IMG/VR virus record: IMGVR_UViG_3300001102_000006 | Source of the DNA: a virus | Reading direction: 5' to 3' (one strand) | DNA length: 64,000 bases | The notes under the pieces: generated by a model | What the model saw: the letters and a program-made list of their open reading frames with translations, nothing else | Databases searched by the model: none | Told to the model about the DNA's origin: nothing | Position numbers and translations under genes: made by a program | Shown: positions 1 through 64,000 of the stretch, piece after piece | Layout of the letters: the number at the start of each line of letters is the position of its first letter | How positions within the stretch are numbered: the stretch's first letter is position 1

Positions 1-370
1 GGGGAACTGACTCCATTACCAACAATACCCTACTCTGATGTTCACTACCCGATTGATATGAAAGGGAGAGCAGTTCCGACTGACGGCACTGCGGTTGCGG
101 GTGCGCTTCAAAAAGCTTAAACTGAAAATAAAGGAATATACTATGCAAATAATAACTCGTAAACATTTTGCCCCTCAAACCGACCCGGAAACCGGAGAAG
201 TAAAACTTAAAATTTGGAAAATGTCTATAGAAACAGAAGACCAAAGCCCGTTATCAAATTTTCCATCACCCTATGGAAAATCTGTAGAAAAAGATTCAAA
301 CGGTACCTGACAAAATAAAAGCAAACCGAACAGGGTTGACATAATCTTTTTTATGTAGCATTCTACTATT

Positions 371-2014
371 ATGACCACACAAATTCCAAATCCTGTTGCT
401 CGCAACGAACTCGCGGTACCTTTCCGCGCGTCTACGTTTTTGCATCCCGACTATGTTTACTATGCGCCCGAGTGGGAACGCATTCGTGATGCAGAGATTG
501 GGGAGATCGAGGTAAAGCGCAAGCGGGAAAAATATCTTCCCAAAATGCCTACACACGATAAGCATCAGTATGAAGCTTATTTGCGGCGCGCTGTTTTCTA
601 CAACATGACTTCGCGAACGCTCAATGCGTTGTATGGTACGGTTTTTCGCCGCATGCCAAAGATTTCCGGCATTTCGGGAAAGTTGCGCGACAAAACAAAG
701 CGGATCACAAAAGACTCGATGTCTTTGCATCTCTTGGCCAAAACAATGGTCAAGGAGGTTTTGGCTGTTGGTCGCTTCGGTATGCTGGTTGACGCAAATC
801 CCGATGGCACCGGAGATGCTTACATTGCCCACTACGTTGCGGAAAACATCGTTGATTGGGAAATGGAAGAAATCAATGGATACTGGCAACTTTCCAAAGT
901 AACGCTTCGCGAAATTTATTACGACCGCACAGGACCTTTTTCTCCGTACGACTACAAAACACGCTATCGGGTTTTGATGCTGAACGATGTTGAAGGGGTC
1001 ATGACCTACGAACAGTTTGTATACGAAGACATTGAAGGTTCGGAAATTCCAGACCTCGACAATCTTCCAGATCGCGTTATCACGCCGACTGTTCGCGGAC
1101 AAGCCCTAGATTACATTCCGTTTATGATTGTTGGTCCTTTCACCAACCATCCTGACGTACAGAAGCCACCTATTCTCGACATCGTGACTCTGAACTACGC
1201 GCACTACTATTCATACGCGCAGTTGGAGCACGGACGTTTTTACACCGCCAGCCCAACATACTGGGTTCAGAATGATTCCAACGCGCAAGGCGAGTATCAT
1301 GTTGGTCCGGATACCGTTTGGTTGCTGGACAAAGGTGAACAAGCTGGTATTCTGGAATTCAACGGCAACGGCCTAAAGTTTCTGGAAAGCGCCCTCGCGC
1401 AAAAAGAAGCACAGATTTCCGCCATTGGCGGACGCATGATGCCGGGAACTTCTCGCGGTGCGTCTGAAAGCGACAACTCGTTGCTCATGCAAGAACGTAA
1501 CGAACAAACTCTTTTGTTGAATCTTGCGGACACTTCTGATGAAGGTTTGACGCAAGTTCTACATTGGTGGGCTGACTGGAACAACGCGTCACCGACCGAA
1601 ATTGAGCGCATTACGTTTGAAGTTAACCGAGACTTTTTGGTCAAAGATGCCGGAGCACGCGAGTTTCGTGCAATCCACCAGATGTATGCTGACGGCGTTA
1701 TTCCGGTGGAAGTCGTATACGACTATCTCAAGCGCGCAGATGTTATTCCAGAGTGGATGGAAGAAGAACAATACATTCGTCTGCTCAAGGATACTAAGCA
1801 GTTTCCAAACATGGTTGATGTTTTGGCAAAGATGCAAATGTTCCCGGATGCAAAGAGCTTCCACGAATTCCGCATGGCTCGCGAAGAATTCAATTCCACA
1901 GCCGAAGCTCCACAAAGCAATTCAAATGAACCGAACATGCCCGGTGTTCCGGAGCAGGCTCGCAGCGCGCAGGCGTTGAGTCAGCAGCAACAAGCCTCGG
2001 AGGATGAGGAATGA
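371..2014 (+). CDS. Portal protein (DUF4055-like)
   Basis: 547 aa; N-terminal W..IRDA..GE..VK...EKYLP...Y..YL.RAVFYN pattern typical of DUF4055 siphophage portals; first gene of head module. Confidence 0.85.
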   Translation: MTTQIPNPVARNELAVPFRASTFLHPDYVYYAPEWERIRDAEIGEIEVKRKREKYLPKMPTHDKHQYEAYLRRAVFYNMTSRTLNALYGTVFRRMPKISGISGKLRDKTKRITKDSMSLHLLAKTMVKEVLAVGRFGMLVDANPDGTGDAYIAHYVAENIVDWEMEEINGYWQLSKVTLREIYYDRTGPFSPYDYKTRYRVLMLNDVEGVMTYEQFVYEDIEGSEIPDLDNLPDRVITPTVRGQALDYIPFMIVGPFTNHPDVQKPPILDIVTLNYAHYYSYAQLEHGRFYTASPTYWVQNDSNAQGEYHVGPDTVWLLDKGEQAGILEFNGNGLKFLESALAQKEAQISAIGGRMMPGTSRGASESDNSLLMQERNEQTLLLNLADTSDEGLTQVLHWWADWNNASPTEIERITFEVNRDFLVKDAGAREFRAIHQMYADGVIPVEVVYDYLKRADVIPEWMEEEQYIRLLKDTKQFPNMVDVLAKMQMFPDAKSFHEFRMAREEFNSTAEAPQSNSNEPNMPGVPEQARSAQALSQQQQASEDEE

Positions 2015-2250
2015 TCCTCCGAGAAATCTCTGACAAGATGGATAAGATCATCGATCTACTGGAAGAGCTGACTGGCGATCAACAAACCCGCCCGCAAGTT
2101 CCAGTTATACCAACCATTCCGGTGGCTCCGCCAACGTTTCCTCGGGCAACAACACGTTGCCCACGTTGTCACATGGATTTTTCTGGTATCACTGGGTATG
2201 TTTGCAGCCAGCCTGATTGTCCTACAGGCATGGGACCGGTGATGTCATGA
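2011..2250 (+). CDS. Small hypothetical protein with Cys cluster (CPRC...C...C)
   Basis: ATGA overlap with portal stop, GAGGA RBS. Confidence 0.55.
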   Translation: MILREISDKMDKIIDLLEELTGDQQTRPQVPVIPTIPVAPPTFPRATTRCPRCHMDFSGITGYVCSQPDCPTGMGPVMS

Positions 2251-2456
2251 AGCGCCTTCCGGGAATGCCTGATTTCGCGGATCACGACGAACTCGATCTA
2301 GACGCCCTCGACGCCATGGATGAATATAATCAGGGCATTTTGTCTTTTGACGAACTGAAAGAATTGGTTGGGCCGGAGGCTGCGCAATCTATTCACGTGC
2401 TCGCAAATGGCGATCATGATCCAAACTCATACTTTGACGATCCAGAAAATTATTAA
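2247..2456 (+). CDS. Small acidic hypothetical protein
   Basis: ATGA overlap with previous ORF; start MKRLPG. Confidence 0.5.
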   Translation: MKRLPGMPDFADHDELDLDALDAMDEYNQGILSFDELKELVGPEAAQSIHVLANGDHDPNSYFDDPENY

Positions 2457-2459
2457 AAG

Positions 2460-2512
2460 TGTGACCCGTTTTTTCGCTTGACCTTGACATTTCTTTCAAG
2501 ATCGGGTATCAA
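2460..2512 (+). promoter_or_regulatory. Putative promoter TTGACA-N17-TATCAA with upstream TGTGACCCGTTTT box
   Basis: Closely similar ~50-bp copy at 9237-9290; upstream of scaffold gene. Confidence 0.6.
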
Positions 2513-2653
2513 TACGAACATCAAGAATAATTACGACTTGTCCAAAAACCGACAGATGTGACAATTTGTGATTACCGAGGGGACCCACTCTCACCTGATG
2601 CCGGTGGTATCAGTTCACTCAAACAGGGCGCGGCACGGGGTGCTGTGATTATC

Positions 2654-3460
2654 ATGCCAGCAAAATTGACTTACGATTCACTCGCAGATGTTCCAGATGG
2701 AATTCAGGAGTTTGCGAAAGAGGGCGATGACGGCAAATATGTCGTCGTGGTAGACGGCGCAGAGCGCGTTAAGGAGTTTCGAGAAAAGAACATCGAAATT
2801 TCCAAAGAACGCGACGGACTGAACGCGTCCCTCGCCCAGTACGAACAGGTTACGGGAGTTGCACTCCCCGATCTTGAAGAAGGTAAACTTTCAGACTTTG
2901 CGAAGACGTTGGAAACGCTTCGGGACACAAAGAAGAAAGTTGAAGACGGCAACTTGGTTGAGAATACATCTCTCGAAGAAGCCGCAGCAGCGCGGGTAAC
3001 GGATGTTACCAACAGTTTTAAGACGCAGCTTGCTGAAATTGCGAAAGACCGCGATGCACACAAGACCGCAAAAGAACGTGCGGAACAACGTGCAAACGCG
3101 ATGCAGGTCGAAAACACCGTCCGACTGGCGGCTGCTGACCCTGATATCGCAATGATCGACAAGGCTGTCACGTTTGTTTTGCCGAAGGCACTCCAAACGT
3201 TCCGAGTTGAAGGCGACGGCACAGTTACGCCGAAAACCTCAGATGGCACGGTTATTTACGGCTCCGATGGGGTCACACCGATGTCCATGAAAGAATGGCT
3301 GCTCAAAGAGCGCTCTGAGAACGACTTTTTGTTCCAAGGCTCCAAGGGCGGCGGTGCGAGCGGAAACGCTGACAAAGCTTCGGGTCGCCTGACCCAAGCA
3401 CAGTTGGATGCGATGTCGCCGCAAGAGAAAATGAAGTACGCGCGTAAGCACGGACTGTAA
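2654..3460 (+). CDS. Capsid scaffolding protein
   Basis: Coiled-coil, acidic, between portal and capsid; C-terminal GSKGGGASG and 'MSPQEKMKYAR' tail typical of scaffolds; start taken as MPAKLTY. Confidence 0.7.
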   Translation: MPAKLTYDSLADVPDGIQEFAKEGDDGKYVVVVDGAERVKEFREKNIEISKERDGLNASLAQYEQVTGVALPDLEEGKLSDFAKTLETLRDTKKKVEDGNLVENTSLEEAAAARVTDVTNSFKTQLAEIAKDRDAHKTAKERAEQRANAMQVENTVRLAAADPDIAMIDKAVTFVLPKALQTFRVEGDGTVTPKTSDGTVIYGSDGVTPMSMKEWLLKERSENDFLFQGSKGGGASGNADKASGRLTQAQLDAMSPQEKMKYARKHGL

Positions 3461-3633
3461 CGACTGGCAGGGGCAGTTTCTCTGCCCCCGCTAACCGACT
3501 TTCACGGTGTGAAGGTTTTTAATACCCTTGGCTTTCTCGGGCTGAGTTGAGGGATCGCTTTTTCAGGCTCGGTGAGCCTGCTTCAAAGCCCACCAAATCG
3601 AAGCAAGCAAACCGAAGTTTAGGAGACACGAAA

Positions 3634-4560
3634 GTGATCACTCTTTTCGAAGCATCCAAGCTCAATCCGGGTGAGGTTCTACGGAACACCATCATTGAGC
3701 ACTTCGCTCGTACGAGCGACCTGCTTCGCGCTACCCGTTTTATCAATGTTGACGGCGGCGCGTATGTTTACAACATGGAAGGCTCCCTGCCGGGTGTCGC
3801 ATTCCGTGGTGTTGGTGAAGGTTACACGCCTTCCGCTGGCATCATGAACCCAGAGACTGAGCGTTTGCGCATCTCGGGTGGCGACCTTGACGTGGACCTT
3901 GCAACACTCAAGATGACTTCTGAGGACATTCGTGGTTCCCACGAACTCAAGAAAGTCAAGGCGCTCTCGCTTACCATCGGCTCCAAGATGATCAACGGCG
4001 ACAGCCTTGCTGATCCTCGCGAGTTCGACGGCCTGCGCGCACGTATCGGCGGCGACCAGCTTCTTGATGCGGGCAACACAGACGGCGGTGACCCTCTCAA
4101 GATCACGCACTTGCGTGACCTGATCGACCAAGTGGACGACCCAACCCACCTGCTTATGTCGAAGAAGATGCGTAACCTGCTTTCGGCAGCCGCAACTGAT
4201 CCGGCAATCGGCGGTTACATCACTTACACGCAAGACGAATTTGGTCAGCGTGTTACGCAATTCGACGGCCTTCCAATTGTCGTTGTTGATTATGACGCCA
4301 GCGGCGATCAGATCATTGCGTTTGATGAGACTGGCGCTGGTGGACCGACTGCTACGGCAACGTCGATCTACTGTGTGAACATGTCCGACGAAGGCGTCGT
4401 TGGCCTGCAAAACGGTATCATGGAAGTTCGTGACCTTGGTGAACTCCAAGAACGTCCGGTCATGCGTACTCGCGTCGAATGGCTTGTCGGCATGGCCGTC
4501 ATGCACGGTCGCGCAGCAGCCCGTCTCCGTGGTATCAGCAACGCAGCGGTCATCAAGTGA
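3634..4560 (+). CDS. Major capsid protein (HK97 fold)
   Basis: GTG start after AGGAG; LPGVAFRGVGEGY, FDGLR, RTRVEW...AARL.GI motifs; strongly biased codon usage. Confidence 0.9.
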   Translation: MITLFEASKLNPGEVLRNTIIEHFARTSDLLRATRFINVDGGAYVYNMEGSLPGVAFRGVGEGYTPSAGIMNPETERLRISGGDLDVDLATLKMTSEDIRGSHELKKVKALSLTIGSKMINGDSLADPREFDGLRARIGGDQLLDAGNTDGGDPLKITHLRDLIDQVDDPTHLLMSKKMRNLLSAAATDPAIGGYITYTQDEFGQRVTQFDGLPIVVVDYDASGDQIIAFDETGAGGPTATATSIYCVNMSDEGVVGLQNGIMEVRDLGELQERPVMRTRVEWLVGMAVMHGRAAARLRGISNAAVIK

Positions 4561-4639
4561 TCCTAACTGAGGGGGCCTAGCGCTCCCTCGCAATACCCCC
4601 TCAGAAGGCACAGACCTCTACCTCACAGGAGAATAAGAC

Positions 4640-5131
4640 ATGGCTCGTTCCGCAGTCTACTACACCTACGACAACGACACAGCGTTTGCTGCTCCGGGTT
4701 CTCCGGCGGTAACTGCTTCCGCAGTCGTTGACGCCGCTGCTCTTGCAGGCGGCTCATTCGCAACCGCAACCGGCCTCGACCTTGAGTCGCTTGACAAACT
4801 CGTCAACGCGCGTGAAGGCGAGCAAAAGAATGAACTTGGCGCACAGGGCTACGACATCGCTGTCGTTGTTTCTGACGCAAAGACTTCTGTCGGTGATGAA
4901 GCGTACACGTTCAACGTATATGTCGGCGCAGCAGGCGACGGCAATGGCGGCACGCTCGTCGGTTCTGTCGCAATGGCAGCCGGTGCAGCAACGCCCGGTC
5001 AATACGTTGTGTCCCTTGACGCGGCCACCATCGAAAATCTCGATGCAGACCGCGAAGAAATTGCACTCGAAGTCGTTGCCGCAGGCACCGCACCTTCGGT
5101 CACTTTCTCGGCTTGGCTGAACCTCGGCTAA
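4640..5131 (+). CDS. Minor capsid / head decoration protein
   Basis: Directly after MCP, AGGAG RBS, Ala/Gly-rich beta-type sequence; function from position only. Confidence 0.55.
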   Translation: MARSAVYYTYDNDTAFAAPGSPAVTASAVVDAAALAGGSFATATGLDLESLDKLVNAREGEQKNELGAQGYDIAVVVSDAKTSVGDEAYTFNVYVGAAGDGNGGTLVGSVAMAAGAATPGQYVVSLDAATIENLDADREEIALEVVAAGTAPSVTFSAWLNLG

Positions 5132-5149
5132 TCCGCCGTAAATGAAAAC

Positions 5150-5176
5150 AATAGGGAGCCTTTCGGCTCCCTATTT
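5150..5176 (+). terminator. Stem-loop, probable terminator
   Basis: AATAGGGAGCC-TTTC-GGCTCCCTATT perfect 11-bp stem. Confidence 0.65.
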
Positions 5177-5207
5177 CCCTGACACCTAAAGCCGGAGACT
5201 CCCGACC

Positions 5208-5813
5208 ATGGCTGGCAACAACAATTTCAATGCAAGCAATGTCCAAGTCAAAGTTTATGACAAGGACAAAACCGAATATGCCGTTTCGCGTCCAAACGCA
5301 CGTGAACTGGTAGCAACCGGAAACTATTTCTGGGCCGCAGAAGACATCGGAAAAGATCGTCTTGAAGCCGATGGGCCTGCGAACCCCGCTGCCGAAGTGA
5401 TGACCATCTACGACAAGGATGGTAACGCCCACGAAGCTGCCCGTGCAAATGCACGTGATTTGGTGGCAGGTGGAAATTACACATGGGTTCCGGCGCACGC
5501 GGAAACAGAAACTACGTCTGATGAAGACGAAAAGTCTGATGACGCTGCTGCCCCAACTGATCCAGTTGTGCCCGAGGATGCCCCGGCAGACGAAACACTT
5601 GATCCTGTGAACAGTTCGCTTGTGTCTATTGCACAGCGCGTTGCAGGAAATGACGATGTATCAGCATACCTCAACGGCTTCCCCGTTGAAACGCTTCGTG
5701 ACATGGCGATGCAGCGGTATGGTGAAAAAGTCCATCACCGCGCTTCCAAAGAAAATGTCATCACGAAGATGATTGAACTCGAAGAAGCGAAGCTGGACTC
5801 GCAAGATATTTAA
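5208..5813 (+). CDS. Hypothetical protein with two ~27-aa repeats and acidic linker
   Basis: YDKD....A..RxNAR(E/D)LVA.GNY.W twice; GGAG RBS. Confidence 0.7.
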   Translation: MAGNNNFNASNVQVKVYDKDKTEYAVSRPNARELVATGNYFWAAEDIGKDRLEADGPANPAAEVMTIYDKDGNAHEAARANARDLVAGGNYTWVPAHAETETTSDEDEKSDDAAAPTDPVVPEDAPADETLDPVNSSLVSIAQRVAGNDDVSAYLNGFPVETLRDMAMQRYGEKVHHRASKENVITKMIELEEAKLDSQDI

Positions 5814-5843
5814 TCTTTTTGGCAAGTAATCTAACCCAAAATT

Positions 5844-5878
5844 AAAACAAAAGCACGCATTTGCGTGCTTTTTGTTTT
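5844..5878. terminator. Intrinsic terminator (possibly bidirectional)
   Basis: AAAACAAAAGCACGCA-TT-TGCGTGCTTTTTGTTTT. Confidence 0.75.
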
Positions 5879-5965
5879 ATATAGTGTATTTTAGAAACCG
5901 CATGGGGGTGACTTTTCGTTTTTTGTGTGATATGGTTTTTTCATCCAATAAGCGGAGTCCTTTCA

Positions 5966-6142
5966 ATGGCTTACAAGCGCGTATATGCACCAAGCGGTGA
6001 ACCTTTCGACGTTCCGGAAATCCGGGCGAATGACCTTATTTTGCAAAAAGGTTGGACCCAACAACCCCAACAACCCCAACAACCCCAACAACCCCTCGTC
6101 GCACGAAGGCTGAGTTCGGCACTGCGGAGTAACAATGCCTGA
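5966..6142 (+). CDS. Small hypothetical protein with (QQP)4 tract
   Basis: GGAG RBS before MAYKRV; overlaps next gene start. Confidence 0.6.
   Translation: MAYKRVYAPSGEPFDVPEIRANDLILQKGWTQQPQQPQQPQQPLVARRLSSALRSNNA
6059..6094 (+). repeat. Tandem repeat (CAACAACCC)x4
   Basis: Four perfect 9-bp copies read directly. Confidence 0.95.
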
Positions 6143-6539
6143 ATCTGATAACATGGGTGGTGCTGGACTTGCATTCCTTCTTGCCGAATTTCGTGACCTG
6201 AGAAAGGGCATGGAAAACCGAGATGATTCTTTGCGCGATTCCATCAACGGCGTACGAGGCGATGTAAAAGACCTCGCAATCAGCGTAGACCGCTCACGCG
6301 GTGAAGTTGATGCAATGCGCGGCGACGTAGAAACGGTTAAGACCGATCTACACGCACTGCGCAGTGACGTAGACGATATTCAAAAGACAACGGAAAGCGA
6401 CCGTATCCGGCGTGAGTCTTCTTGGTCTGGTCCGCGCAACCTTATCAAAATTCTTGTTCTACTTGGTACCGCTGCTGCGGCACTTCTCGCTTTGATCAAT
6501 TTTGGTCCAAGCGTAATGCTCCTGTTCGCGGCAGGATAA
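6135..6539 (+). CDS. Coiled-coil protein with C-terminal transmembrane helix
   Basis: Heptad pattern then hydrophobic ILVLLGTAAAALLALI. Confidence 0.65.
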   Translation: MPESDNMGGAGLAFLLAEFRDLRKGMENRDDSLRDSINGVRGDVKDLAISVDRSRGEVDAMRGDVETVKTDLHALRSDVDDIQKTTESDRIRRESSWSGPRNLIKILVLLGTAAAALLALINFGPSVMLLFAAG

Positions 6540-6614
6540 TTCCTGAACTTCCCGGCCTTCATAACACCGACCTCGACTCGGTGAACACTACCCTTTTGTC
6601 AAAAGGAGAGAAGT

Positions 6615-7418
6615 ATGTGCCACGACCCAGACTCGGAAATGAGTCCCAAGGCAGTTCGTCGGCAGCAACGCAAACAGGAAAAGGAAAAGCGACAATTGCG
6701 TCGAAATCCCAAGCCCATTGAGGCCCGCACTGCTACCCAAGGACTTTACATTGACAGCCTTCAAACAAACGAGCTAACGTTTGCAGTCGGCCCAGCGGGG
6801 GTAGGCAAAACATACGTCCCCGCCCGAGTTTTTGGTCAGATGATTTCCACAGGAGAAATCAACAAACTCTATCTCTCACGTCCTCCGGTTGCAAAAGCAA
6901 AGCACCGCATGGGTTTCCTACCGGGAACAGAGGAAGAAAAAACGGCACCATGGGTTGCGCCAATTTATGAAGGACTGAAAGACGCAATGTCGGGTAGCGA
7001 TTTTGACCGCCTCCGACGCGAAAAGAAAATTGAGATTGTTCCATACGAATTTATGCAAGGCCGCACCTTTCGGGACGCCGCTTGGATCGTAGACGAAGCA
7101 GAAAATCTCGATCTGGATGACTTCTACATTACGCTGACGCGTCAAGGTGAAGATTTGCGCGCAGCAATTTGTGGAGACATCAAACAATCTCGTATCAATA
7201 ACAGCGGCTTGAAGACAGTTGTTGATATGGCTAACCATCCCAGCATGGAAGGCATCGGCATTATCGAATTTGACGAAGAAGACGTTGTTCGCTCACGTCA
7301 GGCACGTCAATGGGTAAAGGCTTTCAACCGCATGCCCTTGCCAGATGTGACAAATTGTGGTAAGGGTATTGATGAATTCCAATCGAACCCTCCTGAATTT
7401 CTCCGTCGAGGAAACTGA
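6615..7418 (+). CDS. phoH: PhoH-family ATPase
   Basis: GPAGVGKT Walker A, GFLPG, FMQGRTF, IVDEAEN, LTR, GD..QS, DVVRS motifs. Confidence 0.93.
   Translation: MCHDPDSEMSPKAVRRQQRKQEKEKRQLRRNPKPIEARTATQGLYIDSLQTNELTFAVGPAGVGKTYVPARVFGQMISTGEINKLYLSRPPVAKAKHRMGFLPGTEEEKTAPWVAPIYEGLKDAMSGSDFDRLRREKKIEIVPYEFMQGRTFRDAAWIVDEAENLDLDDFYITLTRQGEDLRAAICGDIKQSRINNSGLKTVVDMANHPSMEGIGIIEFDEEDVVRSRQARQWVKAFNRMPLPDVTNCGKGIDEFQSNPPEFLRRGN
7338..7366 (+). promoter_or_regulatory. Putative internal promoter TTGCCA-N17-TAAGGG with GATGTGACAA box in spacer
   Basis: Spacer matches 15/17 the 17-mer at 2555 and 10843; lies upstream of neck genes. Confidence 0.35.
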
Positions 7419-7966
7419 TGCCTGTATTTGAAGTTGAAGATGGTACCGGCGTAGCCGGTGCCACTTCGTATCTCACTGTTACCGAAGCGGCAGACATTCT
7501 TTCGCTCAATCCCGTAGCCTATGCTGCGTGGATTGGCATTGGTGCTGTTTCGGATCAAGAAAATATCTTGATGTGGGCTTCCCGATACATCGATCAATAC
7601 GTTGATTGGAGCGGTTACAAGACTGACGACGACAGCGGGCTTCGTTGGCCCCGTGATTGTGTTTATGACATGGACGGGATCATGATCGCGAATAACGTGG
7701 TCCCAAATCAAGTCAAGCGTGCTGTGGCACAATTGGCTATTTTCTTGAACTCAAGTCAGGCAGCCAAAACAGGCGGACAATCCGCAGTCTTGCCGGAAGG
7801 CATCAAACGCGTTCAAGCTGACGTTGTTGAGGTTGAGTTCTTCGAAGACGGAAGTGCTGACTCTCGCACAGGTTCCGATCTGCTTCCTGTCAACATGGCT
7901 TTCCTTATTCGTGGTCTTGGCACCATTATTACGGGACGCCAGCGTACAGCACGAGCTATTCGCTAA
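7418..7966 (+). CDS. Head-tail adaptor (DnaT-like/neck family)
   Basis: VEDGTGVAGATSY...EA...W.G.K....Q/SGL.WPR...VP..VK.A.A.LA signature. Confidence 0.8.
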   Translation: MPVFEVEDGTGVAGATSYLTVTEAADILSLNPVAYAAWIGIGAVSDQENILMWASRYIDQYVDWSGYKTDDDSGLRWPRDCVYDMDGIMIANNVVPNQVKRAVAQLAIFLNSSQAAKTGGQSAVLPEGIKRVQADVVEVEFFEDGSADSRTGSDLLPVNMAFLIRGLGTIITGRQRTARAIR

Positions 7967-8343
7967 TGTTTGAAACCCTCCTGAAAAACCAAGTTCAGGG
8001 TGTTATGGACATCCTTGGACAGGAAGATGGCCTTGCGCCAGAGCATACGTATGTACGTACGGACACAAGCGCGTATGATCCGGCGACTGGCACGGTGAAC
8101 AACACTGAAACAACGTACGCCGACATTCCCATGGTACTGGCGCGCTACAAATCCGAAGAAATGGACGGCGAAAAGATTGTTGTCAATGATCAGAAAGCCA
8201 TTGTAGCGGCACTTGATCTTCCTGTAGTCCCTCGCGTCCAAGATCGCATTGTTCTTTCAGACGGACGTAATTTCATGGTCATGGATTTCAAAGGTGTTCC
8301 GGGAGATAGTGTTTGGATTATCCAAATTCGTGAGACCGAGTAA
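7966..8343 (+). CDS. Head closure / head-tail joining protein
   Basis: YDPATG motif, size and position. Confidence 0.7.
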   Translation: MFETLLKNQVQGVMDILGQEDGLAPEHTYVRTDTSAYDPATGTVNNTETTYADIPMVLARYKSEEMDGEKIVVNDQKAIVAALDLPVVPRVQDRIVLSDGRNFMVMDFKGVPGDSVWIIQIRETE

Positions 8344-8819
8344 TGGGGGACGTGGTTGCAAATCCTCTCCAGTTTAATCGTGGATTGGACCTATACGTAA
8401 AGCGGTTTGAACGCCGTTTCAAAAATCGAATGCGCATGCTTGTAAATGAAGGCATGCGTCGAATGCTTCGCCGGACACCTGTTCACACCGGACAGGCGGC
8501 TATGAGTTATGTTGCGTCCGTGGGGCAACCAGCGTCCTCAAGTAATACAGGATTTGCTCCGGTAGAACCCACCAACAAATTGTCATTGGGAGCAGAGACG
8601 CTGCGCCCACGCGCAGAGGCCCGTTCGCGCGCCACAATCGCTACAGTGAATTTTGACGATCCTTTTCAAGTTTATTGGATCACAAACAGTGCCCCACATA
8701 TCGGCGGACTGGAAAATGGGGAACTCCCCGAAGAACCTTTCACGCCGCGCTCGCCGCAAGGTATGTTTGGTGTTACCCTGCAAGAACTTGTGGCACTTTT
8801 AGGAAGAAGCCGACTATGA
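8343..8819 (+). CDS. Neck / tail completion protein (HK97 gp10-like)
   Basis: TPVHTG, ITNSAPHIGGLENG, SPQGMFGVT motifs. Confidence 0.75.
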   Translation: MGDVVANPLQFNRGLDLYVKRFERRFKNRMRMLVNEGMRRMLRRTPVHTGQAAMSYVASVGQPASSSNTGFAPVEPTNKLSLGAETLRPRAEARSRATIATVNFDDPFQVYWITNSAPHIGGLENGELPEEPFTPRSPQGMFGVTLQELVALLGRSRL

Positions 8820-9241
8820 CCCCAAACTTTATCCGGTTTGTAGAGTCTCGTTTTCAAACAGAGTTCTCTGCGCTTTATCCCACAGTCCCGATGTTTTTCT
8901 CTAACGTGCCTGTACCAGACACGGTAGATACATTTGTCTGCCTGCACATCATGGCATCCGAAGATACCATGCCAATCAATATTGGTCATGAAGCAAAGTC
9001 CCGTAATGTGGGACTAATTCAAGTGGATGTATTCACCCCAAAAGATCAAGGAGCAGGAGAAGCATATGAAATCGCTTACGCCAGCGGCAATATATTTAAG
9101 CGTCGTAGTCTTTCTGTCGGAGCCGAAGGATTGGCTGTCTTCAAAGATTCGTCAATCCAAGATCGCGGGGAAATGCGCGGTCGTCACAAACATATGATGC
9201 GAGTGCCATATCGATACGATTTTGCTGATTTCTTTCTGTGA
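8816..9241 (+). CDS. Tail terminator protein
   Basis: RNVGLIQVDVFTPKDQG motif; immediately before tail tube; ATGA overlap. Confidence 0.7.
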   Translation: MTPNFIRFVESRFQTEFSALYPTVPMFFSNVPVPDTVDTFVCLHIMASEDTMPINIGHEAKSRNVGLIQVDVFTPKDQGAGEAYEIAYASGNIFKRRSLSVGAEGLAVFKDSSIQDRGEMRGRHKHMMRVPYRYDFADFFL

Positions 9242-9290
9242 CCCGTTTTGTCGCCTTCCCTTGACTTTTGATCCATAATTGGGTAGGGTT
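9237..9290 (+). promoter_or_regulatory. Putative promoter TTGACT-N17-TAGGGT with TGTGACCCGTTTT box
   Basis: Paralogous to 2460-2512; upstream of tail tube gene. Confidence 0.6.
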
Positions 9291-9383
9291 CCAACACATG
9301 GCGAATTATGTTCGCCGTATCTCTTGAGATAAACTCAGGGCGGCGGGGCCTCCCTTCATAAACCAGATTTAGGAGACCGTCCT

Positions 9384-10844
9384 TTGGCATTCGCTGACGC
9401 AAACCGCGCGCAGATTCGTTACATCGAGGAGTCCACGTTCGGAACCACTCCGGGCGCAGGCACCACTCGCGAAGTGCGCCTGACCTCATCTTCGCTTACT
9501 GCGAACAAAGAAACCGTTGTTTCCGACGAACTCCGTGCTGACCGCATGGTTTCGGACATTGTTGAAGTGTCCGCATCGTCCGGTGGCGACATCAACTTCG
9601 AATGGTCTTCCGGACCAAACGACGAATTTATTGCGGCATTCCTTTTGGCGGAATGGACACGTCCTATGACGATGGACTTCGTTGAAGGCGCAATTCTTTC
9701 GATCACCGGAACCGATGAAATCACTGTTGCAGGCCGCGACGTGACCGCACTCTTTGTTGCTGGACGCCGAATCAAGCTTGTTGGTTGGCCAACTGCGGGC
9801 AACAACGGCTATTACGAAGTTGCAAGCTCCACCACTTCGGGCGCAGACACGGTGATCACCGTCACTGTAACCACACTCAGCACCGAGACCGGTGTTGTGG
9901 CTTCTCGTGTTTTCGACGCAAACGATGTTATCATTCTGAATGACACGAGCATCGCTTTCGCTGCAACCGGTATGACTTCGGCGGGCACGCCGTTCGCTGC
10001 GGGCATTGCGGCTGGCCAGTTTGTTCTGGGGCAGAAGATTTACGTTGACGACAGCACGGGACCGGGTGAGTCTGGTATTTATACCATCACCTCTCTGGCA
10101 GACAACGCCATTGGACTGTTGCCTGCGCCAAATGTTCAAGCCGCTGGTGCGGACATCACTGTCAAAGGTTCTCACGTCCGTAACTCTGGCGACGACACGT
10201 CCATTCAACAACGTTTCTTCTCTGTTGAAACCGCCTTCCAAGACATCGGTCAGTTCATGACGCAAGATGGCATGGTTCCCGGCACGTTCAATCTTGAGAT
10301 CGCGACGGGCGCAATTGTTACTGGAACCATCGGCTTTGAAGGCCGTGAGACTGCACTTGTACAGGCATCTGTACTTGGTGACAGCGGTAACTTTACCACG
10401 CTTGAATCGCAGCCCGGTGACGTTGTGAACGCAACCACTGACGTTGGTGATCTGGTCAAAGACGGCAGCCCGCTTCTTGCATGTATCCAATCGATCTCGC
10501 TGAACGGCGAAGCCGGTCTCCGCATGCAGAACTGTGTTGGCGAAAAGTTCCCACGCGGCATCGGTACAGGTCGGTTCAACCTGACCGGCTCGATGACTGT
10601 GTACTTTGAAGACGCTGACTTGTTCACCGACTTCATCGAACACAACACCATTTCGCTTGAGTTCTCCATCACGGACTCTGAGGGCATCTCGTACTACTTC
10701 ACGATCCCTGCTCTCAAGATTTCGCAAGACGAAATTGCTCCGGGTGGTATTGACCAAGACGTGTTTGAGAACATCGAATTCACTGCGTTCCGTGACGCAA
10801 CGACCGACACGATGTTCCAAATCGACCGGTTCTCCCCGAACTGA
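9384..10844 (+). CDS. Major tail tube protein with inserted beta-rich domain
   Basis: TTG start after AGGAG; YIEESTFGTTP, SDELRADR, GGDINFE, GRFNLTGSMTVYF motifs. Confidence 0.85.
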   Translation: MAFADANRAQIRYIEESTFGTTPGAGTTREVRLTSSSLTANKETVVSDELRADRMVSDIVEVSASSGGDINFEWSSGPNDEFIAAFLLAEWTRPMTMDFVEGAILSITGTDEITVAGRDVTALFVAGRRIKLVGWPTAGNNGYYEVASSTTSGADTVITVTVTTLSTETGVVASRVFDANDVIILNDTSIAFAATGMTSAGTPFAAGIAAGQFVLGQKIYVDDSTGPGESGIYTITSLADNAIGLLPAPNVQAAGADITVKGSHVRNSGDDTSIQQRFFSVETAFQDIGQFMTQDGMVPGTFNLEIATGAIVTGTIGFEGRETALVQASVLGDSGNFTTLESQPGDVVNATTDVGDLVKDGSPLLACIQSISLNGEAGLRMQNCVGEKFPRGIGTGRFNLTGSMTVYFEDADLFTDFIEHNTISLEFSITDSEGISYYFTIPALKISQDEIAPGGIDQDVFENIEFTAFRDATTDTMFQIDRFSPN

Positions 10845-10855
10845 TGTGACAATTT

Positions 10856-10877
10856 GTGAGGACCCACGGGTCCTCAC
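10856..10877 (+). terminator. Perfect hairpin after tail tube gene
   Basis: GTGAGGACC-CACG-GGTCCTCAC; no U-tract, so may be a stabiliser or attenuator. Confidence 0.5.
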
Positions 10878-11023
10878 TAACTAAATAACGGCGCTGCCCA
10901 TCGAAAGAGTAAGCGGCAGAGCCTTTTACCCGACATCTTGGAAACACCGAGATCGCCATGGCGCGGGGCGCGAGCGGTTGTCGGGGCCGATCCGCCCCAC
11001 CCTTTTCCCGACGAGGACTTACC

Positions 11024-11470
11024 ATGACTAAGAAAGCTGCTCCGGCACCTTTGAAGACGAACCTTCACGCAATTTTTCACACCGACGAACGCCTTGAAGA
11101 AGACGGCGCGTGGGTAACCGTAAACGAGATTTACGGGCTGAAAATTCGCATCCGACGCCTCCGCTCCGACGCGGCAATCAAGGCATATGAACGCATCACG
11201 CGCGAACTTTTTGGCGAACAGAAAATTCGTCGCCCAGAAGATTTGACGCGCGTCCAGTCGCTCGAAATCCTCAAACGTCAATTGGCAGACTCGGTTCTGA
11301 TCGATTGGGAAGGCGTTTACGACGAGGATGGCGAAGAAGTTCCGTACTCGAAAGAGGCGGCTATGGCTATGATGGAAATGAAGGACTTCCGAGAGTTCGT
11401 CTATCAGGCTGCAAACGAACGTGACACATTCCGCGAGAAGGCGGATGAGGACGCGGAAAAAAACTCCTAG
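11024..11470 (+). CDS. Tail assembly chaperone (gpG-like)
   Basis: Between tube and TMP; LEEDGAWV, LIDWEGV...VPYS motifs; GAGGA RBS. Confidence 0.85.
   Translation: MTKKAAPAPLKTNLHAIFHTDERLEEDGAWVTVNEIYGLKIRIRRLRSDAAIKAYERITRELFGEQKIRRPEDLTRVQSLEILKRQLADSVLIDWEGVYDEDGEEVPYSKEAAMAMMEMKDFREFVYQAANERDTFREKADEDAEKNS
11458..11464 (+). other. -1 programmed frameshift slippery site A AAA AAC
   Basis: XXXYYYZ heptamer two codons before the TAG; the -1 frame is open through to 11943. Confidence 0.85.
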
Positions 11471-11943
11471 AGTTCCTGCGGTGGAGTTTAGCCAACTCCA
11501 CCAGCAACTCGGCTTCCAAGAAAAAGTTTCTTGATGCACTCGACTCCGAAGAAAATCCCAAGCTGAAAAAGATGCGCGAAATGCGCGAAGCGAAGGAAAA
11601 AGCGGAAGGGCGTGAAACAAAGCCGCAGGAACCACCCCCGACATTATATCCCGATTTACACTGGGTATGGGCGTCTTACTGCTTTCTTGCAGATCGACGC
11701 GGTGTTGGTGCAAACGGCCCCCTACCTATTACTGTTGAAGCGATGGAATCCTTTTTACGGATGTCTAATCGTTATGTTTCTCCATATGTAGATCAAGTTC
11801 TTCGGTTTGTCCCGGCACTAGATCGCGAATACCTGCATGACTTTTATGACAAGCAGCGCAAAGAAATGGAAAAGCAGAAAAGAAAAGCAGAAGGGGGCGG
11901 CAAGCGCCGCACCGGCCAACCAAGTTTAGGTAAGAAGCGCTAA
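11464..11943 (+). CDS. Tail assembly chaperone frameshift extension (gpT-like)
   Basis: -1 frame reads LLEFLRWSLANS...MREMRE...; contains PPPTL..W..Y..L...R..G..G..PI..E pattern. Confidence 0.8.
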   Translation, partial: LLEFLRWSLANSTSNSASKKKFLDALDSEENPKLKKMREMREAKEKAEGRETKPQEPPPTLYPDLHWVWASYCFLADRRGVGANGPLPITVEAMESFLRMSNRYVSPYVDQVLRFVPALDREYLHDFYDKQRKEMEKQKRKAEGGGKRRTGQPSLGKKR

Positions 11944-14900
11944 TGGCTGAAACACATGAACTCCGATTGAAAATTAACGCGGCTGCCGCTCGTGCTGGCA
12001 GCCGCGAATTCGTCGGTGCGATTGAAAACATCAAGCGCGCGGTAATAGATTTGGAACGTGCCAGTGATGGAACGTTCAAGCGTCTCAGCAAAAATGCACG
12101 TGATGCCGGTAAAGCGGCGAACGTCAAGATTGATGCAGTAGATCGCACTGCTATTCGTAATCTAGATGAATTCGCAAAAATTCAAGCACAAGTTATTCGC
12201 CAAACCGCGACATCGCGCAATGGTCTTACGGGCCTCATGGATGGTCTACGCAATGTTACTGGTGCGTATGCGTCGGCAACCGGGCGCAGTGACGGCTATG
12301 GCACATCCATTACACGCACAAACACGGCGCTGACGCGCCAAGTACAACTCTTGGCACAGATCGCTTCTGCAAGCCGTCGAACAGGCGCGCAGGCGTCCCC
12401 ACAAGCGACCACACAAACAACACAGACTGATCGCGCCGCGCAACAGCAGGTTGCCATGCAGAACCGCGTCAAGCGGGCTGTGGATGACACACGTCTTGCG
12501 ACGGAACGTCTCGTTACGCAGTTGATGAAAGTTGGCGGGTTTAGCCAAATCAACTCTGTCTCTCGTGCGTTTCGCGATTTTCAGAAAGAAGTTTCTCGGA
12601 CATCGGTTACAACAGCGGAATTGGACGCGGCGAAAACGCGTCTGAATTCTTCTATGCGCAACGCGCAAACAGCCGTTGTCACCTTGACTGCAAAAGAGCA
12701 AGAGAATGCACGCGCTACGCGCGAGGCAGCAGCAGCCGCACGTGCGCACGAAGAAGCCGTTCGTCGCCAAAACGCTGCAACACGCGAAGCCGCCACTTCG
12801 GCGCGTCAACAAGCCACCGAAATGGAGCGCCAACAATCTGTTGCGCTGTCAAGCGCGGCTGCCCTGCGGCGTGCATCCGAGGAAACGGCACGCTTGTCTG
12901 AACGCATGCGCCGTATTGGTGATACACGCGGATTGGCTTCTATCAACGCTGCGTTGAATACTTTCCGGACAAATGTCGGCAACGGCGTAACCAGTGCAAC
13001 ACAACTACGTACTGCAATTTCTCAATTCGGTGCGTCAGCTTCTAACGCAAAGATTAGCCTTACTCAAATGGAAGGCACACAGCGCCGTGCGGCTGAAAGT
13101 GCGCGGACATTAGCTTCGCAACAACGGGATGCTGCAAACCAAGCACGCCGCGTTGAGCGTGAGATGCGTTCTGTTGCGGGCGCGTCTAGCGCCGCTTCTC
13201 GCGCTTTCCGTGAAGCTTCTGGCTCTATGCGCGGCATGGAAAATGCTTTCAGCGCTACGTATCAAATTGGTTCCGCGTTCCGTATCCTGATGGGATCGTT
13301 CACCATGGGCACGTTCATTCAGAGCGTGTTCCAAGCCGGTGCGGCTCTTGAACAATTCCGAGTGACAATGGAAGTTGCGACTGGTTCGGTCGCGGGCGCT
13401 GCCGATCAAATGGACTTCATTGACGACATGGCACGTACCTTGGGTACGAACTTGCGCACGGCTCGTGATGACTTTTCGAAGTTTGCCGTTTCCGCGAACT
13501 TGGCGGGCGTTGAAGCGGATACCGCGCGTGGAATTTTCCGGTCAGTATCCTCGGCAATGACTGTTATGGGCCGTGGCGCAGAAGACCAACGACTGGCTTT
13601 TCTTGCGCTAGAACAAATGCTTAGCAAGAACGTGGTATCTTCCGAAGAACTTCGCCGTCAGTTGGGCGAACGTCTTCCGGGCGCTGTGAACTTGATGGCA
13701 CGTGCTGTGGGTGTTTCGACACAAGAATTGAATAAAATGCTGAAAGCGGGTGAGTTGATCTCATCCGAAGTCCTCCCGGCGTTTGCCCGTGAAGTTGACG
13801 CAGCATTTGGTCCCGGCCTCGCCGCATCTCTTGAACGTGCTCCGGCGGCTTTGGGTCGCTTCCGTAACGAACTTGAATTCTTTATGTCTACTGTTGCTGA
13901 CAGTGGGTTCATGACCGCATTGGCAGATGGCTTTGACACACTTACGGAATCTATGCGTTCCGAAGAAATGCAAGATGTTGCGCAGCGCCTTGGTTCGGGC
14001 CTTGCTGATCTGACACAAATTGCCGTTGACTTTGCCGTTGTTTTTGTGGAAAACATTGAAACAGTGGGCCGAGTGGCGAAAGCCGTTGTTGCCGGTCTAC
14101 TTGTCCGTCAATTTGTTTTGCTTGGAAACGCAGTCATTACTTCGGCGCAGCGCGCATCTATTGGCTTCGCAACACTGACCGCAAGTATGGCGGGTAATAA
14201 TGCTGCCGCTCAGTCGAATACGGTGGCCACCGTCGCGAACAATAACGCGCGCCGTTTCAGTGCAGCACAAATTGCAGCAACTTCTGCTGCGTTCGACGTA
14301 AACACCGTTCGCCAAAACCTGAATACTGTCGCCGCTAACACCAACGCAGCCGCACAAACGCGTCTGGGTCGGGCGGTTTCTGTTGCCGGTGCTGCGGCGG
14401 GACGTGCCGGTACTGCGATGGGTGTTGCAACGCGTGTTCTTGGTGGCTTGGCAGGACCAATCGGTCTCGCTGTTACAGCGATCTCACTTCTTCCATTGTT
14501 GTTTGGTGATACGTCAAATGGTGCCGACGAAATGGCGAGCCGTATTGAAGCAGCCATTCGCCGTTCGGGCGCGTCTCTTGAACAGTTTGAACAACAAGCG
14601 CAACGTGCTACAAGCAGCATTCGCCTTCTTCAAACGATTGATGATATCGAAGTTCTTGAAGTTTCTCTTTCGGAATTCCGCCGCACGGCTACCGGTGAGA
14701 TTGATGCGATCAATATGGCGTTCGCTTCTTTGCGTGACGGCACCGAGCTTTCGTTCGACCGCGCACGTTTTGATACGCAACTCATCGAAGGTTTGTTTGG
14801 TCCAGATGCCATTGGTATGCTCAATGATTTGAGCGGGGCAACGCAAGACACTGTACAAGATATTCTGGGTGCCGCACAAGAAGCCATTGAATCCGGAGAA

Positions 14901-17900
14901 GGGTTCCTTGCGCTGCGCGGACGCATTGCAGAAGCGATGTCTGTCAACCCCTCGACCGAAGGTCTGCTGCGCCCAATCATGGAACTTACCGAGCAGCTTG
15001 CCTTGTCTGAGGCCGGTTCTGTACGCCTGCGCGCATCTTTGGTCGATGTTTACGGCTCTGCCGATGACCGCCTGTTGAAAGTGTTCGCAGACACCGCGCA
15101 GACTGTTGTTCAAACTGGTGACGGTGTGGATGATCTCCGTAACCGTATGAACAGCATGATGGGCGACTCGCCGCACTTGGCAGCAGAATTCCAGCAAATC
15201 TTTGATCAAGTTGGAATTGCTTTGCGTACCGGTATGGGCGCAGAAGCCTTTGGAGCAATTGTTTTGGACGTGTTTGACGATAGTGTAAATGCTATTGCCG
15301 AAATGCGTGCTGCAATTGTTGAAACCGAAGCAGACGTTGTTGAAGCGGGGCAGAATATGGGTGGCGCGATTGCCAGCTTTGACTCCCTGCTGCGTAACAG
15401 TTCTTCCTTCCTTCACTTCGGTGAGGGCGTCGTCCAAGAGATTTCTCGGGCGTCCGCCGCGCTTGACAGTTTTGATGATTTCTCTGTGACGCGTGATCGT
15501 TTGGAAGCAGTGTTTGACGGATTTGATTTCCCAACTGCGGAAGCCCGTGAATACGCCGAAGCAGTTATGGCTGGCTTCCGCGATCTTCCAGAAGGTCTGC
15601 AAACATATCAACAACTGAATGGACTGCTTAGCGATCTTGGGGACAATTTCGATCCGGCGGCAACCGAAGCATTTTCGGATGCGATGCGCGCAGGCGCTAC
15701 GGCTGGTCGCGAAAATGCGTTCTCGCTTTCTGACTATATTGACTTGCTCGAAACATACCGCGCCGAAGTAAACTCTGACGGCGCGCGCAATCATATTGAT
15801 AACCTCTTGGCGCAAGCCGAAGTTCTGCGTGTCGCACGTTTGGCGCAGCAAGAAGCTACACACGCGCTCGAAGCAAATACAACTGCTATGCGCGAGAACG
15901 GTGCAGAAGCAAATGCTGCTACTCAAATCATGGCAGCTTACGCTGACATCTACGACCGCGTAGGCAGCGCCGCTACAGAGGCACAGACAGCCCTGTCTAC
16001 GGCTCTTTCGCAGTCTCGTGAGCGCATGGACATTGCAGAGCTTGACGGCGCTGACGCAGCCGTTGCGGGCTACTTTGCAAGCTTCGGTCCCGGTGGTCGT
16101 TTGGTTGCCGCAGCACGCGCCGAAGTCGCGCTTATGCGGGAAGAAGTCACCGCGTTTATGAATGAATCTGGTGGCACCTTGCCAGACGGAGCTATTGCCG
16201 ATCTTCGCGCACAGATCGAAGCGCGCGAGCGTCTTATCGGACAATTTGTTACACAGCAAGAAGCACTGATCCGCGCGCAAAGTGCTGGATCAATCCAAAC
16301 GTCTGACAATGCACTTGTCACTGCTATCCGTGAAGTCAATTCCGTATTGCCTTCTTATTCCTCCGCAACGCAACGTGTTGTGGAAGAAACAATTGCAGCC
16401 GCACGCGCCGCAGCAGATAGCGGCGACGGCTTTATTGAACTCAACGCTCAAATTGATCAAGCACTTGCGAACGCGCCTTCCGCCGCGCCGCTTTTGGAAC
16501 GACTGCAATCTGTTATTGCCGAGTCGGCGCGCACCGAGCAAAGCATTATTGCAACGCGTCTAAGTGCAAACAACTTGTTTGATAATCCTTATGGGGATCA
16601 GGCGTCAGCGGCATTCGCAGAAATGGGCACGCGCGTTGTGAGCGGTTCTGCAACTGTGCAAGACCTGCACGAAGAACTTATGCGTCTTGTGGATGAAGCA
16701 CCACATCTTGAAGAACGTTTGACTTCTATTTTCACAGAAGCCATGAATGCAATGGAGAGTGGTGACGAATCTTTGTTCTTGTCCCGCATTGTTGACTTGG
16801 TTGATCAATCAGGTGTTGAGCTTGCACGTTTGCGTGAAGAAGCACGCATGACCGCTGTAGCGGCAGACGACGCCGCGATCACTTTCGCCAATTCTTTCCA
16901 AGACGTTCTTGGGACGCTTCAAGAAGTTTCTGGCGATCAAACAGGCGGTATCAACCTTGGAATCAGCGAAGCTGATATCATTCTTCTTACACAAGCAACG
17001 GCAGAATTCCAGCGCTTGAATGACACGGCTGTGTCGGTGAATGAATTGGGTGCGGTCCTTGACGGCCTTTCCTTCCCAAGCGCAGAAGCACGCAACTTTG
17101 CGACAGCGTTGACCGAGCAGTTCTCGGCGCTGCCTGCCGGGCAACAAAATTACGCAAACCTCAATGCGATCATGTTGGAGCTTGGTCGGTCGTACCCAAC
17201 GATTGAAGGTTCTGAATTCTTGGACCTTCTGCGTCAATCCGTATCCGAAGGAACCGCAGCAGGTGAAACAGCGGCTGCGTACATTTCCCGCCTTGAGGGC
17301 ATCCGAGACTCGATGCCTAACTCGGAATTGCGCGAATTGATCCAAGGCTTGATCGACGCAGCGACCGCAAAACGTGACGCGGCCCAAGCGGCGGCGCAAG
17401 CCGAAGGCGCGATTATTGGTGCAGGTAACGCCGCACAGACAGCCGGTTCTCAAGCGTCCGGCGCAGCGGCTGGTTTCTATCAACTGGCAGCAGCAGCCAA
17501 CGCGGCGTTTTCGGCAATCGCTAACGTCACCGCAAACGTAGGCTCTGCTATGGCTGATGCGTCTGCTCGCCTACAACGCGAAATCGAAATCACAGGCATG
17601 TCGGATCGTGACGCATTCGTCGCGCGCCGTACCGATGGCTTGGCTTCACGTCTCCAAGCAGAGGCGGATGCGGCGCGCGCGGCTGTGCAAGCACTGGCAG
17701 ATGGAACTCCGGCGCGTGCCGAAGCTGAGCTTGAATTGAACCGGGTTCTGAATGAACAAGCCGGAGCGTTGTCTGGTGTTCGTAACGAGGCTGGACTTCT
17801 ATTTGATGCCCAAGAGGCAGCACGCGCCGCCGCGTCGGCAGCAAGTGGCGGGTCCGGTGGTTCTGGCGGCTCTGGTTCTGCTGCGGAGCTTAGTGCCGAA

Positions 17901-19217
17901 GCCGAAGCGTTGAAAACGTTGACCGAGGGTGTCAATCAACACATCAACTCTTTGAACGCGCAAAACATTGCATACTCTCTTTTGATTACGCGTCAGACTA
18001 CTTCTGAAACGGCAGCCCGTACTTTGGGTGAAGCTATGGCGGCGGGTGTCGAGCTTACGGAAGAACAGACACGTGCAATCATCGAACAAGCCGAAGCCGC
18101 AGAACGTTTGAATGAACAACTGAGCATTCTGGCAAACGATCCGGTCAACGCATGGATGGATAGCGTACCAAGCTGGATCGAAGCCGGACAGCAAATCGAA
18201 GAAAGTGCAATCCGCGCTGTTTCCGACAGCTTCAAAGAACTTTTGAAGACTGGTGAATTCAGCATGGCAGCACTGGCTCAAACAATTATCGGTGCAGCGA
18301 TTGACATTGTTGCAGACAAGGCAGTCAAAGGTTTGATCGGCCTTCTGGGCGGAAACATTTCTGGTCAGGGTGAAGGTGGTTTCGGTCTCGGCGGATTGCT
18401 GGGCGGGCTGTTTGGTGGCGTCGATGAAAGCGGACCAACTTCTGTATTCGGGGGCGGCGCAGAGGGCGGTACTGAGGCGGCAATGATCCAAGCGGCATTC
18501 ACAACCGGTGGACAACAAGCGGCGACCCTGATCCAACAAGCGCTGGCGACAGGTGGACAACAGTTGGGTATGCAAACGCAGCAAGGCATGACGCAGGGCG
18601 GCATCCAAGCACAGCAACAAATCCAAATGGGTCACCAGCTTGGTGGTAGCCAAGCGGGCATCCGCGTTCGTACCGCACACTCTACCGGTGGTTCTACTGT
18701 TGGAATTCGTACCCGTCTGGCACACGTTCAAGGCGCGAACAGTCTGCGTCAGGGCGTTCAAACTGGTGCCGAAATCGGTGGCTCGATCATGGCAGGCAAA
18801 ATTCAGACCGCTTCGGCGGGCGCTGGCGGCGGAGGAATGGGCGGCTTCGGCGGAATTTTTGGAAGCCTGCTCGGGCTGTTTTTCTCAGAAGGGGGATTGA
18901 CAAGCGATCCTTCTCCTGTTAATACTCCAACGCATCTGCCTATGGACATGTTCAAGAATGCGCCGCACTTTGCGGAAGGCACCACGAACACTTCCGGTAT
19001 CCCTGCGATCCTGCATGACAACGAAGCGGTTGTTCCGCTGTCTAAAGGACGCAAGATTCCGGTGGACATGGGCGGCGAAGGCGGCAGCGGGAAGACGACA
19101 GTGATCAATCAAAACATCTCCATCGAATCTCCAACTCCGCGCGAATTCAACAACTCCCGCACCCAGATTGGTAGCACTCTGCGTCGTGCGGCCTCTCAGG
19201 GACAGCGGATTGATTGA
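11943..19217 (+). CDS. Tape measure protein
   Basis: 2424 aa, Ala-rich helical; tape-measure core ALEQMLSKNVVSSEELRRQLGERLPGA; C-terminal FAEG...IPAILHDNEAVVP. Confidence 0.95.
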   Translation: MAETHELRLKINAAAARAGSREFVGAIENIKRAVIDLERASDGTFKRLSKNARDAGKAANVKIDAVDRTAIRNLDEFAKIQAQVIRQTATSRNGLTGLMDGLRNVTGAYASATGRSDGYGTSITRTNTALTRQVQLLAQIASASRRTGAQASPQATTQTTQTDRAAQQQVAMQNRVKRAVDDTRLATERLVTQLMKVGGFSQINSVSRAFRDFQKEVSRTSVTTAELDAAKTRLNSSMRNAQTAVVTLTAKEQENARATREAAAAARAHEEAVRRQNAATREAATSARQQATEMERQQSVALSSAAALRRASEETARLSERMRRIGDTRGLASINAALNTFRTNVGNGVTSATQLRTAISQFGASASNAKISLTQMEGTQRRAAESARTLASQQRDAANQARRVEREMRSVAGASSAASRAFREASGSMRGMENAFSATYQIGSAFRILMGSFTMGTFIQSVFQAGAALEQFRVTMEVATGSVAGAADQMDFIDDMARTLGTNLRTARDDFSKFAVSANLAGVEADTARGIFRSVSSAMTVMGRGAEDQRLAFLALEQMLSKNVVSSEELRRQLGERLPGAVNLMARAVGVSTQELNKMLKAGELISSEVLPAFAREVDAAFGPGLAASLERAPAALGRFRNELEFFMSTVADSGFMTALADGFDTLTESMRSEEMQDVAQRLGSGLADLTQIAVDFAVVFVENIETVGRVAKAVVAGLLVRQFVLLGNAVITSAQRASIGFATLTASMAGNNAAAQSNTVATVANNNARRFSAAQIAATSAAFDVNTVRQNLNTVAANTNAAAQTRLGRAVSVAGAAAGRAGTAMGVATRVLGGLAGPIGLAVTAISLLPLLFGDTSNGADEMASRIEAAIRRSGASLEQFEQQAQRATSSIRLLQTIDDIEVLEVSLSEFRRTATGEIDAINMAFASLRDGTELSFDRARFDTQLIEGLFGPDAIGMLNDLSGATQDTVQDILGAAQEAIESGEGFLALRGRIAEAMSVNPSTEGLLRPIMELTEQLALSEAGSVRLRASLVDVYGSADDRLLKVFADTAQTVVQTGDGVDDLRNRMNSMMGDSPHLAAEFQQIFDQVGIALRTGMGAEAFGAIVLDVFDDSVNAIAEMRAAIVETEADVVEAGQNMGGAIASFDSLLRNSSSFLHFGEGVVQEISRASAALDSFDDFSVTRDRLEAVFDGFDFPTAEAREYAEAVMAGFRDLPEGLQTYQQLNGLLSDLGDNFDPAATEAFSDAMRAGATAGRENAFSLSDYIDLLETYRAEVNSDGARNHIDNLLAQAEVLRVARLAQQEATHALEANTTAMRENGAEANAATQIMAAYADIYDRVGSAATEAQTALSTALSQSRERMDIAELDGADAAVAGYFASFGPGGRLVAAARAEVALMREEVTAFMNESGGTLPDGAIADLRAQIEARERLIGQFVTQQEALIRAQSAGSIQTSDNALVTAIREVNSVLPSYSSATQRVVEETIAAARAAADSGDGFIELNAQIDQALANAPSAAPLLERLQSVIAESARTEQSIIATRLSANNLFDNPYGDQASAAFAEMGTRVVSGSATVQDLHEELMRLVDEAPHLEERLTSIFTEAMNAMESGDESLFLSRIVDLVDQSGVELARLREEARMTAVAADDAAITFANSFQDVLGTLQEVSGDQTGGINLGISEADIILLTQATAEFQRLNDTAVSVNELGAVLDGLSFPSAEARNFATALTEQFSALPAGQQNYANLNAIMLELGRSYPTIEGSEFLDLLRQSVSEGTAAGETAAAYISRLEGIRDSMPNSELRELIQGLIDAATAKRDAAQAAAQAEGAIIGAGNAAQTAGSQASGAAAGFYQLAAAANAAFSAIANVTANVGSAMADASARLQREIEITGMSDRDAFVARRTDGLASRLQAEADAARAAVQALADGTPARAEAELELNRVLNEQAGALSGVRNEAGLLFDAQEAARAAASAASGGSGGSGGSGSAAELSAEAEALKTLTEGVNQHINSLNAQNIAYSLLITRQTTSETAARTLGEAMAAGVELTEEQTRAIIEQAEAAERLNEQLSILANDPVNAWMDSVPSWIEAGQQIEESAIRAVSDSFKELLKTGEFSMAALAQTIIGAAIDIVADKAVKGLIGLLGGNISGQGEGGFGLGGLLGGLFGGVDESGPTSVFGGGAEGGTEAAMIQAAFTTGGQQAATLIQQALATGGQQLGMQTQQGMTQGGIQAQQQIQMGHQLGGSQAGIRVRTAHSTGGSTVGIRTRLAHVQGANSLRQGVQTGAEIGGSIMAGKIQTASAGAGGGGMGGFGGIFGSLLGLFFSEGGLTSDPSPVNTPTHLPMDMFKNAPHFAEGTTNTSGIPAILHDNEAVVPLSKGRKIPVDMGGEGGSGKTTVINQNISIESPTPREFNNSRTQIGSTLRRAASQGQRID

Positions 19218-19840
19218 TGTTCATTGAAGAACGGTTTCCTGCATATATCTCAGATGGCGCGACGGTACAACTCTTTCGCGCCATTACGAGCGTCCCGCTT
19301 CGCTCGGGCTTTGAACGTCAAAAGAATGTGTGGGCACAGTCCCTAAGACGTTACAATGTGTCCAGTGGAATTCAGACGTTCGATGATCTGATTGTGACAA
19401 ATAATTTCTGGTATCGCACATATGGACCCCGCATCGGGTTCCGGTGGCACGACCCATCCGACTACAATTCCACTGACACTCAGCGCGAAAAAGTAAACGC
19501 CAACGACCAAATTCTGGGCATTGGCGATGGAACTGAAACAGATTTTCAGTTGCGCAAAGGTTATATGAGCGGCACGGATACTTACTACCGTGACATCACA
19601 AAGCCAGTCGCGGGGACTGTCTTGGCGGCGGTAAACGCCACACCCACAACAGCTTTTTCCATTGACACAACCACAGGAATTGTGGTATTTGATACACCCC
19701 CACCGAATGGGGCACTTGTTACGGCTGGGTACCAATATGATGTACCTGTTCGTTTCGAAAAAGAAACCCTTGAAATGAATGTTTCGCACTTTGATGGCGG
19801 CGACATTCCTGACATCGAAGTCGTAGAGATCATCGTCTGA
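19217..19840 (+). CDS. Distal tail protein 1 (DUF2460, GTA g12-like)
   Basis: F.EERFP, SG.E.....W, GFRW.D..DY, G.GDG....FQL.K.Y, R.ITKPVAGTV, AGY.YDVPVRF. Confidence 0.88.
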   Translation: MFIEERFPAYISDGATVQLFRAITSVPLRSGFERQKNVWAQSLRRYNVSSGIQTFDDLIVTNNFWYRTYGPRIGFRWHDPSDYNSTDTQREKVNANDQILGIGDGTETDFQLRKGYMSGTDTYYRDITKPVAGTVLAAVNATPTTAFSIDTTTGIVVFDTPPPNGALVTAGYQYDVPVRFEKETLEMNVSHFDGGDIPDIEVVEIIV

Positions 19841-20553
19841 TGTTTCGTGAAATCCTTTTTCCTGTTTGCATCTCTTATGATGCCGTAGGGGGTCCTTACT
19901 GGCCCACCGATGTTGTGCGCCTCAAAAGTGGTGTAGAGCACCGCAATCAACCGTGGAGTCACCCCATCCGAAAGTATTCGGTTGATCTTTCTGATCACGA
20001 CCGTACAGATATTTTGGAGTTCATTGACTTCTGGGAAAACCAACAAGGTACTGAGTTCGGTTTTCGGTGGAAAGACTGGATCGACTTTACTTCCGGAACT
20101 GCCTACGACAATATAACTGGCTCAGACGAACAGCTTGCCGATGGTGATGGTTCTTCTACGGGCTTTCAGTTGATCAAAACCTATCCCGGCGGTTCGGTCA
20201 GAAAAATCCTAAAGCCAGTAAAAGGTACGATTGTCGTTACAGTGAATGGCGGCGCACCTTCGGGCGATGTCGTCTGCGACACGACAAATGGAATTGTGTT
20301 CTTTGAGAATGCCCCCGCCAATGGGGCGACAGTTCGCGCTGGATTTGAATATGATGTTCCGGTGCGTTTTTCGGAATCTTCGGTTGGGTTTAACCTTGAA
20401 GATTTCCAACAAGGCAATGTTTCAAATCTGGATATCGAAGAAATGCGTATCGACCCAGATTTTACAAGCCTTGCAACCCAAGGGCTTATCGCTGATTACT
20501 TCGCGGGAAGTATTCCGTCTTCCTCGCTGCCCTCTACAATTTCGGTGGTCTGA
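19840..20553 (+). CDS. Distal tail protein 2 (DUF2460 paralogue)
   Basis: Same motif series: SGVEHRNQPW, GFRWKDW.DF, GDG....FQL.K.Y, KPV.GT, AGFEYDVPVRF. Confidence 0.88.
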   Translation: MFREILFPVCISYDAVGGPYWPTDVVRLKSGVEHRNQPWSHPIRKYSVDLSDHDRTDILEFIDFWENQQGTEFGFRWKDWIDFTSGTAYDNITGSDEQLADGDGSSTGFQLIKTYPGGSVRKILKPVKGTIVVTVNGGAPSGDVVCDTTNGIVFFENAPANGATVRAGFEYDVPVRFSESSVGFNLEDFQQGNVSNLDIEEMRIDPDFTSLATQGLIADYFAGSIPSSSLPSTISVV

Positions 20554-21386
20554 TGTCTGAAACAACTCTTTGCTTCCTGTGGCGTGTCGAACGTCAAGAC
20601 GGCTTTGTGATCCGGGCTACGGACCACAATGAACCTGTTACCTTCCAAGCGGAAACCTACTTGCCTACGATTGGCATCAATACGACGAAAGTCGTTCAAA
20701 AGCTCGGACTGGGTGTGGACAACCTCGAAGTTTCTGGCGCGCTGGACGGAGAACTCATCACGGAACCTGACATTGACGCAGGCTTCTATGACGGCGCTAC
20801 TGTCGATATCTACATCGTCAATTGGCAAGCTCCCGACACAGACCCGCAGCATAAAGTCCACGGCACATTCGGAAACGTGTTCCGAACAGAGCTTGGATAC
20901 ACCACAGAAATTCGCTCACAAGCATACATTCTTTCGCAAGAGACGGGGCGCACTTTTCAGCGCACATGCGATACAAAGCTGGGCAGCCTTGCTTGCGGAA
21001 TCAACTTGAACCAAGCTGCCTATCGTCTGCAAACCGCATCCGTTTTGACAAGCGATCAAGGCTTGCTCACAATTTCAGGTGCAGATGGTTTTGACAATGA
21101 GTGGTTTTCTCTCGGTCTGCTCGAAACAGTTGAGGGATACAAGTACGGTATTCGGAAACACACCGGCACCGAGATCGATCTATGGGCACCGCCTTCGGTT
21201 GAGATTGAAGTGGGGGACACCGTAACCCTCTTTGCCGGATGCAAGCAAGACGCTGAGACGTGCCGGGTTAAGTTTGATAACATCATAAATTTTCAAGGTT
21301 TTCCGTTTATGCCGGGTAACGATGCCTTGTCAAACTATCCTGTTTCAGGCACGGACAACTATGATGGACGGAGCTTGTTCCAGTGA
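20553..21386 (+). CDS. Baseplate hub protein (DUF2163/BR0599, GTA g13-like)
   Basis: W...R.DG....TDH, GL.VDNLEV.GAL, C...LG...C, GC.....TC..KF.N..NF.GFP.MPG. Confidence 0.9.
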   Translation: MSETTLCFLWRVERQDGFVIRATDHNEPVTFQAETYLPTIGINTTKVVQKLGLGVDNLEVSGALDGELITEPDIDAGFYDGATVDIYIVNWQAPDTDPQHKVHGTFGNVFRTELGYTTEIRSQAYILSQETGRTFQRTCDTKLGSLACGINLNQAAYRLQTASVLTSDQGLLTISGADGFDNEWFSLGLLETVEGYKYGIRKHTGTEIDLWAPPSVEIEVGDTVTLFAGCKQDAETCRVKFDNIINFQGFPFMPGNDALSNYPVSGTDNYDGRSLFQ

Positions 21387-21838
21387 TCACACGCGATGAA
21401 ATCGTCACGTCCGCACGGTCGTGGATTGGTACACCATACAAACACCAGTTCTCTGTCAATCAGGCGGGCTGTGATTGCTTGGGACTGATCCGTGGCGTTT
21501 ACCGTGAGAACATTGGAGAAGAACCTGAGAAAGCTCCGGCGTACTCTCCTTCTTGGGGCGAGGCGGGACGCAAAGAATTGATGCTGGAAGTCGCACACAA
21601 GCACCTCGTGAAAAGCGAAAGTGATGTACTTCTTCCGGGACAAGTTCTTTTCTTTCGCATGCGTGAAGGAATGATGGTCAAGCACTGTGGCATTGTTGGC
21701 AAGGCACCCACTGACGCGGACAATCCCGGTACGATGATCCACGCATACAACACAGTCGGCGGTGTGGTCGAGCATGGAATTGTGCCCTTTTGGACGCGCA
21801 AGCTGGTAGAGGTCTTTGACTATCCGGGTGTCGTGTAA
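21383..21838 (+). CDS. NlpC/P60 cell-wall peptidase (GTA g14-like)
   Basis: ARSWIGTPY.HQ, GCDCLGLIRGV, KHCGI, MIHAY. Confidence 0.92.
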   Translation: MITRDEIVTSARSWIGTPYKHQFSVNQAGCDCLGLIRGVYRENIGEEPEKAPAYSPSWGEAGRKELMLEVAHKHLVKSESDVLLPGQVLFFRMREGMMVKHCGIVGKAPTDADNPGTMIHAYNTVGGVVEHGIVPFWTRKLVEVFDYPGVV

Positions 21839-22455
21839 TGGCAACAGTTCTTGTAGGCATTGGTCTTAGCGCTACCGCTGCGTCGGTCGTAACCTCGGTT
21901 GCGATCTCTGTGGGCTTGGGCCTTGTCTATCAGGCGCTTGCTCCACCAGTCACCATCGAACAAGAAGGTGCGCAGCTTGAATCGGCGCGCATCTCGTCAT
22001 CGACCGAAGGTACTGCAATGTCCCGCATACGCGGGCACATGCGTCTGGGCGGTCAGTTGGTTTGGGCAACCCGGTTCCAAGAAACAATCATTACGTCTAC
22101 CACGTCATCCGGCGGTAAAGGCGGGGGACCGAAAACCAGTACAACAACCACTGAATATTTGTACAGCAGTTCCTTTGCGTTTGCGCTTTGTCAAGGCAGC
22201 GAAAATCTACAACTTCTCAAAGTTTGGGCGGATGGTAAGCGGTTGGACCTTGGTGATTTCACGTATCGTTTTTATCCGGGGTCAAACACACAGGCAATTG
22301 ATTCTTTGATCGATACTATCGAGGGAACAGGAACGGTCCCAGCTTTTCGGGGTGCTGCGTATATCATTTTCGAAGAAATGCCCCTTAAAGATTACGGAAA
22401 CCGAATTCCACAAATCACATGTGAACTTTACAATCCGGTGCTTACAGCACCTTAA
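21838..22455 (+). CDS. Stand-alone N-terminal module of megatron / host-specificity protein
   Basis: 205 aa collinear with residues ~1-203 of the next gene (SSSTEG, R.GGQ..WATRF, WADGK, VPAFRG, YGNRIPQI); own TAA stop. Confidence 0.85.
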   Translation: MATVLVGIGLSATAASVVTSVAISVGLGLVYQALAPPVTIEQEGAQLESARISSSTEGTAMSRIRGHMRLGGQLVWATRFQETIITSTTSSGGKGGGPKTSTTTTEYLYSSSFAFALCQGSENLQLLKVWADGKRLDLGDFTYRFYPGSNTQAIDSLIDTIEGTGTVPAFRGAAYIIFEEMPLKDYGNRIPQITCELYNPVLTAP

Positions 22456-22464
22456 AGGCAAATA

Positions 22465-25400
22465 ATGGCGTCAATTCTAGTAGGTGCAGGGCTTAGTGCA
22501 GCAGCCGCGTCAGCGGTCACTTCGGTGGCTGTTTCCGTTGGTCTTGGCTTGCTGTATCAGGCGCTGTCGCCGCCGGTAAATATTGAACAGGAAGGCAGCC
22601 GCCTAGAATCCACTCGAATTTCTTCTTCGACGGAAGGTGCAGTGATGCCGCGTACGCGCGGCTGGATGCGTATGGGCGGTCAGATGATCTGGGCTACGCG
22701 GTTCCGTGAGGAATTTGTGACCTACACAACTACTGTTGGTGGTGGTAAAGGCGGCGGCGGCAAGAAACAGACCATCACTGTTTCTGAATATTTGTATTAC
22801 TGCTCCTTCGCTGTGGCGTTCTGTGAAGGTTCGGAATGTACGCGCTTTGCACAATTGTGGGCAGATGGAAAGCCTCTCGATCTGTCCGAAGTCACGCACC
22901 GGTTTTATCCCGGAACAGCCACGCAGGGCATTGACCCTCTTATCGACTCTATCGAAGGTCCCGGAACTGTGCCCGCTTTTCGCGGCGTGACATACATTGT
23001 TTTCGAAGACATGTTGTTGAAGGATTACGGCAACCGCATTCCACAAATCAACGGTGAGATTGTTCGACCAATTCTCGAAACGACTTACGGCGTAGATCGG
23101 ATGGAAGACGCGCTGAAAGCTATTCAGCTAATCCCGGCTTCTGGTGAGAAGATTTACGGGACACGCATCTACACACAAGATGATGATGGTAGCGGCGAAT
23201 CCAAGAGCATCAATCAGCACGCTTCATCCGAAAAAGCGGACTTAGTAGTCTCTCTCGATACGCTCGATAACGATTGTATTGGCATTGATTCGATGTCTTT
23301 GGTTGTTTCTTGGTTTGGCAGTTCAACGGATGCGGGGCGTTGCCGCATTGAACCAAAGTCCGAGCGCAAAACCGGTAGCGTCAGCCCAGAAGAATGGAGC
23401 ATTGCAAACCAGACACGCACTAATTTGGAAGTTGTGTCTTACATTGATGGCCCACAAACGAATTGGACGATTACCGGCCCACTGACAACATTAGACTTCC
23501 GCATCTATAGTGAGTCGTCTATAGAACTTACGTCGCCATTTCCCCCCTTTGACACGTTCATTCAAACGAGTGAAACGTCTTCGGCGTCCTTCTCGGCACC
23601 GGGAGATTTTACGGATGGCGAAACGCTCGCGGCGGCGATTAACAGAGCATTTGAAGATGAAGAAACAAAATGTAACGCACGTTGGTACCCAGATTTCGAC
23701 ACACTGGAATTGAATGATTATAGCGAGCTTGGTAATCTGAAAATCGAGTTCAATAATTCTGATCCAAATGCAACCGTGTACAATTTTGATTTCAACGATC
23801 CTCCGGGGTCGCCTGTTTACGGTGGAACACCTTCGGACATTAGTGTTCGGGAAGCCATGCAAAATATCAAAGGACGCGGCTGGCGCGCATTGTTCTATCC
23901 GTTTATTCTGATGGACATGGCACGCTTCCCGTGGCGCGGTCGTATTGAGGCGGACACTGTTGCGGACACAAATACGTTTCTAGGAACAGTTACTCCGGCG
24001 CATTTTTCTCTTGTGTCGGGCAAGGTCAACTATACTGGACCAGCGGATGAATGGTCACAGCGGCGAATGATTCTGCATTACGCGACACTGTTGTCTGATA
24101 TCATGCAGCCCGGTGACGCGTTTGTTGTTGGAACCGAGATGCGGGGCATGTCGGAATCAAACAACGCGTGGGCCAATGGTCTTGTCACACTTCTCGCAGA
24201 TGTGCGTACAATTCTCGGACCCGGTGTTCTTGTGAGCTATGCTGCGGACTGGTCAGAATACCAACAGCCGAGCTTGAGCGTTCTTTGGGATGTCGCAGAC
24301 TTTGTGGGGATCGATAACTATCTGCCGCTGACAGACTGGCGCGACGGTGATGAAGTTTACACCATCGAAGAATTTCAAGCCGGTGTTGAGGGCGGGGAAT
24401 ACTACGACTATTTCTACGCGTCCGATGCAGATCGACAAGCGAATATTCGTTCGCCAATCACGCAGCCGCAGTTTCGGCAAAAAGACATCCGTTATTGGCA
24501 ATCGGTGAATCATCCGACCAAGCCCGTTTGGTTTACAGAATTTGGCGCACCCGCCGTTGATAAAGGTGCGAACCAGCCAAACGTTTTTGTTGACGCTAAG
24601 TCGGTTGAATCGTTCTTGCCATATTTTTCAAACGGACAGCGGAATGACCTTGTACAGAAATTGTACTATGAGGCGACGTTGGACTACTGGAAGAATGTAG
24701 CTCCATCTCCATACATTGATCCAGCAAATATGTTTGCGTGGACTTGGGACGCGCGCCCTTATCCCGCCTTCCCGGCGCTGGTGGATGTGTGGTCAGACGG
24801 GCCGAACTGGGAAGTAGGGCACTGGCTCAACGGTCGCTTGGATCAGGTGATTCTACCGGATCTTGTTCAAGAGCTTTGTCTTGAGGCAGGTATTCCAGAA
24901 GAAAACATCGACATTACAGGTCTTCTGAACGCCATTGTAATTGTGCGTGGCATGTATGTATCTAGTCTATCAAACACACGACAAATCCTTGAAAACCTCA
25001 TGGAAACTTTCATGTTTGATGCGGTTGAGGATGGAGATAAACTACGATTTATCACACGTGGCGACCACAACGTTGTGACTATTTCCACGGATGACTTCAT
25101 CCTGACAAACGACGCGGAGACTTTTGAGAAGACTCGTATCTCTGATCCTGAACTTCCCGACCGAACAAAGATTTCGTTTTTGGATGAATCACGCGCGTAC
25201 GCGGTTGGTTCGGTAGACGGACACACCCGTACCGGGCTTTCGCGCAAGGTCAATCAATTCACCACCATTTGTGTCATTGATCAAAGCTACGCTAAGGGCG
25301 TTGCAGATGTGATGACGCAACAGGCGTGGATTGCGCGGGACTCCGTTAAATTCTCCTTGCCGGTGTCATACATTCATTTGAAGCCCGGTGACTTGTTCAC

Positions 25401-26520
25401 GGCGTCTCTGCCCAATAGCCGCCTGATGGTCTTCAAACTGATTGAAGTAAACTTTGGAGATCAGTTAGATGTAGAAGCGGTTGCGGTGGACCCGTCTATC
25501 TATGAACTGGTCACACACTCATACTTCACTCCAAATTATGAATCTCCCGAAGTGTTCGGGCCGACGCTCGCCGTTTTCCCAGAAGTACCGTTGTTCATTA
25601 ACGATGCACCACAAAATAATTGGTCGCCGCGTATTGTCGCTTATCAATCACCATGGCCGCGAAATGTTGATGTTTATGAAGATGACCTTCTAGGTGAGGG
25701 CAGCTTTGATCTGAATACGACGATTGCCAATACGTCGATCATTGGAGAACTTACAGCAGGTCTTGCACCACCAAATCGCGTGGAAGTCTGGGACAACGCC
25801 AACGAAGTTCGTCTTCGAATTTATGACGCGGCGCAAACCTTGTCTCCGGCAAATGATCTCGCTGTTCTAAATGGCGCAAATCCGCTCGCAGTATTGACTC
25901 CGAGCGGCGAATGGGAGATACTACAGTACGTCAATGCGTCAATGACGGGCGCAGATACATATACGCTTTCGCGTCTTCTTCGCGGGCAGCTTGGAACAGA
26001 GAAGTACATTGGTGATCCCACACCCGCAGGTTCCAGAATTTTTGTGGCGGATCAACGTACTTACGGATATCTCGAAGGAACAAATGCACGTTTGAATATC
26101 CCCCGCGACTATCGGTATGGACCGCGCGGAGTTAATCTGAACGATGAACGCTTCCAACAGATTGAGATCACGCCCCGTGGCGTAGCATTGCGCCCTTATG
26201 CTCCGGTCCACTTGAAGCAGTTCCGTGACCCGATCAGCGGCGACATTGAGCTTACGTGGCTCCGGCGCACACGATTTAGCGGGGACAATTGGCAGTTCAC
26301 CGATGTTCCTCTAAACGAAGATCAAGAAGAATACGAAATTGATATTCGTGATGGAATTACTGTTCTTCGTACCATTCTTGTGGGAAGCAACAACACTTAC
26401 ACATACAGTCTATCCGACCAGATTTCAGATTTCGGTGCAGGTCAAATGAACATCGACTGGACTGTATATCAAATGAGCGCTCTTTACGGGCGCGGCTCTC
26501 CGGGAGTTAGCTTAATCTAA
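22465..26520 (+). CDS. Megatron / host-specificity tail-tip protein with GTA TIM-barrel domain (g15-like)
   Basis: YGGTPSD, FYPFILMD, RRMILHYA, SYAADWSEY, GIDNYLPLTDWRDG, WFTEFG.PAVDKGANQPNVF, WTWDARPYP, GHWLNGR; C-terminal LSRLLRGQLGTE. Confidence 0.92.
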   Translation: MASILVGAGLSAAAASAVTSVAVSVGLGLLYQALSPPVNIEQEGSRLESTRISSSTEGAVMPRTRGWMRMGGQMIWATRFREEFVTYTTTVGGGKGGGGKKQTITVSEYLYYCSFAVAFCEGSECTRFAQLWADGKPLDLSEVTHRFYPGTATQGIDPLIDSIEGPGTVPAFRGVTYIVFEDMLLKDYGNRIPQINGEIVRPILETTYGVDRMEDALKAIQLIPASGEKIYGTRIYTQDDDGSGESKSINQHASSEKADLVVSLDTLDNDCIGIDSMSLVVSWFGSSTDAGRCRIEPKSERKTGSVSPEEWSIANQTRTNLEVVSYIDGPQTNWTITGPLTTLDFRIYSESSIELTSPFPPFDTFIQTSETSSASFSAPGDFTDGETLAAAINRAFEDEETKCNARWYPDFDTLELNDYSELGNLKIEFNNSDPNATVYNFDFNDPPGSPVYGGTPSDISVREAMQNIKGRGWRALFYPFILMDMARFPWRGRIEADTVADTNTFLGTVTPAHFSLVSGKVNYTGPADEWSQRRMILHYATLLSDIMQPGDAFVVGTEMRGMSESNNAWANGLVTLLADVRTILGPGVLVSYAADWSEYQQPSLSVLWDVADFVGIDNYLPLTDWRDGDEVYTIEEFQAGVEGGEYYDYFYASDADRQANIRSPITQPQFRQKDIRYWQSVNHPTKPVWFTEFGAPAVDKGANQPNVFVDAKSVESFLPYFSNGQRNDLVQKLYYEATLDYWKNVAPSPYIDPANMFAWTWDARPYPAFPALVDVWSDGPNWEVGHWLNGRLDQVILPDLVQELCLEAGIPEENIDITGLLNAIVIVRGMYVSSLSNTRQILENLMETFMFDAVEDGDKLRFITRGDHNVVTISTDDFILTNDAETFEKTRISDPELPDRTKISFLDESRAYAVGSVDGHTRTGLSRKVNQFTTICVIDQSYAKGVADVMTQQAWIARDSVKFSLPVSYIHLKPGDLFTASLPNSRLMVFKLIEVNFGDQLDVEAVAVDPSIYELVTHSYFTPNYESPEVFGPTLAVFPEVPLFINDAPQNNWSPRIVAYQSPWPRNVDVYEDDLLGEGSFDLNTTIANTSIIGELTAGLAPPNRVEVWDNANEVRLRIYDAAQTLSPANDLAVLNGANPLAVLTPSGEWEILQYVNASMTGADTYTLSRLLRGQLGTEKYIGDPTPAGSRIFVADQRTYGYLEGTNARLNIPRDYRYGPRGVNLNDERFQQIEITPRGVALRPYAPVHLKQFRDPISGDIELTWLRRTRFSGDNWQFTDVPLNEDQEEYEIDIRDGITVLRTILVGSNNTYTYSLSDQISDFGAGQMNIDWTVYQMSALYGRGSPGVSLI

Positions 26521-28223
26521 TGCCAGCAAATCTTGCACTACATGATCTCGTATATGACCTTTGCCTTGAAGGAGGACTTCCTTCGGCAAATATCGACGTG
26601 TCTGATCTCGAAAACTTTACTACCGAAATTCCGGGTATACACATTTCAAGTGTTGTAAATGCGCGTCAAGTTCTAGAAAACCTGATGGAAACATATTTGT
26701 TTGACGCCATCGAAGACGGCAGTTTTGTGCGCTTCATTCGGCGCGGAAATCACAACGTTGAGACAATTCCGCCAGATGATTTTCTTCTGGACGACAATGC
26801 GCAGACGTACGAAAAAACGCGTGTTCAGGATGTAGAGCTACCTGACCGAACAAAAGTTTCTTTTTCCGATCCAACGCGGGACTACAATGTTGGTTCGGTT
26901 GATGGGCATACAGTTACAGGTCTGTCATCCACGGTGAAGCGTTTCACCACAATTTGTGTGATGAATCAAGGATACGCAAAGGGTCTTGCTGACGCGATGA
27001 CCCACCAAGCTTGGATTGGGCGGGACTCTGTTAAAATGTCCCTTCCAATCACGTATCGACACTTGAAGCCCGGTGATACGTTTGCTTTCGCTGTGGAAGG
27101 CTCGCCACAGAAGTCTTACAAAGTAGCCGAGATTACAATCGGAGCACAGGTAGATATTGACGCGGTTGCGGTATCTCTGCGCATTGATGAGATTGTCGAG
27201 CACGTAGATGATCCCGGATACGATGTTACACCTGTTGTTTTTGGATCGAGCCGAATTGTGTTTGCGGACATTCCCTTGCTAAACAACGATCTGCCTGAAA
27301 GTAATTGGTCGCCACGCGTTGTAGCGCAGCAAAATCCTTGGCCCGGTGGTGTGTCCGTGTACCAAGATGATTTTCTGGGTGGCTACAATCTGAATACTGT
27401 TGTCCCCGTGCCTTCAATCATCGGTGAACTGACCGCGCCTCTGCAAAGTGGCGTCACTGGTATTTGGGACGAAGCGAACACCGTCCAACTGCAATTGTTT
27501 GATGCCGCCCAGTCACTTTCTCCGGCAAATGATCTCGCTGTTCTTAACGGTGCCAATCCGCTGGCGGTATTGACTCCGAGTGGCGAATGGGAGATACTAC
27601 AATTCGTGAACGTGGATATTACGGGCGCGGACACCTACACGCTTTCTCGTCTTTTGCGCGGACAACTTGGTACTGAGTTTTATATGGGTGAGCCGACACC
27701 GGCTGGCTCCATTGTTTTCTTGGCCAACCCGTTGGCCTATAGCGTGCTTGAGGGCAGCAATGATCAGATTGGTATAGAACGCACATACCGTTACGGTCCT
27801 TCTAACAAAGATTTTACGGATACCACGTATGATGACATCAATGTAACGGCGCGTGGTGTCGCGATGCGTCCATACTCTCCCGTACATCTCAATCAAGCCA
27901 AGCAGTCTAATGGAGATATCGATCTCTCTTGGATTCGCAGAACACGCTTCGACGGGGACGCATGGGTGAACGGCACTATTCCGTTGAACGAAGAATTCGA
28001 GCGATACGAAATCGACATCTTGGACGGCCCGTTTGGTTCGGGAGCAGTTGTGAGAACTATGACAGTTAATGTTACGGTGTTCACAACAGATTCTCCCGGC
28101 ATAACGTACACAGAGGCCCAGCAGATTACAGATTTTGGATCGGCACAAACATCGGTGAACTGGGTTGTATACCAGATTAGTGCTCTTGTCGGGCGCGGGA
28201 CACCGGGAGTAGGTACCCCTTAA
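26520..28223 (+). CDS. Stand-alone C-terminal module of megatron (paralogue)
   Basis: 567 aa collinear with residues ~795-1351 of the preceding gene (DLV..LCLE.G, ELPDRTK, GSVDGHT, LSPANDLAVLNGANPLAVLTPSGEWEILQ). Confidence 0.88.
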   Translation: MPANLALHDLVYDLCLEGGLPSANIDVSDLENFTTEIPGIHISSVVNARQVLENLMETYLFDAIEDGSFVRFIRRGNHNVETIPPDDFLLDDNAQTYEKTRVQDVELPDRTKVSFSDPTRDYNVGSVDGHTVTGLSSTVKRFTTICVMNQGYAKGLADAMTHQAWIGRDSVKMSLPITYRHLKPGDTFAFAVEGSPQKSYKVAEITIGAQVDIDAVAVSLRIDEIVEHVDDPGYDVTPVVFGSSRIVFADIPLLNNDLPESNWSPRVVAQQNPWPGGVSVYQDDFLGGYNLNTVVPVPSIIGELTAPLQSGVTGIWDEANTVQLQLFDAAQSLSPANDLAVLNGANPLAVLTPSGEWEILQFVNVDITGADTYTLSRLLRGQLGTEFYMGEPTPAGSIVFLANPLAYSVLEGSNDQIGIERTYRYGPSNKDFTDTTYDDINVTARGVAMRPYSPVHLNQAKQSNGDIDLSWIRRTRFDGDAWVNGTIPLNEEFERYEIDILDGPFGSGAVVRTMTVNVTVFTTDSPGITYTEAQQITDFGSAQTSVNWVVYQISALVGRGTPGVGTP

Positions 28224-30619
28224 TGACTTTTTCCCCCAACCTTGGTCTAGATTATGTGCAGTCGTCTCAGGCGCAAAAGCACATAACAATGAATGAGGCA
28301 CTGTCCAAATTGGACGTGCTTGTTCAGCCTGTGGTTGAAGACCTTGACTTTTCTAATCCTCCGGGGTCTCCGGTTGAAGGTGCCAGCTATATTGTTGCGT
28401 CACCGGCTGGCGGCGTGTGGGCAACACATGAAAATGACATTGCCTCCTATTTGAATGGTTCTTGGGTATTTTATACGCCAAAACAAGGCTGGCGTGTTTA
28501 CGTTCTTGACGAAGATACACCCTATGATTTTGACGGCACGGATTGGGTAATCAAGTCGATTACATCGACAGCATTATCTAACGGTTCCCTTTTGGAGCTT
28601 GGTGTCAATTCCGGCACAACGCCTGACAACCGTCTTTCAGTCAAATCCAACAACGTTCTATTCAGTCACGATGATGTTACTCCGGGAACGGGTAGCATGA
28701 ATACGACCATAAATAAAGCTTTGTCGGGTGACGCGGCTTCGATTACATATCAGGTTGGATTTTCTGGTCGAGCTATTGTCGGTCTTCTGGGGAACGACGA
28801 TTACACCGTTCGTGTGTCTGATGATGGCACCACGTTCAACGATGCTTTCGTTGTAGACGGCACAACTGCGAAGACTGATTTTAAGGTTCTGCCAAGCGTA
28901 AACGGCGACGATTTCTGGCATGAGGGAAATGATGGCGCAGGCTCTGGTCTCGACGCCGACCTTCTTGACGGGCAGCATGCATCGGACTTTGCACAATTGT
29001 CCGGAGCTACGTTCACGGGCGGCATTACCGCAACTGGATTTACCGGCAACGGCGGCGGACTGACTGGTGTCAACGCGGACAATTTGGGTGGTCAGGCGGC
29101 GTCTTCTTATGCGCTTCTATCTGGCGCAACATTTACCGGAACAGTTGAAGCTACAAACTTTGTGGGGGATGGTTCGTCTCTAACGGGTGTAACAGCTACC
29201 ACACTGGGCGGGCAGCCTGCCAGCGCTTACGCGCTTCTATCTGGTGCGACATTCACGGGCGGCTTGGCGCAGCAAATGGCTTCCCCGTCTCTGGTCTTGG
29301 AAACTACCGAAGTTTCGGGCGAGCAATCCTATTTCAAAATGGAAGGTGCGCGCACGTCAGTGTCCGCCACCATTGCCCAGATCGATTTTTACAATAATGG
29401 TACTGGTGTCGAAGGTACATCGGCCCAGTGGCTTATTGGTGGCGATGGTGACGTAAACCTCGCGATTGGGCAGTTGCAGGTTGCGGGCGGGGAAGTTTGG
29501 CACGCAAACAATGACGGCGCTGGATCAGGTTTGGATGCCGATCTATTGGATGGCAATCAGGCTTCTGCTTTTGCACAGCTTTCCGGTGCGGCGTTTACAG
29601 GCGGAGTCTCTGCGACCGGTTTTACTGGTAACGGTGGTGGCCTCACGGGGGTCAATGCCACAAACTTGGGCGGACAGTCGGCTGCGTCATACGCGCTACT
29701 GGCTGGGGCAACATTTACTGGAACAATTGATGCTCCTGTTGTCCGCGTTAGCGGTGATGATGTTTGGCATGAAGGAAACGATGGACCGGGATCGGGACTA
29801 AACGCCGACCTGTTGGATGGTGTACAGGGGGCAGCTTTCGCGCAACTGTCCGGAGCTACATTTACTGGAAACATCGTAAACACGTCCAGCCAAACACTTC
29901 TCGGAGAATTGGGTGTAGGCGGCGCGACACCAGACGCTACAAACAAGTTTGCGTTTTTTGGTACTGATCTTTTGCTTAATTCGAGCAGCAGTATCAACAT
30001 GAAATATAACAAAAACGCCGCCGCGAACGATGCGTCGATGACGTTTCAGACCGGCTTCACCACTTATGGTTTGTTCGGACTTCTTGGGAACAACGACACC
30101 ACACTGAAAGTTGGAACTGGGTTTGTTTCTGCGCTTATTGCGAATAATACCGATGGGACAATGCAATTCCCAGAAGGTGTAAAGCATGATGCAGTGACAG
30201 CATACAAGAACACTAACCAAACTTTGACTACATCTTGGGCAACAGTTACAGGATACGATGGGACGCATATCGCAGCTAGTGGTAATCTTTCGTGGAACGG
30301 AACAAATGGTGACGCCTTTGTTGGTAAAGCGGGCCGGTTCCAAGTATCGTACACCGTGTCAACGGAAATCAGCACCGGTTCAGCGCGTACAGACAGTTTG
30401 GCCCGACTTGAGAGATGGACGGGGGCGGCGTGGGTTGAAGTCGAGGGTACCACACACCGCATGTACAACCGTATTGCTGGACGCGGGGGGTCTTGCGCGA
30501 GCGCTACCGTGGTACTTGATGTAGCCGCATCCGATGGCTTCCGAATCGCCGCTCGAATTGAAACTGGAACAGACACAGTAATTGTGGATCAAGCCGCACT
30601 TTCAATTCTACGGCTGTAA
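28223..30619 (+). CDS. Tail fibre protein (N-terminal DUF2793, internal repeats)
   Basis: L.L.Y....QAQKH.T.NEAL..LD.LVQ; WHxxNDGxGSGLxADLLDG x3; L(S/A)GAxFTG x6. Confidence 0.85.
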   Translation: MTFSPNLGLDYVQSSQAQKHITMNEALSKLDVLVQPVVEDLDFSNPPGSPVEGASYIVASPAGGVWATHENDIASYLNGSWVFYTPKQGWRVYVLDEDTPYDFDGTDWVIKSITSTALSNGSLLELGVNSGTTPDNRLSVKSNNVLFSHDDVTPGTGSMNTTINKALSGDAASITYQVGFSGRAIVGLLGNDDYTVRVSDDGTTFNDAFVVDGTTAKTDFKVLPSVNGDDFWHEGNDGAGSGLDADLLDGQHASDFAQLSGATFTGGITATGFTGNGGGLTGVNADNLGGQAASSYALLSGATFTGTVEATNFVGDGSSLTGVTATTLGGQPASAYALLSGATFTGGLAQQMASPSLVLETTEVSGEQSYFKMEGARTSVSATIAQIDFYNNGTGVEGTSAQWLIGGDGDVNLAIGQLQVAGGEVWHANNDGAGSGLDADLLDGNQASAFAQLSGAAFTGGVSATGFTGNGGGLTGVNATNLGGQSAASYALLAGATFTGTIDAPVVRVSGDDVWHEGNDGPGSGLNADLLDGVQGAAFAQLSGATFTGNIVNTSSQTLLGELGVGGATPDATNKFAFFGTDLLLNSSSSINMKYNKNAAANDASMTFQTGFTTYGLFGLLGNNDTTLKVGTGFVSALIANNTDGTMQFPEGVKHDAVTAYKNTNQTLTTSWATVTGYDGTHIAASGNLSWNGTNGDAFVGKAGRFQVSYTVSTEISTGSARTDSLARLERWTGAAWVEVEGTTHRMYNRIAGRGGSCASATVVLDVAASDGFRIAARIETGTDTVIVDQAALSILRL

Positions 30620-30688
30620 CGTAAAATTCATCACTACCCGCTATCACAAATGAATCCGTTTTCCGAAAAAATAACCAGAGGTTAAGTC

Positions 30689-30871
30689 ATGGACGCTACA
30701 GTTCAAGCATACGTCGCGGAACTTCGCGATCAAATTTCAATTCTGTCTGACCGCGCGGCGCAACTCGCCGCAGCCTTGAAAAAGGAGCAATCCGATCATG
30801 AGATGGCTAAAGGACGTATTCTCGCCCTTGAGAAATCCGCCGCAGCGGACACAGACACCAACACGGAGTGA
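30689..30871 (+). CDS. Small coiled-coil protein
   Basis: GAGG RBS; heptad pattern. Confidence 0.55.
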   Translation: MDATVQAYVAELRDQISILSDRAAQLAAALKKEQSDHEMAKGRILALEKSAAADTDTNTE

Positions 30872-30875
30872 TAGC

Positions 30876-31664
30876 ATGTCTATCTTGGACCACGAACTGA
30901 CATTCGCTATCGATGCACCGTCGCCTAATCGCGGCGGTCTCATCACGCCGCGCTTTGTCGTCATGCACTATACCGCTGGATTTACAGCGGAAAGCGCTGT
31001 ACGTACGCTTACCAGCCCGTCTTCTCGGGTCAGCGCTCATGTGACAATTGATGAGAATGGCTCCGTGTATCAGCACGTTCCTTTCAACGTCAAAGCATGG
31101 CACGCCGGTCCATCGCGTTATGCGGGCTACTCCAACCTGAATAGTCACTCCATTGGTATCGAGATTGTCAATCCGGGCTGGTTTCGCCGCTCTGCGGACG
31201 GTAATTTTTACCGAGACAACATTCGGCGCACCGCCCGCCAGATGGGCGAAGTCATTGAAGCACCACATCCTCGCGTTGGCTCTGGTATGCTGTATTGGCC
31301 CACATACACTGAGGCGCAGCTTGACGCAGTTGAAGAACTGACCGAAGAACTGTTGGCAGAGTATCCATCGATCATCGACATCGTTTCTCACGAAGAAATT
31401 GACACACGAGGCTGGAAAACTGACCCCGGTCCCGCATTTCCTATGAACCGCTACAAGCGTCTTCTGCCAACACGTGATTTGGATTACGATCAATTCCAAG
31501 TTACCGCAAGTTCTTTGAACGTGCGCAGCGGTCCCGGAACAAACTTTGGTGTTCTGCGCGAAGTCAAGCGCGGCGACATTGTTGATGGACAAGATCAGAG
31601 TGGGTCTTGGATTCGCGTGGACTCAGACGGTTGGGTACACGGTGGTTACCTTCGTAGAGTATGA
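30876..31664 (+). CDS. Endolysin: N-acetylmuramoyl-L-alanine amidase (Amidase_2) + SH3b
   Basis: VMHYTAG, SAH, AWHAG, SIGIEIVN, SHEEI...KTDPGPAF; C-terminal LNVRSGPGT...GWV...YL. Confidence 0.93.
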   Translation: MSILDHELTFAIDAPSPNRGGLITPRFVVMHYTAGFTAESAVRTLTSPSSRVSAHVTIDENGSVYQHVPFNVKAWHAGPSRYAGYSNLNSHSIGIEIVNPGWFRRSADGNFYRDNIRRTARQMGEVIEAPHPRVGSGMLYWPTYTEAQLDAVEELTEELLAEYPSIIDIVSHEEIDTRGWKTDPGPAFPMNRYKRLLPTRDLDYDQFQVTASSLNVRSGPGTNFGVLREVKRGDIVDGQDQSGSWIRVDSDGWVHGGYLRRV

Positions 31665-31668
31665 CTGA

Positions 31669-31989
31669 ATGCTGGCATGGATCGTCGCCCTTTGTCTTGT
31701 CGCAACCGTTATCCGCGCCAGACGGCGGGGCATTCCTTGGGAAATTATCCTTGCGTTCCCGTCTCAGTGGTTTAACTGGACATTCTTTGGACGCGATTTC
31801 ACCGAACCGTTTTCTGCCTTCGTAGGCGTACAAGTCCGTGACGGCAGCAATCCTGTTGTCGTCTGGCGCATCACTGGACGGGTACTTGATACCGTGTTTC
31901 TGGTGAAAGAAAAGAATCATTGCGCGGAATCTGTTTCACGTTTGGAGCGATGGAAACTTGAAAGAACTACAGAATCTTCTTCACGATAA
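31669..31989 (+). CDS. Hypothetical membrane protein in lysis cassette
   Basis: Hydrophobic N-terminus; fills gap after endolysin. Confidence 0.5.
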   Translation: MLAWIVALCLVATVIRARRRGIPWEIILAFPSQWFNWTFFGRDFTEPFSAFVGVQVRDGSNPVVVWRITGRVLDTVFLVKEKNHCAESVSRLERWKLERTTESSSR

Positions 31990-32434
31990 CGGCGACGTAG
32001 ATGTTGTTCGAGCCTCACTTGTTCGAATAAAAGCGTCCCTCAACACGGCCTCGTACGACTATGCCCACGCAGCTTTGGGCGCAGCACAAGAAGCCTGTGA
32101 ATCGGCGCTCGCCTCGGCACCGTGCTCTGCTGTGTGGCAACACATTTTTGAGTATCAGAAGTTTGCCAAGAAGTCACAAGACACAATTGATGTTTGTACC
32201 ACATCTATTGCTATGCTTTTGGAAGTTGAAGAAACGGGTGACCCCGGAATAGACCGCATCAATGCGGGCGTGAAAATAGACTCAATGGAGAAGCATGTAA
32301 TTGCTTCTTTGCTTGAAGGAGCAAACTCCCGCGTCCAAGTCGCTGTAGCCGCGATGCCGGACAACCCCGCACCCGGAGCCAGATGCGACCCAAAACGTGT
32401 TCGTATGACCGGCAATCCAAATGACAGCCCCTAA
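31958..32434 (+). CDS. Hypothetical protein
   Basis: 158-aa ORF (TTG start) overlapping both neighbours. Confidence 0.5.
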   Translation: MKELQNLLHDNGDVDVVRASLVRIKASLNTASYDYAHAALGAAQEACESALASAPCSAVWQHIFEYQKFAKKSQDTIDVCTTSIAMLLEVEETGDPGIDRINAGVKIDSMEKHVIASLLEGANSRVQVAVAAMPDNPAPGARCDPKRVRMTGNPNDSP

Positions 32435-32768
32435 TCCACAACCAAATCAAAGTCCTGTTGACCGCGCACGGAGATTTTACTTTGTGTCGCGGTTGATTGC
32501 GTTCTGCTTTCTGACGGGTCTCGCGCTGATCCTCGCCATTGGCTTTGGATACTTGACTCCTGCCGCCCATCTGGTAGAATTGTACATGACGGGACTTCTG
32601 AGCACCGCCACGGCTGTAGCTTTGGCGTACATCGGCGGCTCGGTTGTAGACTATAACGGCGGCATCGGTAATCTGTTTCGAGATGAACGACCACGCGAAC
32701 CGGTACGCGTAGAACTTCCAGACCCAATTGATGTAGCGCTGCAAGACGGCGACGGACCCCGAGGATAG
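32421..32768 (+). CDS. Putative holin (two TM helices)
   Basis: Two hydrophobic segments, charged C-tail, between endolysin and spanins. Confidence 0.6.
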   Translation: MTAPNPQPNQSPVDRARRFYFVSRLIAFCFLTGLALILAIGFGYLTPAAHLVELYMTGLLSTATAVALAYIGGSVVDYNGGIGNLFRDERPREPVRVELPDPIDVALQDGDGPRG

Positions 32769-32769
32769 C

Positions 32770-33153
32770 ATGGCATTTCTTTCCGCTAAAGCACTGAGCA
32801 GTCTTCTCAATCCGAAAGTTTGGATTTGGGGGGCAGGCGTACTATTGGCTGGCTGGCTGTCTTGGAACATTTATGGCTTCGTGAATCAAGCACTGGATGA
32901 TCGAGAACTTGTGGTTACCCAACAGGTTCAGCTTGAATTGCGGGACAGTGAAATTGAGACCCTTGAGTTTCGCATTACGCAGGCAGAAGACGCCCAGCGT
33001 GTGGCAGAAGAAGCTCGCTTAGAAGCAGAACTACGTGAAGACGAACTTCAACGTATTCGTGACGCGGCTATCGCCGCAGGAGATGAACGAGATGGTGAAC
33101 TGGCTCCCGTCCTACAAGACACTCTGCGCGCTTTGCGCGGTGCTGGTGATTAG
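32770..33153 (+). CDS. Inner-membrane spanin (Rz-like)
   Basis: N-terminal TM then coiled coil, C-terminal DGELAPVL..TL..L. Confidence 0.75.
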   Translation: MAFLSAKALSSLLNPKVWIWGAGVLLAGWLSWNIYGFVNQALDDRELVVTQQVQLELRDSEIETLEFRITQAEDAQRVAEEARLEAELREDELQRIRDAAIAAGDERDGELAPVLQDTLRALRGAGD

Positions 33154-33403
33154 CGCTTGCGCGCGTCCAGACCCGCCAATAATTGAAGTGCAAACACAAG
33201 TCGTTGTTCCGGAAGTTCCCCGGAGCAATTTGGTGTGTCCAGTTGTTCCTACGCCGCCTGATCCAGATACAGCAACGCAGCGAGATATTGCTGTGTACCT
33301 GCCCGAAGTTATTGAAGTAGCAGAACACTGCCGCCGTGATCTCGGCGTCGTTCGCACTATCCTTGACAATGCCGCTGACGCGGCGCAGCAGCCAGAACAA
33401 TGA
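33092..33403 (+). CDS. Outer-membrane lipoprotein spanin (Rz1-like)
   Basis: Overlaps Rz in another frame; lipobox ISA-C, Pro-rich, two further Cys; AGGAG 9 nt upstream. Confidence 0.78.
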   Translation: MVNWLPSYKTLCALCAVLVISACARPDPPIIEVQTQVVVPEVPRSNLVCPVVPTPPDPDTATQRDIAVYLPEVIEVAEHCRRDLGVVRTILDNAADAAQQPEQ

Positions 33404-33582
33404 CCCTCACAATTTGTTTGGTTGTGGGTGCTCTGGCCCTGCTTGTTGGCGTCCCTATAGCCATCCATAAACACCAACACACAGACAAAGAAAAGCCCCC
33501 GTCAGGGGGCGGTCCTTCTGTCAAATGGGAAGACCCGGAGACTTGACTTCAAAATACAGGCGGCGTACACTTACAAAACAGA

Positions 33583-33807
33583 ATGATTCGATTCGGAGGT
33601 ACCATGAAACATCGATTATGTCGATGCCGGGACTGCCGTGGGCAAAAAAGAAAAGGCAAAATCTTGGGTTCACGTCTTTTGAGGCACTTAGGTTCTAACG
33701 CTTATTATGTTTCAGCTTACGTCATTTCACCTAAATATGCAAAAGGTGTGCGAGCAAGAAAACGTAATCAGCGTTCCAAGGTTTCTGCTTCTACATACAC
33801 GGCGTGA
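33583..33807 (+). CDS. Small basic hypothetical protein (CRCRDC)
   Basis: GGAGG RBS precedes MKHRLC at 33604; TTGACT-type promoter at ~33543. Confidence 0.4.
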   Translation: MIRFGGTMKHRLCRCRDCRGQKRKGKILGSRLLRHLGSNAYYVSAYVISPKYAKGVRARKRNQRSKVSASTYTA

Positions 33808-33847
33808 AACAATGATCGAGAGAAGTCACGTTCTGACAGTCCTTCTG

Positions 33848-34081
33848 TCAGTCGATGAGACCTTTGGTCGCCATCACGCCTTGAACGAATCCCAACCATC
33901 GAGACATTTTGCCTAGTGGCATGTCGCGCGTCAGCGCGGTGTCACACATCCACAGCAAATTTTCCGTAGAGGTTCTGCCGGTACCCGGATCATCAAATCT
34001 TGATGCGGCGCGCTTCTTTAGAATAGATTTGTAGCGCCGAAAGAGTTCTTTCGACGCTACGATTTCTTGTTGATCAGACAC
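33848..34081 (-). CDS. Hypothetical protein
   Basis: GTG start overlapping dUTPase stop; LLWMC...K..RWLGFVQG motif of a common phage family. Confidence 0.55.
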
Positions 34082-34559
34082 CGGTCGAACCGTAGCCGCC
34101 TGAGCCGCGCTCTGTTTCATCGAATTCTTCAACCACCTCAAAGGATGCGATGCTGACAGGAGCAACGACAAGCTGTGCAATGCGATCCCCGTGTTTGATC
34201 ACGAACGGTTCTTTGCCTGTGTTCAAGAGGATCACGCCAAGCGGTCCCCGGTAATCGCAATCAACTGTTCCGGGCGCGTTTACGACCGTGATGCCATTCT
34301 TGAGGGCAAGACCGCTTCGTGGGCGTACTTGGACTTCGTATCCGTCTTCGACTGCAATCGCCAATCCTGTAGGAACCAGAAGACGCTCGCCGGGTTCGAG
34401 ATTGTATGCACTGTATCCAGAAACGGCCAAGTTTGCGCGCACATCTGCGCCAGCCGCTCCGGCAGTCTGGTATTCAGGCAACGCAACGGATTGATCGGCC
34501 CCTTCGAGCCATTTGAAACGAACTGTCGGGTGCTTAGGCACAGTCGGGTTCTTCGTCAT
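34074..34559 (-). CDS. dut: dUTPase (trimeric)
   Basis: [38 protein letters not shown] motifs. Confidence 0.97.
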
Positions 34560-34795
34560 TCGGTATCTCCAAGGTAAAGTTTCAGTTCCGAAAAACCGCC
34601 AACGAGACTTACACCATGATAGATTATTGGTATGCTTGCCATGTCGGACTCGGCGGCTTTTGCCAAAAGTTCCGCCCGACCGAGCGGGCGTAGGTTATAG
34701 GAAAGCCCGTTGCTATCAAGAAGCTCCGCAGCTTTGTCACACCATTTGCAGGCGAAACCACTTCGAGTATATATGGTGTATGGTTTATTGTTCAC
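34556..34795 (-). CDS. Glutaredoxin
   Basis: CKWC, SIPII, VGGFSEL. Confidence 0.9.
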
Positions 34796-35265
34796 TAAGG
34801 TTTCTCCAAGTATTTGATCAGAAGTTCAAGACGTGCTATCGAATCCGACACGTATCCCAAAGCAAGATTGCAGTGTCGGCACAAGATTCCGCGAACAACA
34901 CCAGTTTCATGGCAATGGTCGGTGTGTACATCATTCTGATTTTCAGACAGATCATCGCCGCACGCCGCACATTTGTCATTTTGCTCCCGACGCATTTCTT
35001 CATGTTGGTGCAGCGTAATGCCTAGAGACCGCTTTAGTGCCTTGTGCTTCAATCTACGTGCATCGTAGTCAGGATGGCTGCGACACTCATCACAAAACAC
35101 GCGAGTATTCCATCCTTTGCCAAAAAGAGTGAGAGCGAAGTTTTCCCCGCATCCGACACATTCGCGATCTTTAAAAAGATTTGGATTTTTCTTACGAATT
35201 TCTGCGGGAGACGCGTATTTTTGCGCCTCCCGTACAATCTCATTCGTTTTTCGTCTTGCACCCAT
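34795..35265 (-). CDS. Endonuclease VII-family (HNH-like) endonuclease
   Basis: Q..KCA.C...HTDHCHETG.VRGILC..CN.ALG; TAATG overlap with nrdJ. Confidence 0.88.
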   Translation of the reverse strand: MGARRKTNEIVREAQKYASPAEIRKKNPNLFKDRECVGCGENFALTLFGKGWNTRVFCDECRSHPDYDARRLKHKALKRSLGITLHQHEEMRREQNDKCAACGDDLSENQNDVHTDHCHETGVVRGILCRHCNLALGYVSDSIARLELLIKYLEKP

Positions 35266-37325
35266 TATCGAATTGGGCATGCGCCACCGGCACATTGATC
35301 GTCTTCAATCGTGGCGTCCAGCATGTCTGTTCCTGTGAAGTTTACCGGCTTGAGTTCGGAAACGTATTCATTATGAACCGCCTGTGTCACAGGTGTTTGT
35401 GGGAGATATGGATAGTTCAATTGTTCTGCAACGGCTTTCGGATCACGAACCATAGCAACAGGGTCCGGACGATACAAAAATGACACGCCAACGTAAGAAC
35501 TCCAATTTTCTGTCAACCAGTCAACAATGTCCTGCACTTCGTCAGGGCTGTAATAGATGGTGATGGAGCAGTTGTGATCGACATAATTTTCCTGCAACAA
35601 CTTGTAGCGATCAAGTTGGGACACAGCAGACTCTTGGTTGACTTCAACTTGTGTTCCGTCAACGTCAACGATGTCAAATTCAATGCCATTGTATTCCACG
35701 GGAATAACAACAATCTTTGCCATTTTGTCGAACGGGTGCGGCTCTGTTCGATACCCCGCGTCGATCACCGCTTTCAACAATGGATCATCCGCAGCGACAA
35801 TGACGCGAACTTGGAGATATTTGCCCAACGGCAAGTGAGCGCCAGACGCAACTTCATCGCCCACCAAACCAAACACTTTGGATTGTGTGCCCGATGGTTT
35901 GACCGTGGTCACAAGGTGCGGTCGTGGCGTGCCCAATTCATCAGCCATGCCGTTCGCGCCGTCTTGTGCAACCTTACGCAGGTCCCGCAAGGCGTCCGCG
36001 TCTTTGTGGAATTCCCATCCAACAATTCCGGTCAGTCCGACGCCACACAGGCGGAGGAATTCATTGAGTTCGTGCCATGTGCGTTGGAGAATGCCATCAT
36101 CCAAATTGACACATGTTTGGCGATAGTTCGCGCGCGCGACCAGCCACAAGGCACGATGTAGCCCTTCTTCATCTCCATTGAAACGACTGACCGCCACTTC
36201 AACAAGGTTACAGAATGACTTGTCGCCCAGCAGAATTTCTGCACATGGATTGACGCCTTTGAAATATGGCGCGCGCTTCATTGCAGCCAATGCGTTGATA
36301 AAGCCGGGTTCGGAGCCACCACCTGCTTCGATCATGCGGAAGATTTTTTTCAGTTCGCGCTTTGTCGGCTTGTGATAGAACAGGAGTGAGTTGTTCGACA
36401 TACCACGATGCCACTTGCCGTTGTCGTTACAGCCTTTCTTTGCGAGCGCGAAATCTTCCCATTCGGGTTCGCCATAGGCATAGAGGGCAATTTCAGCAGA
36501 TCGGCGGGACGAAAGAATTGTTCCAAGCCAATTCTCAACGTCGAGAATATCAATTGCAGACAAGAGGCTGCCCGCCGAGCGGTTCATGACTTCGACAATG
36601 CCTTCGATGGCTTGGGCAAGTTGGTGATCTCCGGAAGAAATCCAACCGTATCCCGAGAGCCGATACCCCGCCGGACGAATTTCGGAAAGATCAATGATCA
36701 GTTTCTTGGCGCGACCTTTGAATGCAACAATTTTTCCGAAGAACTTCGCCCACGCCTCAGCGCTGTCCCCGACACGGATATACCATTCGCCGGTTTTTTT
36801 GTTGAACGTCTCATAGTTGTCTGGCTGCCCCTTGACCGCCGGGTCTGAGATTGGATTGCCTTTGTCATCTTTCGGCAAAACTTTGGAAGAACGGATGATT
36901 TCTACGTCATCAATAACTTGTGTGAAGCCGTTCAGAACGCCCACGTTTGCTTTGAAGCCGACGCCGCAACCTTGGAGCAACAACCAAATGCTGTCCACCA
37001 CATCGTGGACCGTTTGCACTTCCCCAAAAGAACAATTGAATTGAGATGCTTCGCGATCTTTTGCAATCTGCGTTCCCCCCAACCAGCGCGTGCGCCCCGA
37101 TACCGTGACCTTGCGCGACATGAAAAGGTCGTACAGTTCTTCGAGTTCGGCTTGTTGTGCGAGGTCCAGCGGCTGTCCTTGTGCGCGTTCCCACAGCCAT
37201 TTTTGGTGCTCGATAACACGTCGCCATGCTTGTTCAGGGGTTTCGAAAACGGTGCCGTGCTCGTCAAGTGGTCGTAGGTATGTGCGCCGCTCGACAATCT
37301 GCGCTAGAACGCTTTGTTGCGTCAT
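35265..37325 (-). CDS. nrdJ: Class II (AdoCbl-dependent) ribonucleotide reductase
   Basis: RRTYLR, FNCS, GCGVGF, RRSAEI, NPCAEI, TTVKPSGT, C-terminal CAGGACPIR. Confidence 0.95.
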   Translation of the reverse strand: MTQQSVLAQIVERRTYLRPLDEHGTVFETPEQAWRRVIEHQKWLWERAQGQPLDLAQQAELEELYDLFMSRKVTVSGRTRWLGGTQIAKDREASQFNCSFGEVQTVHDVVDSIWLLLQGCGVGFKANVGVLNGFTQVIDDVEIIRSSKVLPKDDKGNPISDPAVKGQPDNYETFNKKTGEWYIRVGDSAEAWAKFFGKIVAFKGRAKKLIIDLSEIRPAGYRLSGYGWISSGDHQLAQAIEGIVEVMNRSAGSLLSAIDILDVENWLGTILSSRRSAEIALYAYGEPEWEDFALAKKGCNDNGKWHRGMSNNSLLFYHKPTKRELKKIFRMIEAGGGSEPGFINALAAMKRAPYFKGVNPCAEILLGDKSFCNLVEVAVSRFNGDEEGLHRALWLVARANYRQTCVNLDDGILQRTWHELNEFLRLCGVGLTGIVGWEFHKDADALRDLRKVAQDGANGMADELGTPRPHLVTTVKPSGTQSKVFGLVGDEVASGAHLPLGKYLQVRVIVAADDPLLKAVIDAGYRTEPHPFDKMAKIVVIPVEYNGIEFDIVDVDGTQVEVNQESAVSQLDRYKLLQENYVDHNCSITIYYSPDEVQDIVDWLTENWSSYVGVSFLYRPDPVAMVRDPKAVAEQLNYPYLPQTPVTQAVHNEYVSELKPVNFTGTDMLDATIEDDQCAGGACPIR

Positions 37326-37419
37326 TTATTCTTTCTCCAAGGCAAAAGGAATGCCGTCCGCAGTGTGAGTGCGGCTGCATATTTTTTCAGTTGTGGGTGG
37401 TCCTTCGGGACGTTCCTGC

Positions 37420-37448
37420 ACTCTAACTCATGTGACTTTTTGAGTCAA
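37420..37448 (-). promoter_or_regulatory. Putative nrdJ promoter TTGACT-N17-TAGAGT with GTCACATGA in spacer
   Basis: Read on - strand upstream of nrdJ. Confidence 0.45.
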
Positions 37449-37467
37449 TCAAAAATATCTGTCAAGG

Positions 37468-37683
37468 TCATGCGGTCACAAAATTTAGTGGGTGCATCGG
37501 ACTGTCAGGCATTATCTGGACAGTGCTCATGCACATACGTCTTTCCATTTCGTCACGATTGATAAGCTCGGACCAGCTTTTGTCAAAGTTTTTTCGGTCC
37601 CAACCATCAGGGTCCAGAATGAGAACGCCTGCAAAATGTTCGGTCTCAAGCCATTCTTCGGCGCTGCATAATTCTTCCACCAT
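37468..37683 (-). CDS. Hypothetical protein
   Basis: ILDPDGWDR.NF..SW.E.I...E...R motif of a small phage family. Confidence 0.6.
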   Translation of the reverse strand: MVEELCSAEEWLETEHFAGVLILDPDGWDRKNFDKSWSELINRDEMERRMCMSTVQIMPDSPMHPLNFVTA

Positions 37684-38036
37684 TATTCTTCATCCTTCAA
37701 CTTTAATCCAGCAGCGTGGACAATAGCTCGCGTAGACGAAGGACGCCCGTCAAGCATATAGCCATATCCGCGTTTTTCCGTGAGCCGTTCACCCAGAATT
37801 CGCTGCGCTTTTTCCATAATTGTTTCCCCGCCATCCGGTTCAGCAATGATGGCTCCCTCCCGAGACAAATGTGTCGGTTGTTTATATCGGACTTGTTTTG
37901 ATGGGCGGGGAATATTCAAGTCACGAATCCAGCGCCGTACTGTAGCCAAACTTACATCGTAATGCTCAGCAATTTGTTCGCGGGTCATGCCCTGCTTTTC
38001 GCGCAGGTCGATTATATCTTCACGTGTTGGGGTCAT
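37683..38036 (-). CDS. HTH DNA-binding protein
   Basis: GMTREQIAEHYDVSLATVRRWI helix-turn-helix. Confidence 0.75.
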   Translation of the reverse strand: MTPTREDIIDLREKQGMTREQIAEHYDVSLATVRRWIRDLNIPRPSKQVRYKQPTHLSREGAIIAEPDGGETIMEKAQRILGERLTEKRGYGYMLDGRPSSTRAIVHAAGLKLKDEE

Positions 38037-38280
38037 TAAGTTTCTCATTGAATGCTGCCAAAATGCACTCTGTGGGGACCTCACCTTTGGACATTCCCTC
38101 AAGCACAACCTGCCCGACTCTGGCAAGCATCCCGCTTTCGTACATGGCACGTGTAGCTAGTGCCAAAACCGCTGCGGGGGTTGGTTTGTTGTATTGTTCC
38201 TCTTTTTTAGATACGATTATCTCGGAAGTCATCGCCACCGACTGAGCACCAATATCTTCAAATTCAATTTTTACTTTCAT
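38020..38280 (-). CDS. Hypothetical protein
   Basis: 86-aa ORF in operon orientation. Confidence 0.55.
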   Translation of the reverse strand: MKVKIEFEDIGAQSVAMTSEIIVSKKEEQYNKPTPAAVLALATRAMYESGMLARVGQVVLEGMSKGEVPTECILAAFNEKLNDPNT

Positions 38281-38450
38281 CTATCTTTCCGTAGATTTCT
38301 AGTTCTCTGTCACACACGTCATCAGGACAAATTACACCGTCTGTACGACAACACATGAAAGGAGGGCAAGGGGAGCGCATTTTGGGCAAGTACACTTGCT
38401 GCCGCGCATGTAAATCCAGTGCCCGCAAGCCATTTCAGAAGTCAAGGGCA

Positions 38451-39383
38451 TCAGCCAGCGTATTCCTTGATACACTCGCCGTCCAGCAATTTTCGGTACT
38501 GACGCCAGCCTTCGAAGTTACCGTGGAGCCACGGCTTTTCCCAAATGGGCATACCGTGCTCGCTCCAAACCTGTTCGTCTGGTGTTGCCTGATGTTCAGC
38601 AGGAGAGGCGTGCAACGGAATAGACCCAACAAGTCGGTCGTACAATGCCAAGTCAGCGTCAAAAGAGGGCGATTTGCCGTCATGTGTTTTGTATGACACG
38701 CGGGCGCAACGAGACACACTGACTTTGATCAAATCGTCAACAGTTGTTGGAATTGGGGCATGCGTCAAGTTCTCGACAGAGTTGATGTAGTCCCGCTCGG
38801 ATTGGAGGACATATGGCAGATGCCATTCGCCGGGATTGCGGAAGGTCGGGGTGCTTCCTTCTACCGCCTCAAACATGGCATCTGCCAAAACTTTGATCTC
38901 CGGTTGTGCATCAGGGTGGCGGCGGAGAGCAAAAAAATTGTCGAGCGTTGTGGATGTCATCACCACTGTGATGTGGCTGAAAGGTTCCAGAATTCGGTTC
39001 ACAACTTGTTTGTGGTAACCAGCACGCACGAAACCTTCGGCAACTTCGATTGCGCGATCTCGGGCTTCTTCCCATGCTTGCTGTGCTGTAAAATCCGCGC
39101 AGCCGCCGGTATCTGTCGAAAGCGAAAAAAGCGCATCGCTTTCTTCATTTGCCTGCATACCCTTCTGGTTCTTACCCCAGTGTACGGGCATTGCCGTGTC
39201 TTCACGGATCGACTGGATTTGACGCTCGACAGGAATGGCGCGCGACGAAGAAGCGTTGCGGCTGAATTGACGATGGGTCATAAATTCGGCGTGAATGAAG
39301 CGCGGATACCGCAGTTCAAGCGTTGTAATGCGTGGGCACTTTGGGCCGGTGCTGTCTTCAATAATCTTTGCAGTGATGCTCAT
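38451..39383 (-). CDS. thyX: Flavin-dependent thymidylate synthase
   Basis: EFMTHRQFSRNASSSR, NFFALR.HPDAQPEI, SRCARVSY, HASPAEH. Confidence 0.93.
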   Translation of the reverse strand: MSITAKIIEDSTGPKCPRITTLELRYPRFIHAEFMTHRQFSRNASSSRAIPVERQIQSIREDTAMPVHWGKNQKGMQANEESDALFSLSTDTGGCADFTAQQAWEEARDRAIEVAEGFVRAGYHKQVVNRILEPFSHITVVMTSTTLDNFFALRRHPDAQPEIKVLADAMFEAVEGSTPTFRNPGEWHLPYVLQSERDYINSVENLTHAPIPTTVDDLIKVSVSRCARVSYKTHDGKSPSFDADLALYDRLVGSIPLHASPAEHQATPDEQVWSEHGMPIWEKPWLHGNFEGWRQYRKLLDGECIKEYAG

Positions 39384-39730
39384 CAGTTATCCCAATCTCT
39401 GGCTTCTAAATCATCTGGAAGGCCAAGCTTTGTCCCGACATACTTCCATCGTTGCGTTGTGGACCATCGGCGTCCGCAGAGAGTGCAGACATGGTTGGTC
39501 CAATATGAATCGTGCCCGTCCCAGTTCCCTGTGTTGCCTTCGTTCTTTGTCTCCCGAGCAATCAATGGGTGATGACACTCGTTTTGAAGTTCCACTTTCT
39601 GTTCGTGAAACCGTCTGAGCATTTCTTCCACGCGTTCCATTTCAGACGCAATAGATAGATCATGATCATCTAGTTTCGATAAAAGAAACGTACGCTCCGC
39701 TTCTTTTTTCTGTGCATCGGTAAGACTCAT
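39383..39730 (-). CDS. Hypothetical protein (coiled coil + Zn ribbon)
   Basis: ECHH...CTLCG; coupled overlaps. Confidence 0.6.
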   Translation of the reverse strand: MSLTDAQKKEAERTFLLSKLDDHDLSIASEMERVEEMLRRFHEQKVELQNECHHPLIARETKNEGNTGNWDGHDSYWTNHVCTLCGRRWSTTQRWKYVGTKLGLPDDLEARDWDN

Positions 39731-40086
39731 GACATCCCCAGTTCTAAATACCCAGCAGAAAATCCCCCAATAAGTCCGGTTCGAGAAACAGCGGCTACAT
39801 AAACAATACGACCGTCATCCAGTGGTATGGGTTCGATCACGCTTTCAATAATAGAAAGACGGCGTTCCATGGGCTGCCCGTGCAACCATTCACAGTCTGC
39901 TGGAATTCCGGTAACACCGGGGATTGCGTCTCCAATGTTGTATGCAACTTCTGTTGCGGATGAAGCGGTTCGACACAGAAAATGTATTTGAACCGTATCT
40001 CCCACTGTTTGTGATGCCGCTGACGCGGCGAGAAACACAAACGCAATGAACAAGAAAACGGCAATGCCGTAACTACGAATACTCAT
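39727..40086 (-). CDS. Hypothetical exported protein
   Basis: Signal-peptide-like MSIRSYGIAVFLFIAFVFLAASAAS. Confidence 0.55.
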   Translation of the reverse strand: MSIRSYGIAVFLFIAFVFLAASAASQTVGDTVQIHFLCRTASSATEVAYNIGDAIPGVTGIPADCEWLHGQPMERRLSIIESVIEPIPLDDGRIVYVAAVSRTGLIGGFSAGYLELGMS

Positions 40087-40562
40087 GCGATCTCGTCCCG
40101 TTTTGCGGCATTGCGAAGCATCGAAACAACCAGCCCCCACGAAGGCAAGTCTTTATCCCGCTTGGGTGCTGGGATCACAGTCTTGAAACGAAGAAAAGGC
40201 TTCGACCCTTTGTACTTGTGGCAATGCCAATCGACTTCAATAAGGCCCGCCCAGTCAGGAACTTCGTCGTGAGGAATGACTCCCTTCGGTGCGATATACC
40301 AAAACTTATCGGAGAACAATCGCGCGCCACGTTGCTTGCGGTGGTTGTCCCGGCGGAAGTCAGATCGAGACACTTTAATCTCGTAGGCTTCCATACGGTT
40401 ACCAGTCGAGGGGGCAATGTTCAATGCCAAGAAATCAATGCGCCCCGCCATTTCGAACCCAGAAGAAAGCCGAAGGTCGATAAAGCACCAGTCTTTTTTG
40501 TGCTTCTTTGACAGTTCTTTCTCGATGTCGGTTGCCACTATGGTGTCGTCACGATAGCTCAT
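40083..40562 (-). CDS. MmcB-like PD-(D/E)XK nuclease-fold protein
   Basis: RIDFLA...AYEIKVSRSDFRRD..K...SDKFWYIAP...EVP.WAGLI. Confidence 0.75.
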   Translation of the reverse strand: MSYRDDTIVATDIEKELSKKHKKDWCFIDLRLSSGFEMAGRIDFLALNIAPSTGNRMEAYEIKVSRSDFRRDNHRKQRGARLFSDKFWYIAPKGVIPHDEVPDWAGLIEVDWHCHKYKGSKPFLRFKTVIPAPKRDKDLPSWGLVVSMLRNAAKRDEIA

Positions 40563-41170
40563 CCGCCTTGCTGCCACGCATGATGTGCGTCTATAGCGGA
40601 TTGCATTTGCATGCCTTCATGAACATCATTTAGCACATTTGAGCGCAAATCTTCCAGCGTTCCGCCATTGTGGATAGAGATATCCGTAGGAACCATGTCG
40701 ATGAGTGTTTCAGAAGAATGTTGTGACGCTTCATCTGTCGCCGCGTCAGCGGCATCTCGTGTGATCCGGTACTTCACCGCACCCAAATCATCAAGAACCA
40801 GACCTTCATGCGGAAAACGATAATCGCTGCACACAATGCGATCACCAAAGACGCCGGACTTTACACGCATCTTGAACATTTCAGACCACATGTCTGTGGA
40901 AATCATTTCACGCCACTCTGTTCCGAGTGTCTGCATTGCATAACGCGGCGTTTTGCCTTGCAGCCATGGGCACGGTTCTTCTTTCAAGTCGCCCTCGATT
41001 TTGCGCTCGATCTCATCGTCTTCGAGACCACACGTGCTATACATAGCGCGCAGCATGTTCTTCAACGGGTCAGCGAATTTCAAATCGACAAAACCCATTT
41101 CTTCTACTAGCGCCTTTGCTGCTTCGGATTTGCCCGAACCGCGTTTTCCTGTGAATGCTACAACAGTCAT
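40559..41170 (-). CDS. Deoxynucleoside monophosphate kinase
   Basis: TGKRGSGKS, FADPLK, TPR..MQTLGTEW, SDYRFPHE, HSSE. Confidence 0.92.
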   Translation of the reverse strand: MTVVAFTGKRGSGKSEAAKALVEEMGFVDLKFADPLKNMLRAMYSTCGLEDDEIERKIEGDLKEEPCPWLQGKTPRYAMQTLGTEWREMISTDMWSEMFKMRVKSGVFGDRIVCSDYRFPHEGLVLDDLGAVKYRITRDAADAATDEASQHSSETLIDMVPTDISIHNGGTLEDLRSNVLNDVHEGMQMQSAIDAHHAWQQGG

Positions 41171-41180
41171 TGATATATCC

Positions 41181-41387
41181 TTATACGATTTTCGGATCGG
41201 AAAACGTCAGGGTGCCCCCGTCGATCCGAACAGCGAAATCAGGGACATCCCAAGACCGTGGGTCTTCTTCTGGTGTTTCAAGCCACTGATACCACCGATC
41301 AATAAATCCGTGAGGTATGTAGTAGCTGTGTCCGCTGTCGTCGGAAACGGTGCAATAACGTTGTGCCATGCCGAAGCCTTTTGTCAC
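41181..41387 (-). CDS. Hypothetical protein
   Basis: DDSGH.Y.IP motif; small ORF. Confidence 0.5.
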   Translation of the reverse strand: MTKGFGMAQRYCTVSDDSGHSYYIPHGFIDRWYQWLETPEEDPRSWDVPDFAVRIDGGTLTFSDPKIV

Positions 41388-41405
41388 ATATAGATTGCGA
41401 CGAAG

Positions 41406-41612
41406 TTAATCCGCAATCAGTTCAAATTGCAGGGTATCTCCTGCTTCGATCTGGATGAAGTCACCCTCGACGCTGACCTCAACCGCTTCTGTGGGATCGA
41501 AGGTCTCATTGCCATTTACGTCGAACAAGTAATCGACTTCTTCCACGGAACCATCTGATGCAATTAAAAAGATGTCCCATTCGCGGGCTTCGCCGCCATT
41601 TGTGATTATCAT
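41406..41612 (-). CDS. Small acidic hypothetical protein
   Basis: ORF in operon orientation. Confidence 0.5.
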   Translation of the reverse strand: MIITNGGEAREWDIFLIASDGSVEEVDYLFDVNGNETFDPTEAVEVSVEGDFIQIEAGDTLQFELIAD

Positions 41613-41623
41613 GTGTATTCTTT

Positions 41624-43030
41624 CTATGTCACGACGACAGTAAGGTCTTTTGCCGCACGTGTAATTCCTGTGTACAACCAGCGTGATCCTTGGTCACGGA
41701 ATACGCCACTTTCATCATGCACAACAACATCGTCCCACTCGGAACCCTGTGACTTGTGTACAGTCAGTACGTGCCCGAAATCCAGATGCTCGCATTGTGC
41801 TTTTGCGGAATAAGCCGCTTTCGTGTCAGCAGAATAAGAGTTCTGCTGACGAAACACGTGTTCCTCGAACAGGGGTTGCGCGCAACTCAGGGTGTATTCC
41901 AAACCATCTGCATCGTCATCAGCAACCTGCAATGTAAGTCGAGCATTTCCGTTTTGCAGATCGCCGTGATCAGTTTTGTTGCGAAGGATCGACCCGTTGA
42001 CAAGGCCCGGATGTTTTTTCGAGTTCCGACAAACCAGCAAAGGTTCGTCTTGCATAGGACCAGTCTCGGTAATACCAAGTGCCTGACGAATTTTCTTGGT
42101 CAGCTTCCATCGGGTCTTGTGTGTTCCACACAAAACCATCGCATCCCGCTCAAGATTGAGTGTTACGTCATCTTGGTTACGTCGAACAACTTTCACACCG
42201 TCGCCGTAATCACCGACTTTCAGGTCTTTGCCCTGACGGGCCATAGTTGCAAGTTGGATAATCGGGTTGTCCGCAGCTTGCCGGTGAATCTCGGTCAGGA
42301 AGACATTTGGATCATCCATGTTGAAGCCCCATTCGGAGCCAACGGGTGGCAACTGTCCCGGATCACCGAGAGCGAGTATGGGCCGTCCAAATAGTGCGAG
42401 GTCTTCGGCAAGCGTCGTGCCCACCATAGACGCCTCATCGACAACGAACAGTTTCACCTCGGGCGCAATTTCTTCTTCCTGACGAATCATGAAAGAAGGG
42501 CCTTCGCTGTCCATGGCTTCTCGCAAAGCGTTTTCCAGCTTTGAAAGGTGTCGATCAACCTGATCAAGGGTCATGCCACGAATTTGTTCGTCGTGGTGCT
42601 CTTGGCCCATTTGACCTTTACTTGCCAGCCAATCGCGGTGATAATCAAGACGGTCAATTTCCCGCTTGATTCGGTCGGCTTCCATCGACTTGGGTGTGTA
42701 GATGGCTTTGTGAATTGTCGTAGCAGGCTGCGACCAGCCGTCCGCCCGAAGCTTGCTTGTCAGCACCTTCGCGGCTTTTCCGGTGGGAGCCATGAATTGA
42801 ACTTCGTCCTCAGAAAGTCCGATGTGTTCGATCATCGCGCCAACGCATGTTGACTTACCCGACCCAGCATACCCACAGAAAGTGAATGCTTGACCATTTG
42901 ACGAGTGATCGTATCCGTGACCCGCGTAGCGGGCATTGAGAAATTCTCCCCGCAAAGAGTCGGCATCGTTATACCACGATGCCGCTTCTTTGACAGCGGA
43001 GAACTGATGGTCGGTCAGAGTGACCCCCAT
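41624..43030 (-). CDS. RecD/Dda-like SF1B helicase
   Basis: GYAGSGKS, APTGKAA, TIHK, VVDEASMV, GDPGQLPPV, LTEIHRQ, TVHKSQGSEW, LYTGITRA. Confidence 0.95.
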   Translation of the reverse strand: MGVTLTDHQFSAVKEAASWYNDADSLRGEFLNARYAGHGYDHSSNGQAFTFCGYAGSGKSTCVGAMIEHIGLSEDEVQFMAPTGKAAKVLTSKLRADGWSQPATTIHKAIYTPKSMEADRIKREIDRLDYHRDWLASKGQMGQEHHDEQIRGMTLDQVDRHLSKLENALREAMDSEGPSFMIRQEEEIAPEVKLFVVDEASMVGTTLAEDLALFGRPILALGDPGQLPPVGSEWGFNMDDPNVFLTEIHRQAADNPIIQLATMARQGKDLKVGDYGDGVKVVRRNQDDVTLNLERDAMVLCGTHKTRWKLTKKIRQALGITETGPMQDEPLLVCRNSKKHPGLVNGSILRNKTDHGDLQNGNARLTLQVADDDADGLEYTLSCAQPLFEEHVFRQQNSYSADTKAAYSAKAQCEHLDFGHVLTVHKSQGSEWDDVVVHDESGVFRDQGSRWLYTGITRAAKDLTVVVT

Positions 43031-43041
43031 AGGATCACCCC

Positions 43042-43272
43042 TTATTTGGTTGTGGAAGTCTCGCCCAGAAAGTCGCCCAGCTTTGCGATCAGAGCTTCGG
43101 CTTGTGCGACTTCGGCGTCAGCAGCGGCCTTCTTGGTTTCTGCGGTGCGCATGGCATTTGAGGCATCAGCCGATGCCGTCTTCTGCGCAGACAAAACAGA
43201 TTTCAAATTGGTCTGGACCTTCTTGAGCGGGGCAAGAGCGGCAGAGACTGTGGTTGGTGCGGTGAGTTGCAT
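43042..43272 (-). CDS. Small Ala-rich coiled-coil protein
   Basis: AAGGAGG RBS. Confidence 0.65.
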   Translation of the reverse strand: MQLTAPTTVSAALAPLKKVQTNLKSVLSAQKTASADASNAMRTAETKKAAADAEVAQAEALIAKLGDFLGETSTTK

Positions 43273-43299
43273 TAAATAACCTCCTTGGTGTTTGGTGTG

Positions 43300-43324
43300 G
43301 ATAGGCCCACGAGTGGGGCCTATC
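43300..43324 (-). terminator. Stem-loop after SSB-like gene
   Basis: GATAGGCCC...GGGCCTATC inverted repeat. Confidence 0.5.
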
Positions 43325-43345
43325 TACCTGTTATTGTGGGTCGTG

Positions 43346-44170
43346 TCAACCCAGATTCGCACCGCGTGCGCCGCGACGACCACGGCGGGCAGTTGCGGGC
43401 TGTTCAGCCGGTGCATCCGCTCCCGTATCAGGCGCATCCGACTTGTCTTCAACCGCTGGGGCTGCATCATTCGGCGTCGGTTCGTCATCATAGTCCGCAG
43501 GATTGTCGCCCTGCACACCCAAGAGGTCTTCTTCGGACATCCAATCCACAATTTTCAATGCAGGTGCCCAGCGCTTCTTACCGGCGGACTTCGCCTTCGG
43601 TTCGTAGCTGTTTGCCGTGACTTCGATGATCGGAATCAGACCCTGCTTGAGTTTGTACTGCCGTCCAAAGGACTTTCGCAGCGTGTGGAAAGAATTCATC
43701 GCCACGCCCTTGTTCAGCTTGAGGGTGAATTCCTCATCGCTGCCGTCAAGAGGGCGCATGTTGAACGATGCTTGGACACTCCATCCATCCCGGAAATTCG
43801 CAGGGTCGTCTTTTTGAGCCTGCATGATTTCTTCGATAGACATATCGATATCGCCCTTCGGATCATCCGGAAGCTCCATCGGTGGATTGTCAAAGGACAG
43901 CGGGTTTTCAATCAAGGCGTCGGAGAATTGCTCCATTACCTTGCCATCCCACCAGAACGACCAGACCCACTGGGCGTTCATCATGTCCGCAGCAAACCGC
44001 GTGCCATGTTCGATTTCATCGTCGTCTTGACCTGCTGTAAACAGACCAGTCGCGCCGGTGAATTTCACATAGGTAGTCGTACCACCTGTTCCTTCCGAGC
44101 CTTGTGCGGTGAACGGATCACCAGCCGGAGCAACTGCACGTGAGGATGCATTGACGAGTTCGTTAGACAT
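43346..44170 (-). CDS. Putative single-stranded DNA-binding protein
   Basis: Replication context; YVKF...G, PIIE....Y.......W.P.LKIVDW core and long acidic tail. Confidence 0.55.
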   Translation of the reverse strand: MSNELVNASSRAVAPAGDPFTAQGSEGTGGTTTYVKFTGATGLFTAGQDDDEIEHGTRFAADMMNAQWVWSFWWDGKVMEQFSDALIENPLSFDNPPMELPDDPKGDIDMSIEEIMQAQKDDPANFRDGWSVQASFNMRPLDGSDEEFTLKLNKGVAMNSFHTLRKSFGRQYKLKQGLIPIIEVTANSYEPKAKSAGKKRWAPALKIVDWMSEEDLLGVQGDNPADYDDEPTPNDAAPAVEDKSDAPDTGADAPAEQPATARRGRRGARGANLG

Positions 44171-44265
44171 TACCTTATTTCCTTACTTCTTGTTTCCTTA
44201 ATTCCCGTGTCTCAATTTACCATCCGGGCACGGGCACCCTTTTGGCACATTGGGTTTCCCCGATG

Positions 44266-44565
44266 TTACTCTGTAAGTCCCAATTCGCGAGCATAGTCAC
44301 GCCATTTCGAGACCTTACGTGCTTTGTTTTCCCAGTCTTCTGGAATTTGATCGATGCCTGCATCGCATTCATCGTTCAACATTTTCATAACACCCAGCAC
44401 GTCATTGAATTCTGCTTGGATGCGATGCGCATTGGACAGCGGCGTCCCCGTTTGTCCGCCGAAAACTTCGTCAAGGCCGAATTGTTGCGCCTTGATTGCA
44501 ATTTGCGCCAATTCGGCGGCTTCTTCTGCGAGCTTGCCGAGCAAGTATTGTTGATTGGTCATCAT
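44266..44565 (-). CDS. MazG-like nucleotide pyrophosphohydrolase
   Basis: KLAEEAAEL....K...FG...N...I.AEFNDV (EExxE...ExxD). Confidence 0.7.
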   Translation of the reverse strand: MMTNQQYLLGKLAEEAAELAQIAIKAQQFGLDEVFGGQTGTPLSNAHRIQAEFNDVLGVMKMLNDECDAGIDQIPEDWENKARKVSKWRDYARELGLTE

Positions 44566-45716
44566 TTTGCAGTTGTCACCGTCAATTTTTCGAACCCAGC
44601 GCCTTCTGACATGAAGTCGTCTGGATCAAGTCCCGCTTCAATCAACTTGTTCTTGTCAATTGTTTTGCGGCCTTTTTGTGTTGTGTATGAGACCTTCCAG
44701 TCATCGCCAACAGCACGAGATTCGCCGTGAACAATGAGTGCTTGTCGGATGCGTTCGTTAATCACTTCCAGTTCGCGCTCGGCGTCGTCTTTGGCTTCTT
44801 TCATTTGTGTCCGCTCAGTTATAAGCGGTTCCAACGATCCCAAAAGTTGCGTGTCTTGTCCTGCAACTTCGGTCTTGTTCAAAGCTTTTCGTGAGGCCGG
44901 GACACGCCCAACCGACGCTTGACGACAGGTCTGCTCGTATGGGCAGTATTGGCACATCCCATCCAGCTTACCCTCGGCATGCAGTTCTCCTGCGGTTTCT
45001 GCCGTGAACACTTTCTCGTTGCGGGCGCGTCCAATACGATACTGCTCATCATCATAAGGAATGATGAAGATACGAATATCATCCAGCCACGAAGCGTTCA
45101 CATACATGAGGACCGCGTAGTTTGGCTTGTATTTTGTTGTTTCTCGGATCAAGCCCATTTGCATTTGGGTCTGTCCCCGGTGAACCGGCTTTTCGTGATC
45201 CAACGTCAGGCGCGGGTCAAAGGATTTCATCTCAAGGACAATTGAATCCTCGTCGGTCAAATGTTCCAGCCCGTAGTAAGCAAGAAAATCTGCCGGAAGA
45301 TTTGATCCATCTTGTGTGATGATCAGGCCGTCAAGCGTTGCTGAGTGAATGCCGTCCAGAATAGTGTCCTGACCGTCGCCCGCCATGATGAGATCGAGAC
45401 CGCGACGACGAAGACCTTCTTCCACTGCCGGAACAATGTAGTGGTTCTCGATGATGTTTCCGCGTTCCATCGCTCCCCACGATTGTTCGAAGTGGGGGTC
45501 TGGCTCGATACCGAATTCGTGTCCGCGCTTCGTGTACCAGTTCTTACGCAAACAACCAAAACATTCGGAGGCACCAACTGTCAAGCGGCGGTCCTGTTTC
45601 CACGTTTTCTGATTGTTTGCAATGTGTTCATCATACAAATCTTCAAACGTAAAGCCGTCCGAAGGAATGCTTTCTGGTACGCCGTTGGCGATCAATTCAT
45701 CATAATATGTCGGCAT
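44562..45716 (-). CDS. Cas4/AddB-like PD-(D/E)XK exonuclease with Fe-S Cys
   Basis: GASE...C.RK, RGN..E, ATLDG, LEMKS, Q...QM, CQYCPY..TC. Confidence 0.8.
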   Translation of the reverse strand: MPTYYDELIANGVPESIPSDGFTFEDLYDEHIANNQKTWKQDRRLTVGASECFGCLRKNWYTKRGHEFGIEPDPHFEQSWGAMERGNIIENHYIVPAVEEGLRRRGLDLIMAGDGQDTILDGIHSATLDGLIITQDGSNLPADFLAYYGLEHLTDEDSIVLEMKSFDPRLTLDHEKPVHRGQTQMQMGLIRETTKYKPNYAVLMYVNASWLDDIRIFIIPYDDEQYRIGRARNEKVFTAETAGELHAEGKLDGMCQYCPYEQTCRQASVGRVPASRKALNKTEVAGQDTQLLGSLEPLITERTQMKEAKDDAERELEVINERIRQALIVHGESRAVGDDWKVSYTTQKGRKTIDKNKLIEAGLDPDDFMSEGAGFEKLTVTTAK

Positions 45717-46348
45717 CAGGCGCTCCGCGTAAATTCTTCTTGGAATGCACCGATATGATGCAGGTGGTAGTAGACGCGAGCACACGCCCGAACGTCCACC
45801 AAAGCATCGTGCGCGCCTTCCAGTTTTTCTCCGAAGAAATGCGCAACGCATTCTTCGAGCTTGGGCCATTTCCATTCACCGTTCCGCTTGGGCGGAGCTT
45901 TCACAATGTCCTGCGAGGCGAACATCGTACAAATCAGGGTCTTGTCTTCAAACGGGTCCCAATATTCTTGACCCGTTGCTTGGCAATAGACCTGCATTGC
46001 GCGGCGGATCACAACAATGTCGTAGCTGATATTGTGTGCCACAATGGTGTCGGCGGTCGCTGCCATGTCCAGAAACAGTTCCATTCCGGTAACCAAATGG
46101 ATGCCAAAAGCATCCGCACGCGCATTGTCGATACCGGTTGCTTTGTAGGCACCGTCCGAAACAATCCACGGCTTCACGCCGTCAACTGTATTTGTTTGGA
46201 TGAGTACGTTTGCCGCGCCCATTTCGAGTGTGTTGTCAGCGTCCAGTTTGACACCAATCTGGACAGGCATCGGTTGATCCGGATGCGTGTGTGGCTTGTT
46301 TTTCTTGGTCAAGCCAGTTGTTTCAGTGTCAAAGAAAAGCGTGTTCAT
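45716..46348 (-). CDS. DEDDh 3'-5' exonuclease (DnaQ-like)
   Basis: FFDTETTG, AHN..YD, CTM, WPKLEE, AHDALVDV. Confidence 0.92.
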   Translation of the reverse strand: MNTLFFDTETTGLTKKNKPHTHPDQPMPVQIGVKLDADNTLEMGAANVLIQTNTVDGVKPWIVSDGAYKATGIDNARADAFGIHLVTGMELFLDMAATADTIVAHNISYDIVVIRRAMQVYCQATGQEYWDPFEDKTLICTMFASQDIVKAPPKRNGEWKWPKLEECVAHFFGEKLEGAHDALVDVRACARVYYHLHHIGAFQEEFTRSA

Positions 46349-46414
46349 GTCGGGTATCCTTAGATGTGCCTTTTTGCCATAAGAACTCTGGCATGTCAAG
46401 AAAAAAGTGAGGCG

Positions 46415-48592
46415 TCAATGCGTTTCTGCCCAGTTAATTCCAATTTTTGCTTCGGCAGTGATTGGGCAGTTAAATCCGAAGTGATCCCCAGCCAGTGGTG
46501 CCGTGTTTTCCATAATCTCTGCGGCACGTTCTGCCAAATCTTCACGAACAGCAATTTGAATTTCGTCGTGAGACCAGCTTGAGAAATAGTATTCCAAGCC
46601 AACACCATGATCCCAACCCTCGTCAAACATTGTATCGTCAACCAGCAGACACCATTTCTTTGCGAGAAGCGCGCCGTCTGATTGCAGGCGAAGATTGAGT
46701 GCAGAGTGCTTCGAACGAGCAAACAGGCGGCGTCCGTCCAATCCACGAATGGTTCCGCTGTTCTGGCGCATTTCTTTGTGGATAGCTTTGATAGCTTCTT
46801 TCAAGGACGGCATAGCCGCCATGAGTTTCGCCCGCAAAGTTTTCCCCAATGCACGCTGACGCGTTTCGGAGGAAAGCGGTTCCACAATTGATCCGAGCTT
46901 CGCATCGCCACCGCCGTACATAAGCGCGTAAAGAGCACGTTTCGCAACACCACGACTGATCCCGGCGAGGTCGGCATTCTTTTGGTGAATGTCCCCAGTC
47001 AGAACAACGTCAACCAGTTCTCCGCCGTCAAACTCGTAAGTTAGATTAGAGAGGCATCGAAATTCCACGCCGGACTGGTCACAACCAACGAGCTTGTAGC
47101 CTTTGGGCACTGTGAAAAGTTCACGACAATCCCAGCCATGATCACCCTCGCGACCACGAACGATGATTTTCCACTCGCCTTTTTTGTCCTTCCATTCGGA
47201 CTCTACGTGTGTGCCTGCCTTCTTGTGGCGTTCCACAAGTGCAAGCCCCTTGTCGTAGTCTTTTGGTTCCAACGGGTTGACACCCGGCACCTGAGAAACA
47301 TTGGGAGCGGCGTGAGTTGCGCGTCCAGAAACCGTTCCACCAACATTTACACGCCCATGGATACGCTGGTCAGCACGAACAAGTTTCAGCCAACCATTAC
47401 GTCCATCCGCGACCATGCCGATGCGTTTCTTGTAGTAAAAGATTTCCGCCAATGTTTCTGCCAGCGGAATGTGCTCTACGAGGTTGCGTAGAATTTCGTC
47501 GTCAACCCGTGCATTGCCTTTCTCGGTAAAGTCTTGTGGTGTCCAACCATACATGTGAGACAGACGATCAACAATTTGCTGACGGCTATTTGGGTTAAAT
47601 TCCCGCAACTCTACCTTGACAAACGGACAGCCTTCTTCGACGGAACCATTTACCTTTTTGTACTCTCCGGTTTCCGAATACTTACGGATACTCTTAACAC
47701 GGTTCATCGACTTTTTTGGGATCGTTACGTTGGCCCAAGTGCGGCGCTTTGCGCTCTCCCCGTGATCGGGTTCCATGGTTTCTTCATCGTGCCAGCGCGC
47801 AGGGCGAAACCAAATACCAATGGCTTCAACCGCTTTGTCATAAAACTTATCGTATTCTTCTTGCAGTTGGACAGCCAGTTTTTCCGCCCGTTCCAAATCG
47901 AAAAAGAAGCCGTTCCGTTCCTGTTGGATCATCAAAGCATGGATATTGTGCTCAAGGCTGATTGCCTCGGGCGACCATTCCATCACCTCAATACGGTCCC
48001 AAAGCTCTTTGTTGACTTCCACGTCATTGACACAGTAGTCATGCATGTCTTCATTCCACGTTCCCCAGACGTAGAAGTGTAGTTCTTCGTCTGTCGGTGG
48101 TTCGAGGCCCGCTTCTTTGTGCTGCGCCTTTAGAGCCAACTCACGATCTTTTTTGTAATCGCCTTTGTGCTTTCCGAGACGCTGGCCCCAAGCTTCCAGA
48201 CCCTGCAAACCGATCAAGCGTCCTTCAAGGTCACCCTTTGCTGCCATGCGGAAGTCTTTTTCTTTCACGTCCGCGAAGCACATACGCGACATGACCAACG
48301 TGTCGATGATACGCGCCTGTGGCTGGAACCACGGAAAGATCAATTGAACTGCTGGAATATCAAAGTCAAGAATGTTGTGTCCGACCAGAAGGTCTGCATC
48401 CATCAGAAGCTTTACGCCATCTTCAAGATCATTTTCGTCTGGCGTGTTGACATAATCAACAATCTCGCCAGTATCGATGTCCATGATGACAATACAATGG
48501 ATACGATCCATAGCAAACACACCAACCGCCCCTTGTTCTTCCAAGAGACCGTTGGTTTCAATATCGAAGATGAGGCGTTTGAATGTGGACAT
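46415..48592 (-). CDS. DNA polymerase family A, T7 gp5-like
   Basis: DIETNG, GHNI..FD, LEAWG.RLG..KG, YC..DV exonuclease; motif A DQSGVEFR, motif B RGVAKRALYALMYG, motif C HDEIQ. Confidence 0.96.
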   Translation of the reverse strand: MSTFKRLIFDIETNGLLEEQGAVGVFAMDRIHCIVIMDIDTGEIVDYVNTPDENDLEDGVKLLMDADLLVGHNILDFDIPAVQLIFPWFQPQARIIDTLVMSRMCFADVKEKDFRMAAKGDLEGRLIGLQGLEAWGQRLGKHKGDYKKDRELALKAQHKEAGLEPPTDEELHFYVWGTWNEDMHDYCVNDVEVNKELWDRIEVMEWSPEAISLEHNIHALMIQQERNGFFFDLERAEKLAVQLQEEYDKFYDKAVEAIGIWFRPARWHDEETMEPDHGESAKRRTWANVTIPKKSMNRVKSIRKYSETGEYKKVNGSVEEGCPFVKVELREFNPNSRQQIVDRLSHMYGWTPQDFTEKGNARVDDEILRNLVEHIPLAETLAEIFYYKKRIGMVADGRNGWLKLVRADQRIHGRVNVGGTVSGRATHAAPNVSQVPGVNPLEPKDYDKGLALVERHKKAGTHVESEWKDKKGEWKIIVRGREGDHGWDCRELFTVPKGYKLVGCDQSGVEFRCLSNLTYEFDGGELVDVVLTGDIHQKNADLAGISRGVAKRALYALMYGGGDAKLGSIVEPLSSETRQRALGKTLRAKLMAAMPSLKEAIKAIHKEMRQNSGTIRGLDGRRLFARSKHSALNLRLQSDGALLAKKWCLLVDDTMFDEGWDHGVGLEYYFSSWSHDEIQIAVREDLAERAAEIMENTAPLAGDHFGFNCPITAEAKIGINWAETH

Positions 48593-48651
48593 TTACAGAG
48601 TCAGGACCATGATTATCAGAGTGATGTATACAGCCGCGTAAGCGGCGCGAA

Positions 48652-49191
48652 CTAGGCTAGTGCCTCGTCCATTGGGGTTTTGTCTGCCATCCATGCGGGT
48701 GCCACGTCCTTCAAATACATGATTTCACCCACTTCGCGAACGTAGTCCAGCGGAATTTTTGGGTTGTTCAAATGGTCACGTTTGCCCAGCATAGACATCC
48801 ACTTGGCAAAAACCGGCTCCATCGCCGCAGTCTGCACAAGATATGCTTCCTGCAACGTAATACCTTCGTACGTAGCAAAAACAAAACGACGCGAGCGATA
48901 CCGAGCAATGGTTCCGGAATGAAGGTGGTGATTTGTAGAAAAGCCTTTGACGCCACGAGAAAGGTCGAGTGTCTTCAACTCATATTCATTTCCCATGCGA
49001 TCACAAGCATCAGGACCGGTGCGTCCCGGAACGATATCCAGACCAACGGCAATAGCAAGCTGCGCCACTTTGCCGCCATTGTCGCTGAAAATGTCGGGGA
49101 TGCCGTAGTGCGAAGCGAGTTCTTGATAACGGCGAACACCGGGCCAAAGTTTTTCGATTTCTTCGTAGCGAAGATTCATATGTGTCGGCAT
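48652..49191 (-). CDS. PvuII-family type II restriction endonuclease
   Basis: LWP....YQ.LA..YGI.DIF.DNGGK...GL...PGR.G.DA.D..G.EYELK......KGFST.HH...A.YR...FA.Y.GI...KW...NNPKIP..YV.E.G matches R.PvuII along its whole length (recalled sequence); GGAG RBS. Confidence 0.9.
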   Translation of the reverse strand: MPTHMNLRYEEIEKLWPGVRRYQELASHYGIPDIFSDNGGKVAQLAIAVGLDIVPGRTGPDACDRMGNEYELKTLDLSRGVKGFSTNHHLHSGTIARYRSRRFVFATYEGITLQEAYLVQTAAMEPVFAKWMSMLGKRDHLNNPKIPLDYVREVGEIMYLKDVAPAWMADKTPMDEALA

Positions 49192-49192
49192 A

Positions 49193-49801
49193 CTATGCTC
49201 CCAAAAGTGATTTGATTTCTTCGTACGCCGCCATGTATTCTTCGCGGGCCTTTTTCGGACGCCAGTAATAGAAGTCTGGATCGATGTCGCGCAGAGCGCG
49301 TACCGGCGTAGAAGGTACATCCCAAAGATCAGATGGGATTGCGCACATTTCTTGGGACTCGGCCCAGAGAAGTTGAATGTCGGCGTACTTGACCCAGCGA
49401 TGAATTTCTGGATCAAAAGGCACATTGTAGCCGTCGATAAAGGCGCGCTCAGCCAGTGCCTCGTGCTGTTTGTATTCGGGGCTTACCGCTTTGAGCGGGC
49501 TGGGCATATCTGTGTAATACCCTTCAACCGCATCGTGCAGAAGTGCCCACGCAAGCGCCCGCTCGGGGCAGTCGGGGCGTGTTTTTCGAAGCTCTTTCAG
49601 GAAGCGATATACATACACACTGTGTTGTGCGATGCAGTAAATCTCGTCTTCCAGTTCGGGTCCATCTTTCAATTGACCATTGTAACGGCAGCATCGAGAA
49701 ATCCCGGCTGCCATATCATTGATGTCGAATTGATCCGGGGTGACAGCATCGTAGTAGAATCTTTTTGCGGATGCGGTCTGAATCCAGTGGCTGCGGCTCA
49801 T
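49193..49801 (-). CDS. HD-domain 5'-deoxynucleotidase (YfdR/YfbR-like)
   Basis: WIQT, I.D.A..IS..CRY.G, Y.IAQHSV, ALLHDAVEGY.TDMPSPLK, VK.AD...L..E. Confidence 0.88.
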   Translation of the reverse strand: MSRSHWIQTASAKRFYYDAVTPDQFDINDMAAGISRCCRYNGQLKDGPELEDEIYCIAQHSVYVYRFLKELRKTRPDCPERALAWALLHDAVEGYYTDMPSPLKAVSPEYKQHEALAERAFIDGYNVPFDPEIHRWVKYADIQLLWAESQEMCAIPSDLWDVPSTPVRALRDIDPDFYYWRPKKAREEYMAAYEEIKSLLGA

Positions 49802-49817
49802 TGTTTTCTCCTTCGCC

Positions 49818-49850
49818 GGATGTGATACACTGTGAAAAGTCACATGTCAA
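49818..49850 (-). promoter_or_regulatory. Putative promoter TTGACA-N17-TATCAC for HD/REase/Pol operon
   Basis: Intergenic; spacer contains TGTGAC-TTT-TCACA inverted repeat. Confidence 0.5.
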
Positions 49851-49853
49851 GCA

Positions 49854-51686
49854 TTAACTGTCCAAAGCTTTGCTGATGATGTCCATTTTTTCTAGGATGG
49901 CGGCTGCCATGTAGGCTTCAATCGATCCGTCAACAAGAAGATATTGTGCGATCACAGCGTTCAACTGACCGTGACGCCATGCGCGATCTTCGGCTTGTTC
50001 CATCAATGCCGGAACCCAGTCAAGTTCTGCAAAGACAACAAAACGTGCGCGTGTTAGTGTCCAGCCTACGCCCATCGCCATAATGTTTCCGAGGATTACA
50101 TCGTAAAGACCGGCTTGGAAATCGTCTACAAATTGCTGTCGTTTCTTTGTGGAAACATCACCTGTGATTACGGCTACGCGAATTCCAAGTTTTTCTAGTC
50201 TCTTTTGTAGTTCCTTAATTACCGATTTATGATAGGCAAATCCGATGACCGGTTCGTCGCATGCAACCAGCTTCGCAATGTGATCGGCAACCATGCCAAC
50301 TTTTGCAAGCGCTACTTCCTCGCGAGCGGCACTCATTTCTGTAAACAGCAATTGATCTGGTGCAGACAGTGTTCTAACCGCCGCCTCAAGATCAGGTTCT
50401 TCACTGTCTTGTAGAGAGAGAGCTTCGGCAATTCGGTCAGAAAGTCCTTCCATCATCGTAATATAACGGAATGGGCTATCGTCTTCACTCAAGCCTAATA
50501 GTTTCTCGTATTGCGCCAATGCGCTTTCGACGCGGTTCTTTTCTTTCTTGACCGGCGTTTCCAATTTGTCCTGCGGCAGGATGATTGGTTCTCGCGTCTT
50601 GTCTGGAAGTTCTTTTAGAACGGCTCGTTTGTCCCGACGAATCATAAAGCGTTCACGAAGGATTGCACTCAGTTCTTCGAGATTAGATGCGCCGCTCGCA
50701 TCAATACCAAAATGACCGTCTTCCGCATCGCAATATGTGTATGCGTAATTCTCCCAACTTGCCCCCAAACCTTTTGGGTCGCACGCTCGGATCAAATTCC
50801 ACAATTCAATTGGGCGAGAAAGTATGGGCGTGCCTGTCAGATACAAAGCACGCACAGAAACAATTTCTTCGTACGTCTTAGCGTCTCGAACTTTTACGCC
50901 ATTCTTCCTTTTTGCCGGACGCTGCCCACCAAATACACACTGCGTACGCAATGCATCGGCTGTTTTCAGCAGGTGGCATTCGTCTGCCACCATCAAATCC
51001 CATGTAATAGCTTTGACCTGAGAGTCGAATGCGTCAAGCATGTCGTAATTGACGATTACAACGTCTGTTTCTGGCCAAACATGTTCAGTCCACGTGCGGT
51101 ACACGAGCTTATTGTTGTCGTCCCGCACCCGCTCACCCTGATCATTTAGCACATGTTCGCGGCGAATGATGCTCTCGGCAATTCCAACAGTCTTGCCATG
51201 GATGTCCCACTTAATCCACTCGCGCATCCAGTTAATCTTCAAAGACGCGGGGCAAATTACGAGAACACGTTTTGCACAAACGACATTATGGACACCGATT
51301 GCCTGAATTGTTTTTCCCAATCCCGGTGGATCGGCAATTAGCGTTTTGTCACGTTTGACCGCATATTCAATTCCGGCGCGCTGGAATGGCATATATGCCA
51401 AACCGTCTGGTGCGGGGAATTCGGCATCAGTGTCTTCGGCCCAAGACGCAGCTACAACTGCTGCGGCAATCGCTTCTGCATTCTCAAGGTATTCAAGCGC
51501 GGCCCCCGTCGCGTGCTCGAAAAGATTACGGGCTTTATCCTCGTTTGCGGTTGTCCAGCCTTTGACGTTTTTGTCATAGACCCAACCGTTTCTTTTGAAG
51601 ATTAGTCTTTCGGCATAATTACAGCCCGAGCGTCCATCAGACAATCGGGTTGTAAATACTCCGTCTACGCGATCAAATTGAGGCAT
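49854..51686 (-). CDS. SNF2/HARP-like SF2 helicase
   Basis: PFQ..G, ADPPGLGKT.QA, ICPASL..NW, ADECH, LTGTPI, RR.K..VL.ELP.K, G.G.TLT, QAEDRAWR.GQ. Confidence 0.93.
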   Translation of the reverse strand: MPQFDRVDGVFTTRLSDGRSGCNYAERLIFKRNGWVYDKNVKGWTTANEDKARNLFEHATGAALEYLENAEAIAAAVVAASWAEDTDAEFPAPDGLAYMPFQRAGIEYAVKRDKTLIADPPGLGKTIQAIGVHNVVCAKRVLVICPASLKINWMREWIKWDIHGKTVGIAESIIRREHVLNDQGERVRDDNNKLVYRTWTEHVWPETDVVIVNYDMLDAFDSQVKAITWDLMVADECHLLKTADALRTQCVFGGQRPAKRKNGVKVRDAKTYEEIVSVRALYLTGTPILSRPIELWNLIRACDPKGLGASWENYAYTYCDAEDGHFGIDASGASNLEELSAILRERFMIRRDKRAVLKELPDKTREPIILPQDKLETPVKKEKNRVESALAQYEKLLGLSEDDSPFRYITMMEGLSDRIAEALSLQDSEEPDLEAAVRTLSAPDQLLFTEMSAAREEVALAKVGMVADHIAKLVACDEPVIGFAYHKSVIKELQKRLEKLGIRVAVITGDVSTKKRQQFVDDFQAGLYDVILGNIMAMGVGWTLTRARFVVFAELDWVPALMEQAEDRAWRHGQLNAVIAQYLLVDGSIEAYMAAAILEKMDIISKALDS

Positions 51687-52120
51687 TAACCGAAAATATA
51701 TTCTCTTACTTGGATTTCAATGGTGGTGTCTTCTGGAACCAGAACTTCATTCGGTGATGCGAAGAATCCATCTGGGGGAAGAACTGTGATTAGATCAGGC
51801 TCGTCTCCGGCACCAGAATCGATCACGACGCGAATGACGCCGTAATCCGTGATGATTTCGAATTCATCCGAAGTGTTTACCGCACTTACCAGCGTGTTGT
51901 GAAATACAACATTTCCCAGAAGCTCGTCTGTGAGAACAAAATTCAGGGAATAAGTCGTTCCTTCATCAATACCGGGGTAAGCGTAACCATTTTCAGGGGT
52001 GACGATTGCTGGTGGCACTGGGTACGTCGATCCAAATCCAGTGTAGCCCGGAGGTTCGCCGTGCCCACCCGCTAACGCGGGTGAAGTCAACAGACACAAA
52101 ATGGCGAGAAGCCGAAACAT
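51686..52120 (-). CDS. Hypothetical exported protein
   Basis: Signal peptide MFRLLAILCLLTSPALA; acidic beta-rich mature part. Confidence 0.65.
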   Translation of the reverse strand: MFRLLAILCLLTSPALAGGHGEPPGYTGFGSTYPVPPAIVTPENGYAYPGIDEGTTYSLNFVLTDELLGNVVFHNTLVSAVNTSDEFEIITDYGVIRVVIDSGAGDEPDLITVLPPDGFFASPNEVLVPEDTTIEIQVREYIFG

Positions 52121-52401
52121 CAGCGCTTGCGGTTTTTCTTGCCGACATGTTCATTCATGTGGCGACGGAGATTTTTGTCCTGCTGGCGAGCTTCCGCGCG
52201 GCGGACTTGCCGAGACTTCGGTGCCTCGGGTTCTGCGTTGGCAATCGTGGCGCTTTGGACGCCGCCCATAATTTCTTCTTTTGTGATTGGTTGTGCTTCC
52301 ATGATATCGTGTGTCCCCAAAATTACGCCGCCGCGTTGTGCTGCCGCTGCTACAAGAGCTTTTGTCATAGCAGCATGTTCGCCCACTGTCAAGACTTTCA
52401 T
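52120..52401 (-). CDS. Hypothetical protein
   Basis: SRQVRRA basic C-terminus; TGATG coupling. Confidence 0.55.
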   Translation of the reverse strand: MKVLTVGEHAAMTKALVAAAAQRGGVILGTHDIMEAQPITKEEIMGGVQSATIANAEPEAPKSRQVRRAEARQQDKNLRRHMNEHVGKKNRKR

Positions 52402-52561
52402 CGCTTAAAAACCATAACTTCGCCGGAAACCAAACGCATGTAATCTTCTCCATCATGAAGAACCGGCACCGTCTCCATAAATCCAAGCGAATTAGGTTCC
52501 ATGTGGGAGATAGTACGTTCAACGTTCTTTCCGTCCACAGTGACGGTCATTGTAGGCGCGC

Positions 52562-53212
52562 TCATTGGTCAGGCCAGATCGTTTGACACACCGCTGCACA
52601 CTTGTCCAAATCCAGCCAATCATCAGTCCGGACGCCGCTTTCCATGTCGATCCAAAAACGATGCTGGACCCCAATGTTTTCCAAGACTTCTGCAACGTTT
52701 TCAGGGCCGATGCCACCTGCATATCCGCAAAAGGTTCCAGAACGGGCACTCGGAAATTCTGTTTCCACCACGCCGCGCCCGCCTGATCGGTCGAGCAGAA
52801 AATCAAAGTCAGGGTCGTTGGGGAAAACACCGTCACGATGTTGCAGGATGATGCGTGTCCCACCGTTGCCAAACATGTCGAGGTGGTGACGCAGATTGTC
52901 CATAGTGTCTTCGTACGAACCAGAATTGACCTGAATGCGTCCGTATATGTAGGGATTTACAACATCCCAACCGTCCCGTGTTTGGAACTCCCGAGAAACT
53001 GAACCGCACACGTGTGCCGCCAGCATAAGACCGCGATCAGCACCAAAGTCTTCTATGCGTTCTAGGTCCATGTCCTGTGGGTATCTCTGCGATTTCGACG
53101 TGCGAGAATGCAGCACACCCCATTCAATTGGGTAGCGGTCGGAAAGTTCCACAACCCGGTGCAAATCAGTTTTGGCGTCAACGCCTGTGAATGTGACGTG
53201 ATTGAGTGTCAT
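52562..53212 (-). CDS. TrpF (phosphoribosylanthranilate isomerase)-like TIM-barrel protein
   Basis: TFTG.D, EWGVL, AAHVCG, RIQVN, LLDRSGGRG, GYAGGIGPENV, WIDMESGVRT. Confidence 0.7.
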   Translation of the reverse strand: MTLNHVTFTGVDAKTDLHRVVELSDRYPIEWGVLHSRTSKSQRYPQDMDLERIEDFGADRGLMLAAHVCGSVSREFQTRDGWDVVNPYIYGRIQVNSGSYEDTMDNLRHHLDMFGNGGTRIILQHRDGVFPNDPDFDFLLDRSGGRGVVETEFPSARSGTFCGYAGGIGPENVAEVLENIGVQHRFWIDMESGVRTDDWLDLDKCAAVCQTIWPDQ

Positions 53213-53694
53213 GTTATCTCCAAAAACGGTAGGTCACCTTTACGGTAAAGAGGATGGGGTGGCTCACCTTTCCCTTTACCGTTGCGCTCGCCAATCGAAT
53301 ATGGTGTGTGACCTTCGTTGCGAATAAGGTCTAGGACTGCCTCAGAGCGCCCCTGATAGACGCCATGGTTTCCCCATGCACAGACTACCATATCGGCTTC
53401 CAGCAACGCCTGACGGATCACTGTGTCGTTCTCAGGCCCAATGGGGTCTTGCGCGGCTTTCATGTCCTTTGGATCAGTCGCACGGAAAGCAAACAGATTG
53501 ACGACCTCAATGCCGCCCATGTCTTCCCGCTTGGCAAATTCAATGCAGCGTCCGATTGTAGGATCATCGACAACCGCGTCAGCGGTTGATGGGTTGAGCA
53601 TTACAAACAACATGACCGGGAATTCTTCGTCCCAATCTCGTGACAGGCTGTAGCGGTAAATGCCGTCTTCGGAAATGTATGCGTCTTTGATCAT
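53209..53694 (-). CDS. DUF1643-family protein
   Basis: YRY.L.R.W, FVMLNPSTAD...DDPTI.RC, VVNLFAFRATDP, AWG..G, P.HPLY. Confidence 0.9.
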   Translation of the reverse strand: MIKDAYISEDGIYRYSLSRDWDEEFPVMLFVMLNPSTADAVVDDPTIGRCIEFAKREDMGGIEVVNLFAFRATDPKDMKAAQDPIGPENDTVIRQALLEADMVVCAWGNHGVYQGRSEAVLDLIRNEGHTPYSIGERNGKGKGEPPHPLYRKGDLPFLEIT

Positions 53695-53888
53695 AACCGT
53701 TTCCTCAGATTTGCAACAATCATCTCACGCTCCAAAGGAACGCCCATGACACCATATTCCATTGTCGTAAACGTGGCTTCGATGTCGTTTGGAAGCGCGC
53801 GAACAGCCGCGTTAAGTTCTTCCTCGGCTTTACGCACGCGGCTGATCTTTTCGCTGACTTCTGCTGAAAGAACTACAGTCTCGCCCAT
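53691..53888 (-). CDS. Hypothetical protein
   Basis: Coupled overlaps both sides. Confidence 0.55.
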   Translation of the reverse strand: MGETVVLSAEVSEKISRVRKAEEELNAAVRALPNDIEATFTTMEYGVMGVPLEREMIVANLRKRL

Positions 53889-54874
53889 CAGAATTCCTTA
53901 CATTTTTTGAGCCACCACTTCTTTGATGCCTCGGTGATGTGCTTCGACACATCTTTCCATTCAAGTCCGGCATCCGCAAGCTCGACTTGAGATTCCTTCT
54001 TGATGTCTTGTCCCATCCATTTGAAGAAGTCGCCGGTTCGTGCCGGTTCCGCCACACCTTCACAGCCCTCAGTCAATGCCTGTTCACAACGTGCGGGAGT
54101 GACAAACATCTCGACAAATTCAGCCACGCCTTCGGGGATTTCCACGAAAGTCGGAACAAGCTTTTTGTTGTTCTTGACAGAGTGTGCTTCGGTCTTTGCT
54201 TTGAAGGTTAGCATCGAGTACAGATCACGCGGCATTCCAAGCGTTGCGTCGTCCCCGTCCAAATCGGTGATAGGAGATACGACCCACCCTTCGCCGGGTC
54301 CTTCCACGCCAAAAATGCCGTAGATAAACGGGTCGCGCTCGCCAATGCTTTGCACAGCACGTCCCGCTTCTCCGCCCAGCGCAAGGCATTCTTCTTCAAT
54401 GCCCAGATGGAACGGCTTGTCCCAAATTGTGTCCCACGGCAAAACAATCACGTCATCCAGATCAGGAATCATCTGTTCAATGGTGTCCGGATCAGTGAGC
54501 ATGTCGTCTTCAATTTGAACAGCAAAAATGAAGAAGTATTTCTGGTCCAGCCCACACACGGCGTCACCCTTCTGGATGCCTTTTCCTGCCCATTCACCAA
54601 AGAATGTGACACGGCCCGTGGGGAGGTCTGCTGCCGCCCATGCGGCTTTGTGAGGTTCAAGCCACGTGGCGAACCCAGAGTTGTCCATCTCGGGTGTAAT
54701 ATCTCGTGTGCGAGACTGTGCGTAAACGCTACCGTCTTGTTCGATACGAACGCCTGCGTTGGTGCCGTGTAGTTTGATCTTCGCACCAAACTTGACTTCT
54801 GCGGGCTTCTCAAAGCGGCGCTGCCCACGGACGACATGGGCGAAAGATTCGATGCTGGGGAATTTTATGAACAT
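53888..54874 (-). CDS. RNA ligase (Rnl2-like nucleotidyltransferase)
   Basis: Motif I KLHGTN, QSR, DN.GFA, FGEWAG.GIQKG, EGWV, FKAK. Confidence 0.8.
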   Translation of the reverse strand: MFIKFPSIESFAHVVRGQRRFEKPAEVKFGAKIKLHGTNAGVRIEQDGSVYAQSRTRDITPEMDNSGFATWLEPHKAAWAAADLPTGRVTFFGEWAGKGIQKGDAVCGLDQKYFFIFAVQIEDDMLTDPDTIEQMIPDLDDVIVLPWDTIWDKPFHLGIEEECLALGGEAGRAVQSIGERDPFIYGIFGVEGPGEGWVVSPITDLDGDDATLGMPRDLYSMLTFKAKTEAHSVKNNKKLVPTFVEIPEGVAEFVEMFVTPARCEQALTEGCEGVAEPARTGDFFKWMGQDIKKESQVELADAGLEWKDVSKHITEASKKWWLKKCKEF

Positions 54875-54898
54875 GCCTGCCTGATCCTTTATGGGTTG

Positions 54899-54923
54899 GG
54901 AAAGGCCCCGTTAGGGGCCTTCC
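54899..54923 (-). terminator. Stem-loop after rIIB
   Basis: AAGGCCCC-GTTA-GGGGCCTT. Confidence 0.6.
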
Positions 54924-54929
54924 ATTGTC

Positions 54930-56288
54930 TTACAGAGAGGCGAGCCAGCCTTGAAGTGTCGAGCGCGGTACGCCGTGTAGGCGACTGAATCCGCGCTGTC
55001 CAAGACGTTGAACCTCGGATTGAAGTTCTGAGGCCGTGAAGGTTGCGCCAGTCGCTTGATGCGAGAACGTGCGCGGTACGTTGTCCTCCTTGAGTGGCGT
55101 CAGATACTGCGCAGCATCCATCTGGTGATCGACAGTGCCTCCGGCAATCACAACTTCGTCTTCCACAGGGTCTTCGTCAGCGGACACTTCAACACACGTC
55201 AGCGGCATGATGTCGTATTCTTCGACGTAGACTTCTTCACGCATACCGTTCTGCCACACTACCGTGTAGTTGGTGTAGTAGGTGGTCTCGCCGTCATCGA
55301 TCCATTCACCGTCATCGTCGTAGTAACCCTCATCGGATTCTTCTTCGCCGTCTTCCATATCGGTGATGACGCCGACAACACAGGAATTGCCTTTGACAAC
55401 CAGACAATCAAGGTCAGGTTCATCGTCAGTTTCGACCCAGTAATCGAAGAAGTCTGTCCGCGTGGTGAACGCAGGCAGGTCAACCAGAGACTCGGGCAAC
55501 GGCACTTTGTTCTGTGACGGTGTATCGACCACATGTTGCTTCTCGATGGACGCGATTTCGTGGTCGCTGGTCACTTCGGCAAGAACTTCGTAGCGACAAG
55601 TGCGCATCTTGGAAAAACCGTAGTCGGTCGGAACAGACACAACGTCGCGCGGATTGACCTTGCAGGCCACGACCTTCGCATTGGTCGAGTAACCGTTCAG
55701 ATAAATCGATGCGCAGACGTGCAGGCCGGTAGAACAGGTCTCATTCGGGTTGTCGTTGACCTGCTCACGGGGCATCTCAACGATCTTGCCGGGGCTGTTG
55801 TCCATCCGAGAACCGTCAGCGTTGGCGTGCGCGCTGGTGAAGTCTTCACGCACATACTTGAACGCAACAAAGCATCCATCGGGAGTGAGCGGCGCTTGGA
55901 ACCGGTCAATGAAATTGTACAGACATTCCCGCGAACGATCCGAGGGGTTCTCCATCACGTTGTTGAGGAACCAGACCCACGGCGTGGCGTCCATACCTGC
56001 ATCCAACAACTGGATCAGCTTCTCGGTCAACGTCGAGCGAACAGGTGCGCCACGGTAGAAGACTTCGTTTCCAACCACTGTCACCATACCAGCCGTGAGG
56101 CGGCTGACCAGTTCACGCTTGTCCAGAAGCTCCGCAACAAGAAGCTCGTCATGGTCTTCAAGGGCAGGGTCGGTCAGGTGAGCGACAAGCCGGTCATATC
56201 CGGGGTGCGCGGCGGGGATGGTTTGCAGGGTGTTTCGGACAAACACCGAAAGGCTCTGGTCCGAGAATGTGTAAAAAAGCTTAGGCAT
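54930..56288 (-). CDS. rIIB: rIIB-like protein
   Basis: FL.N..ENPS, LY.F, TPDG.FVAFK, N.PG..VEMPR..V.DN...TCSTGLHVC, KVNPRDVVSVP.DY...KMR.C.YEV. Confidence 0.9.
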   Translation of the reverse strand: MPKLFYTFSDQSLSVFVRNTLQTIPAAHPGYDRLVAHLTDPALEDHDELLVAELLDKRELVSRLTAGMVTVVGNEVFYRGAPVRSTLTEKLIQLLDAGMDATPWVWFLNNVMENPSDRSRECLYNFIDRFQAPLTPDGCFVAFKYVREDFTSAHANADGSRMDNSPGKIVEMPREQVNDNPNETCSTGLHVCASIYLNGYSTNAKVVACKVNPRDVVSVPTDYGFSKMRTCRYEVLAEVTSDHEIASIEKQHVVDTPSQNKVPLPESLVDLPAFTTRTDFFDYWVETDDEPDLDCLVVKGNSCVVGVITDMEDGEEESDEGYYDDDGEWIDDGETTYYTNYTVVWQNGMREEVYVEEYDIMPLTCVEVSADEDPVEDEVVIAGGTVDHQMDAAQYLTPLKEDNVPRTFSHQATGATFTASELQSEVQRLGQRGFSRLHGVPRSTLQGWLASL

Positions 56289-56298
56289 GGGTTCCTCC

Positions 56299-58461
56299 TT
56301 ATGCTGCGGTTGCAGTGGCTTTGTGACGAATCGTTTCCGCCGCTACATCACAGGTGTAGATGTATTTGGCAAGTATGTCAACCAGTTTGTCCCGATTGCT
56401 GTAGCGGTAGTTGGTGCAGATCATTTCGATCAGAGGATAGCTTTCCTCCATCAGTTCTGCATGGAACTCCATTTCACCGACTTCCGGTACATCGCCTTCC
56501 AGCATTTCTTCATCGCCCATGGCGCGAACAAATTCCAGTAGGGTATTGGCTTGCGAAGTGTCTTCGTTCTTGACGGCGTTGAAGAATTCAACGGCAGAAA
56601 TGGCATCCGATTGTGCGTCAATCAGAGATGGGTCCAGATAATCCGACAGGCTCCGGAGAACCGAATTCTGGCGGATGGTGTTGATTGCTCGCGCACGCAG
56701 GGCGGCGTCAGCGCCGTCAGTCTCGTCATACGTCTCCTTCGCGAGGTCGTACAAGTCAACCCACTGTTCGCCCTCAAATCCCTTCCACAGAGTTTTGGGA
56801 ACGCCATAGATGCGCTGATCGGATTCAATCGCACCCATCTGACGCAGAATGCGAACCATTTGCTGTGGATGCGCCAGCTTGTACGGATACTGCGGCTGGT
56901 TACGTTCCAGTCGAATGAAAATGCCGCCTTCGTCCATTTCATCCGGCGTCAGTTCCACCTTCTCATCAAAGTCACGATAAGAGTGCTCATTCATCAGGCG
57001 CACCATGACAGGCGAACGGGTGCCGCCGCTGTAGCTTTCACGGGCGGGTTCTTCCAAATCAGACGCATACACGATCTCGATGCCGTCCAGAAGTCCATCG
57101 ACGCAAACGAAAGCGTCCGCTTCCTGCTTGCCAGAACCGTAATACTTGACCCAGATAACCTGACGCAGGCTGTTCTCGCGACTATAGTGGCGGATGCGTG
57201 CAGCAACGCGCTTGGCGCGTTCCTTGACAGGCAAGGACAGGTCTTCGATGATCATGATGGTCTTATCAGTAGGCTCGACATCGACCTTTTCCTGATACCG
57301 ATCAAACCGGAAGGTGCGCCGGTCCAGTGCTTTGCCGGACAATTCGCAAAAGTCCAAAGCACGATAACCGTTGGCAGCCCGCGACACGCGGATGTGCTTT
57401 TCAAGACGAACACCTTGCCATTGAGCGTTGCTCCGCACCAGTTTCAGGATGCACTCTGGCAGGTTCATTGCAGTATGCTGACGATATTTGACAACGGCAT
57501 CCCAGTAGGTCGCGCACTTCTCATAGTCCGCCAAAATTCCGTCAACAACCTCAGACACAATCGTGCGCACACGCTTTGTGATCGAGTCGGCGGTCGGTTC
57601 ATTACGACCGTAGGACAGGCTTTCACGAGACGGCGTGATCTCAAGGTCACCGATGGGAAATTCAATCACCACAGTCGATTGAAGAAAGGCTACCTCGTCA
57701 GAAGACAAGTGATCTAGCGCTTCAACATTGATGGGATAGAGTACACAGCCCATTTTGGCATAGGCTGTACCACCGTAGCCTTCGAGTGCGCCATTCAGGA
57801 GCTTCCAGCCATCACCTTCTGTGACAACCGGGAGATCGACCCAGCCTTCAAAATCGTCGCTGTTGACCACATTGGGCTTAACATCGAAACCGTAAGACAC
57901 ACGCTGGGCCGCACGGCGGAACGCGCGAACGTCGCCTGTGTCCACCGGGAAGGACACCTCGATACCCGGCTCTTGGTCGCTGGGCTGCTCTGCCATCATG
58001 TTCATGGATGGGATGCCACCATTCTCGATGATCGCAGTGTAATAACGGGCATTTGTGCCGTCATAAGAAACCACAGAGAACGTGTCCGTATAGGAGAAAG
58101 GAGACTTGGACCCGATACCGAACTTGCCCACACCATCGTTACTGTCTTCTTTGGTGGACTTGCCGAGATTGGTGTAGAGGTTCATGATAATGTCGTGGCT
58201 CATGCCGGGGCCGTAGTCACGAACACGGAACGTGGGGTCGAAGACGGATGGGAACGTAACGTCAAACGCACGGTCGGGCGTGCCAGCCTCGACGTGGGCG
58301 TCACGTGCGTTCGACCAAATCTCACGCGTAATGGACTGAGGCTTGTTCTCGTACAAGCCTGAAATGAGCATGTGGAAAATCTTGGCGTCTTCGGTGATCT
58401 GGAACGTGGCGCGCTCGCCTGCGTTGACGGTGACGTTGCGGTCTTGGGTTTGGGTCTTCAT
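56299..58461 (-). CDS. rIIA: rIIA-like protein (GHKL ATPase N-terminus)
   Basis: LISGLYENK, REIWSNARDAH, VRDYGPGMS, STK, GKFGIGSKSPF.YTD.F; directly upstream of rIIB. Confidence 0.9.
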   Translation of the reverse strand: MKTQTQDRNVTVNAGERATFQITEDAKIFHMLISGLYENKPQSITREIWSNARDAHVEAGTPDRAFDVTFPSVFDPTFRVRDYGPGMSHDIIMNLYTNLGKSTKEDSNDGVGKFGIGSKSPFSYTDTFSVVSYDGTNARYYTAIIENGGIPSMNMMAEQPSDQEPGIEVSFPVDTGDVRAFRRAAQRVSYGFDVKPNVVNSDDFEGWVDLPVVTEGDGWKLLNGALEGYGGTAYAKMGCVLYPINVEALDHLSSDEVAFLQSTVVIEFPIGDLEITPSRESLSYGRNEPTADSITKRVRTIVSEVVDGILADYEKCATYWDAVVKYRQHTAMNLPECILKLVRSNAQWQGVRLEKHIRVSRAANGYRALDFCELSGKALDRRTFRFDRYQEKVDVEPTDKTIMIIEDLSLPVKERAKRVAARIRHYSRENSLRQVIWVKYYGSGKQEADAFVCVDGLLDGIEIVYASDLEEPARESYSGGTRSPVMVRLMNEHSYRDFDEKVELTPDEMDEGGIFIRLERNQPQYPYKLAHPQQMVRILRQMGAIESDQRIYGVPKTLWKGFEGEQWVDLYDLAKETYDETDGADAALRARAINTIRQNSVLRSLSDYLDPSLIDAQSDAISAVEFFNAVKNEDTSQANTLLEFVRAMGDEEMLEGDVPEVGEMEFHAELMEESYPLIEMICTNYRYSNRDKLVDILAKYIYTCDVAAETIRHKATATAA

Positions 58462-58496
58462 GGGTTTGGGCCTCCTATGTGACTTTTCGTGTTGAA

Positions 58497-58595
58497 CCAT
58501 ACCTACCCACATATGAACTGATTCGCAAGGGTTTTCTGGTAATAATTTGTAGGTAAAAATTATCTTGACATTTCAGGGGAGTATGGGTATGAACG
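58497..58595. promoter_or_regulatory. Divergent promoters: - strand TTGCGA-N17-TAGGTA, + strand TTGACA-N17-TATGAA
   Basis: AT-rich strand-switch region; both fit CTTGmc-N15-GGGTA as at 2483 and 9260. Confidence 0.5.
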
Positions 58596-58760
58596 AGTGT
58601 ATCTGTCCAGAAGACGGTAGACGAGTTCCTTCCGACCGGCGTGTTCTAGTCATAGAACCGGGTGCCATCGTTCGCGAAGGTAACACAATAAAGAAAGATA
58701 CGTCTAAGATTCACATCTTTGACAAGAATTGCCCGGTGCATGGGTATACGGAGGTAACGG

Positions 58761-59162
58761 ATGGGTAAATCCCCCGTTGAGGATTTTTTCGCGCAGTACG
58801 AAGATTTGGCACTTGCAGTAATTGAGGACGAACGTCCCAACATTGAGATCGGCACAGAAATGTGTAACGCAGACATGGCGGAAGCCGTTTGCCAGATCAT
58901 GGATTGGGAATGTTTCGATCTATTCGATGAGTATGACTTCCAGATGGTGTACAAATCAGGTACGCCCCATATGGTCATGGCATTTTGCTACATCGCTTTT
59001 TTGCGTTGGGAATTATGGTTGTCCGCGTCGGTCCAGAAGATTGGAGATGCAGACTTCAATGAAAAAGCTTGCGCTTATGACGAACTTTGGTATCTTCGGC
59101 TTCGTGACCGCTACGCGGCACTGGTAAGCGGAAGGGAAACAAAGCACGGATGGCTACAGTAG
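58761..59162 (+). CDS. Hypothetical protein
   Basis: GGAGG RBS; 133 aa. Confidence 0.6.
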   Translation: MGKSPVEDFFAQYEDLALAVIEDERPNIEIGTEMCNADMAEAVCQIMDWECFDLFDEYDFQMVYKSGTPHMVMAFCYIAFLRWELWLSASVQKIGDADFNEKACAYDELWYLRLRDRYAALVSGRETKHGWLQ

Positions 59163-59389
59163 ACACCAAGAAAATTCATCAAAGCATGGAATCTGCTCGC
59201 GACACCGCGAACGGAACCATGGAGATGTGGATTCAGTTTGACACCGAAGAAGAAGTGCAGATTGCCAAGGACTGGATGAAAGGAAAACGCAAGGTCAAGA
59301 CCCTTGAACCCCTGACCAGAGAAGAATCTGACAAGAGAAAAGCCAAGAAACGCAAAGAGATAGCCCGTAAGATGGGTATTAAAGAATAA
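59150..59389 (+). CDS. Small basic hypothetical protein
   Basis: 79-aa ORF overlapping upstream gene. Confidence 0.55.
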   Translation: MATVDTKKIHQSMESARDTANGTMEMWIQFDTEEEVQIAKDWMKGKRKVKTLEPLTREESDKRKAKKRKEIARKMGIKE

Positions 59390-59455
59390 TTACAGTTGCG
59401 AATCGTCACATGATGGTCTACCTTCGCCATACCGAATCAACGTATGGAGGACATC

Positions 59456-60157
59456 ATGACCCAGCGAGGACCCGCCCGCACTTTCACCGAAGATCAGCTT
59501 GATCGACTTCTGCGTGACGTGACAAATGAGCAAGCGAACAAACGCAGCGGGGCACAAAACCCCGAAGTCATTCGCGCCGCATTCATGCTTTCCTTCTATG
59601 CCGGTCTGCGTGTGCAGGAAATTGCTGGCATGCAATGGAACCTGAATGTTTTTCAGGGTAACGATGAGTTCCGCGTAGCTCCCACTGTCGTGTATGACAT
59701 GCACGGCAACGCTGTCGTAGACAAGCACGGCGAAGAAGTCATGCAAGACATGGAAGTCTTGTTTGTCAATGAAGACATTGGCAAGTACGGCAAAGCCCGA
59801 AACATCCCGCTCCACCCAAAACTGAAAACAGCCCTTCTGGAACTCCGTGAGTTGCAGCTTGAAGGTTCGTGGGTCATTCCTGCGGGCAAGCAAGGTGCAG
59901 GCCAAGGTCTCCGTCACCGCGCTCACGCGCTCAAGATGCGTATGAACCGCCTGTATCAGGCGCTGGGCATCGACCGGGCAACGTCACACAGCGGGCGGCG
60001 CAGTTTCATCACGCGAGCGGCGCGCCGCGCTAACGCCTACGACGCCTCTCTTGTGGACGTGCGGGACTTGGCGGGACACGCGAGCATCAACACCACGCAA
60101 GCCTACGTCGATCCCAGCAAACAGCAGGGCGACCTTGTGAAAGGCGTGTGGAAATGA
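59456..60157 (+). CDS. Tyrosine recombinase (catalytic domain only)
   Basis: YAGLRVQEI (R), GKYGKAR (K), SHSGRR (HxxR), LAGH, TTQAY (Y); GGAGG RBS. Confidence 0.9.
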   Translation: MTQRGPARTFTEDQLDRLLRDVTNEQANKRSGAQNPEVIRAAFMLSFYAGLRVQEIAGMQWNLNVFQGNDEFRVAPTVVYDMHGNAVVDKHGEEVMQDMEVLFVNEDIGKYGKARNIPLHPKLKTALLELRELQLEGSWVIPAGKQGAGQGLRHRAHALKMRMNRLYQALGIDRATSHSGRRSFITRAARRANAYDASLVDVRDLAGHASINTTQAYVDPSKQQGDLVKGVWK

Positions 60158-60654
60158 GCACATTCGACATAGAGACACAGGTTTGCGTAGCAGATGATCA
60201 CGACTTTGAGTTGGGGTCTCAGTGGGTCGTTGGCATATTTACCAACGACGCTGACGCTGAAAACGCAGGCAACATTGAAGTTCGCACTGCCGCAAGGCAC
60301 TTTGATCTGTCCACCCAAATTCTTCGCGGGGTTGTCTGGTATCCCAACGTTACGTGGGTCGATCAAGGGGAAATTGACGGCGACGACCGGCGTTGGAAAG
60401 GAACAGCGACCGGCTTTGAAATTGACCTGCGCTATCAGTGGGGCGGGAAATGGAAAGGCCATTGGACGGTTATCGTAAATCACGGTGCCATTCAAACGGG
60501 TCACGGCGAGCACGGCTATTTGTTCGACAGCGTTGAAGAAGCTAAAGAAGCCGCCGAAACTGAAATCAAAAGACGCGTCAGTGAGAAGGTGAAGTCCGCG
60601 TTAGCGGTTCTGGATACCTACACGGATGTACCCATAGGAGGTTACAACGAATGA
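60154..60654 (+). CDS. Hypothetical protein
   Basis: ATGA coupling; F.S.EEAK.AAE motif. Confidence 0.6.
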   Translation: MSTFDIETQVCVADDHDFELGSQWVVGIFTNDADAENAGNIEVRTAARHFDLSTQILRGVVWYPNVTWVDQGEIDGDDRRWKGTATGFEIDLRYQWGGKWKGHWTVIVNHGAIQTGHGEHGYLFDSVEEAKEAAETEIKRRVSEKVKSALAVLDTYTDVPIGGYNE

Positions 60655-61289
60655 TTGACCCAAATTTGGTTACAAACTACAACCGTGACGACGACGATTT
60701 GCTGGAATTCTGGCTGTTTTGTCTGTTCGTTCGCGGCAAAAATGCGAATGTGCAGGCATTGAAGCTGGAACAATTTGTACGCCTGCTTCTCGGTGCGACA
60801 CAAAAGACAACGCTGACTCAGGCCATGAAGGCTGTCAACACAAACAGCGCCATTGCCGAAAATCTAGTGTCGGCATTGCTGTTGCGGGTTAAGGCAGGTC
60901 AATACGGTACGTTGGCCGCAGCTATACAGGAAACGGCCAATCGGATCGATTACAAGGCAGACTTTTTGCGATGCGCGTCAGCGTGTGACCTTGAAGCCAT
61001 TCACGGAGTTGGTCCGAAGACCGCCCGATACTTCATTCTGCACACCCGTCCAAAGGCGCGTGTAGCGGCACTGGACACGCACATCTTGCGTTATCTGGGT
61101 GACCGTACCGACATGACCGTACCAAGCTCCACACCGACTGGAAAACGGTATGCTGAACTTGAAGAAGCTTTTCTTCTCATGGCAGACTTTGAGGGGGTTG
61201 ACCCCGCCGCTATGGATTTGGCAATATGGCAGGCAAGCAGAGAAACGAATCACGCCGACTGGCGTAGATATTTGGAGGAACCCGCATGA
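60651..61289 (+). CDS. HhH-GPD superfamily DNA glycosylase-like protein
   Basis: LEAIHGVGPKTARYF (HhH with Lys), ALDTHILRYL (Asp), Y.ELE..F, DLAIW; resembles the Ogg/AGOG-type branch. Confidence 0.75.
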   Translation: MIDPNLVTNYNRDDDDLLEFWLFCLFVRGKNANVQALKLEQFVRLLLGATQKTTLTQAMKAVNTNSAIAENLVSALLLRVKAGQYGTLAAAIQETANRIDYKADFLRCASACDLEAIHGVGPKTARYFILHTRPKARVAALDTHILRYLGDRTDMTVPSSTPTGKRYAELEEAFLLMADFEGVDPAAMDLAIWQASRETNHADWRRYLEEPA

Positions 61290-61906
61290 CCGATCACGCA
61301 TACGACCGATTTCTGAGACCCAAGACAGGGCTTCTGCCCAAGTTCCTGCCAGAAGAACATCTTCTGACCATGGAAGACGTTCACACGGGTCCATACCATA
61401 TCTGGATTGGGATGAAGGGCACTGTGTTTGTTGACATCGACGGCACCGTTGCCGATCTTGAGCACCGCCGGAAGTACGTCGCGACGAAGCCGAAGAATTG
61501 GCCTGCGTTTGAGCGCGCCATTCCGCTGGATACACCAATTCAGCACGTCATTGATGCGGTGAACCTTCTCTATGATGCGGGCTGGACAGTCGTGATGATG
61601 TCGGGGAGAAGCGAGATCAGCAAGGACGCCACAGTCAAGTGGTTGGCGGATCACGGTGTGCAATATCATGACATTTTCATGCGCCGCCAGTGGGAATATG
61701 ACGCTGACGGGGAAATCAAGATCACCCGAAAAGGTAAGCCTCTGGGCGATTATCGTCGCGATGATATCGTCAAAGAAGAACTACTGGGAGTCGCCCGAGA
61801 GAAGGGCTACGATCCTGATGTGGTATTCGATGACCGAGATCAGGTTGTCGTGATGTGGCGGCGTCTGGGAATTCCGGTTGTTCAGGTTGCCGAAGGTGAC
61901 TTCTGA
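61286..61906 (+). CDS. HAD phosphatase, T4 PseT/PNK 3'-phosphatase-like
   Basis: DIDGTVA, SGR, T..WL, MR...DYR.D.IVKEE, FDDR.QVV.MWR..G....QVA.GDF. Confidence 0.9.
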   Translation: MTDHAYDRFLRPKTGLLPKFLPEEHLLTMEDVHTGPYHIWIGMKGTVFVDIDGTVADLEHRRKYVATKPKNWPAFERAIPLDTPIQHVIDAVNLLYDAGWTVVMMSGRSEISKDATVKWLADHGVQYHDIFMRRQWEYDADGEIKITRKGKPLGDYRRDDIVKEELLGVAREKGYDPDVVFDDRDQVVVMWRRLGIPVVQVAEGDF

Positions 61907-62517
61907 TGTGGTCATTGTCGCTGAAACACAAGCAAACCAATGAAACATTGAAGCAGGTCTTCTTCCATGACCAGCCCAGTGTTTTCATTCTGGCAGACTA
62001 TAACATTGGCACAGTCAGCGCATCGGCCCTTCTTACCGAAGGTTGGGCGCTGGCGGTCGATGGGGACTGGTATCTCGAAGAAATTGTTCCTATGGACAAT
62101 CGCCGGGAAGTCAGACAGAAACATGCTGACAAGTGGCTTGAATTCGCAAAAATCCTCGGCCAAATCACCTACAAGCCCGGATGGTATTTCCGCAATGGAA
62201 TCGAAGACGGGCGCATGTGGGTGCAGGTCGGCGTCACCGAAGAAGCTGAAATCTCCTTCGACCCGATTGCGGGCACACGCGTTCCTTGGCGTGGCGCAAA
62301 GCATTATCTGTCTCCGCACATGTGTCGCCAAGAGATCGTCAGTACAATTCTGCATGCAATCGAGCGGGCAGAAATGCACGAAGTACACGAATGGTTCCGA
62401 TATAAAGGCCGTTCGATCTACAACCCCCACCTTGATCCAGATGCCTTGGTGGAGGTCGCGAAGTTTGCGCGCAACTTCAATACGCGTGATAACGCCATGA
62501 CCATGAGTGATGGCTAA
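61906..62517 (+). CDS. Hypothetical protein
   Basis: 203 aa; E.HE..EWFRY.G..IYNPH motif. Confidence 0.6.
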   Translation: MWSLSLKHKQTNETLKQVFFHDQPSVFILADYNIGTVSASALLTEGWALAVDGDWYLEEIVPMDNRREVRQKHADKWLEFAKILGQITYKPGWYFRNGIEDGRMWVQVGVTEEAEISFDPIAGTRVPWRGAKHYLSPHMCRQEIVSTILHAIERAEMHEVHEWFRYKGRSIYNPHLDPDALVEVAKFARNFNTRDNAMTMSDG

Positions 62518-62547
62518 TACAACCTGATCGCAAAATGGAGGTTCAAC

Positions 62548-62850
62548 ATGTTTCGAACTAAAGCGGAACGAGAATACGACAAGGCAAAGACGGTTTTTCT
62601 GCTACGAGCAAGTGAGCCGGGATCACGCGTCATGGTGGACATCTCCGCATGTCAGGTAATGCGAGAAGGGCGATTGATTCACACGCCTTTACCAAAGATC
62701 GTCTTCGAATGCCTACACGAAGGGTACATTCAATCTACCGGAACCGGTGGGTTTGAGATCACATCGTCAGGACGCTTGGCGGGGCTTGCAGGACGGAAAC
62801 GGATGACACACCGATCACCCCACAAGCTTGACCAGAGAGCCGTCGCATAA
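62548..62850 (+). CDS. Hypothetical protein
   Basis: GGAGG RBS. Confidence 0.55.
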   Translation: MFRTKAEREYDKAKTVFLLRASEPGSRVMVDISACQVMREGRLIHTPLPKIVFECLHEGYIQSTGTGGFEITSSGRLAGLAGRKRMTHRSPHKLDQRAVA

Positions 62851-63000
62851 ACGTCGAAGCCACCAATAGCCGGGGACATGTACGTGTTCCCGGTAATAGC
62901 ATCCGCAGTCTTCGCATATGAAATCTCCGTAGGCTTCTTCCCACTCACCACTTTCAACACGAATTTTGTCCGGACGAGATGGGACCGGCAACTTAGACAT
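62815..63000 (-). CDS. Small Cys/His-rich hypothetical protein
   Basis: CEDCG..Y.EH...L.RLCDG.LVKL; overlaps upstream gene stop. Confidence 0.5.
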   Translation of the reverse strand: MSKLPVPSRPDKIRVESGEWEEAYGDFICEDCGCYYREHVHVPGYWWLRRLCDGSLVKLVG

Positions 63001-64000
63001 TGCCGACCACCTGATTCATTTTCTTCAAGCGCCACTCATATCCATTTCGAGTTGGCTCCGCGCTCTTTTCGAGCCGTACTTCATCACCATCTCCAAGCGG
63101 GTATACGCGGTTCTGATATTTGGTCAGGAACGCTTCAAACTGCTGGGCATTGTATTTCATGTCGCCGTCTGCGTTTGACGTTCTCTTGACGCTAAGCTGA
63201 ATATCTCTCGCGAAAGCAAAGTCTGCCAGACCCATTTTTTCTGGGCCTTTATCCGACTTCTCGACTGTCCGTGTTGCAATCCATGCCCCCGGTGTCAAGC
63301 TTGGATCATTCCACCATTCCTCAAGAAGAACCACGATGTCGTTTTCACGACCATCGGATGCCATGGCTTTCAGTTCTTGGCGGTTGCCCAAGAAGCCTTT
63401 GATGCCTGCGGACTTTAAGATGCCGCCCACAACGCCGGACCAGTTCTCAAAAGAATTGAGCGCTTCTTCTTTGTAAAGTGGCTTGCCTTCCGCAATCCAA
63501 TTCTGGATTATAGTAAGACATGCCCAAACAAGCTCGCCCCGATTGTCTTTAGCCCAGCTACGGATGTCATCGTGCTTCCATCCCGAACGCTTTTCAGGTT
63601 CGGATGATTGCGCATCCAGATCAATCAAAACACAGCGGCGAAGAATTTCACTCGAAAGCTGCACGTTGTTACCAGTCAGTGTCCAGATACAGCGGACTTC
63701 GGTGTCAACCAATTCAGACTTACCCAGAATCCGCGCTTTATATTCGGGGGACGTGATGGCTGACGCCAATTCACCACTATCGACACCATGGTTGATGTTG
63801 TCAAAGAAGATCATGTTAGTGCCAGATGCCAGAAGCGCCGTGATGGTCTTACCCATTTCCTCGGAATTCGATGGCATTGCGCTGGCAGGCGTAACGCCGC
63901 CGGTTGCAATGATCGAAATAACGTCAGTCAAAAGAGACGCACCTGTGCCCGGTGCGGGTTTACCCAGAAGGTGTCCCGGTGTCGGGCCTTCAACCAATTC
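62993..64000 (-). CDS. Primase/helicase-like P-loop protein, C-terminal part (truncated by window edge)
   Basis: PGTGASLL, EE..K.IT..L, FFDN, RILG.S, TGNN, RRC..I.LD...PE.R, SFE.W...V.GIL. Confidence 0.65.
   Translation of the reverse strand, partial: ELVEGPTPGHLLGKPAPGTGASLLTDVISIIATGGVTPASAMPSNSEEMGKTITALLASGTNMIFFDNINHGVDSGELASAITSPEYKARILGKSELVDTEVRCIWTLTGNNVQLSSEILRRCVLIDLDAQSSEPEKRSGWKHDDIRSWAKDNRGELVWACLTIIQNWIAEGKPLYKEEALNSFENWSGVVGGILKSAGIKGFLGNRQELKAMASDGRENDIVVLLEEWWNDPSLTPGAWIATRTVEKSDKGPEKMGLADFAFARDIQLSVKRTSNADGDMKYNAQQFEAFLTKYQNRVYPLGDGDEVRLEKSAEPTRNGYEWRLKKMNQVVGNV

Follow-up and report, generated by a model that had tools for sequence, protein, structure and literature searches.

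The DNA analysed here, called the window throughout, is a 64-kb segment of a siphophage genome that carries a GTA-type tail module between 9.4 kb and 31.7 kb. The module includes tail tube protein and chaperone genes and the gene for a 2424-aa tape measure protein (11943-19217), followed on the + strand by genes for two paralogous DUF2460 distal tail proteins, the first RcGTA g12-like (19214..19840, 208 aa, Pfam DUF2460 E 1.6e-57) and the second somewhat longer (19840..20553, 237 aa, Pfam DUF2460 E 2.3e-57). A single-copy, RcGTA g13-like baseplate hub gene (20553..21386, + strand, 277 aa, Pfam Phage_phiJL001_Gp84_N and Phage_BR0599) and a g14-like NlpC/P60 tail peptidase gene (21383..21838, + strand, 151 aa, Pfam NLPC_P60 E 7e-6) come next. 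Three genes of the megatron family then lie in a row on the same + strand: a short gene, N (21838..22455, 205 aa); a full-length, g15-like megatron gene, Full (22465..26520, 1351 aa, Pfam GTA_TIM, Phage-tail_3 and Rcc01698_C); and a gene of intermediate length, C (26520..28223, 567 aa). They are followed by the sole tail fibre gene (28223..30619, + strand, 798 aa, with a DUF2793 N-terminus, Pfam E 4e-29) and by an Amidase_2/SH3 endolysin gene identified by Pfam. No further megatron copies are found within the 64-kb window.

The genes of the tail tip are tightly packed. The junctions between g14 and N, between Full and C, and between C and the fibre gene are all TAATG stop/start overlaps, while N and Full are separated by a 9-nt spacer with an AAGG motif in the window and AGGAG in a related contig, L004. 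The overlaps and close spacing suggest, from the sequence, one translationally coupled operon, and N, Full and C would then be translated from the same message. Joining of N to Full by stop-codon readthrough was considered and rejected, for although both genes share one frame in the window, L004 and L010, they lie in different frames in L005. Nor are there homologous repeats at the positions required for recombination to excise Full and so fuse N to C.

Megatron baseplates, known from RcGTA and the roseophages, are tail tips of a type that is ecologically widespread and whose structure was solved only recently. Full lies where a GTA-type megatron would be expected, after DUF2460, hub and NlpC/P60 genes and before the fibre gene, and the order g12-g13-g14-g15-fibre is common to RcGTA and the window. 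It scores 1107 bits on the NCBIfam GTA_megatron model (NF048004), whose curated cutoff is 800 bits, and matches the solved structures PDB 6TBA/6TEH and 8GTC. Five domains are carried in order, iris/penetration, adhesin-like, peripheral (TIM), central and fibre-binding, an order shared with RcGTA Rcc01698/g15 (PDB 6TBA/6TEH; NF048004). In RcGTA g15 these domains span residues 1-46, 47-229, 230-744, 745-984 and 985-1304, respectively (PMC7296036). The corresponding limits in the megatron of roseophage R4C, where the adhesin-like domain runs to 211 and the central domain starts at 904, agree with those of RcGTA (PMC10276861). RcGTA has one g15 and a three-fold baseplate (PMC7296036), as an earlier note on this DNA had stated, and likewise one g12; the window differs in having extra genes for the ends of g15 only, together with a duplicated g12.

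What N and C represent is evident from comparison with their larger neighbour. N is 65% identical to residues 1-204 of Full (BLASTP, E 5e-77), hereafter N', and residues 7-564 of C are 56% identical to Full 797-1348 (E 0), within the region 797-1351 hereafter called C'. The 205-796 portion of Full, which is the peripheral/TIM-barrel domain, has no counterpart in either. The earlier note had N parallel megatron residues ~1-203 and C the rest, and this was borne out with exact coordinates; the boundary motifs it quoted, ELYNPVL/EIVRPIL for N and LHDLVYDLCLEGG/LPDLVQELCLEAG for C, are present. It had further equated N plus C with Full minus the TIM barrel. GTA_TIM maps to Full 530-770 and is indeed absent from N and C, C matching only Phage-tail_3 and Rcc01698_C and N having no Pfam match. 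That said, N and C occupy positions 13-204 and 759-1294 of the 1299-position GTA_megatron model, so that what they lack is the entire peripheral domain and not the TIM barrel alone. (Pfam gave nothing useful on Full 205-530.) At 199 bits for N and 389 bits for C, both fall under the 800-bit cutoff because each spans only part of the model.

N thus consists of the first two megatron domains and C of the last two, and the peripheral domain is in neither. N matches RcGTA g15 27-202 (E 9e-33) and is thus the channel-closing, pore-forming end of the protein, with an iris/penetration helix and an adhesin-like domain. C matches g15 769-1259 (E 6e-56) and corresponds to the end that attaches to the distal tail ring and carries the fibres, with its central/distal-tail-binding and fibre-binding domains. 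The break points coincide with structural domain boundaries of both RcGTA and R4C, and N and C jointly cover the known single-chain architecture. R4C is itself a siphophage, with three hubs, three megatrons and nine fibre proteins in its baseplate (PDB 8GTC), and the domain limits of its megatron match the boundaries of N and C. Unlike the window, R4C has a single megatron gene, with an extra carbohydrate-binding insert and no partial paralogues.

The arrangement is not a peculiarity of one sequence. A search for synteny in relatives, which the earlier note had advised, recovered the order N(205)-Full(1333-1345)-C(562-567) in the Logan metagenomic contigs L004, L010 and L011, and N-Full followed by the contig end in L005; these four derive from different samples. 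Protein identity to the window runs from 94% down to 69% among these nested-locus relatives, and C orthologues are 91% and 69% identical to the window C. The N orthologues of L004, L005 and L010/L011 are 205 aa long, and in each of these four relatives the N stop is kept at an identical ...AP position. When approximately 100 loci were scanned, 81 had one long megatron gene and 4 had one short one, while the nested N-Full-C layout was confined to one clade, which implies a single evolutionary origin. No GenBank phage matched the module by megablast, and when IMG/VR and JGI metagenome contigs were scanned with the N or C protein singly, one distant match and nothing more came back. Several candidates for stand-alone modules outside the clade had to be discarded: N-like matches in L007 and L008 lie in fragmented, error-prone assemblies, another in L006 sits on a contig cut 92 bp past the gene, and P0033, a would-be stand-alone C, has its start just 30 bp from the end of a contig. 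A 777|554 split in L101 may be a frameshift in a similarly noisy assembly. The idea that the N-terminus of C was taken from the fibre gene was rejected, the L004 orthologue having no such feature.

Both pieces are maintained by selection. Comparison of the window with L010, against orthologues at 91-94% identity, gave dN 0.05, dS about 1.3 and omega 0.03-0.04 for N, and dN 0.05, dS 1.5-1.9 and omega about 0.03 for C; with dS above 1 and near saturation these ratios are rough, yet they are far under 1. The ends of Full itself gave omega 0.014 (N') and 0.02 (C') in the same comparison. The fastest-evolving portion of Full is the peripheral region. N and C are intact genes under selection, and the description of them in the earlier note as intact, tightly packed, synonymously diverged and not decaying stands, with the dN/dS nowhere near the value of 1 that would have counted against it.

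Natural proteins with the combined content of N and C do exist. The nearest relatives of C outside its clade are 742-780 aa proteins with Phage-tail_3 and Rcc01698_C and without the TIM domain. These short megatrons (P0021, P0022 and P0024-P0032, including those of loci L009 and L012) open with an N-like region, and in P0021 and P0022 only ~6 residues lie between the N and C homologies. Their domain content is the same as that of N plus C, their 742-780 aa compare with 772 aa for the pair, they are 50-57% identical to N and C, and in L009 and L012 they occupy the same genomic slot as N-Full-C. Unlike N plus C, they are one polypeptide and the only megatron of their genomes. Independently, an unrelated phage contig, L100, has a C-module that stands alone and opens at the same boundary as C. 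No description of single-chain TIM-less short megatrons was found in the literature. Short and long forms are intermixed in trees, indicating that the peripheral domain has been repeatedly lost or gained.

Would two separate chains find each other? In a single complex-prediction job, C was paired with N, each with a 12-row alignment, alongside 3 controls. The N-C score was 0.65 and the best of the 3 controls scored 0.00; in calibration the 0.65 mark was attained by 58 of 80 solved complexes and by 2 of 110 mismatched pairs, and the prediction does not separate N-C from N-C' pairing. Contact agreement between runs was at least 63%, and partner pLDDT at least 63. The confident predicted contacts join N 60-70 with C 37-44, and N 196-205 is placed on C 2-16, so that the chain ends would meet as they do in the single-chain short forms. 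The prediction supports binding of N to C, though the score may be memory of the solved megatrons (6TEH, 8GTC). In those structures the parts equivalent to N and C touch within one chain.

We consider it more likely than not that N and C are structural proteins and that, alongside the long form, they combine as a two-chain megatron without the TIM barrel. N would retain the iris helix, which forms the pore, and the adhesin-like domain, by which the tail channel is closed, and C the central domain, for docking to the distal tail ring, together with the fibre-holding domain. Their association would most likely be non-covalent, through pairing of an N strand (~60-70) with a C strand (~37-44) and through packing of N's C-terminal tail against helix 1 of C, as modelled. 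Together they would rebuild a short megatron lacking the peripheral TIM-barrel domain, the protein that relatives make as a single chain of ~750 aa, and the phage would make two baseplate cores, with and without a glycosidase-like peripheral domain. The suggestion of a two-chain, TIM-less megatron was already made in the earlier note, and in that respect it holds up in silico, given that the domains of N and C sum as required, single-chain equivalents exist and binding is predicted. We infer both the pairing and the incorporation of the pair into virions. Within this reading there is a slight preference for competition between the long and two-chain forms over one site, so that tips would be dimorphic or mixed. 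The earlier note had suggested that an asymmetric heteromeric tip or two virion tip types could result. Counting against two cores, the canonical three-fold baseplate offers no obvious free place for a second megatron.

The leading alternative is a single enlarged, heteromeric baseplate with Full, N and C in every virion and N·C as an obligate extra layer; three Full and three N·C, for example, would provide six fibre-binding domains. Such an assembly could be matched to the two distal-tail paralogues, either as alternating subunits or as two stacked rings. Identity between the two DUF2460 proteins is 37%, and against the lone copy of a sister phage, L019, it is 43-45%; a pair of such genes was found in the window and in 4 of 86 DUF2460 loci, all 4 in the nested clade and nowhere else. 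The duplication is thus restricted to exactly the clade that has N and C. Odd distal-tail subunits of RcGTA contact the hub and even ones the megatron central domain (PMC7296036), which makes the parts duplicated here interaction partners, and since the odd and even contacts differ, a pair of paralogues could fix an asymmetry. The equal amino-acid conservation of N and C and of N' and C' across orthologues also fits an enlarged baseplate, as does the fibre-binding core being the best-conserved region between C and C' in a phage with a single fibre gene. On the other hand, the joint occurrence of the DUF2460 and N/C duplications is one phylogenetic event, and for this reason it can serve only as a lead. 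No duplication of hub g13 or peptidase g14 was seen, and three hub and three central domains already fill the ring beneath the distal tail protein in the baseplates that have been solved. (Pfam gave nothing useful on the genes between distal tail and hub in L012 and L019.) On balance an enlarged baseplate of this kind is a tenable but rather doubtful explanation. Slightly more doubtful is its specific version, in which the paired distal-tail paralogues would act as a template on which three long megatrons assemble together with three short, two-chain ones in every virion. If true, the fibre-binding sites and pore-forming helices would be doubled, in a symmetry-expanded siphophage tip built by duplicating interacting modules only.

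It is also conceivable, if improbable, that N and C act apart. N might be an extra channel plug, a membrane-pore subunit or an assembly factor and C an extra fibre adaptor, or one or other of them might serve outside the virion, in assembly or exclusion. Their genes are 4 kb apart and have different translational coupling partners, and contig L100 illustrates that the modules can have separate fates. Its stand-alone C-module, of 551 aa with a homologous start boundary (MPDLRSIVFDLC...), lies upstream of a DUF2793 fibre gene; its N-module, not stand-alone as in the window, is fused to a Vgb_lyase-like propeller in place of a TIM barrel, and unlike the window it has an intervening 487-aa gene and no full-length copy. 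Separate action sits poorly with the interface between N and C, predicted at high confidence relative to the controls, with the natural occurrence of single-chain N+C proteins, and with the placement of both duplications on the same tree branch.

The two-chain short megatron beside a long form, which we favor, has a bearing on how tail tips evolve. The locus shows that evolution can take a megatron apart at its domain boundaries, that the peripheral glycosidase-like domain is dispensable and has been repeatedly lost or swapped, and that one phage lineage stably keeps a long form and, on our reading, a two-chain short form along with duplicated distal-tail proteins. Were the long and the short form both to be built into virions, nature would be providing an example of a dimorphic or symmetry-expanded baseplate, relevant to host range, and the locus would offer a ready-made split site for engineering megatron-type tips. 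The nested layout is unusual but not unprecedented tail-gene tinkering, here in uncultured long-tailed phages. No description of split or duplicated megatrons was found in the literature. Giant phiCbK-like phages of Caulobacter and Brevundimonas (for example CcrColossus gp122/gp123) do carry megatron-family paralogues side by side after NlpC/P60, and the copies are sister paralogues in both of our trees, but they are both full-length (~1198 aa), with neither the end-only copies nor the nesting seen in the window.

The origin of the three genes was examined in trees of 37-39 sequences, which included P0141, the only megatron (1329 aa, full-length) of sister phage L019. The N-part of P0141 falls into one clade with N and N' (100/99), and its C-part into one with C and C' (100/100). 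Orthologue topology is identical within each paralogue group; within either clade, the alternative branching orders of the three lineages are not separated (AU p 0.32-0.37). L019 shares a 2413-aa tape measure and neighbouring genes with the nested clade, yet has no N or C genes and one DUF2460 only. Its single full-length gene implies that the ancestor was full-length, and both end-duplications fall on the same tree branch, near the L019 split. These comparisons point to N and C being in-lineage paralogues; both ends of an ancestral full-length megatron gene would have been partially duplicated in place to leave three megatron-family genes. Full has been retained, and N and C are paralogous to its two ends and not products of the fission of one gene; the split-gene picture of the earlier note is not supported by the trees and the L019 comparison.

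A nested split gene could instead have arisen if a foreign full-length megatron had inserted into a short N-C gene of the ancestor. In favour of this, the nearest relatives commonly have short megatrons, and the tree places N, with weak support (91/85), beside L019 and not beside N'. Yet N' and C' are no nearer to any other known megatron than N and C are, all of them falling in the L019 clade, and the nearest outgroup is single-copy and full-length. An insertion exactly at a domain junction, with a new stop and start, would moreover take as many illegitimate joins as two end duplications, and we regard a foreign insertion as quite unlikely in comparison with duplication of both ends in place. 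Decaying duplicate fragments or an assembly artefact, which partial copies beside a full one usually bring to mind as duplication debris or as collapsed or expanded repeats, are already contradicted and have next to no chance of being right, given the intact frames, the conserved lengths and ...AP stop in four independent assemblies with 6-31% protein divergence, a dN/dS of about 0.03, and copies that are 60-65% nucleotide-identical, too low to mis-assemble.

Nucleotide identity between N and N' and between C and C' is 60-65%, with synonymous sites near saturation. Fixed differences, polarised by L019, number 16 versus 13 for C and its counterpart and 5 versus 4 for N and its counterpart; they are symmetric and evenly spread, and they give no sign of degeneration or single-domain specialisation of one paralogue. 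Synonymous identity between C and C' is raised in one short patch, at about codons 334-360 of C, and this patch, which sits in a motif conserved family-wide, is the sole hint of recent gene conversion between the two.

Two DUF2460 distal-tail genes stand in tandem in the window (19214-20553). They share 37% identity, and both are nearer to the single DUF2460 copy of the sister phage L019 than to one another. Among 86 loci, this pair is confined to the clade that also has the separate N- and C-module genes of the megatron. In that clade the second DUF2460 gene lies with the distal tail gene before it and the hub gene after it, a place taken by large extra genes of unknown family in two relatives: one of 901 aa in L012 (1748-4453), which has a short megatron, and a pair of 738 and 253 aa in L019 (5755-8742). 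Upstream of the DUF2460 pair lies the tape measure gene (11943-19217), whose product, at 2424 aa, implies a tail much longer than usual; the versions in L019 and in L004, a relative with the same megatron layout as the window, have 2413 and 2417 aa.

Elsewhere, too, megatron genes occur in multiple or apparently divided form. In Caulobacter phage CcrColossus, gp122 and gp123 (~1198 aa; 5156-12344 of its locus, L002) are full-length megatron-like genes that stand side by side and are sister paralogues, and two places matching the megatron occur in every phiCbK-like Caulobacter and Brevundimonas phage among those in the search. In locus L100 the megatron region (3439-8242) consists of three genes: a 513-aa gene joining an N-module to a Vgb_lyase-like beta-propeller, an unknown gene of 487 aa, and a stand-alone C-module of 551 aa. 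On L101, a bacterial contig of 130 kb, the megatron of a GTA-like cluster (4671-8665) lies in two genes, of 777 aa (N-module plus TIM region) and 554 aa (C-module), with a 4-nt overlap and a TTG start; this may be a true split or a frameshift from a noisy assembly. The megatron genes of two IMG/VR contigs, L074 (4446-8384) and L038 (5646-9608), are each broken by one in-frame stop codon; these stops could be recoded, could mark pseudogenes or could come from sequencing errors.

Within the window, codons 334-360 of the stand-alone C-module gene (27519-27599) encode 27 residues that show no difference from the matching stretch in the C-terminal end of the full-length megatron (25837-25917). Synonymous identity is elevated here, and the two copies match exactly over 24 nt in one place and about 20 nt in another. 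Either a small patch of gene conversion or strong constraint on the family-wide GEWEILQ motif could account for this.

A 27-nt direct repeat (23798-23824 and 28356-28382; copies 85% identical) encodes DF..PPGSPV.G once in the peripheral region of the full-length megatron and once in the fibre's N-terminal DUF2793 region, and may represent a motif common to the two proteins or chance.

Follow-up and report, generated by a model that had tools for sequence, protein, structure and literature searches.

The DNA analysed here is a stretch of 64,000 nucleotides from an uncultured virus (IMG/VR record IMGVR_UViG_3300001102_000006), and the whole of this stretch is called the window in what follows. 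A gene of the PvuII restriction endonuclease family lies on its minus strand, among genes for replication and nucleotide metabolism:

49854..51686, minus strand: SNF2-family helicase gene (PF00176/PF00271), the first in a block with the order SNF2, HD, PvuII, polymerase, exonuclease
49193..49843, minus strand: HD-domain hydrolase gene, immediately upstream of the PvuII-like gene and on the same strand (weak Pfam matches to YfbR-like and HD)
49198..49202, minus strand: GGGAG ribosome-binding site, 6 nt before the ATG of the PvuII-like gene and within the 3' end of the HD gene (read from the sequence)
48652..49191, minus strand: solitary PvuII-family type II restriction endonuclease gene, 179 aa plus stop (ORF call, Pfam PF09225, PDB match and fold model)
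46415..48592, minus strand: family A (T7-like) DNA polymerase gene (PF00476), 59 nt downstream of the PvuII-like gene and on the same strand

The original prediction had placed an open reading frame of 179 amino acids with its own ribosome-binding site between the HD gene and the polymerase gene, and the reading frame, the GGGAG motif and both neighbours were all found there. The stop codon of the HD gene (49195-49193) lies 1 nt ahead of the ATG of the PvuII-like gene (49191-49189), which suggests translational coupling. In a promoter scan of the minus strand, the only promoter-like site upstream of the SNF2-HD-PvuII-polymerase block was at 51720-51693. The HD hydrolase matches the YfbR-like (5'-deoxynucleotidase) and HD families of Pfam with E-values of 2.7e-4 and 2.2e-3, respectively, both under the curated cut-offs, and its orthologues in the phages DSS3P8, RcXuper and RpAliso are annotated as 'HD superfamily hydrolase'. 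The PvuII-like gene itself is labelled as a restriction endonuclease in three GenBank records, with PvuII named in two.

The product of this gene matches the Pfam family Endonuc-PvuII (PF09225) over practically the whole profile (positions 4-155 of 155), with an E-value of 8e-40 and a score of 136.8 bits against a cut-off of 25. The PvuII chains of the PDB are all matched at E-values of about 1e-37. When an AlphaFold2 model of the protein (pLDDT 88.6) was compared by Foldseek with the PvuII structures 1pvu, 1k0z and 1f0o, target-normalised TM scores of 0.87-0.92 and rmsd values of 1.5-2.0 A were obtained, as is to be expected of the same fold. Authentic R.PvuII from plasmid pPvu1 was taken as the reference for residue mapping, and its identity to the window protein is 44% (68/155). 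The end-to-end likeness to R.PvuII that had been noticed by eye is therefore borne out by the full-length profile match and the pairwise identity, and the AlphaFold comparison that had been proposed as a check gave the predicted result. The PD-(D/E)xK catalytic triad of R.PvuII, D58/E68/K70, corresponds to D61, E71 and K73 of the window protein, which also retains D34, S81, T82, H84, H85, N140 and N141 and carries the substitutions Q33S, E55T and H83N. The earlier reading of these residues (D...ExK, ST.HH and NN kept, the same three replaced) was exact when set against R.PvuII of pPvu1.

Besides His84, PvuII recognises its site by D34, S81/T82, H83, H85 and N140/N141, and E55 is an acidic residue close to its active site. 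His84 has been described as a base contact (PMC4705667). Among 97 proteins of the phage clade to which the window protein belongs, D34, K38, R54, D58, T82, N140, N141, P142 and K143 are invariant, and E68, K70, H84 and H85 are conserved in 96. Position 83 is occupied by asparagine in 87 of the 97 and by serine in eight, with histidine in none, and glutamate is found at position 55 in none. A C-terminal extension of about 20 aa (MYLKDVAPxW) is conserved across the phage clade and is missing from R.PvuII and the aligned bacterial homologues. Taken together, this residue pattern would fit a working nuclease and not a decaying one, with the loss of E55 as a caveat; the replacement of E55 and H83 might have reduced the activity or shifted the specificity. 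As judged from the sequence, the window gene probably encodes a functional type IIP endonuclease of the PvuII family, assumed from homology to be dimeric, whose specificity would still be CAGCTG.

Restriction endonucleases are normally lethal without the corresponding methylase. In plasmid pPvu1 the genes for M.PvuII and C.PvuII adjoin that of the nuclease, and the same arrangement is the rule in bacteria: an M.PvuII-like gene lies within 4 kb at 78 of 80 bacterial homologue loci, and a C-protein-like gene at 77 of them. The phage gene, by contrast, is solitary in the window, in five complete relatives and in the metagenomic relatives. No methyltransferase family was found by a Pfam scan of 70 window ORFs, the motif [DNST]PP[YFWH] is absent from 76 greedily chosen window ORFs of at least 45 aa, and tblastn gave no match to M.PvuII-like or C.PvuII-like proteins within the 64 kb; the earlier statement that the window holds neither a methyltransferase nor a controller gene was thus confirmed. 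Beyond the window, neither the five complete phage genomes nor the nine metagenomic loci gave a tblastn match to an M.PvuII-like protein, and the only phage hit with a C-like query was a weak match in MAL1, away from the nuclease. Profile searches of the five complete relatives with PF01555, PF00145, PF02086 and PF05869 gave no match, those with PF02384 gave one sub-threshold match only (11.5 bits, in MD18), and PF01555 was not found in three IMG/VR contigs.

The window is part of the genome of an uncultured phage of the DSS3phi8-like family, roseophages whose genomes measure roughly 147 kb. Six phages with genomes of about 147-150 kb have polymerases that share 64% identity with its own, namely Roseobacter phage DSS3P8 (DSS3phi8), Ruegeria phages vB_RpoS-V10 and RpAliso, Phaeobacter phage MD18, DSS3_MAL1 and Rhodobacter phage RcXuper. 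These relatives were detected at the protein level only, as a megablast search of the window region against the phage collection gave no match. Five of the six carry the PvuII-like gene in the same position, with 63-66% identity, and these five records are the only carriers among 50,697 phage genomes; in RpAliso the HD gene directly adjoins the polymerase gene. A search of 5.8 billion proteins yielded about 100 clusters of the phage-type protein with 53-99% identity, many of them on contigs of 50-160 kb. Bacterial homologues start at 46-52% identity, past a clear score gap below the phage clusters, and no bacterial copy closer than 53% was found among 185,579 species representatives. A phylogeny of 180 sequences places the phage proteins on one side, and the bacterial ones on the other, of a branch whose SH-aLRT support is 95-96.

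The order SNF2-HD-PvuII-polymerase-exonuclease is common to the carriers, even the most divergent ones (P0099 and P0089, 53-59% identity), and about 17 of the 19 family members whose slot between HD and polymerase is visible carry the gene. The contents of this slot vary otherwise, with small extra ORFs in MD18, MAL1, L099 and L182. In L047, whose polymerase is closest to that of the window (88% identity), a 373-aa ORF stands in place of the PvuII-like gene; it was considered as a metallophosphoesterase, which was rejected because Pfam shows only an N-terminal HTH. Since RpAliso, which is without the gene, infects the same host as carriers do, and the slot of L047 is filled by another one, the gene is dispensable. 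Where it is present, it is under purifying selection, and its rate of evolution is as low as that of the DNA polymerase (dN/dS about 0.01-0.03). Between the window and L097 the PvuII-like proteins are 99% identical at a pS of 0.62, with a dN/dS of 0.011, and the value against L098 is 0.03. In all seven comparisons, dN of the PvuII-like gene equals that of the polymerase within about 20%. This parallel divergence in every pair, together with the single phage clade, makes vertical inheritance likely.

The recognition site of PvuII is missing from all the carrier DNA inspected. In the window, CAGCTG occurs 0 times against 15.0 +/- 3.7 expected from dinucleotide-preserving shuffles and 6.4 expected under a 4th-order Markov model, so that the absence noted by eye, where about 15 sites had been expected, is exact. 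The dozens of CAGCTT/AAGCTG and several CAGCTA/TAGCTG that had been seen amount to 52 and 10, respectively. The former of these one-off neighbours is enriched (31 expected in the window), and in the complete relatives it stands about 2.3-fold above expectation. No CAGCTG is found in V10 (52 expected), RcXuper (48), MAL1 (44), MD18 (40) or DSS3P8, nor in 13 metagenomic carrier loci that comprise 187 kb (49 expected); in total, about 1 Mb of carrier DNA contains none where about 250 would be expected. The avoidance is made by synonymous codons, as seen in the window from the 64 Gln-Leu pairs, none of which is written CAG-CTG (6.5 expected), and from the 41 xCA-Ala-Gxx triplets, none of which uses GCT (about 8 expected).

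However, the depletion is not tied to the nuclease gene. The original prediction had linked the two, and had proposed that relatives with and without the gene be compared for their CAGCTG content; the count is zero in both, an equal depletion which the prediction itself had named as the outcome that speaks against it. Among the family members without the gene, RpAliso has no CAGCTG where 44 are expected and L047 none where 5.2 are expected. The same is true of phages of other families that infect the same host strain, namely the N4-like DSS3phi2 (0/26 expected), the chi-like V18 (0/13), V12 and V14 (none in either), and also of the freshwater Caulobacter phage phiCbK (215.7 kb; 0/57). Many marine podovirus-like contigs with a polymerase identity of 33-39% are CAGCTG-free as well. 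An avoidance specific to gene carriers is ruled out by these site-free phages, and the depletion is a general property of these phage communities. From the claim that the phage is immune by site avoidance, what stands is that carrier DNA offers no CAGCTG, and what falls is the link of the avoidance to the gene.

The caveat attached to the original prediction, namely that other palindromes also looked depleted, turned out to be right and central. Of the 64 palindromic hexamers, 23 are missing from the window, 17 of them with an expectation of at least 10, and 8-28 are missing from the complete relatives. CCWGG and GRGCYC are found neither in the window nor in the complete relatives, and the window lacks CTGAAG in addition. 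Each gene-less, CAGCTG-free phage that was compared also lacks 13-21 other well-expected 6-bp palindromes, and none of the six compared genomes contains CTCGAG, GAGCTC or CAGCTG. The palindrome purge is older than the nuclease, or at any rate does not depend on it.

Host DNA does carry the site. Ruegeria pomeroyi DSS-3 is the host of DSS3phi8, V10 and RpAliso, and its megaplasmid (491,611 bp) contains 238 CAGCTG, one per 2.1 kb; in a 50-kb sample of this host, 12 were counted against 15 expected, and every well-expected palindrome was present. Since competitor phages of that host lack CAGCTG, host DNA is the obvious substrate of the enzyme, unless it is methylated. PvuII-family restriction-modification is rare in bacteria: it was found in at least 519 of 185,579 bacterial species (about 0.3%), in none of 60 other sampled Alphaproteobacteria, and on 11 of 72,556 plasmids, none of them from Rhodobacterales. 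Host enzymes of this family would therefore be a weak driver of the avoidance, the figures being for enzymes of the PvuII fold. If, on the other hand, host systems of CAGCTG specificity did drive the avoidance, the hosts in question would protect their own CAGCTG by methylation, and the phage enzyme could not harm them. A Caulobacterales genome with a PvuII restriction-modification system contains 2,486 CAGCTG in 4.5 Mb.

The explanation that is favoured here, with a probability of roughly 0.6, is that the gene encodes an active, solitary nuclease specific for CAGCTG, which is harmless to the phage through a palindrome purge that existed already and which most likely fragments the DNA of the host. 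We infer the cleavage activity, exact specificity, in vivo target and benefit of the enzyme from the comparisons described above. The purge of 6-bp palindromes in phages of Alphaproteobacteria, with the gene or without it, would presumably be an anti-restriction trait, and it may have enabled these genomes to tolerate a restriction enzyme that lacks its methylase. The phage enzyme would need no methyltransferase because the phage genome has no CAGCTG. A PvuII-type gene would then have been acquired once by the DSS3phi8-like family and kept ever since in the same slot of the replication and nucleotide-metabolism operon, and after its fixation the enzyme itself would select against each new CAGCTG that arises in the phage genome. 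As the unmodified CAGCTG of an infected cell is mainly that of the host, fragmentation of host DNA is the most likely role, and it could benefit the phage by host shut-off, by nucleotide recycling and by preventing the packaging of host DNA.

Two other explanations also assume an active enzyme. In one of them the specificity would have drifted, for instance to SAGCTS in a marine subclade that includes the window, and the purge would track the altered site. Histidine 83 is replaced in all 97 phage-clade proteins, and the window has a single CAGCTC/GAGCTG (at 2065) where 29 are expected, and no GAGCTC where 13 are; the purge of CAGCTC/GAGCTG recurs in L097, L098, L099, L049, L052, L053 and L182. 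Moreover, the alignment columns at window positions 79 and 137, beside the recognition strands, divide the purged from the non-purged carriers, but both columns are confounded by phylogeny. A dependence of the SAGCTS purge on the gene was discarded, since L047 is purged without the gene (CAGCTC/GAGCTG 0 against 10.6 expected) while the five cultured carriers, with 111-237 such sites that are hence uncut by their own enzymes, are unpurged with it, as are L055 and L181. The loss of GAGCTC is explained by the purge of GRGCYC, as GAGCCC and GGGCCC are absent too, and, apart from H83, the residues known to contact bases do not vary (H84 and H85 are kept in 96 of 97). A shift of specificity in the marine subclade is not supported by these counts, and this account is unlikely. 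In the other explanation, the nuclease would be a weapon between phages which cuts co-infecting phages, plasmids or other mobile DNA and not the host chromosome, and the CAGCTG-free neighbours would be its evolutionary scar. The phages DSS3phi2, V12, V14 and V18, which share their host strain with carriers and of which at least three were isolated from one harbour water, contain no CAGCTG; gene-less family members stay free of the site despite saturated synonymous sites; the rarity of PvuII-family restriction-modification makes host enzymes of this family a weak driver; and there is a precedent in the restriction-modification system of marseillevirus, which has been proposed to act against competitors (PMC7253447). 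Nonetheless, the same phages lack 13-21 further palindromes that are not known to be the target of any phage-borne nuclease, so that a general anti-restriction purge explains the loss of CAGCTG without a special cause; the freshwater phage phiCbK is also free of the site, and the weapon would find no target in the neighbour phages of today. It is a distinctly unlikely reading. Bolder still is the combination of both, in which the nucleases of the abundant DSS3phi8-like phages would be superinfection-exclusion weapons and one of the main selective forces that keep CAGCTG out of the phages sharing their hosts, with SAGCTS as a possible target in the subclade of the window. If true, it would account for CAGCTG-free gene-less relatives and unrelated roseophages in spite of the rarity of bacterial PvuII systems, but it is hardly probable.

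The protein might also not cleave DNA at all. It would then be a nicking enzyme, a structural partner in replication or a domesticated protein that binds DNA site-specifically, or else its catalysis would be crippled by the loss of E55. In this sense, E55 is retained in none of the 97 proteins, the gene is located inside a replication operon, the conserved C-terminal extension has no counterpart in R.PvuII or the bacterial homologues, and bacterial solitary restriction endonucleases are often considered inactive (PMC4176335). Such a role is improbable in view of the metal-binding and general-base triad D58/E68/K70, kept in 96-97 of the 97, and of a purifying selection equal to that on the polymerase; besides, a binder of CAGCTG would find no site in its own genome. 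Lastly, the gene might be a selfish or addictive mobile element, which would spread in a variable slot while being of no use to the phage. The slot between HD and polymerase is indeed empty in RpAliso, holds the 373-aa ORF in L047 and receives small extra ORFs in MD18, MAL1, L099 and L182. However, the divergence of the nuclease matches that of the polymerase, the phage proteins form one clade with vertical inheritance likely, about 17 of 19 members with a visible slot carry the gene, and homing is impossible because the gene-less relatives have no CAGCTG as a target. This last account is very unlikely indeed.

The active and solitary CAGCTG nuclease favoured above can be compared with several known systems. 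R.PvuII of pPvu1, a type IIP enzyme that cuts CAG^CTG, is similar in fold, length, the triad D58/E68/K70 and the residues D34, T82, H84, H85, N140, N141 and K143; the phage protein differs from it by H83N, E55T and the conserved extension of about 20 aa, and its gene by the lack of an adjacent M.PvuII and C.PvuII. The endonucleases II and IV of phage T4 (DenA and DenB) destroy host DNA, and T4 is immune because hydroxymethylcytosine takes the place of cytosine in its own. The phage case is alike in that a phage nuclease would be directed against host DNA while the phage DNA is intrinsically immune, and unlike in that DenA and DenB are not type II restriction endonucleases and that the immunity proposed here lies in sequence composition and not in a modified base. 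R.PacI of Pseudomonas alcaligenes is a solitary restriction endonuclease whose carrier genome lacks its site (summarised in PMC3488263). In both cases an enzyme without methyltransferase would be tolerated through a site-free carrier genome, assuming CAGCTG specificity for the phage protein. However, R.PacI is a bacterial HNH enzyme with an 8-bp site of A and T only, which is rare anyway in a GC-rich genome, whereas the present gene is carried by a lytic phage, its presumed site is an ordinary 6-mer of which each genome would be expected to hold 40-50 copies, and it is host DNA that would be put at risk. The restriction endonucleases of chloroviruses (e.g., PBCV-1) are believed to break down host DNA soon after infection and to feed the nucleotide pools (PMC7019647). 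They are virus-encoded type II nucleases too, and degradation of host DNA is likewise proposed for the phage enzyme; their cognate methyltransferase, which protects the viral DNA, is always adjacent and the nucleases are packaged in the virions, while the phage would be protected by the absence of sites.

Solitary restriction endonucleases of phages are a recognised category, with 12 counted in 831 genomes (Oliveira, Touchon and Rocha, 2014; PMC4176335), and the accessible part of that survey gives counts and describes neither a mechanism of self-protection nor conservation across a phage family. The papers on DSS3phi8 and MD18 make no mention of restriction, endonuclease, methylation, the PvuII-like gene or the purge. 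What is new is a putatively offensive phage nuclease with a compositional immunity of the PacI kind, fixed across a whole phage family. This family, with about 100 protein clusters (at 90% identity) and six cultured isolates on tractable hosts, has long kept a restriction endonuclease under strong selection while being protected from it only by genome composition, and this raises the questions of whether site avoidance can replace modification, of what a lytic phage gains from a type II nuclease, and of how the extreme palindrome purges in phages of Alphaproteobacteria originated. RpAliso, set beside DSS3phi8 and V10 on Ruegeria pomeroyi DSS-3, is a natural gene-less control on the same host.

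With regard to the palindromes of individual carriers, L181, the most divergent carrier lineage, tolerates CGGCCG (16 observed, 13 expected) and AGATCT (4 observed, 4 expected) and still has no CAGCTG where 6.6 are expected, a pattern that hints at a tighter link between the gene and CAGCTG.

Hexanucleotide palindromes have been extremely purged from the phages of Alphaproteobacteria compared here, which are the window, its family members V10, RpAliso, MD18, RcXuper and MAL1, the Ruegeria phages DSS3phi2 and V18, and the Caulobacter phage phiCbK. Among the palindromic hexamers that are well expected in each sequence, those missing amount to 17 of 46 in the window (1-64000), 21 of 56 in V10, 21 of 32 in V18 and 13 of 48 in phiCbK; none is missing from a 50-kb sample of host DNA. 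The set of missing palindromes varies between lineages, and GACGTC, GTCGAC, CTGCAG and AGGCCT are additionally missing from the window only. The degenerate site CCWGG occurs neither in the window nor in five complete genomes of the same DSS3phi8 family, which makes six sequences without it. Within the window, CAGCTC/GAGCTG occurs once, at 2065, against 29 expected occurrences, while CTGAAG and GAGCCC do not occur at all (30 and 24 expected, respectively). These counts suggest that the window avoids non-palindromic or degenerate sites too, of AceIII-like, AcuI-like and BanII-like specificity.

The position between the HD hydrolase and DNA polymerase genes, which in the window holds the PvuII-type gene, is a variable spot among relatives. 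RpAliso has nothing there, additional small ORFs are present in MD18, MAL1 and the metagenomic relatives L099 and L182, and in L047, the closest polymerase relative, the PvuII gene is replaced by an ORF whose product matches Pfam in an N-terminal HTH alone (HTH_23, E=4e-5):

L047:8877-9998, 373-aa ORF

In phiCbK (NC_019405.1; L187:1-99), the orthologous DNA polymerase has as its immediate upstream neighbor a gene, D865_gp294, whose annotation is DNA cytosine methyltransferase; by that annotation, a modification gene and not a restriction gene occupies the equivalent slot.

The PvuII-type protein itself ends in an extension common to the phage clade, composed of MYLKDVAPxW and a variable tail, which is present neither in R.PvuII nor in the aligned bacterial homologues, and which is modeled with low confidence in the window protein (pLDDT 56-68):

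48655-48720 (-), C-terminal extension, residues about 158-179

Neighboring genes are interrupted in several metagenomic relatives (L047, L049, L054 and L099), in which an insert of about 1 kb splits the SNF2 helicase gene, and L054 carries a polymerase insert as well:

L047:5743-6740, SNF2 helicase insert
L049:5691-6724, SNF2 helicase insert
L054:6180-7144, SNF2 helicase insert
L099:6236-9046, interrupted SNF2 helicase
L054:11716-12371, DNA polymerase insert of about 650 nt

Since the L099 product has a LAGLIDADG match, its insert may be an intein. Both genes are free of inserts in the window.

Upstream, the window carries a further block:

52500-63997, rIIA-like and rIIB genes, RNA ligase, PNKP-type phosphatase, DUF1643, Ogg-like HhH glycosylase and a phage-integrase-family gene

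The joint presence of the RNA ligase and PNKP-type phosphatase genes suggests a role in tRNA repair. The integrase-family gene is unexpected, given that the phage is described as lytic.
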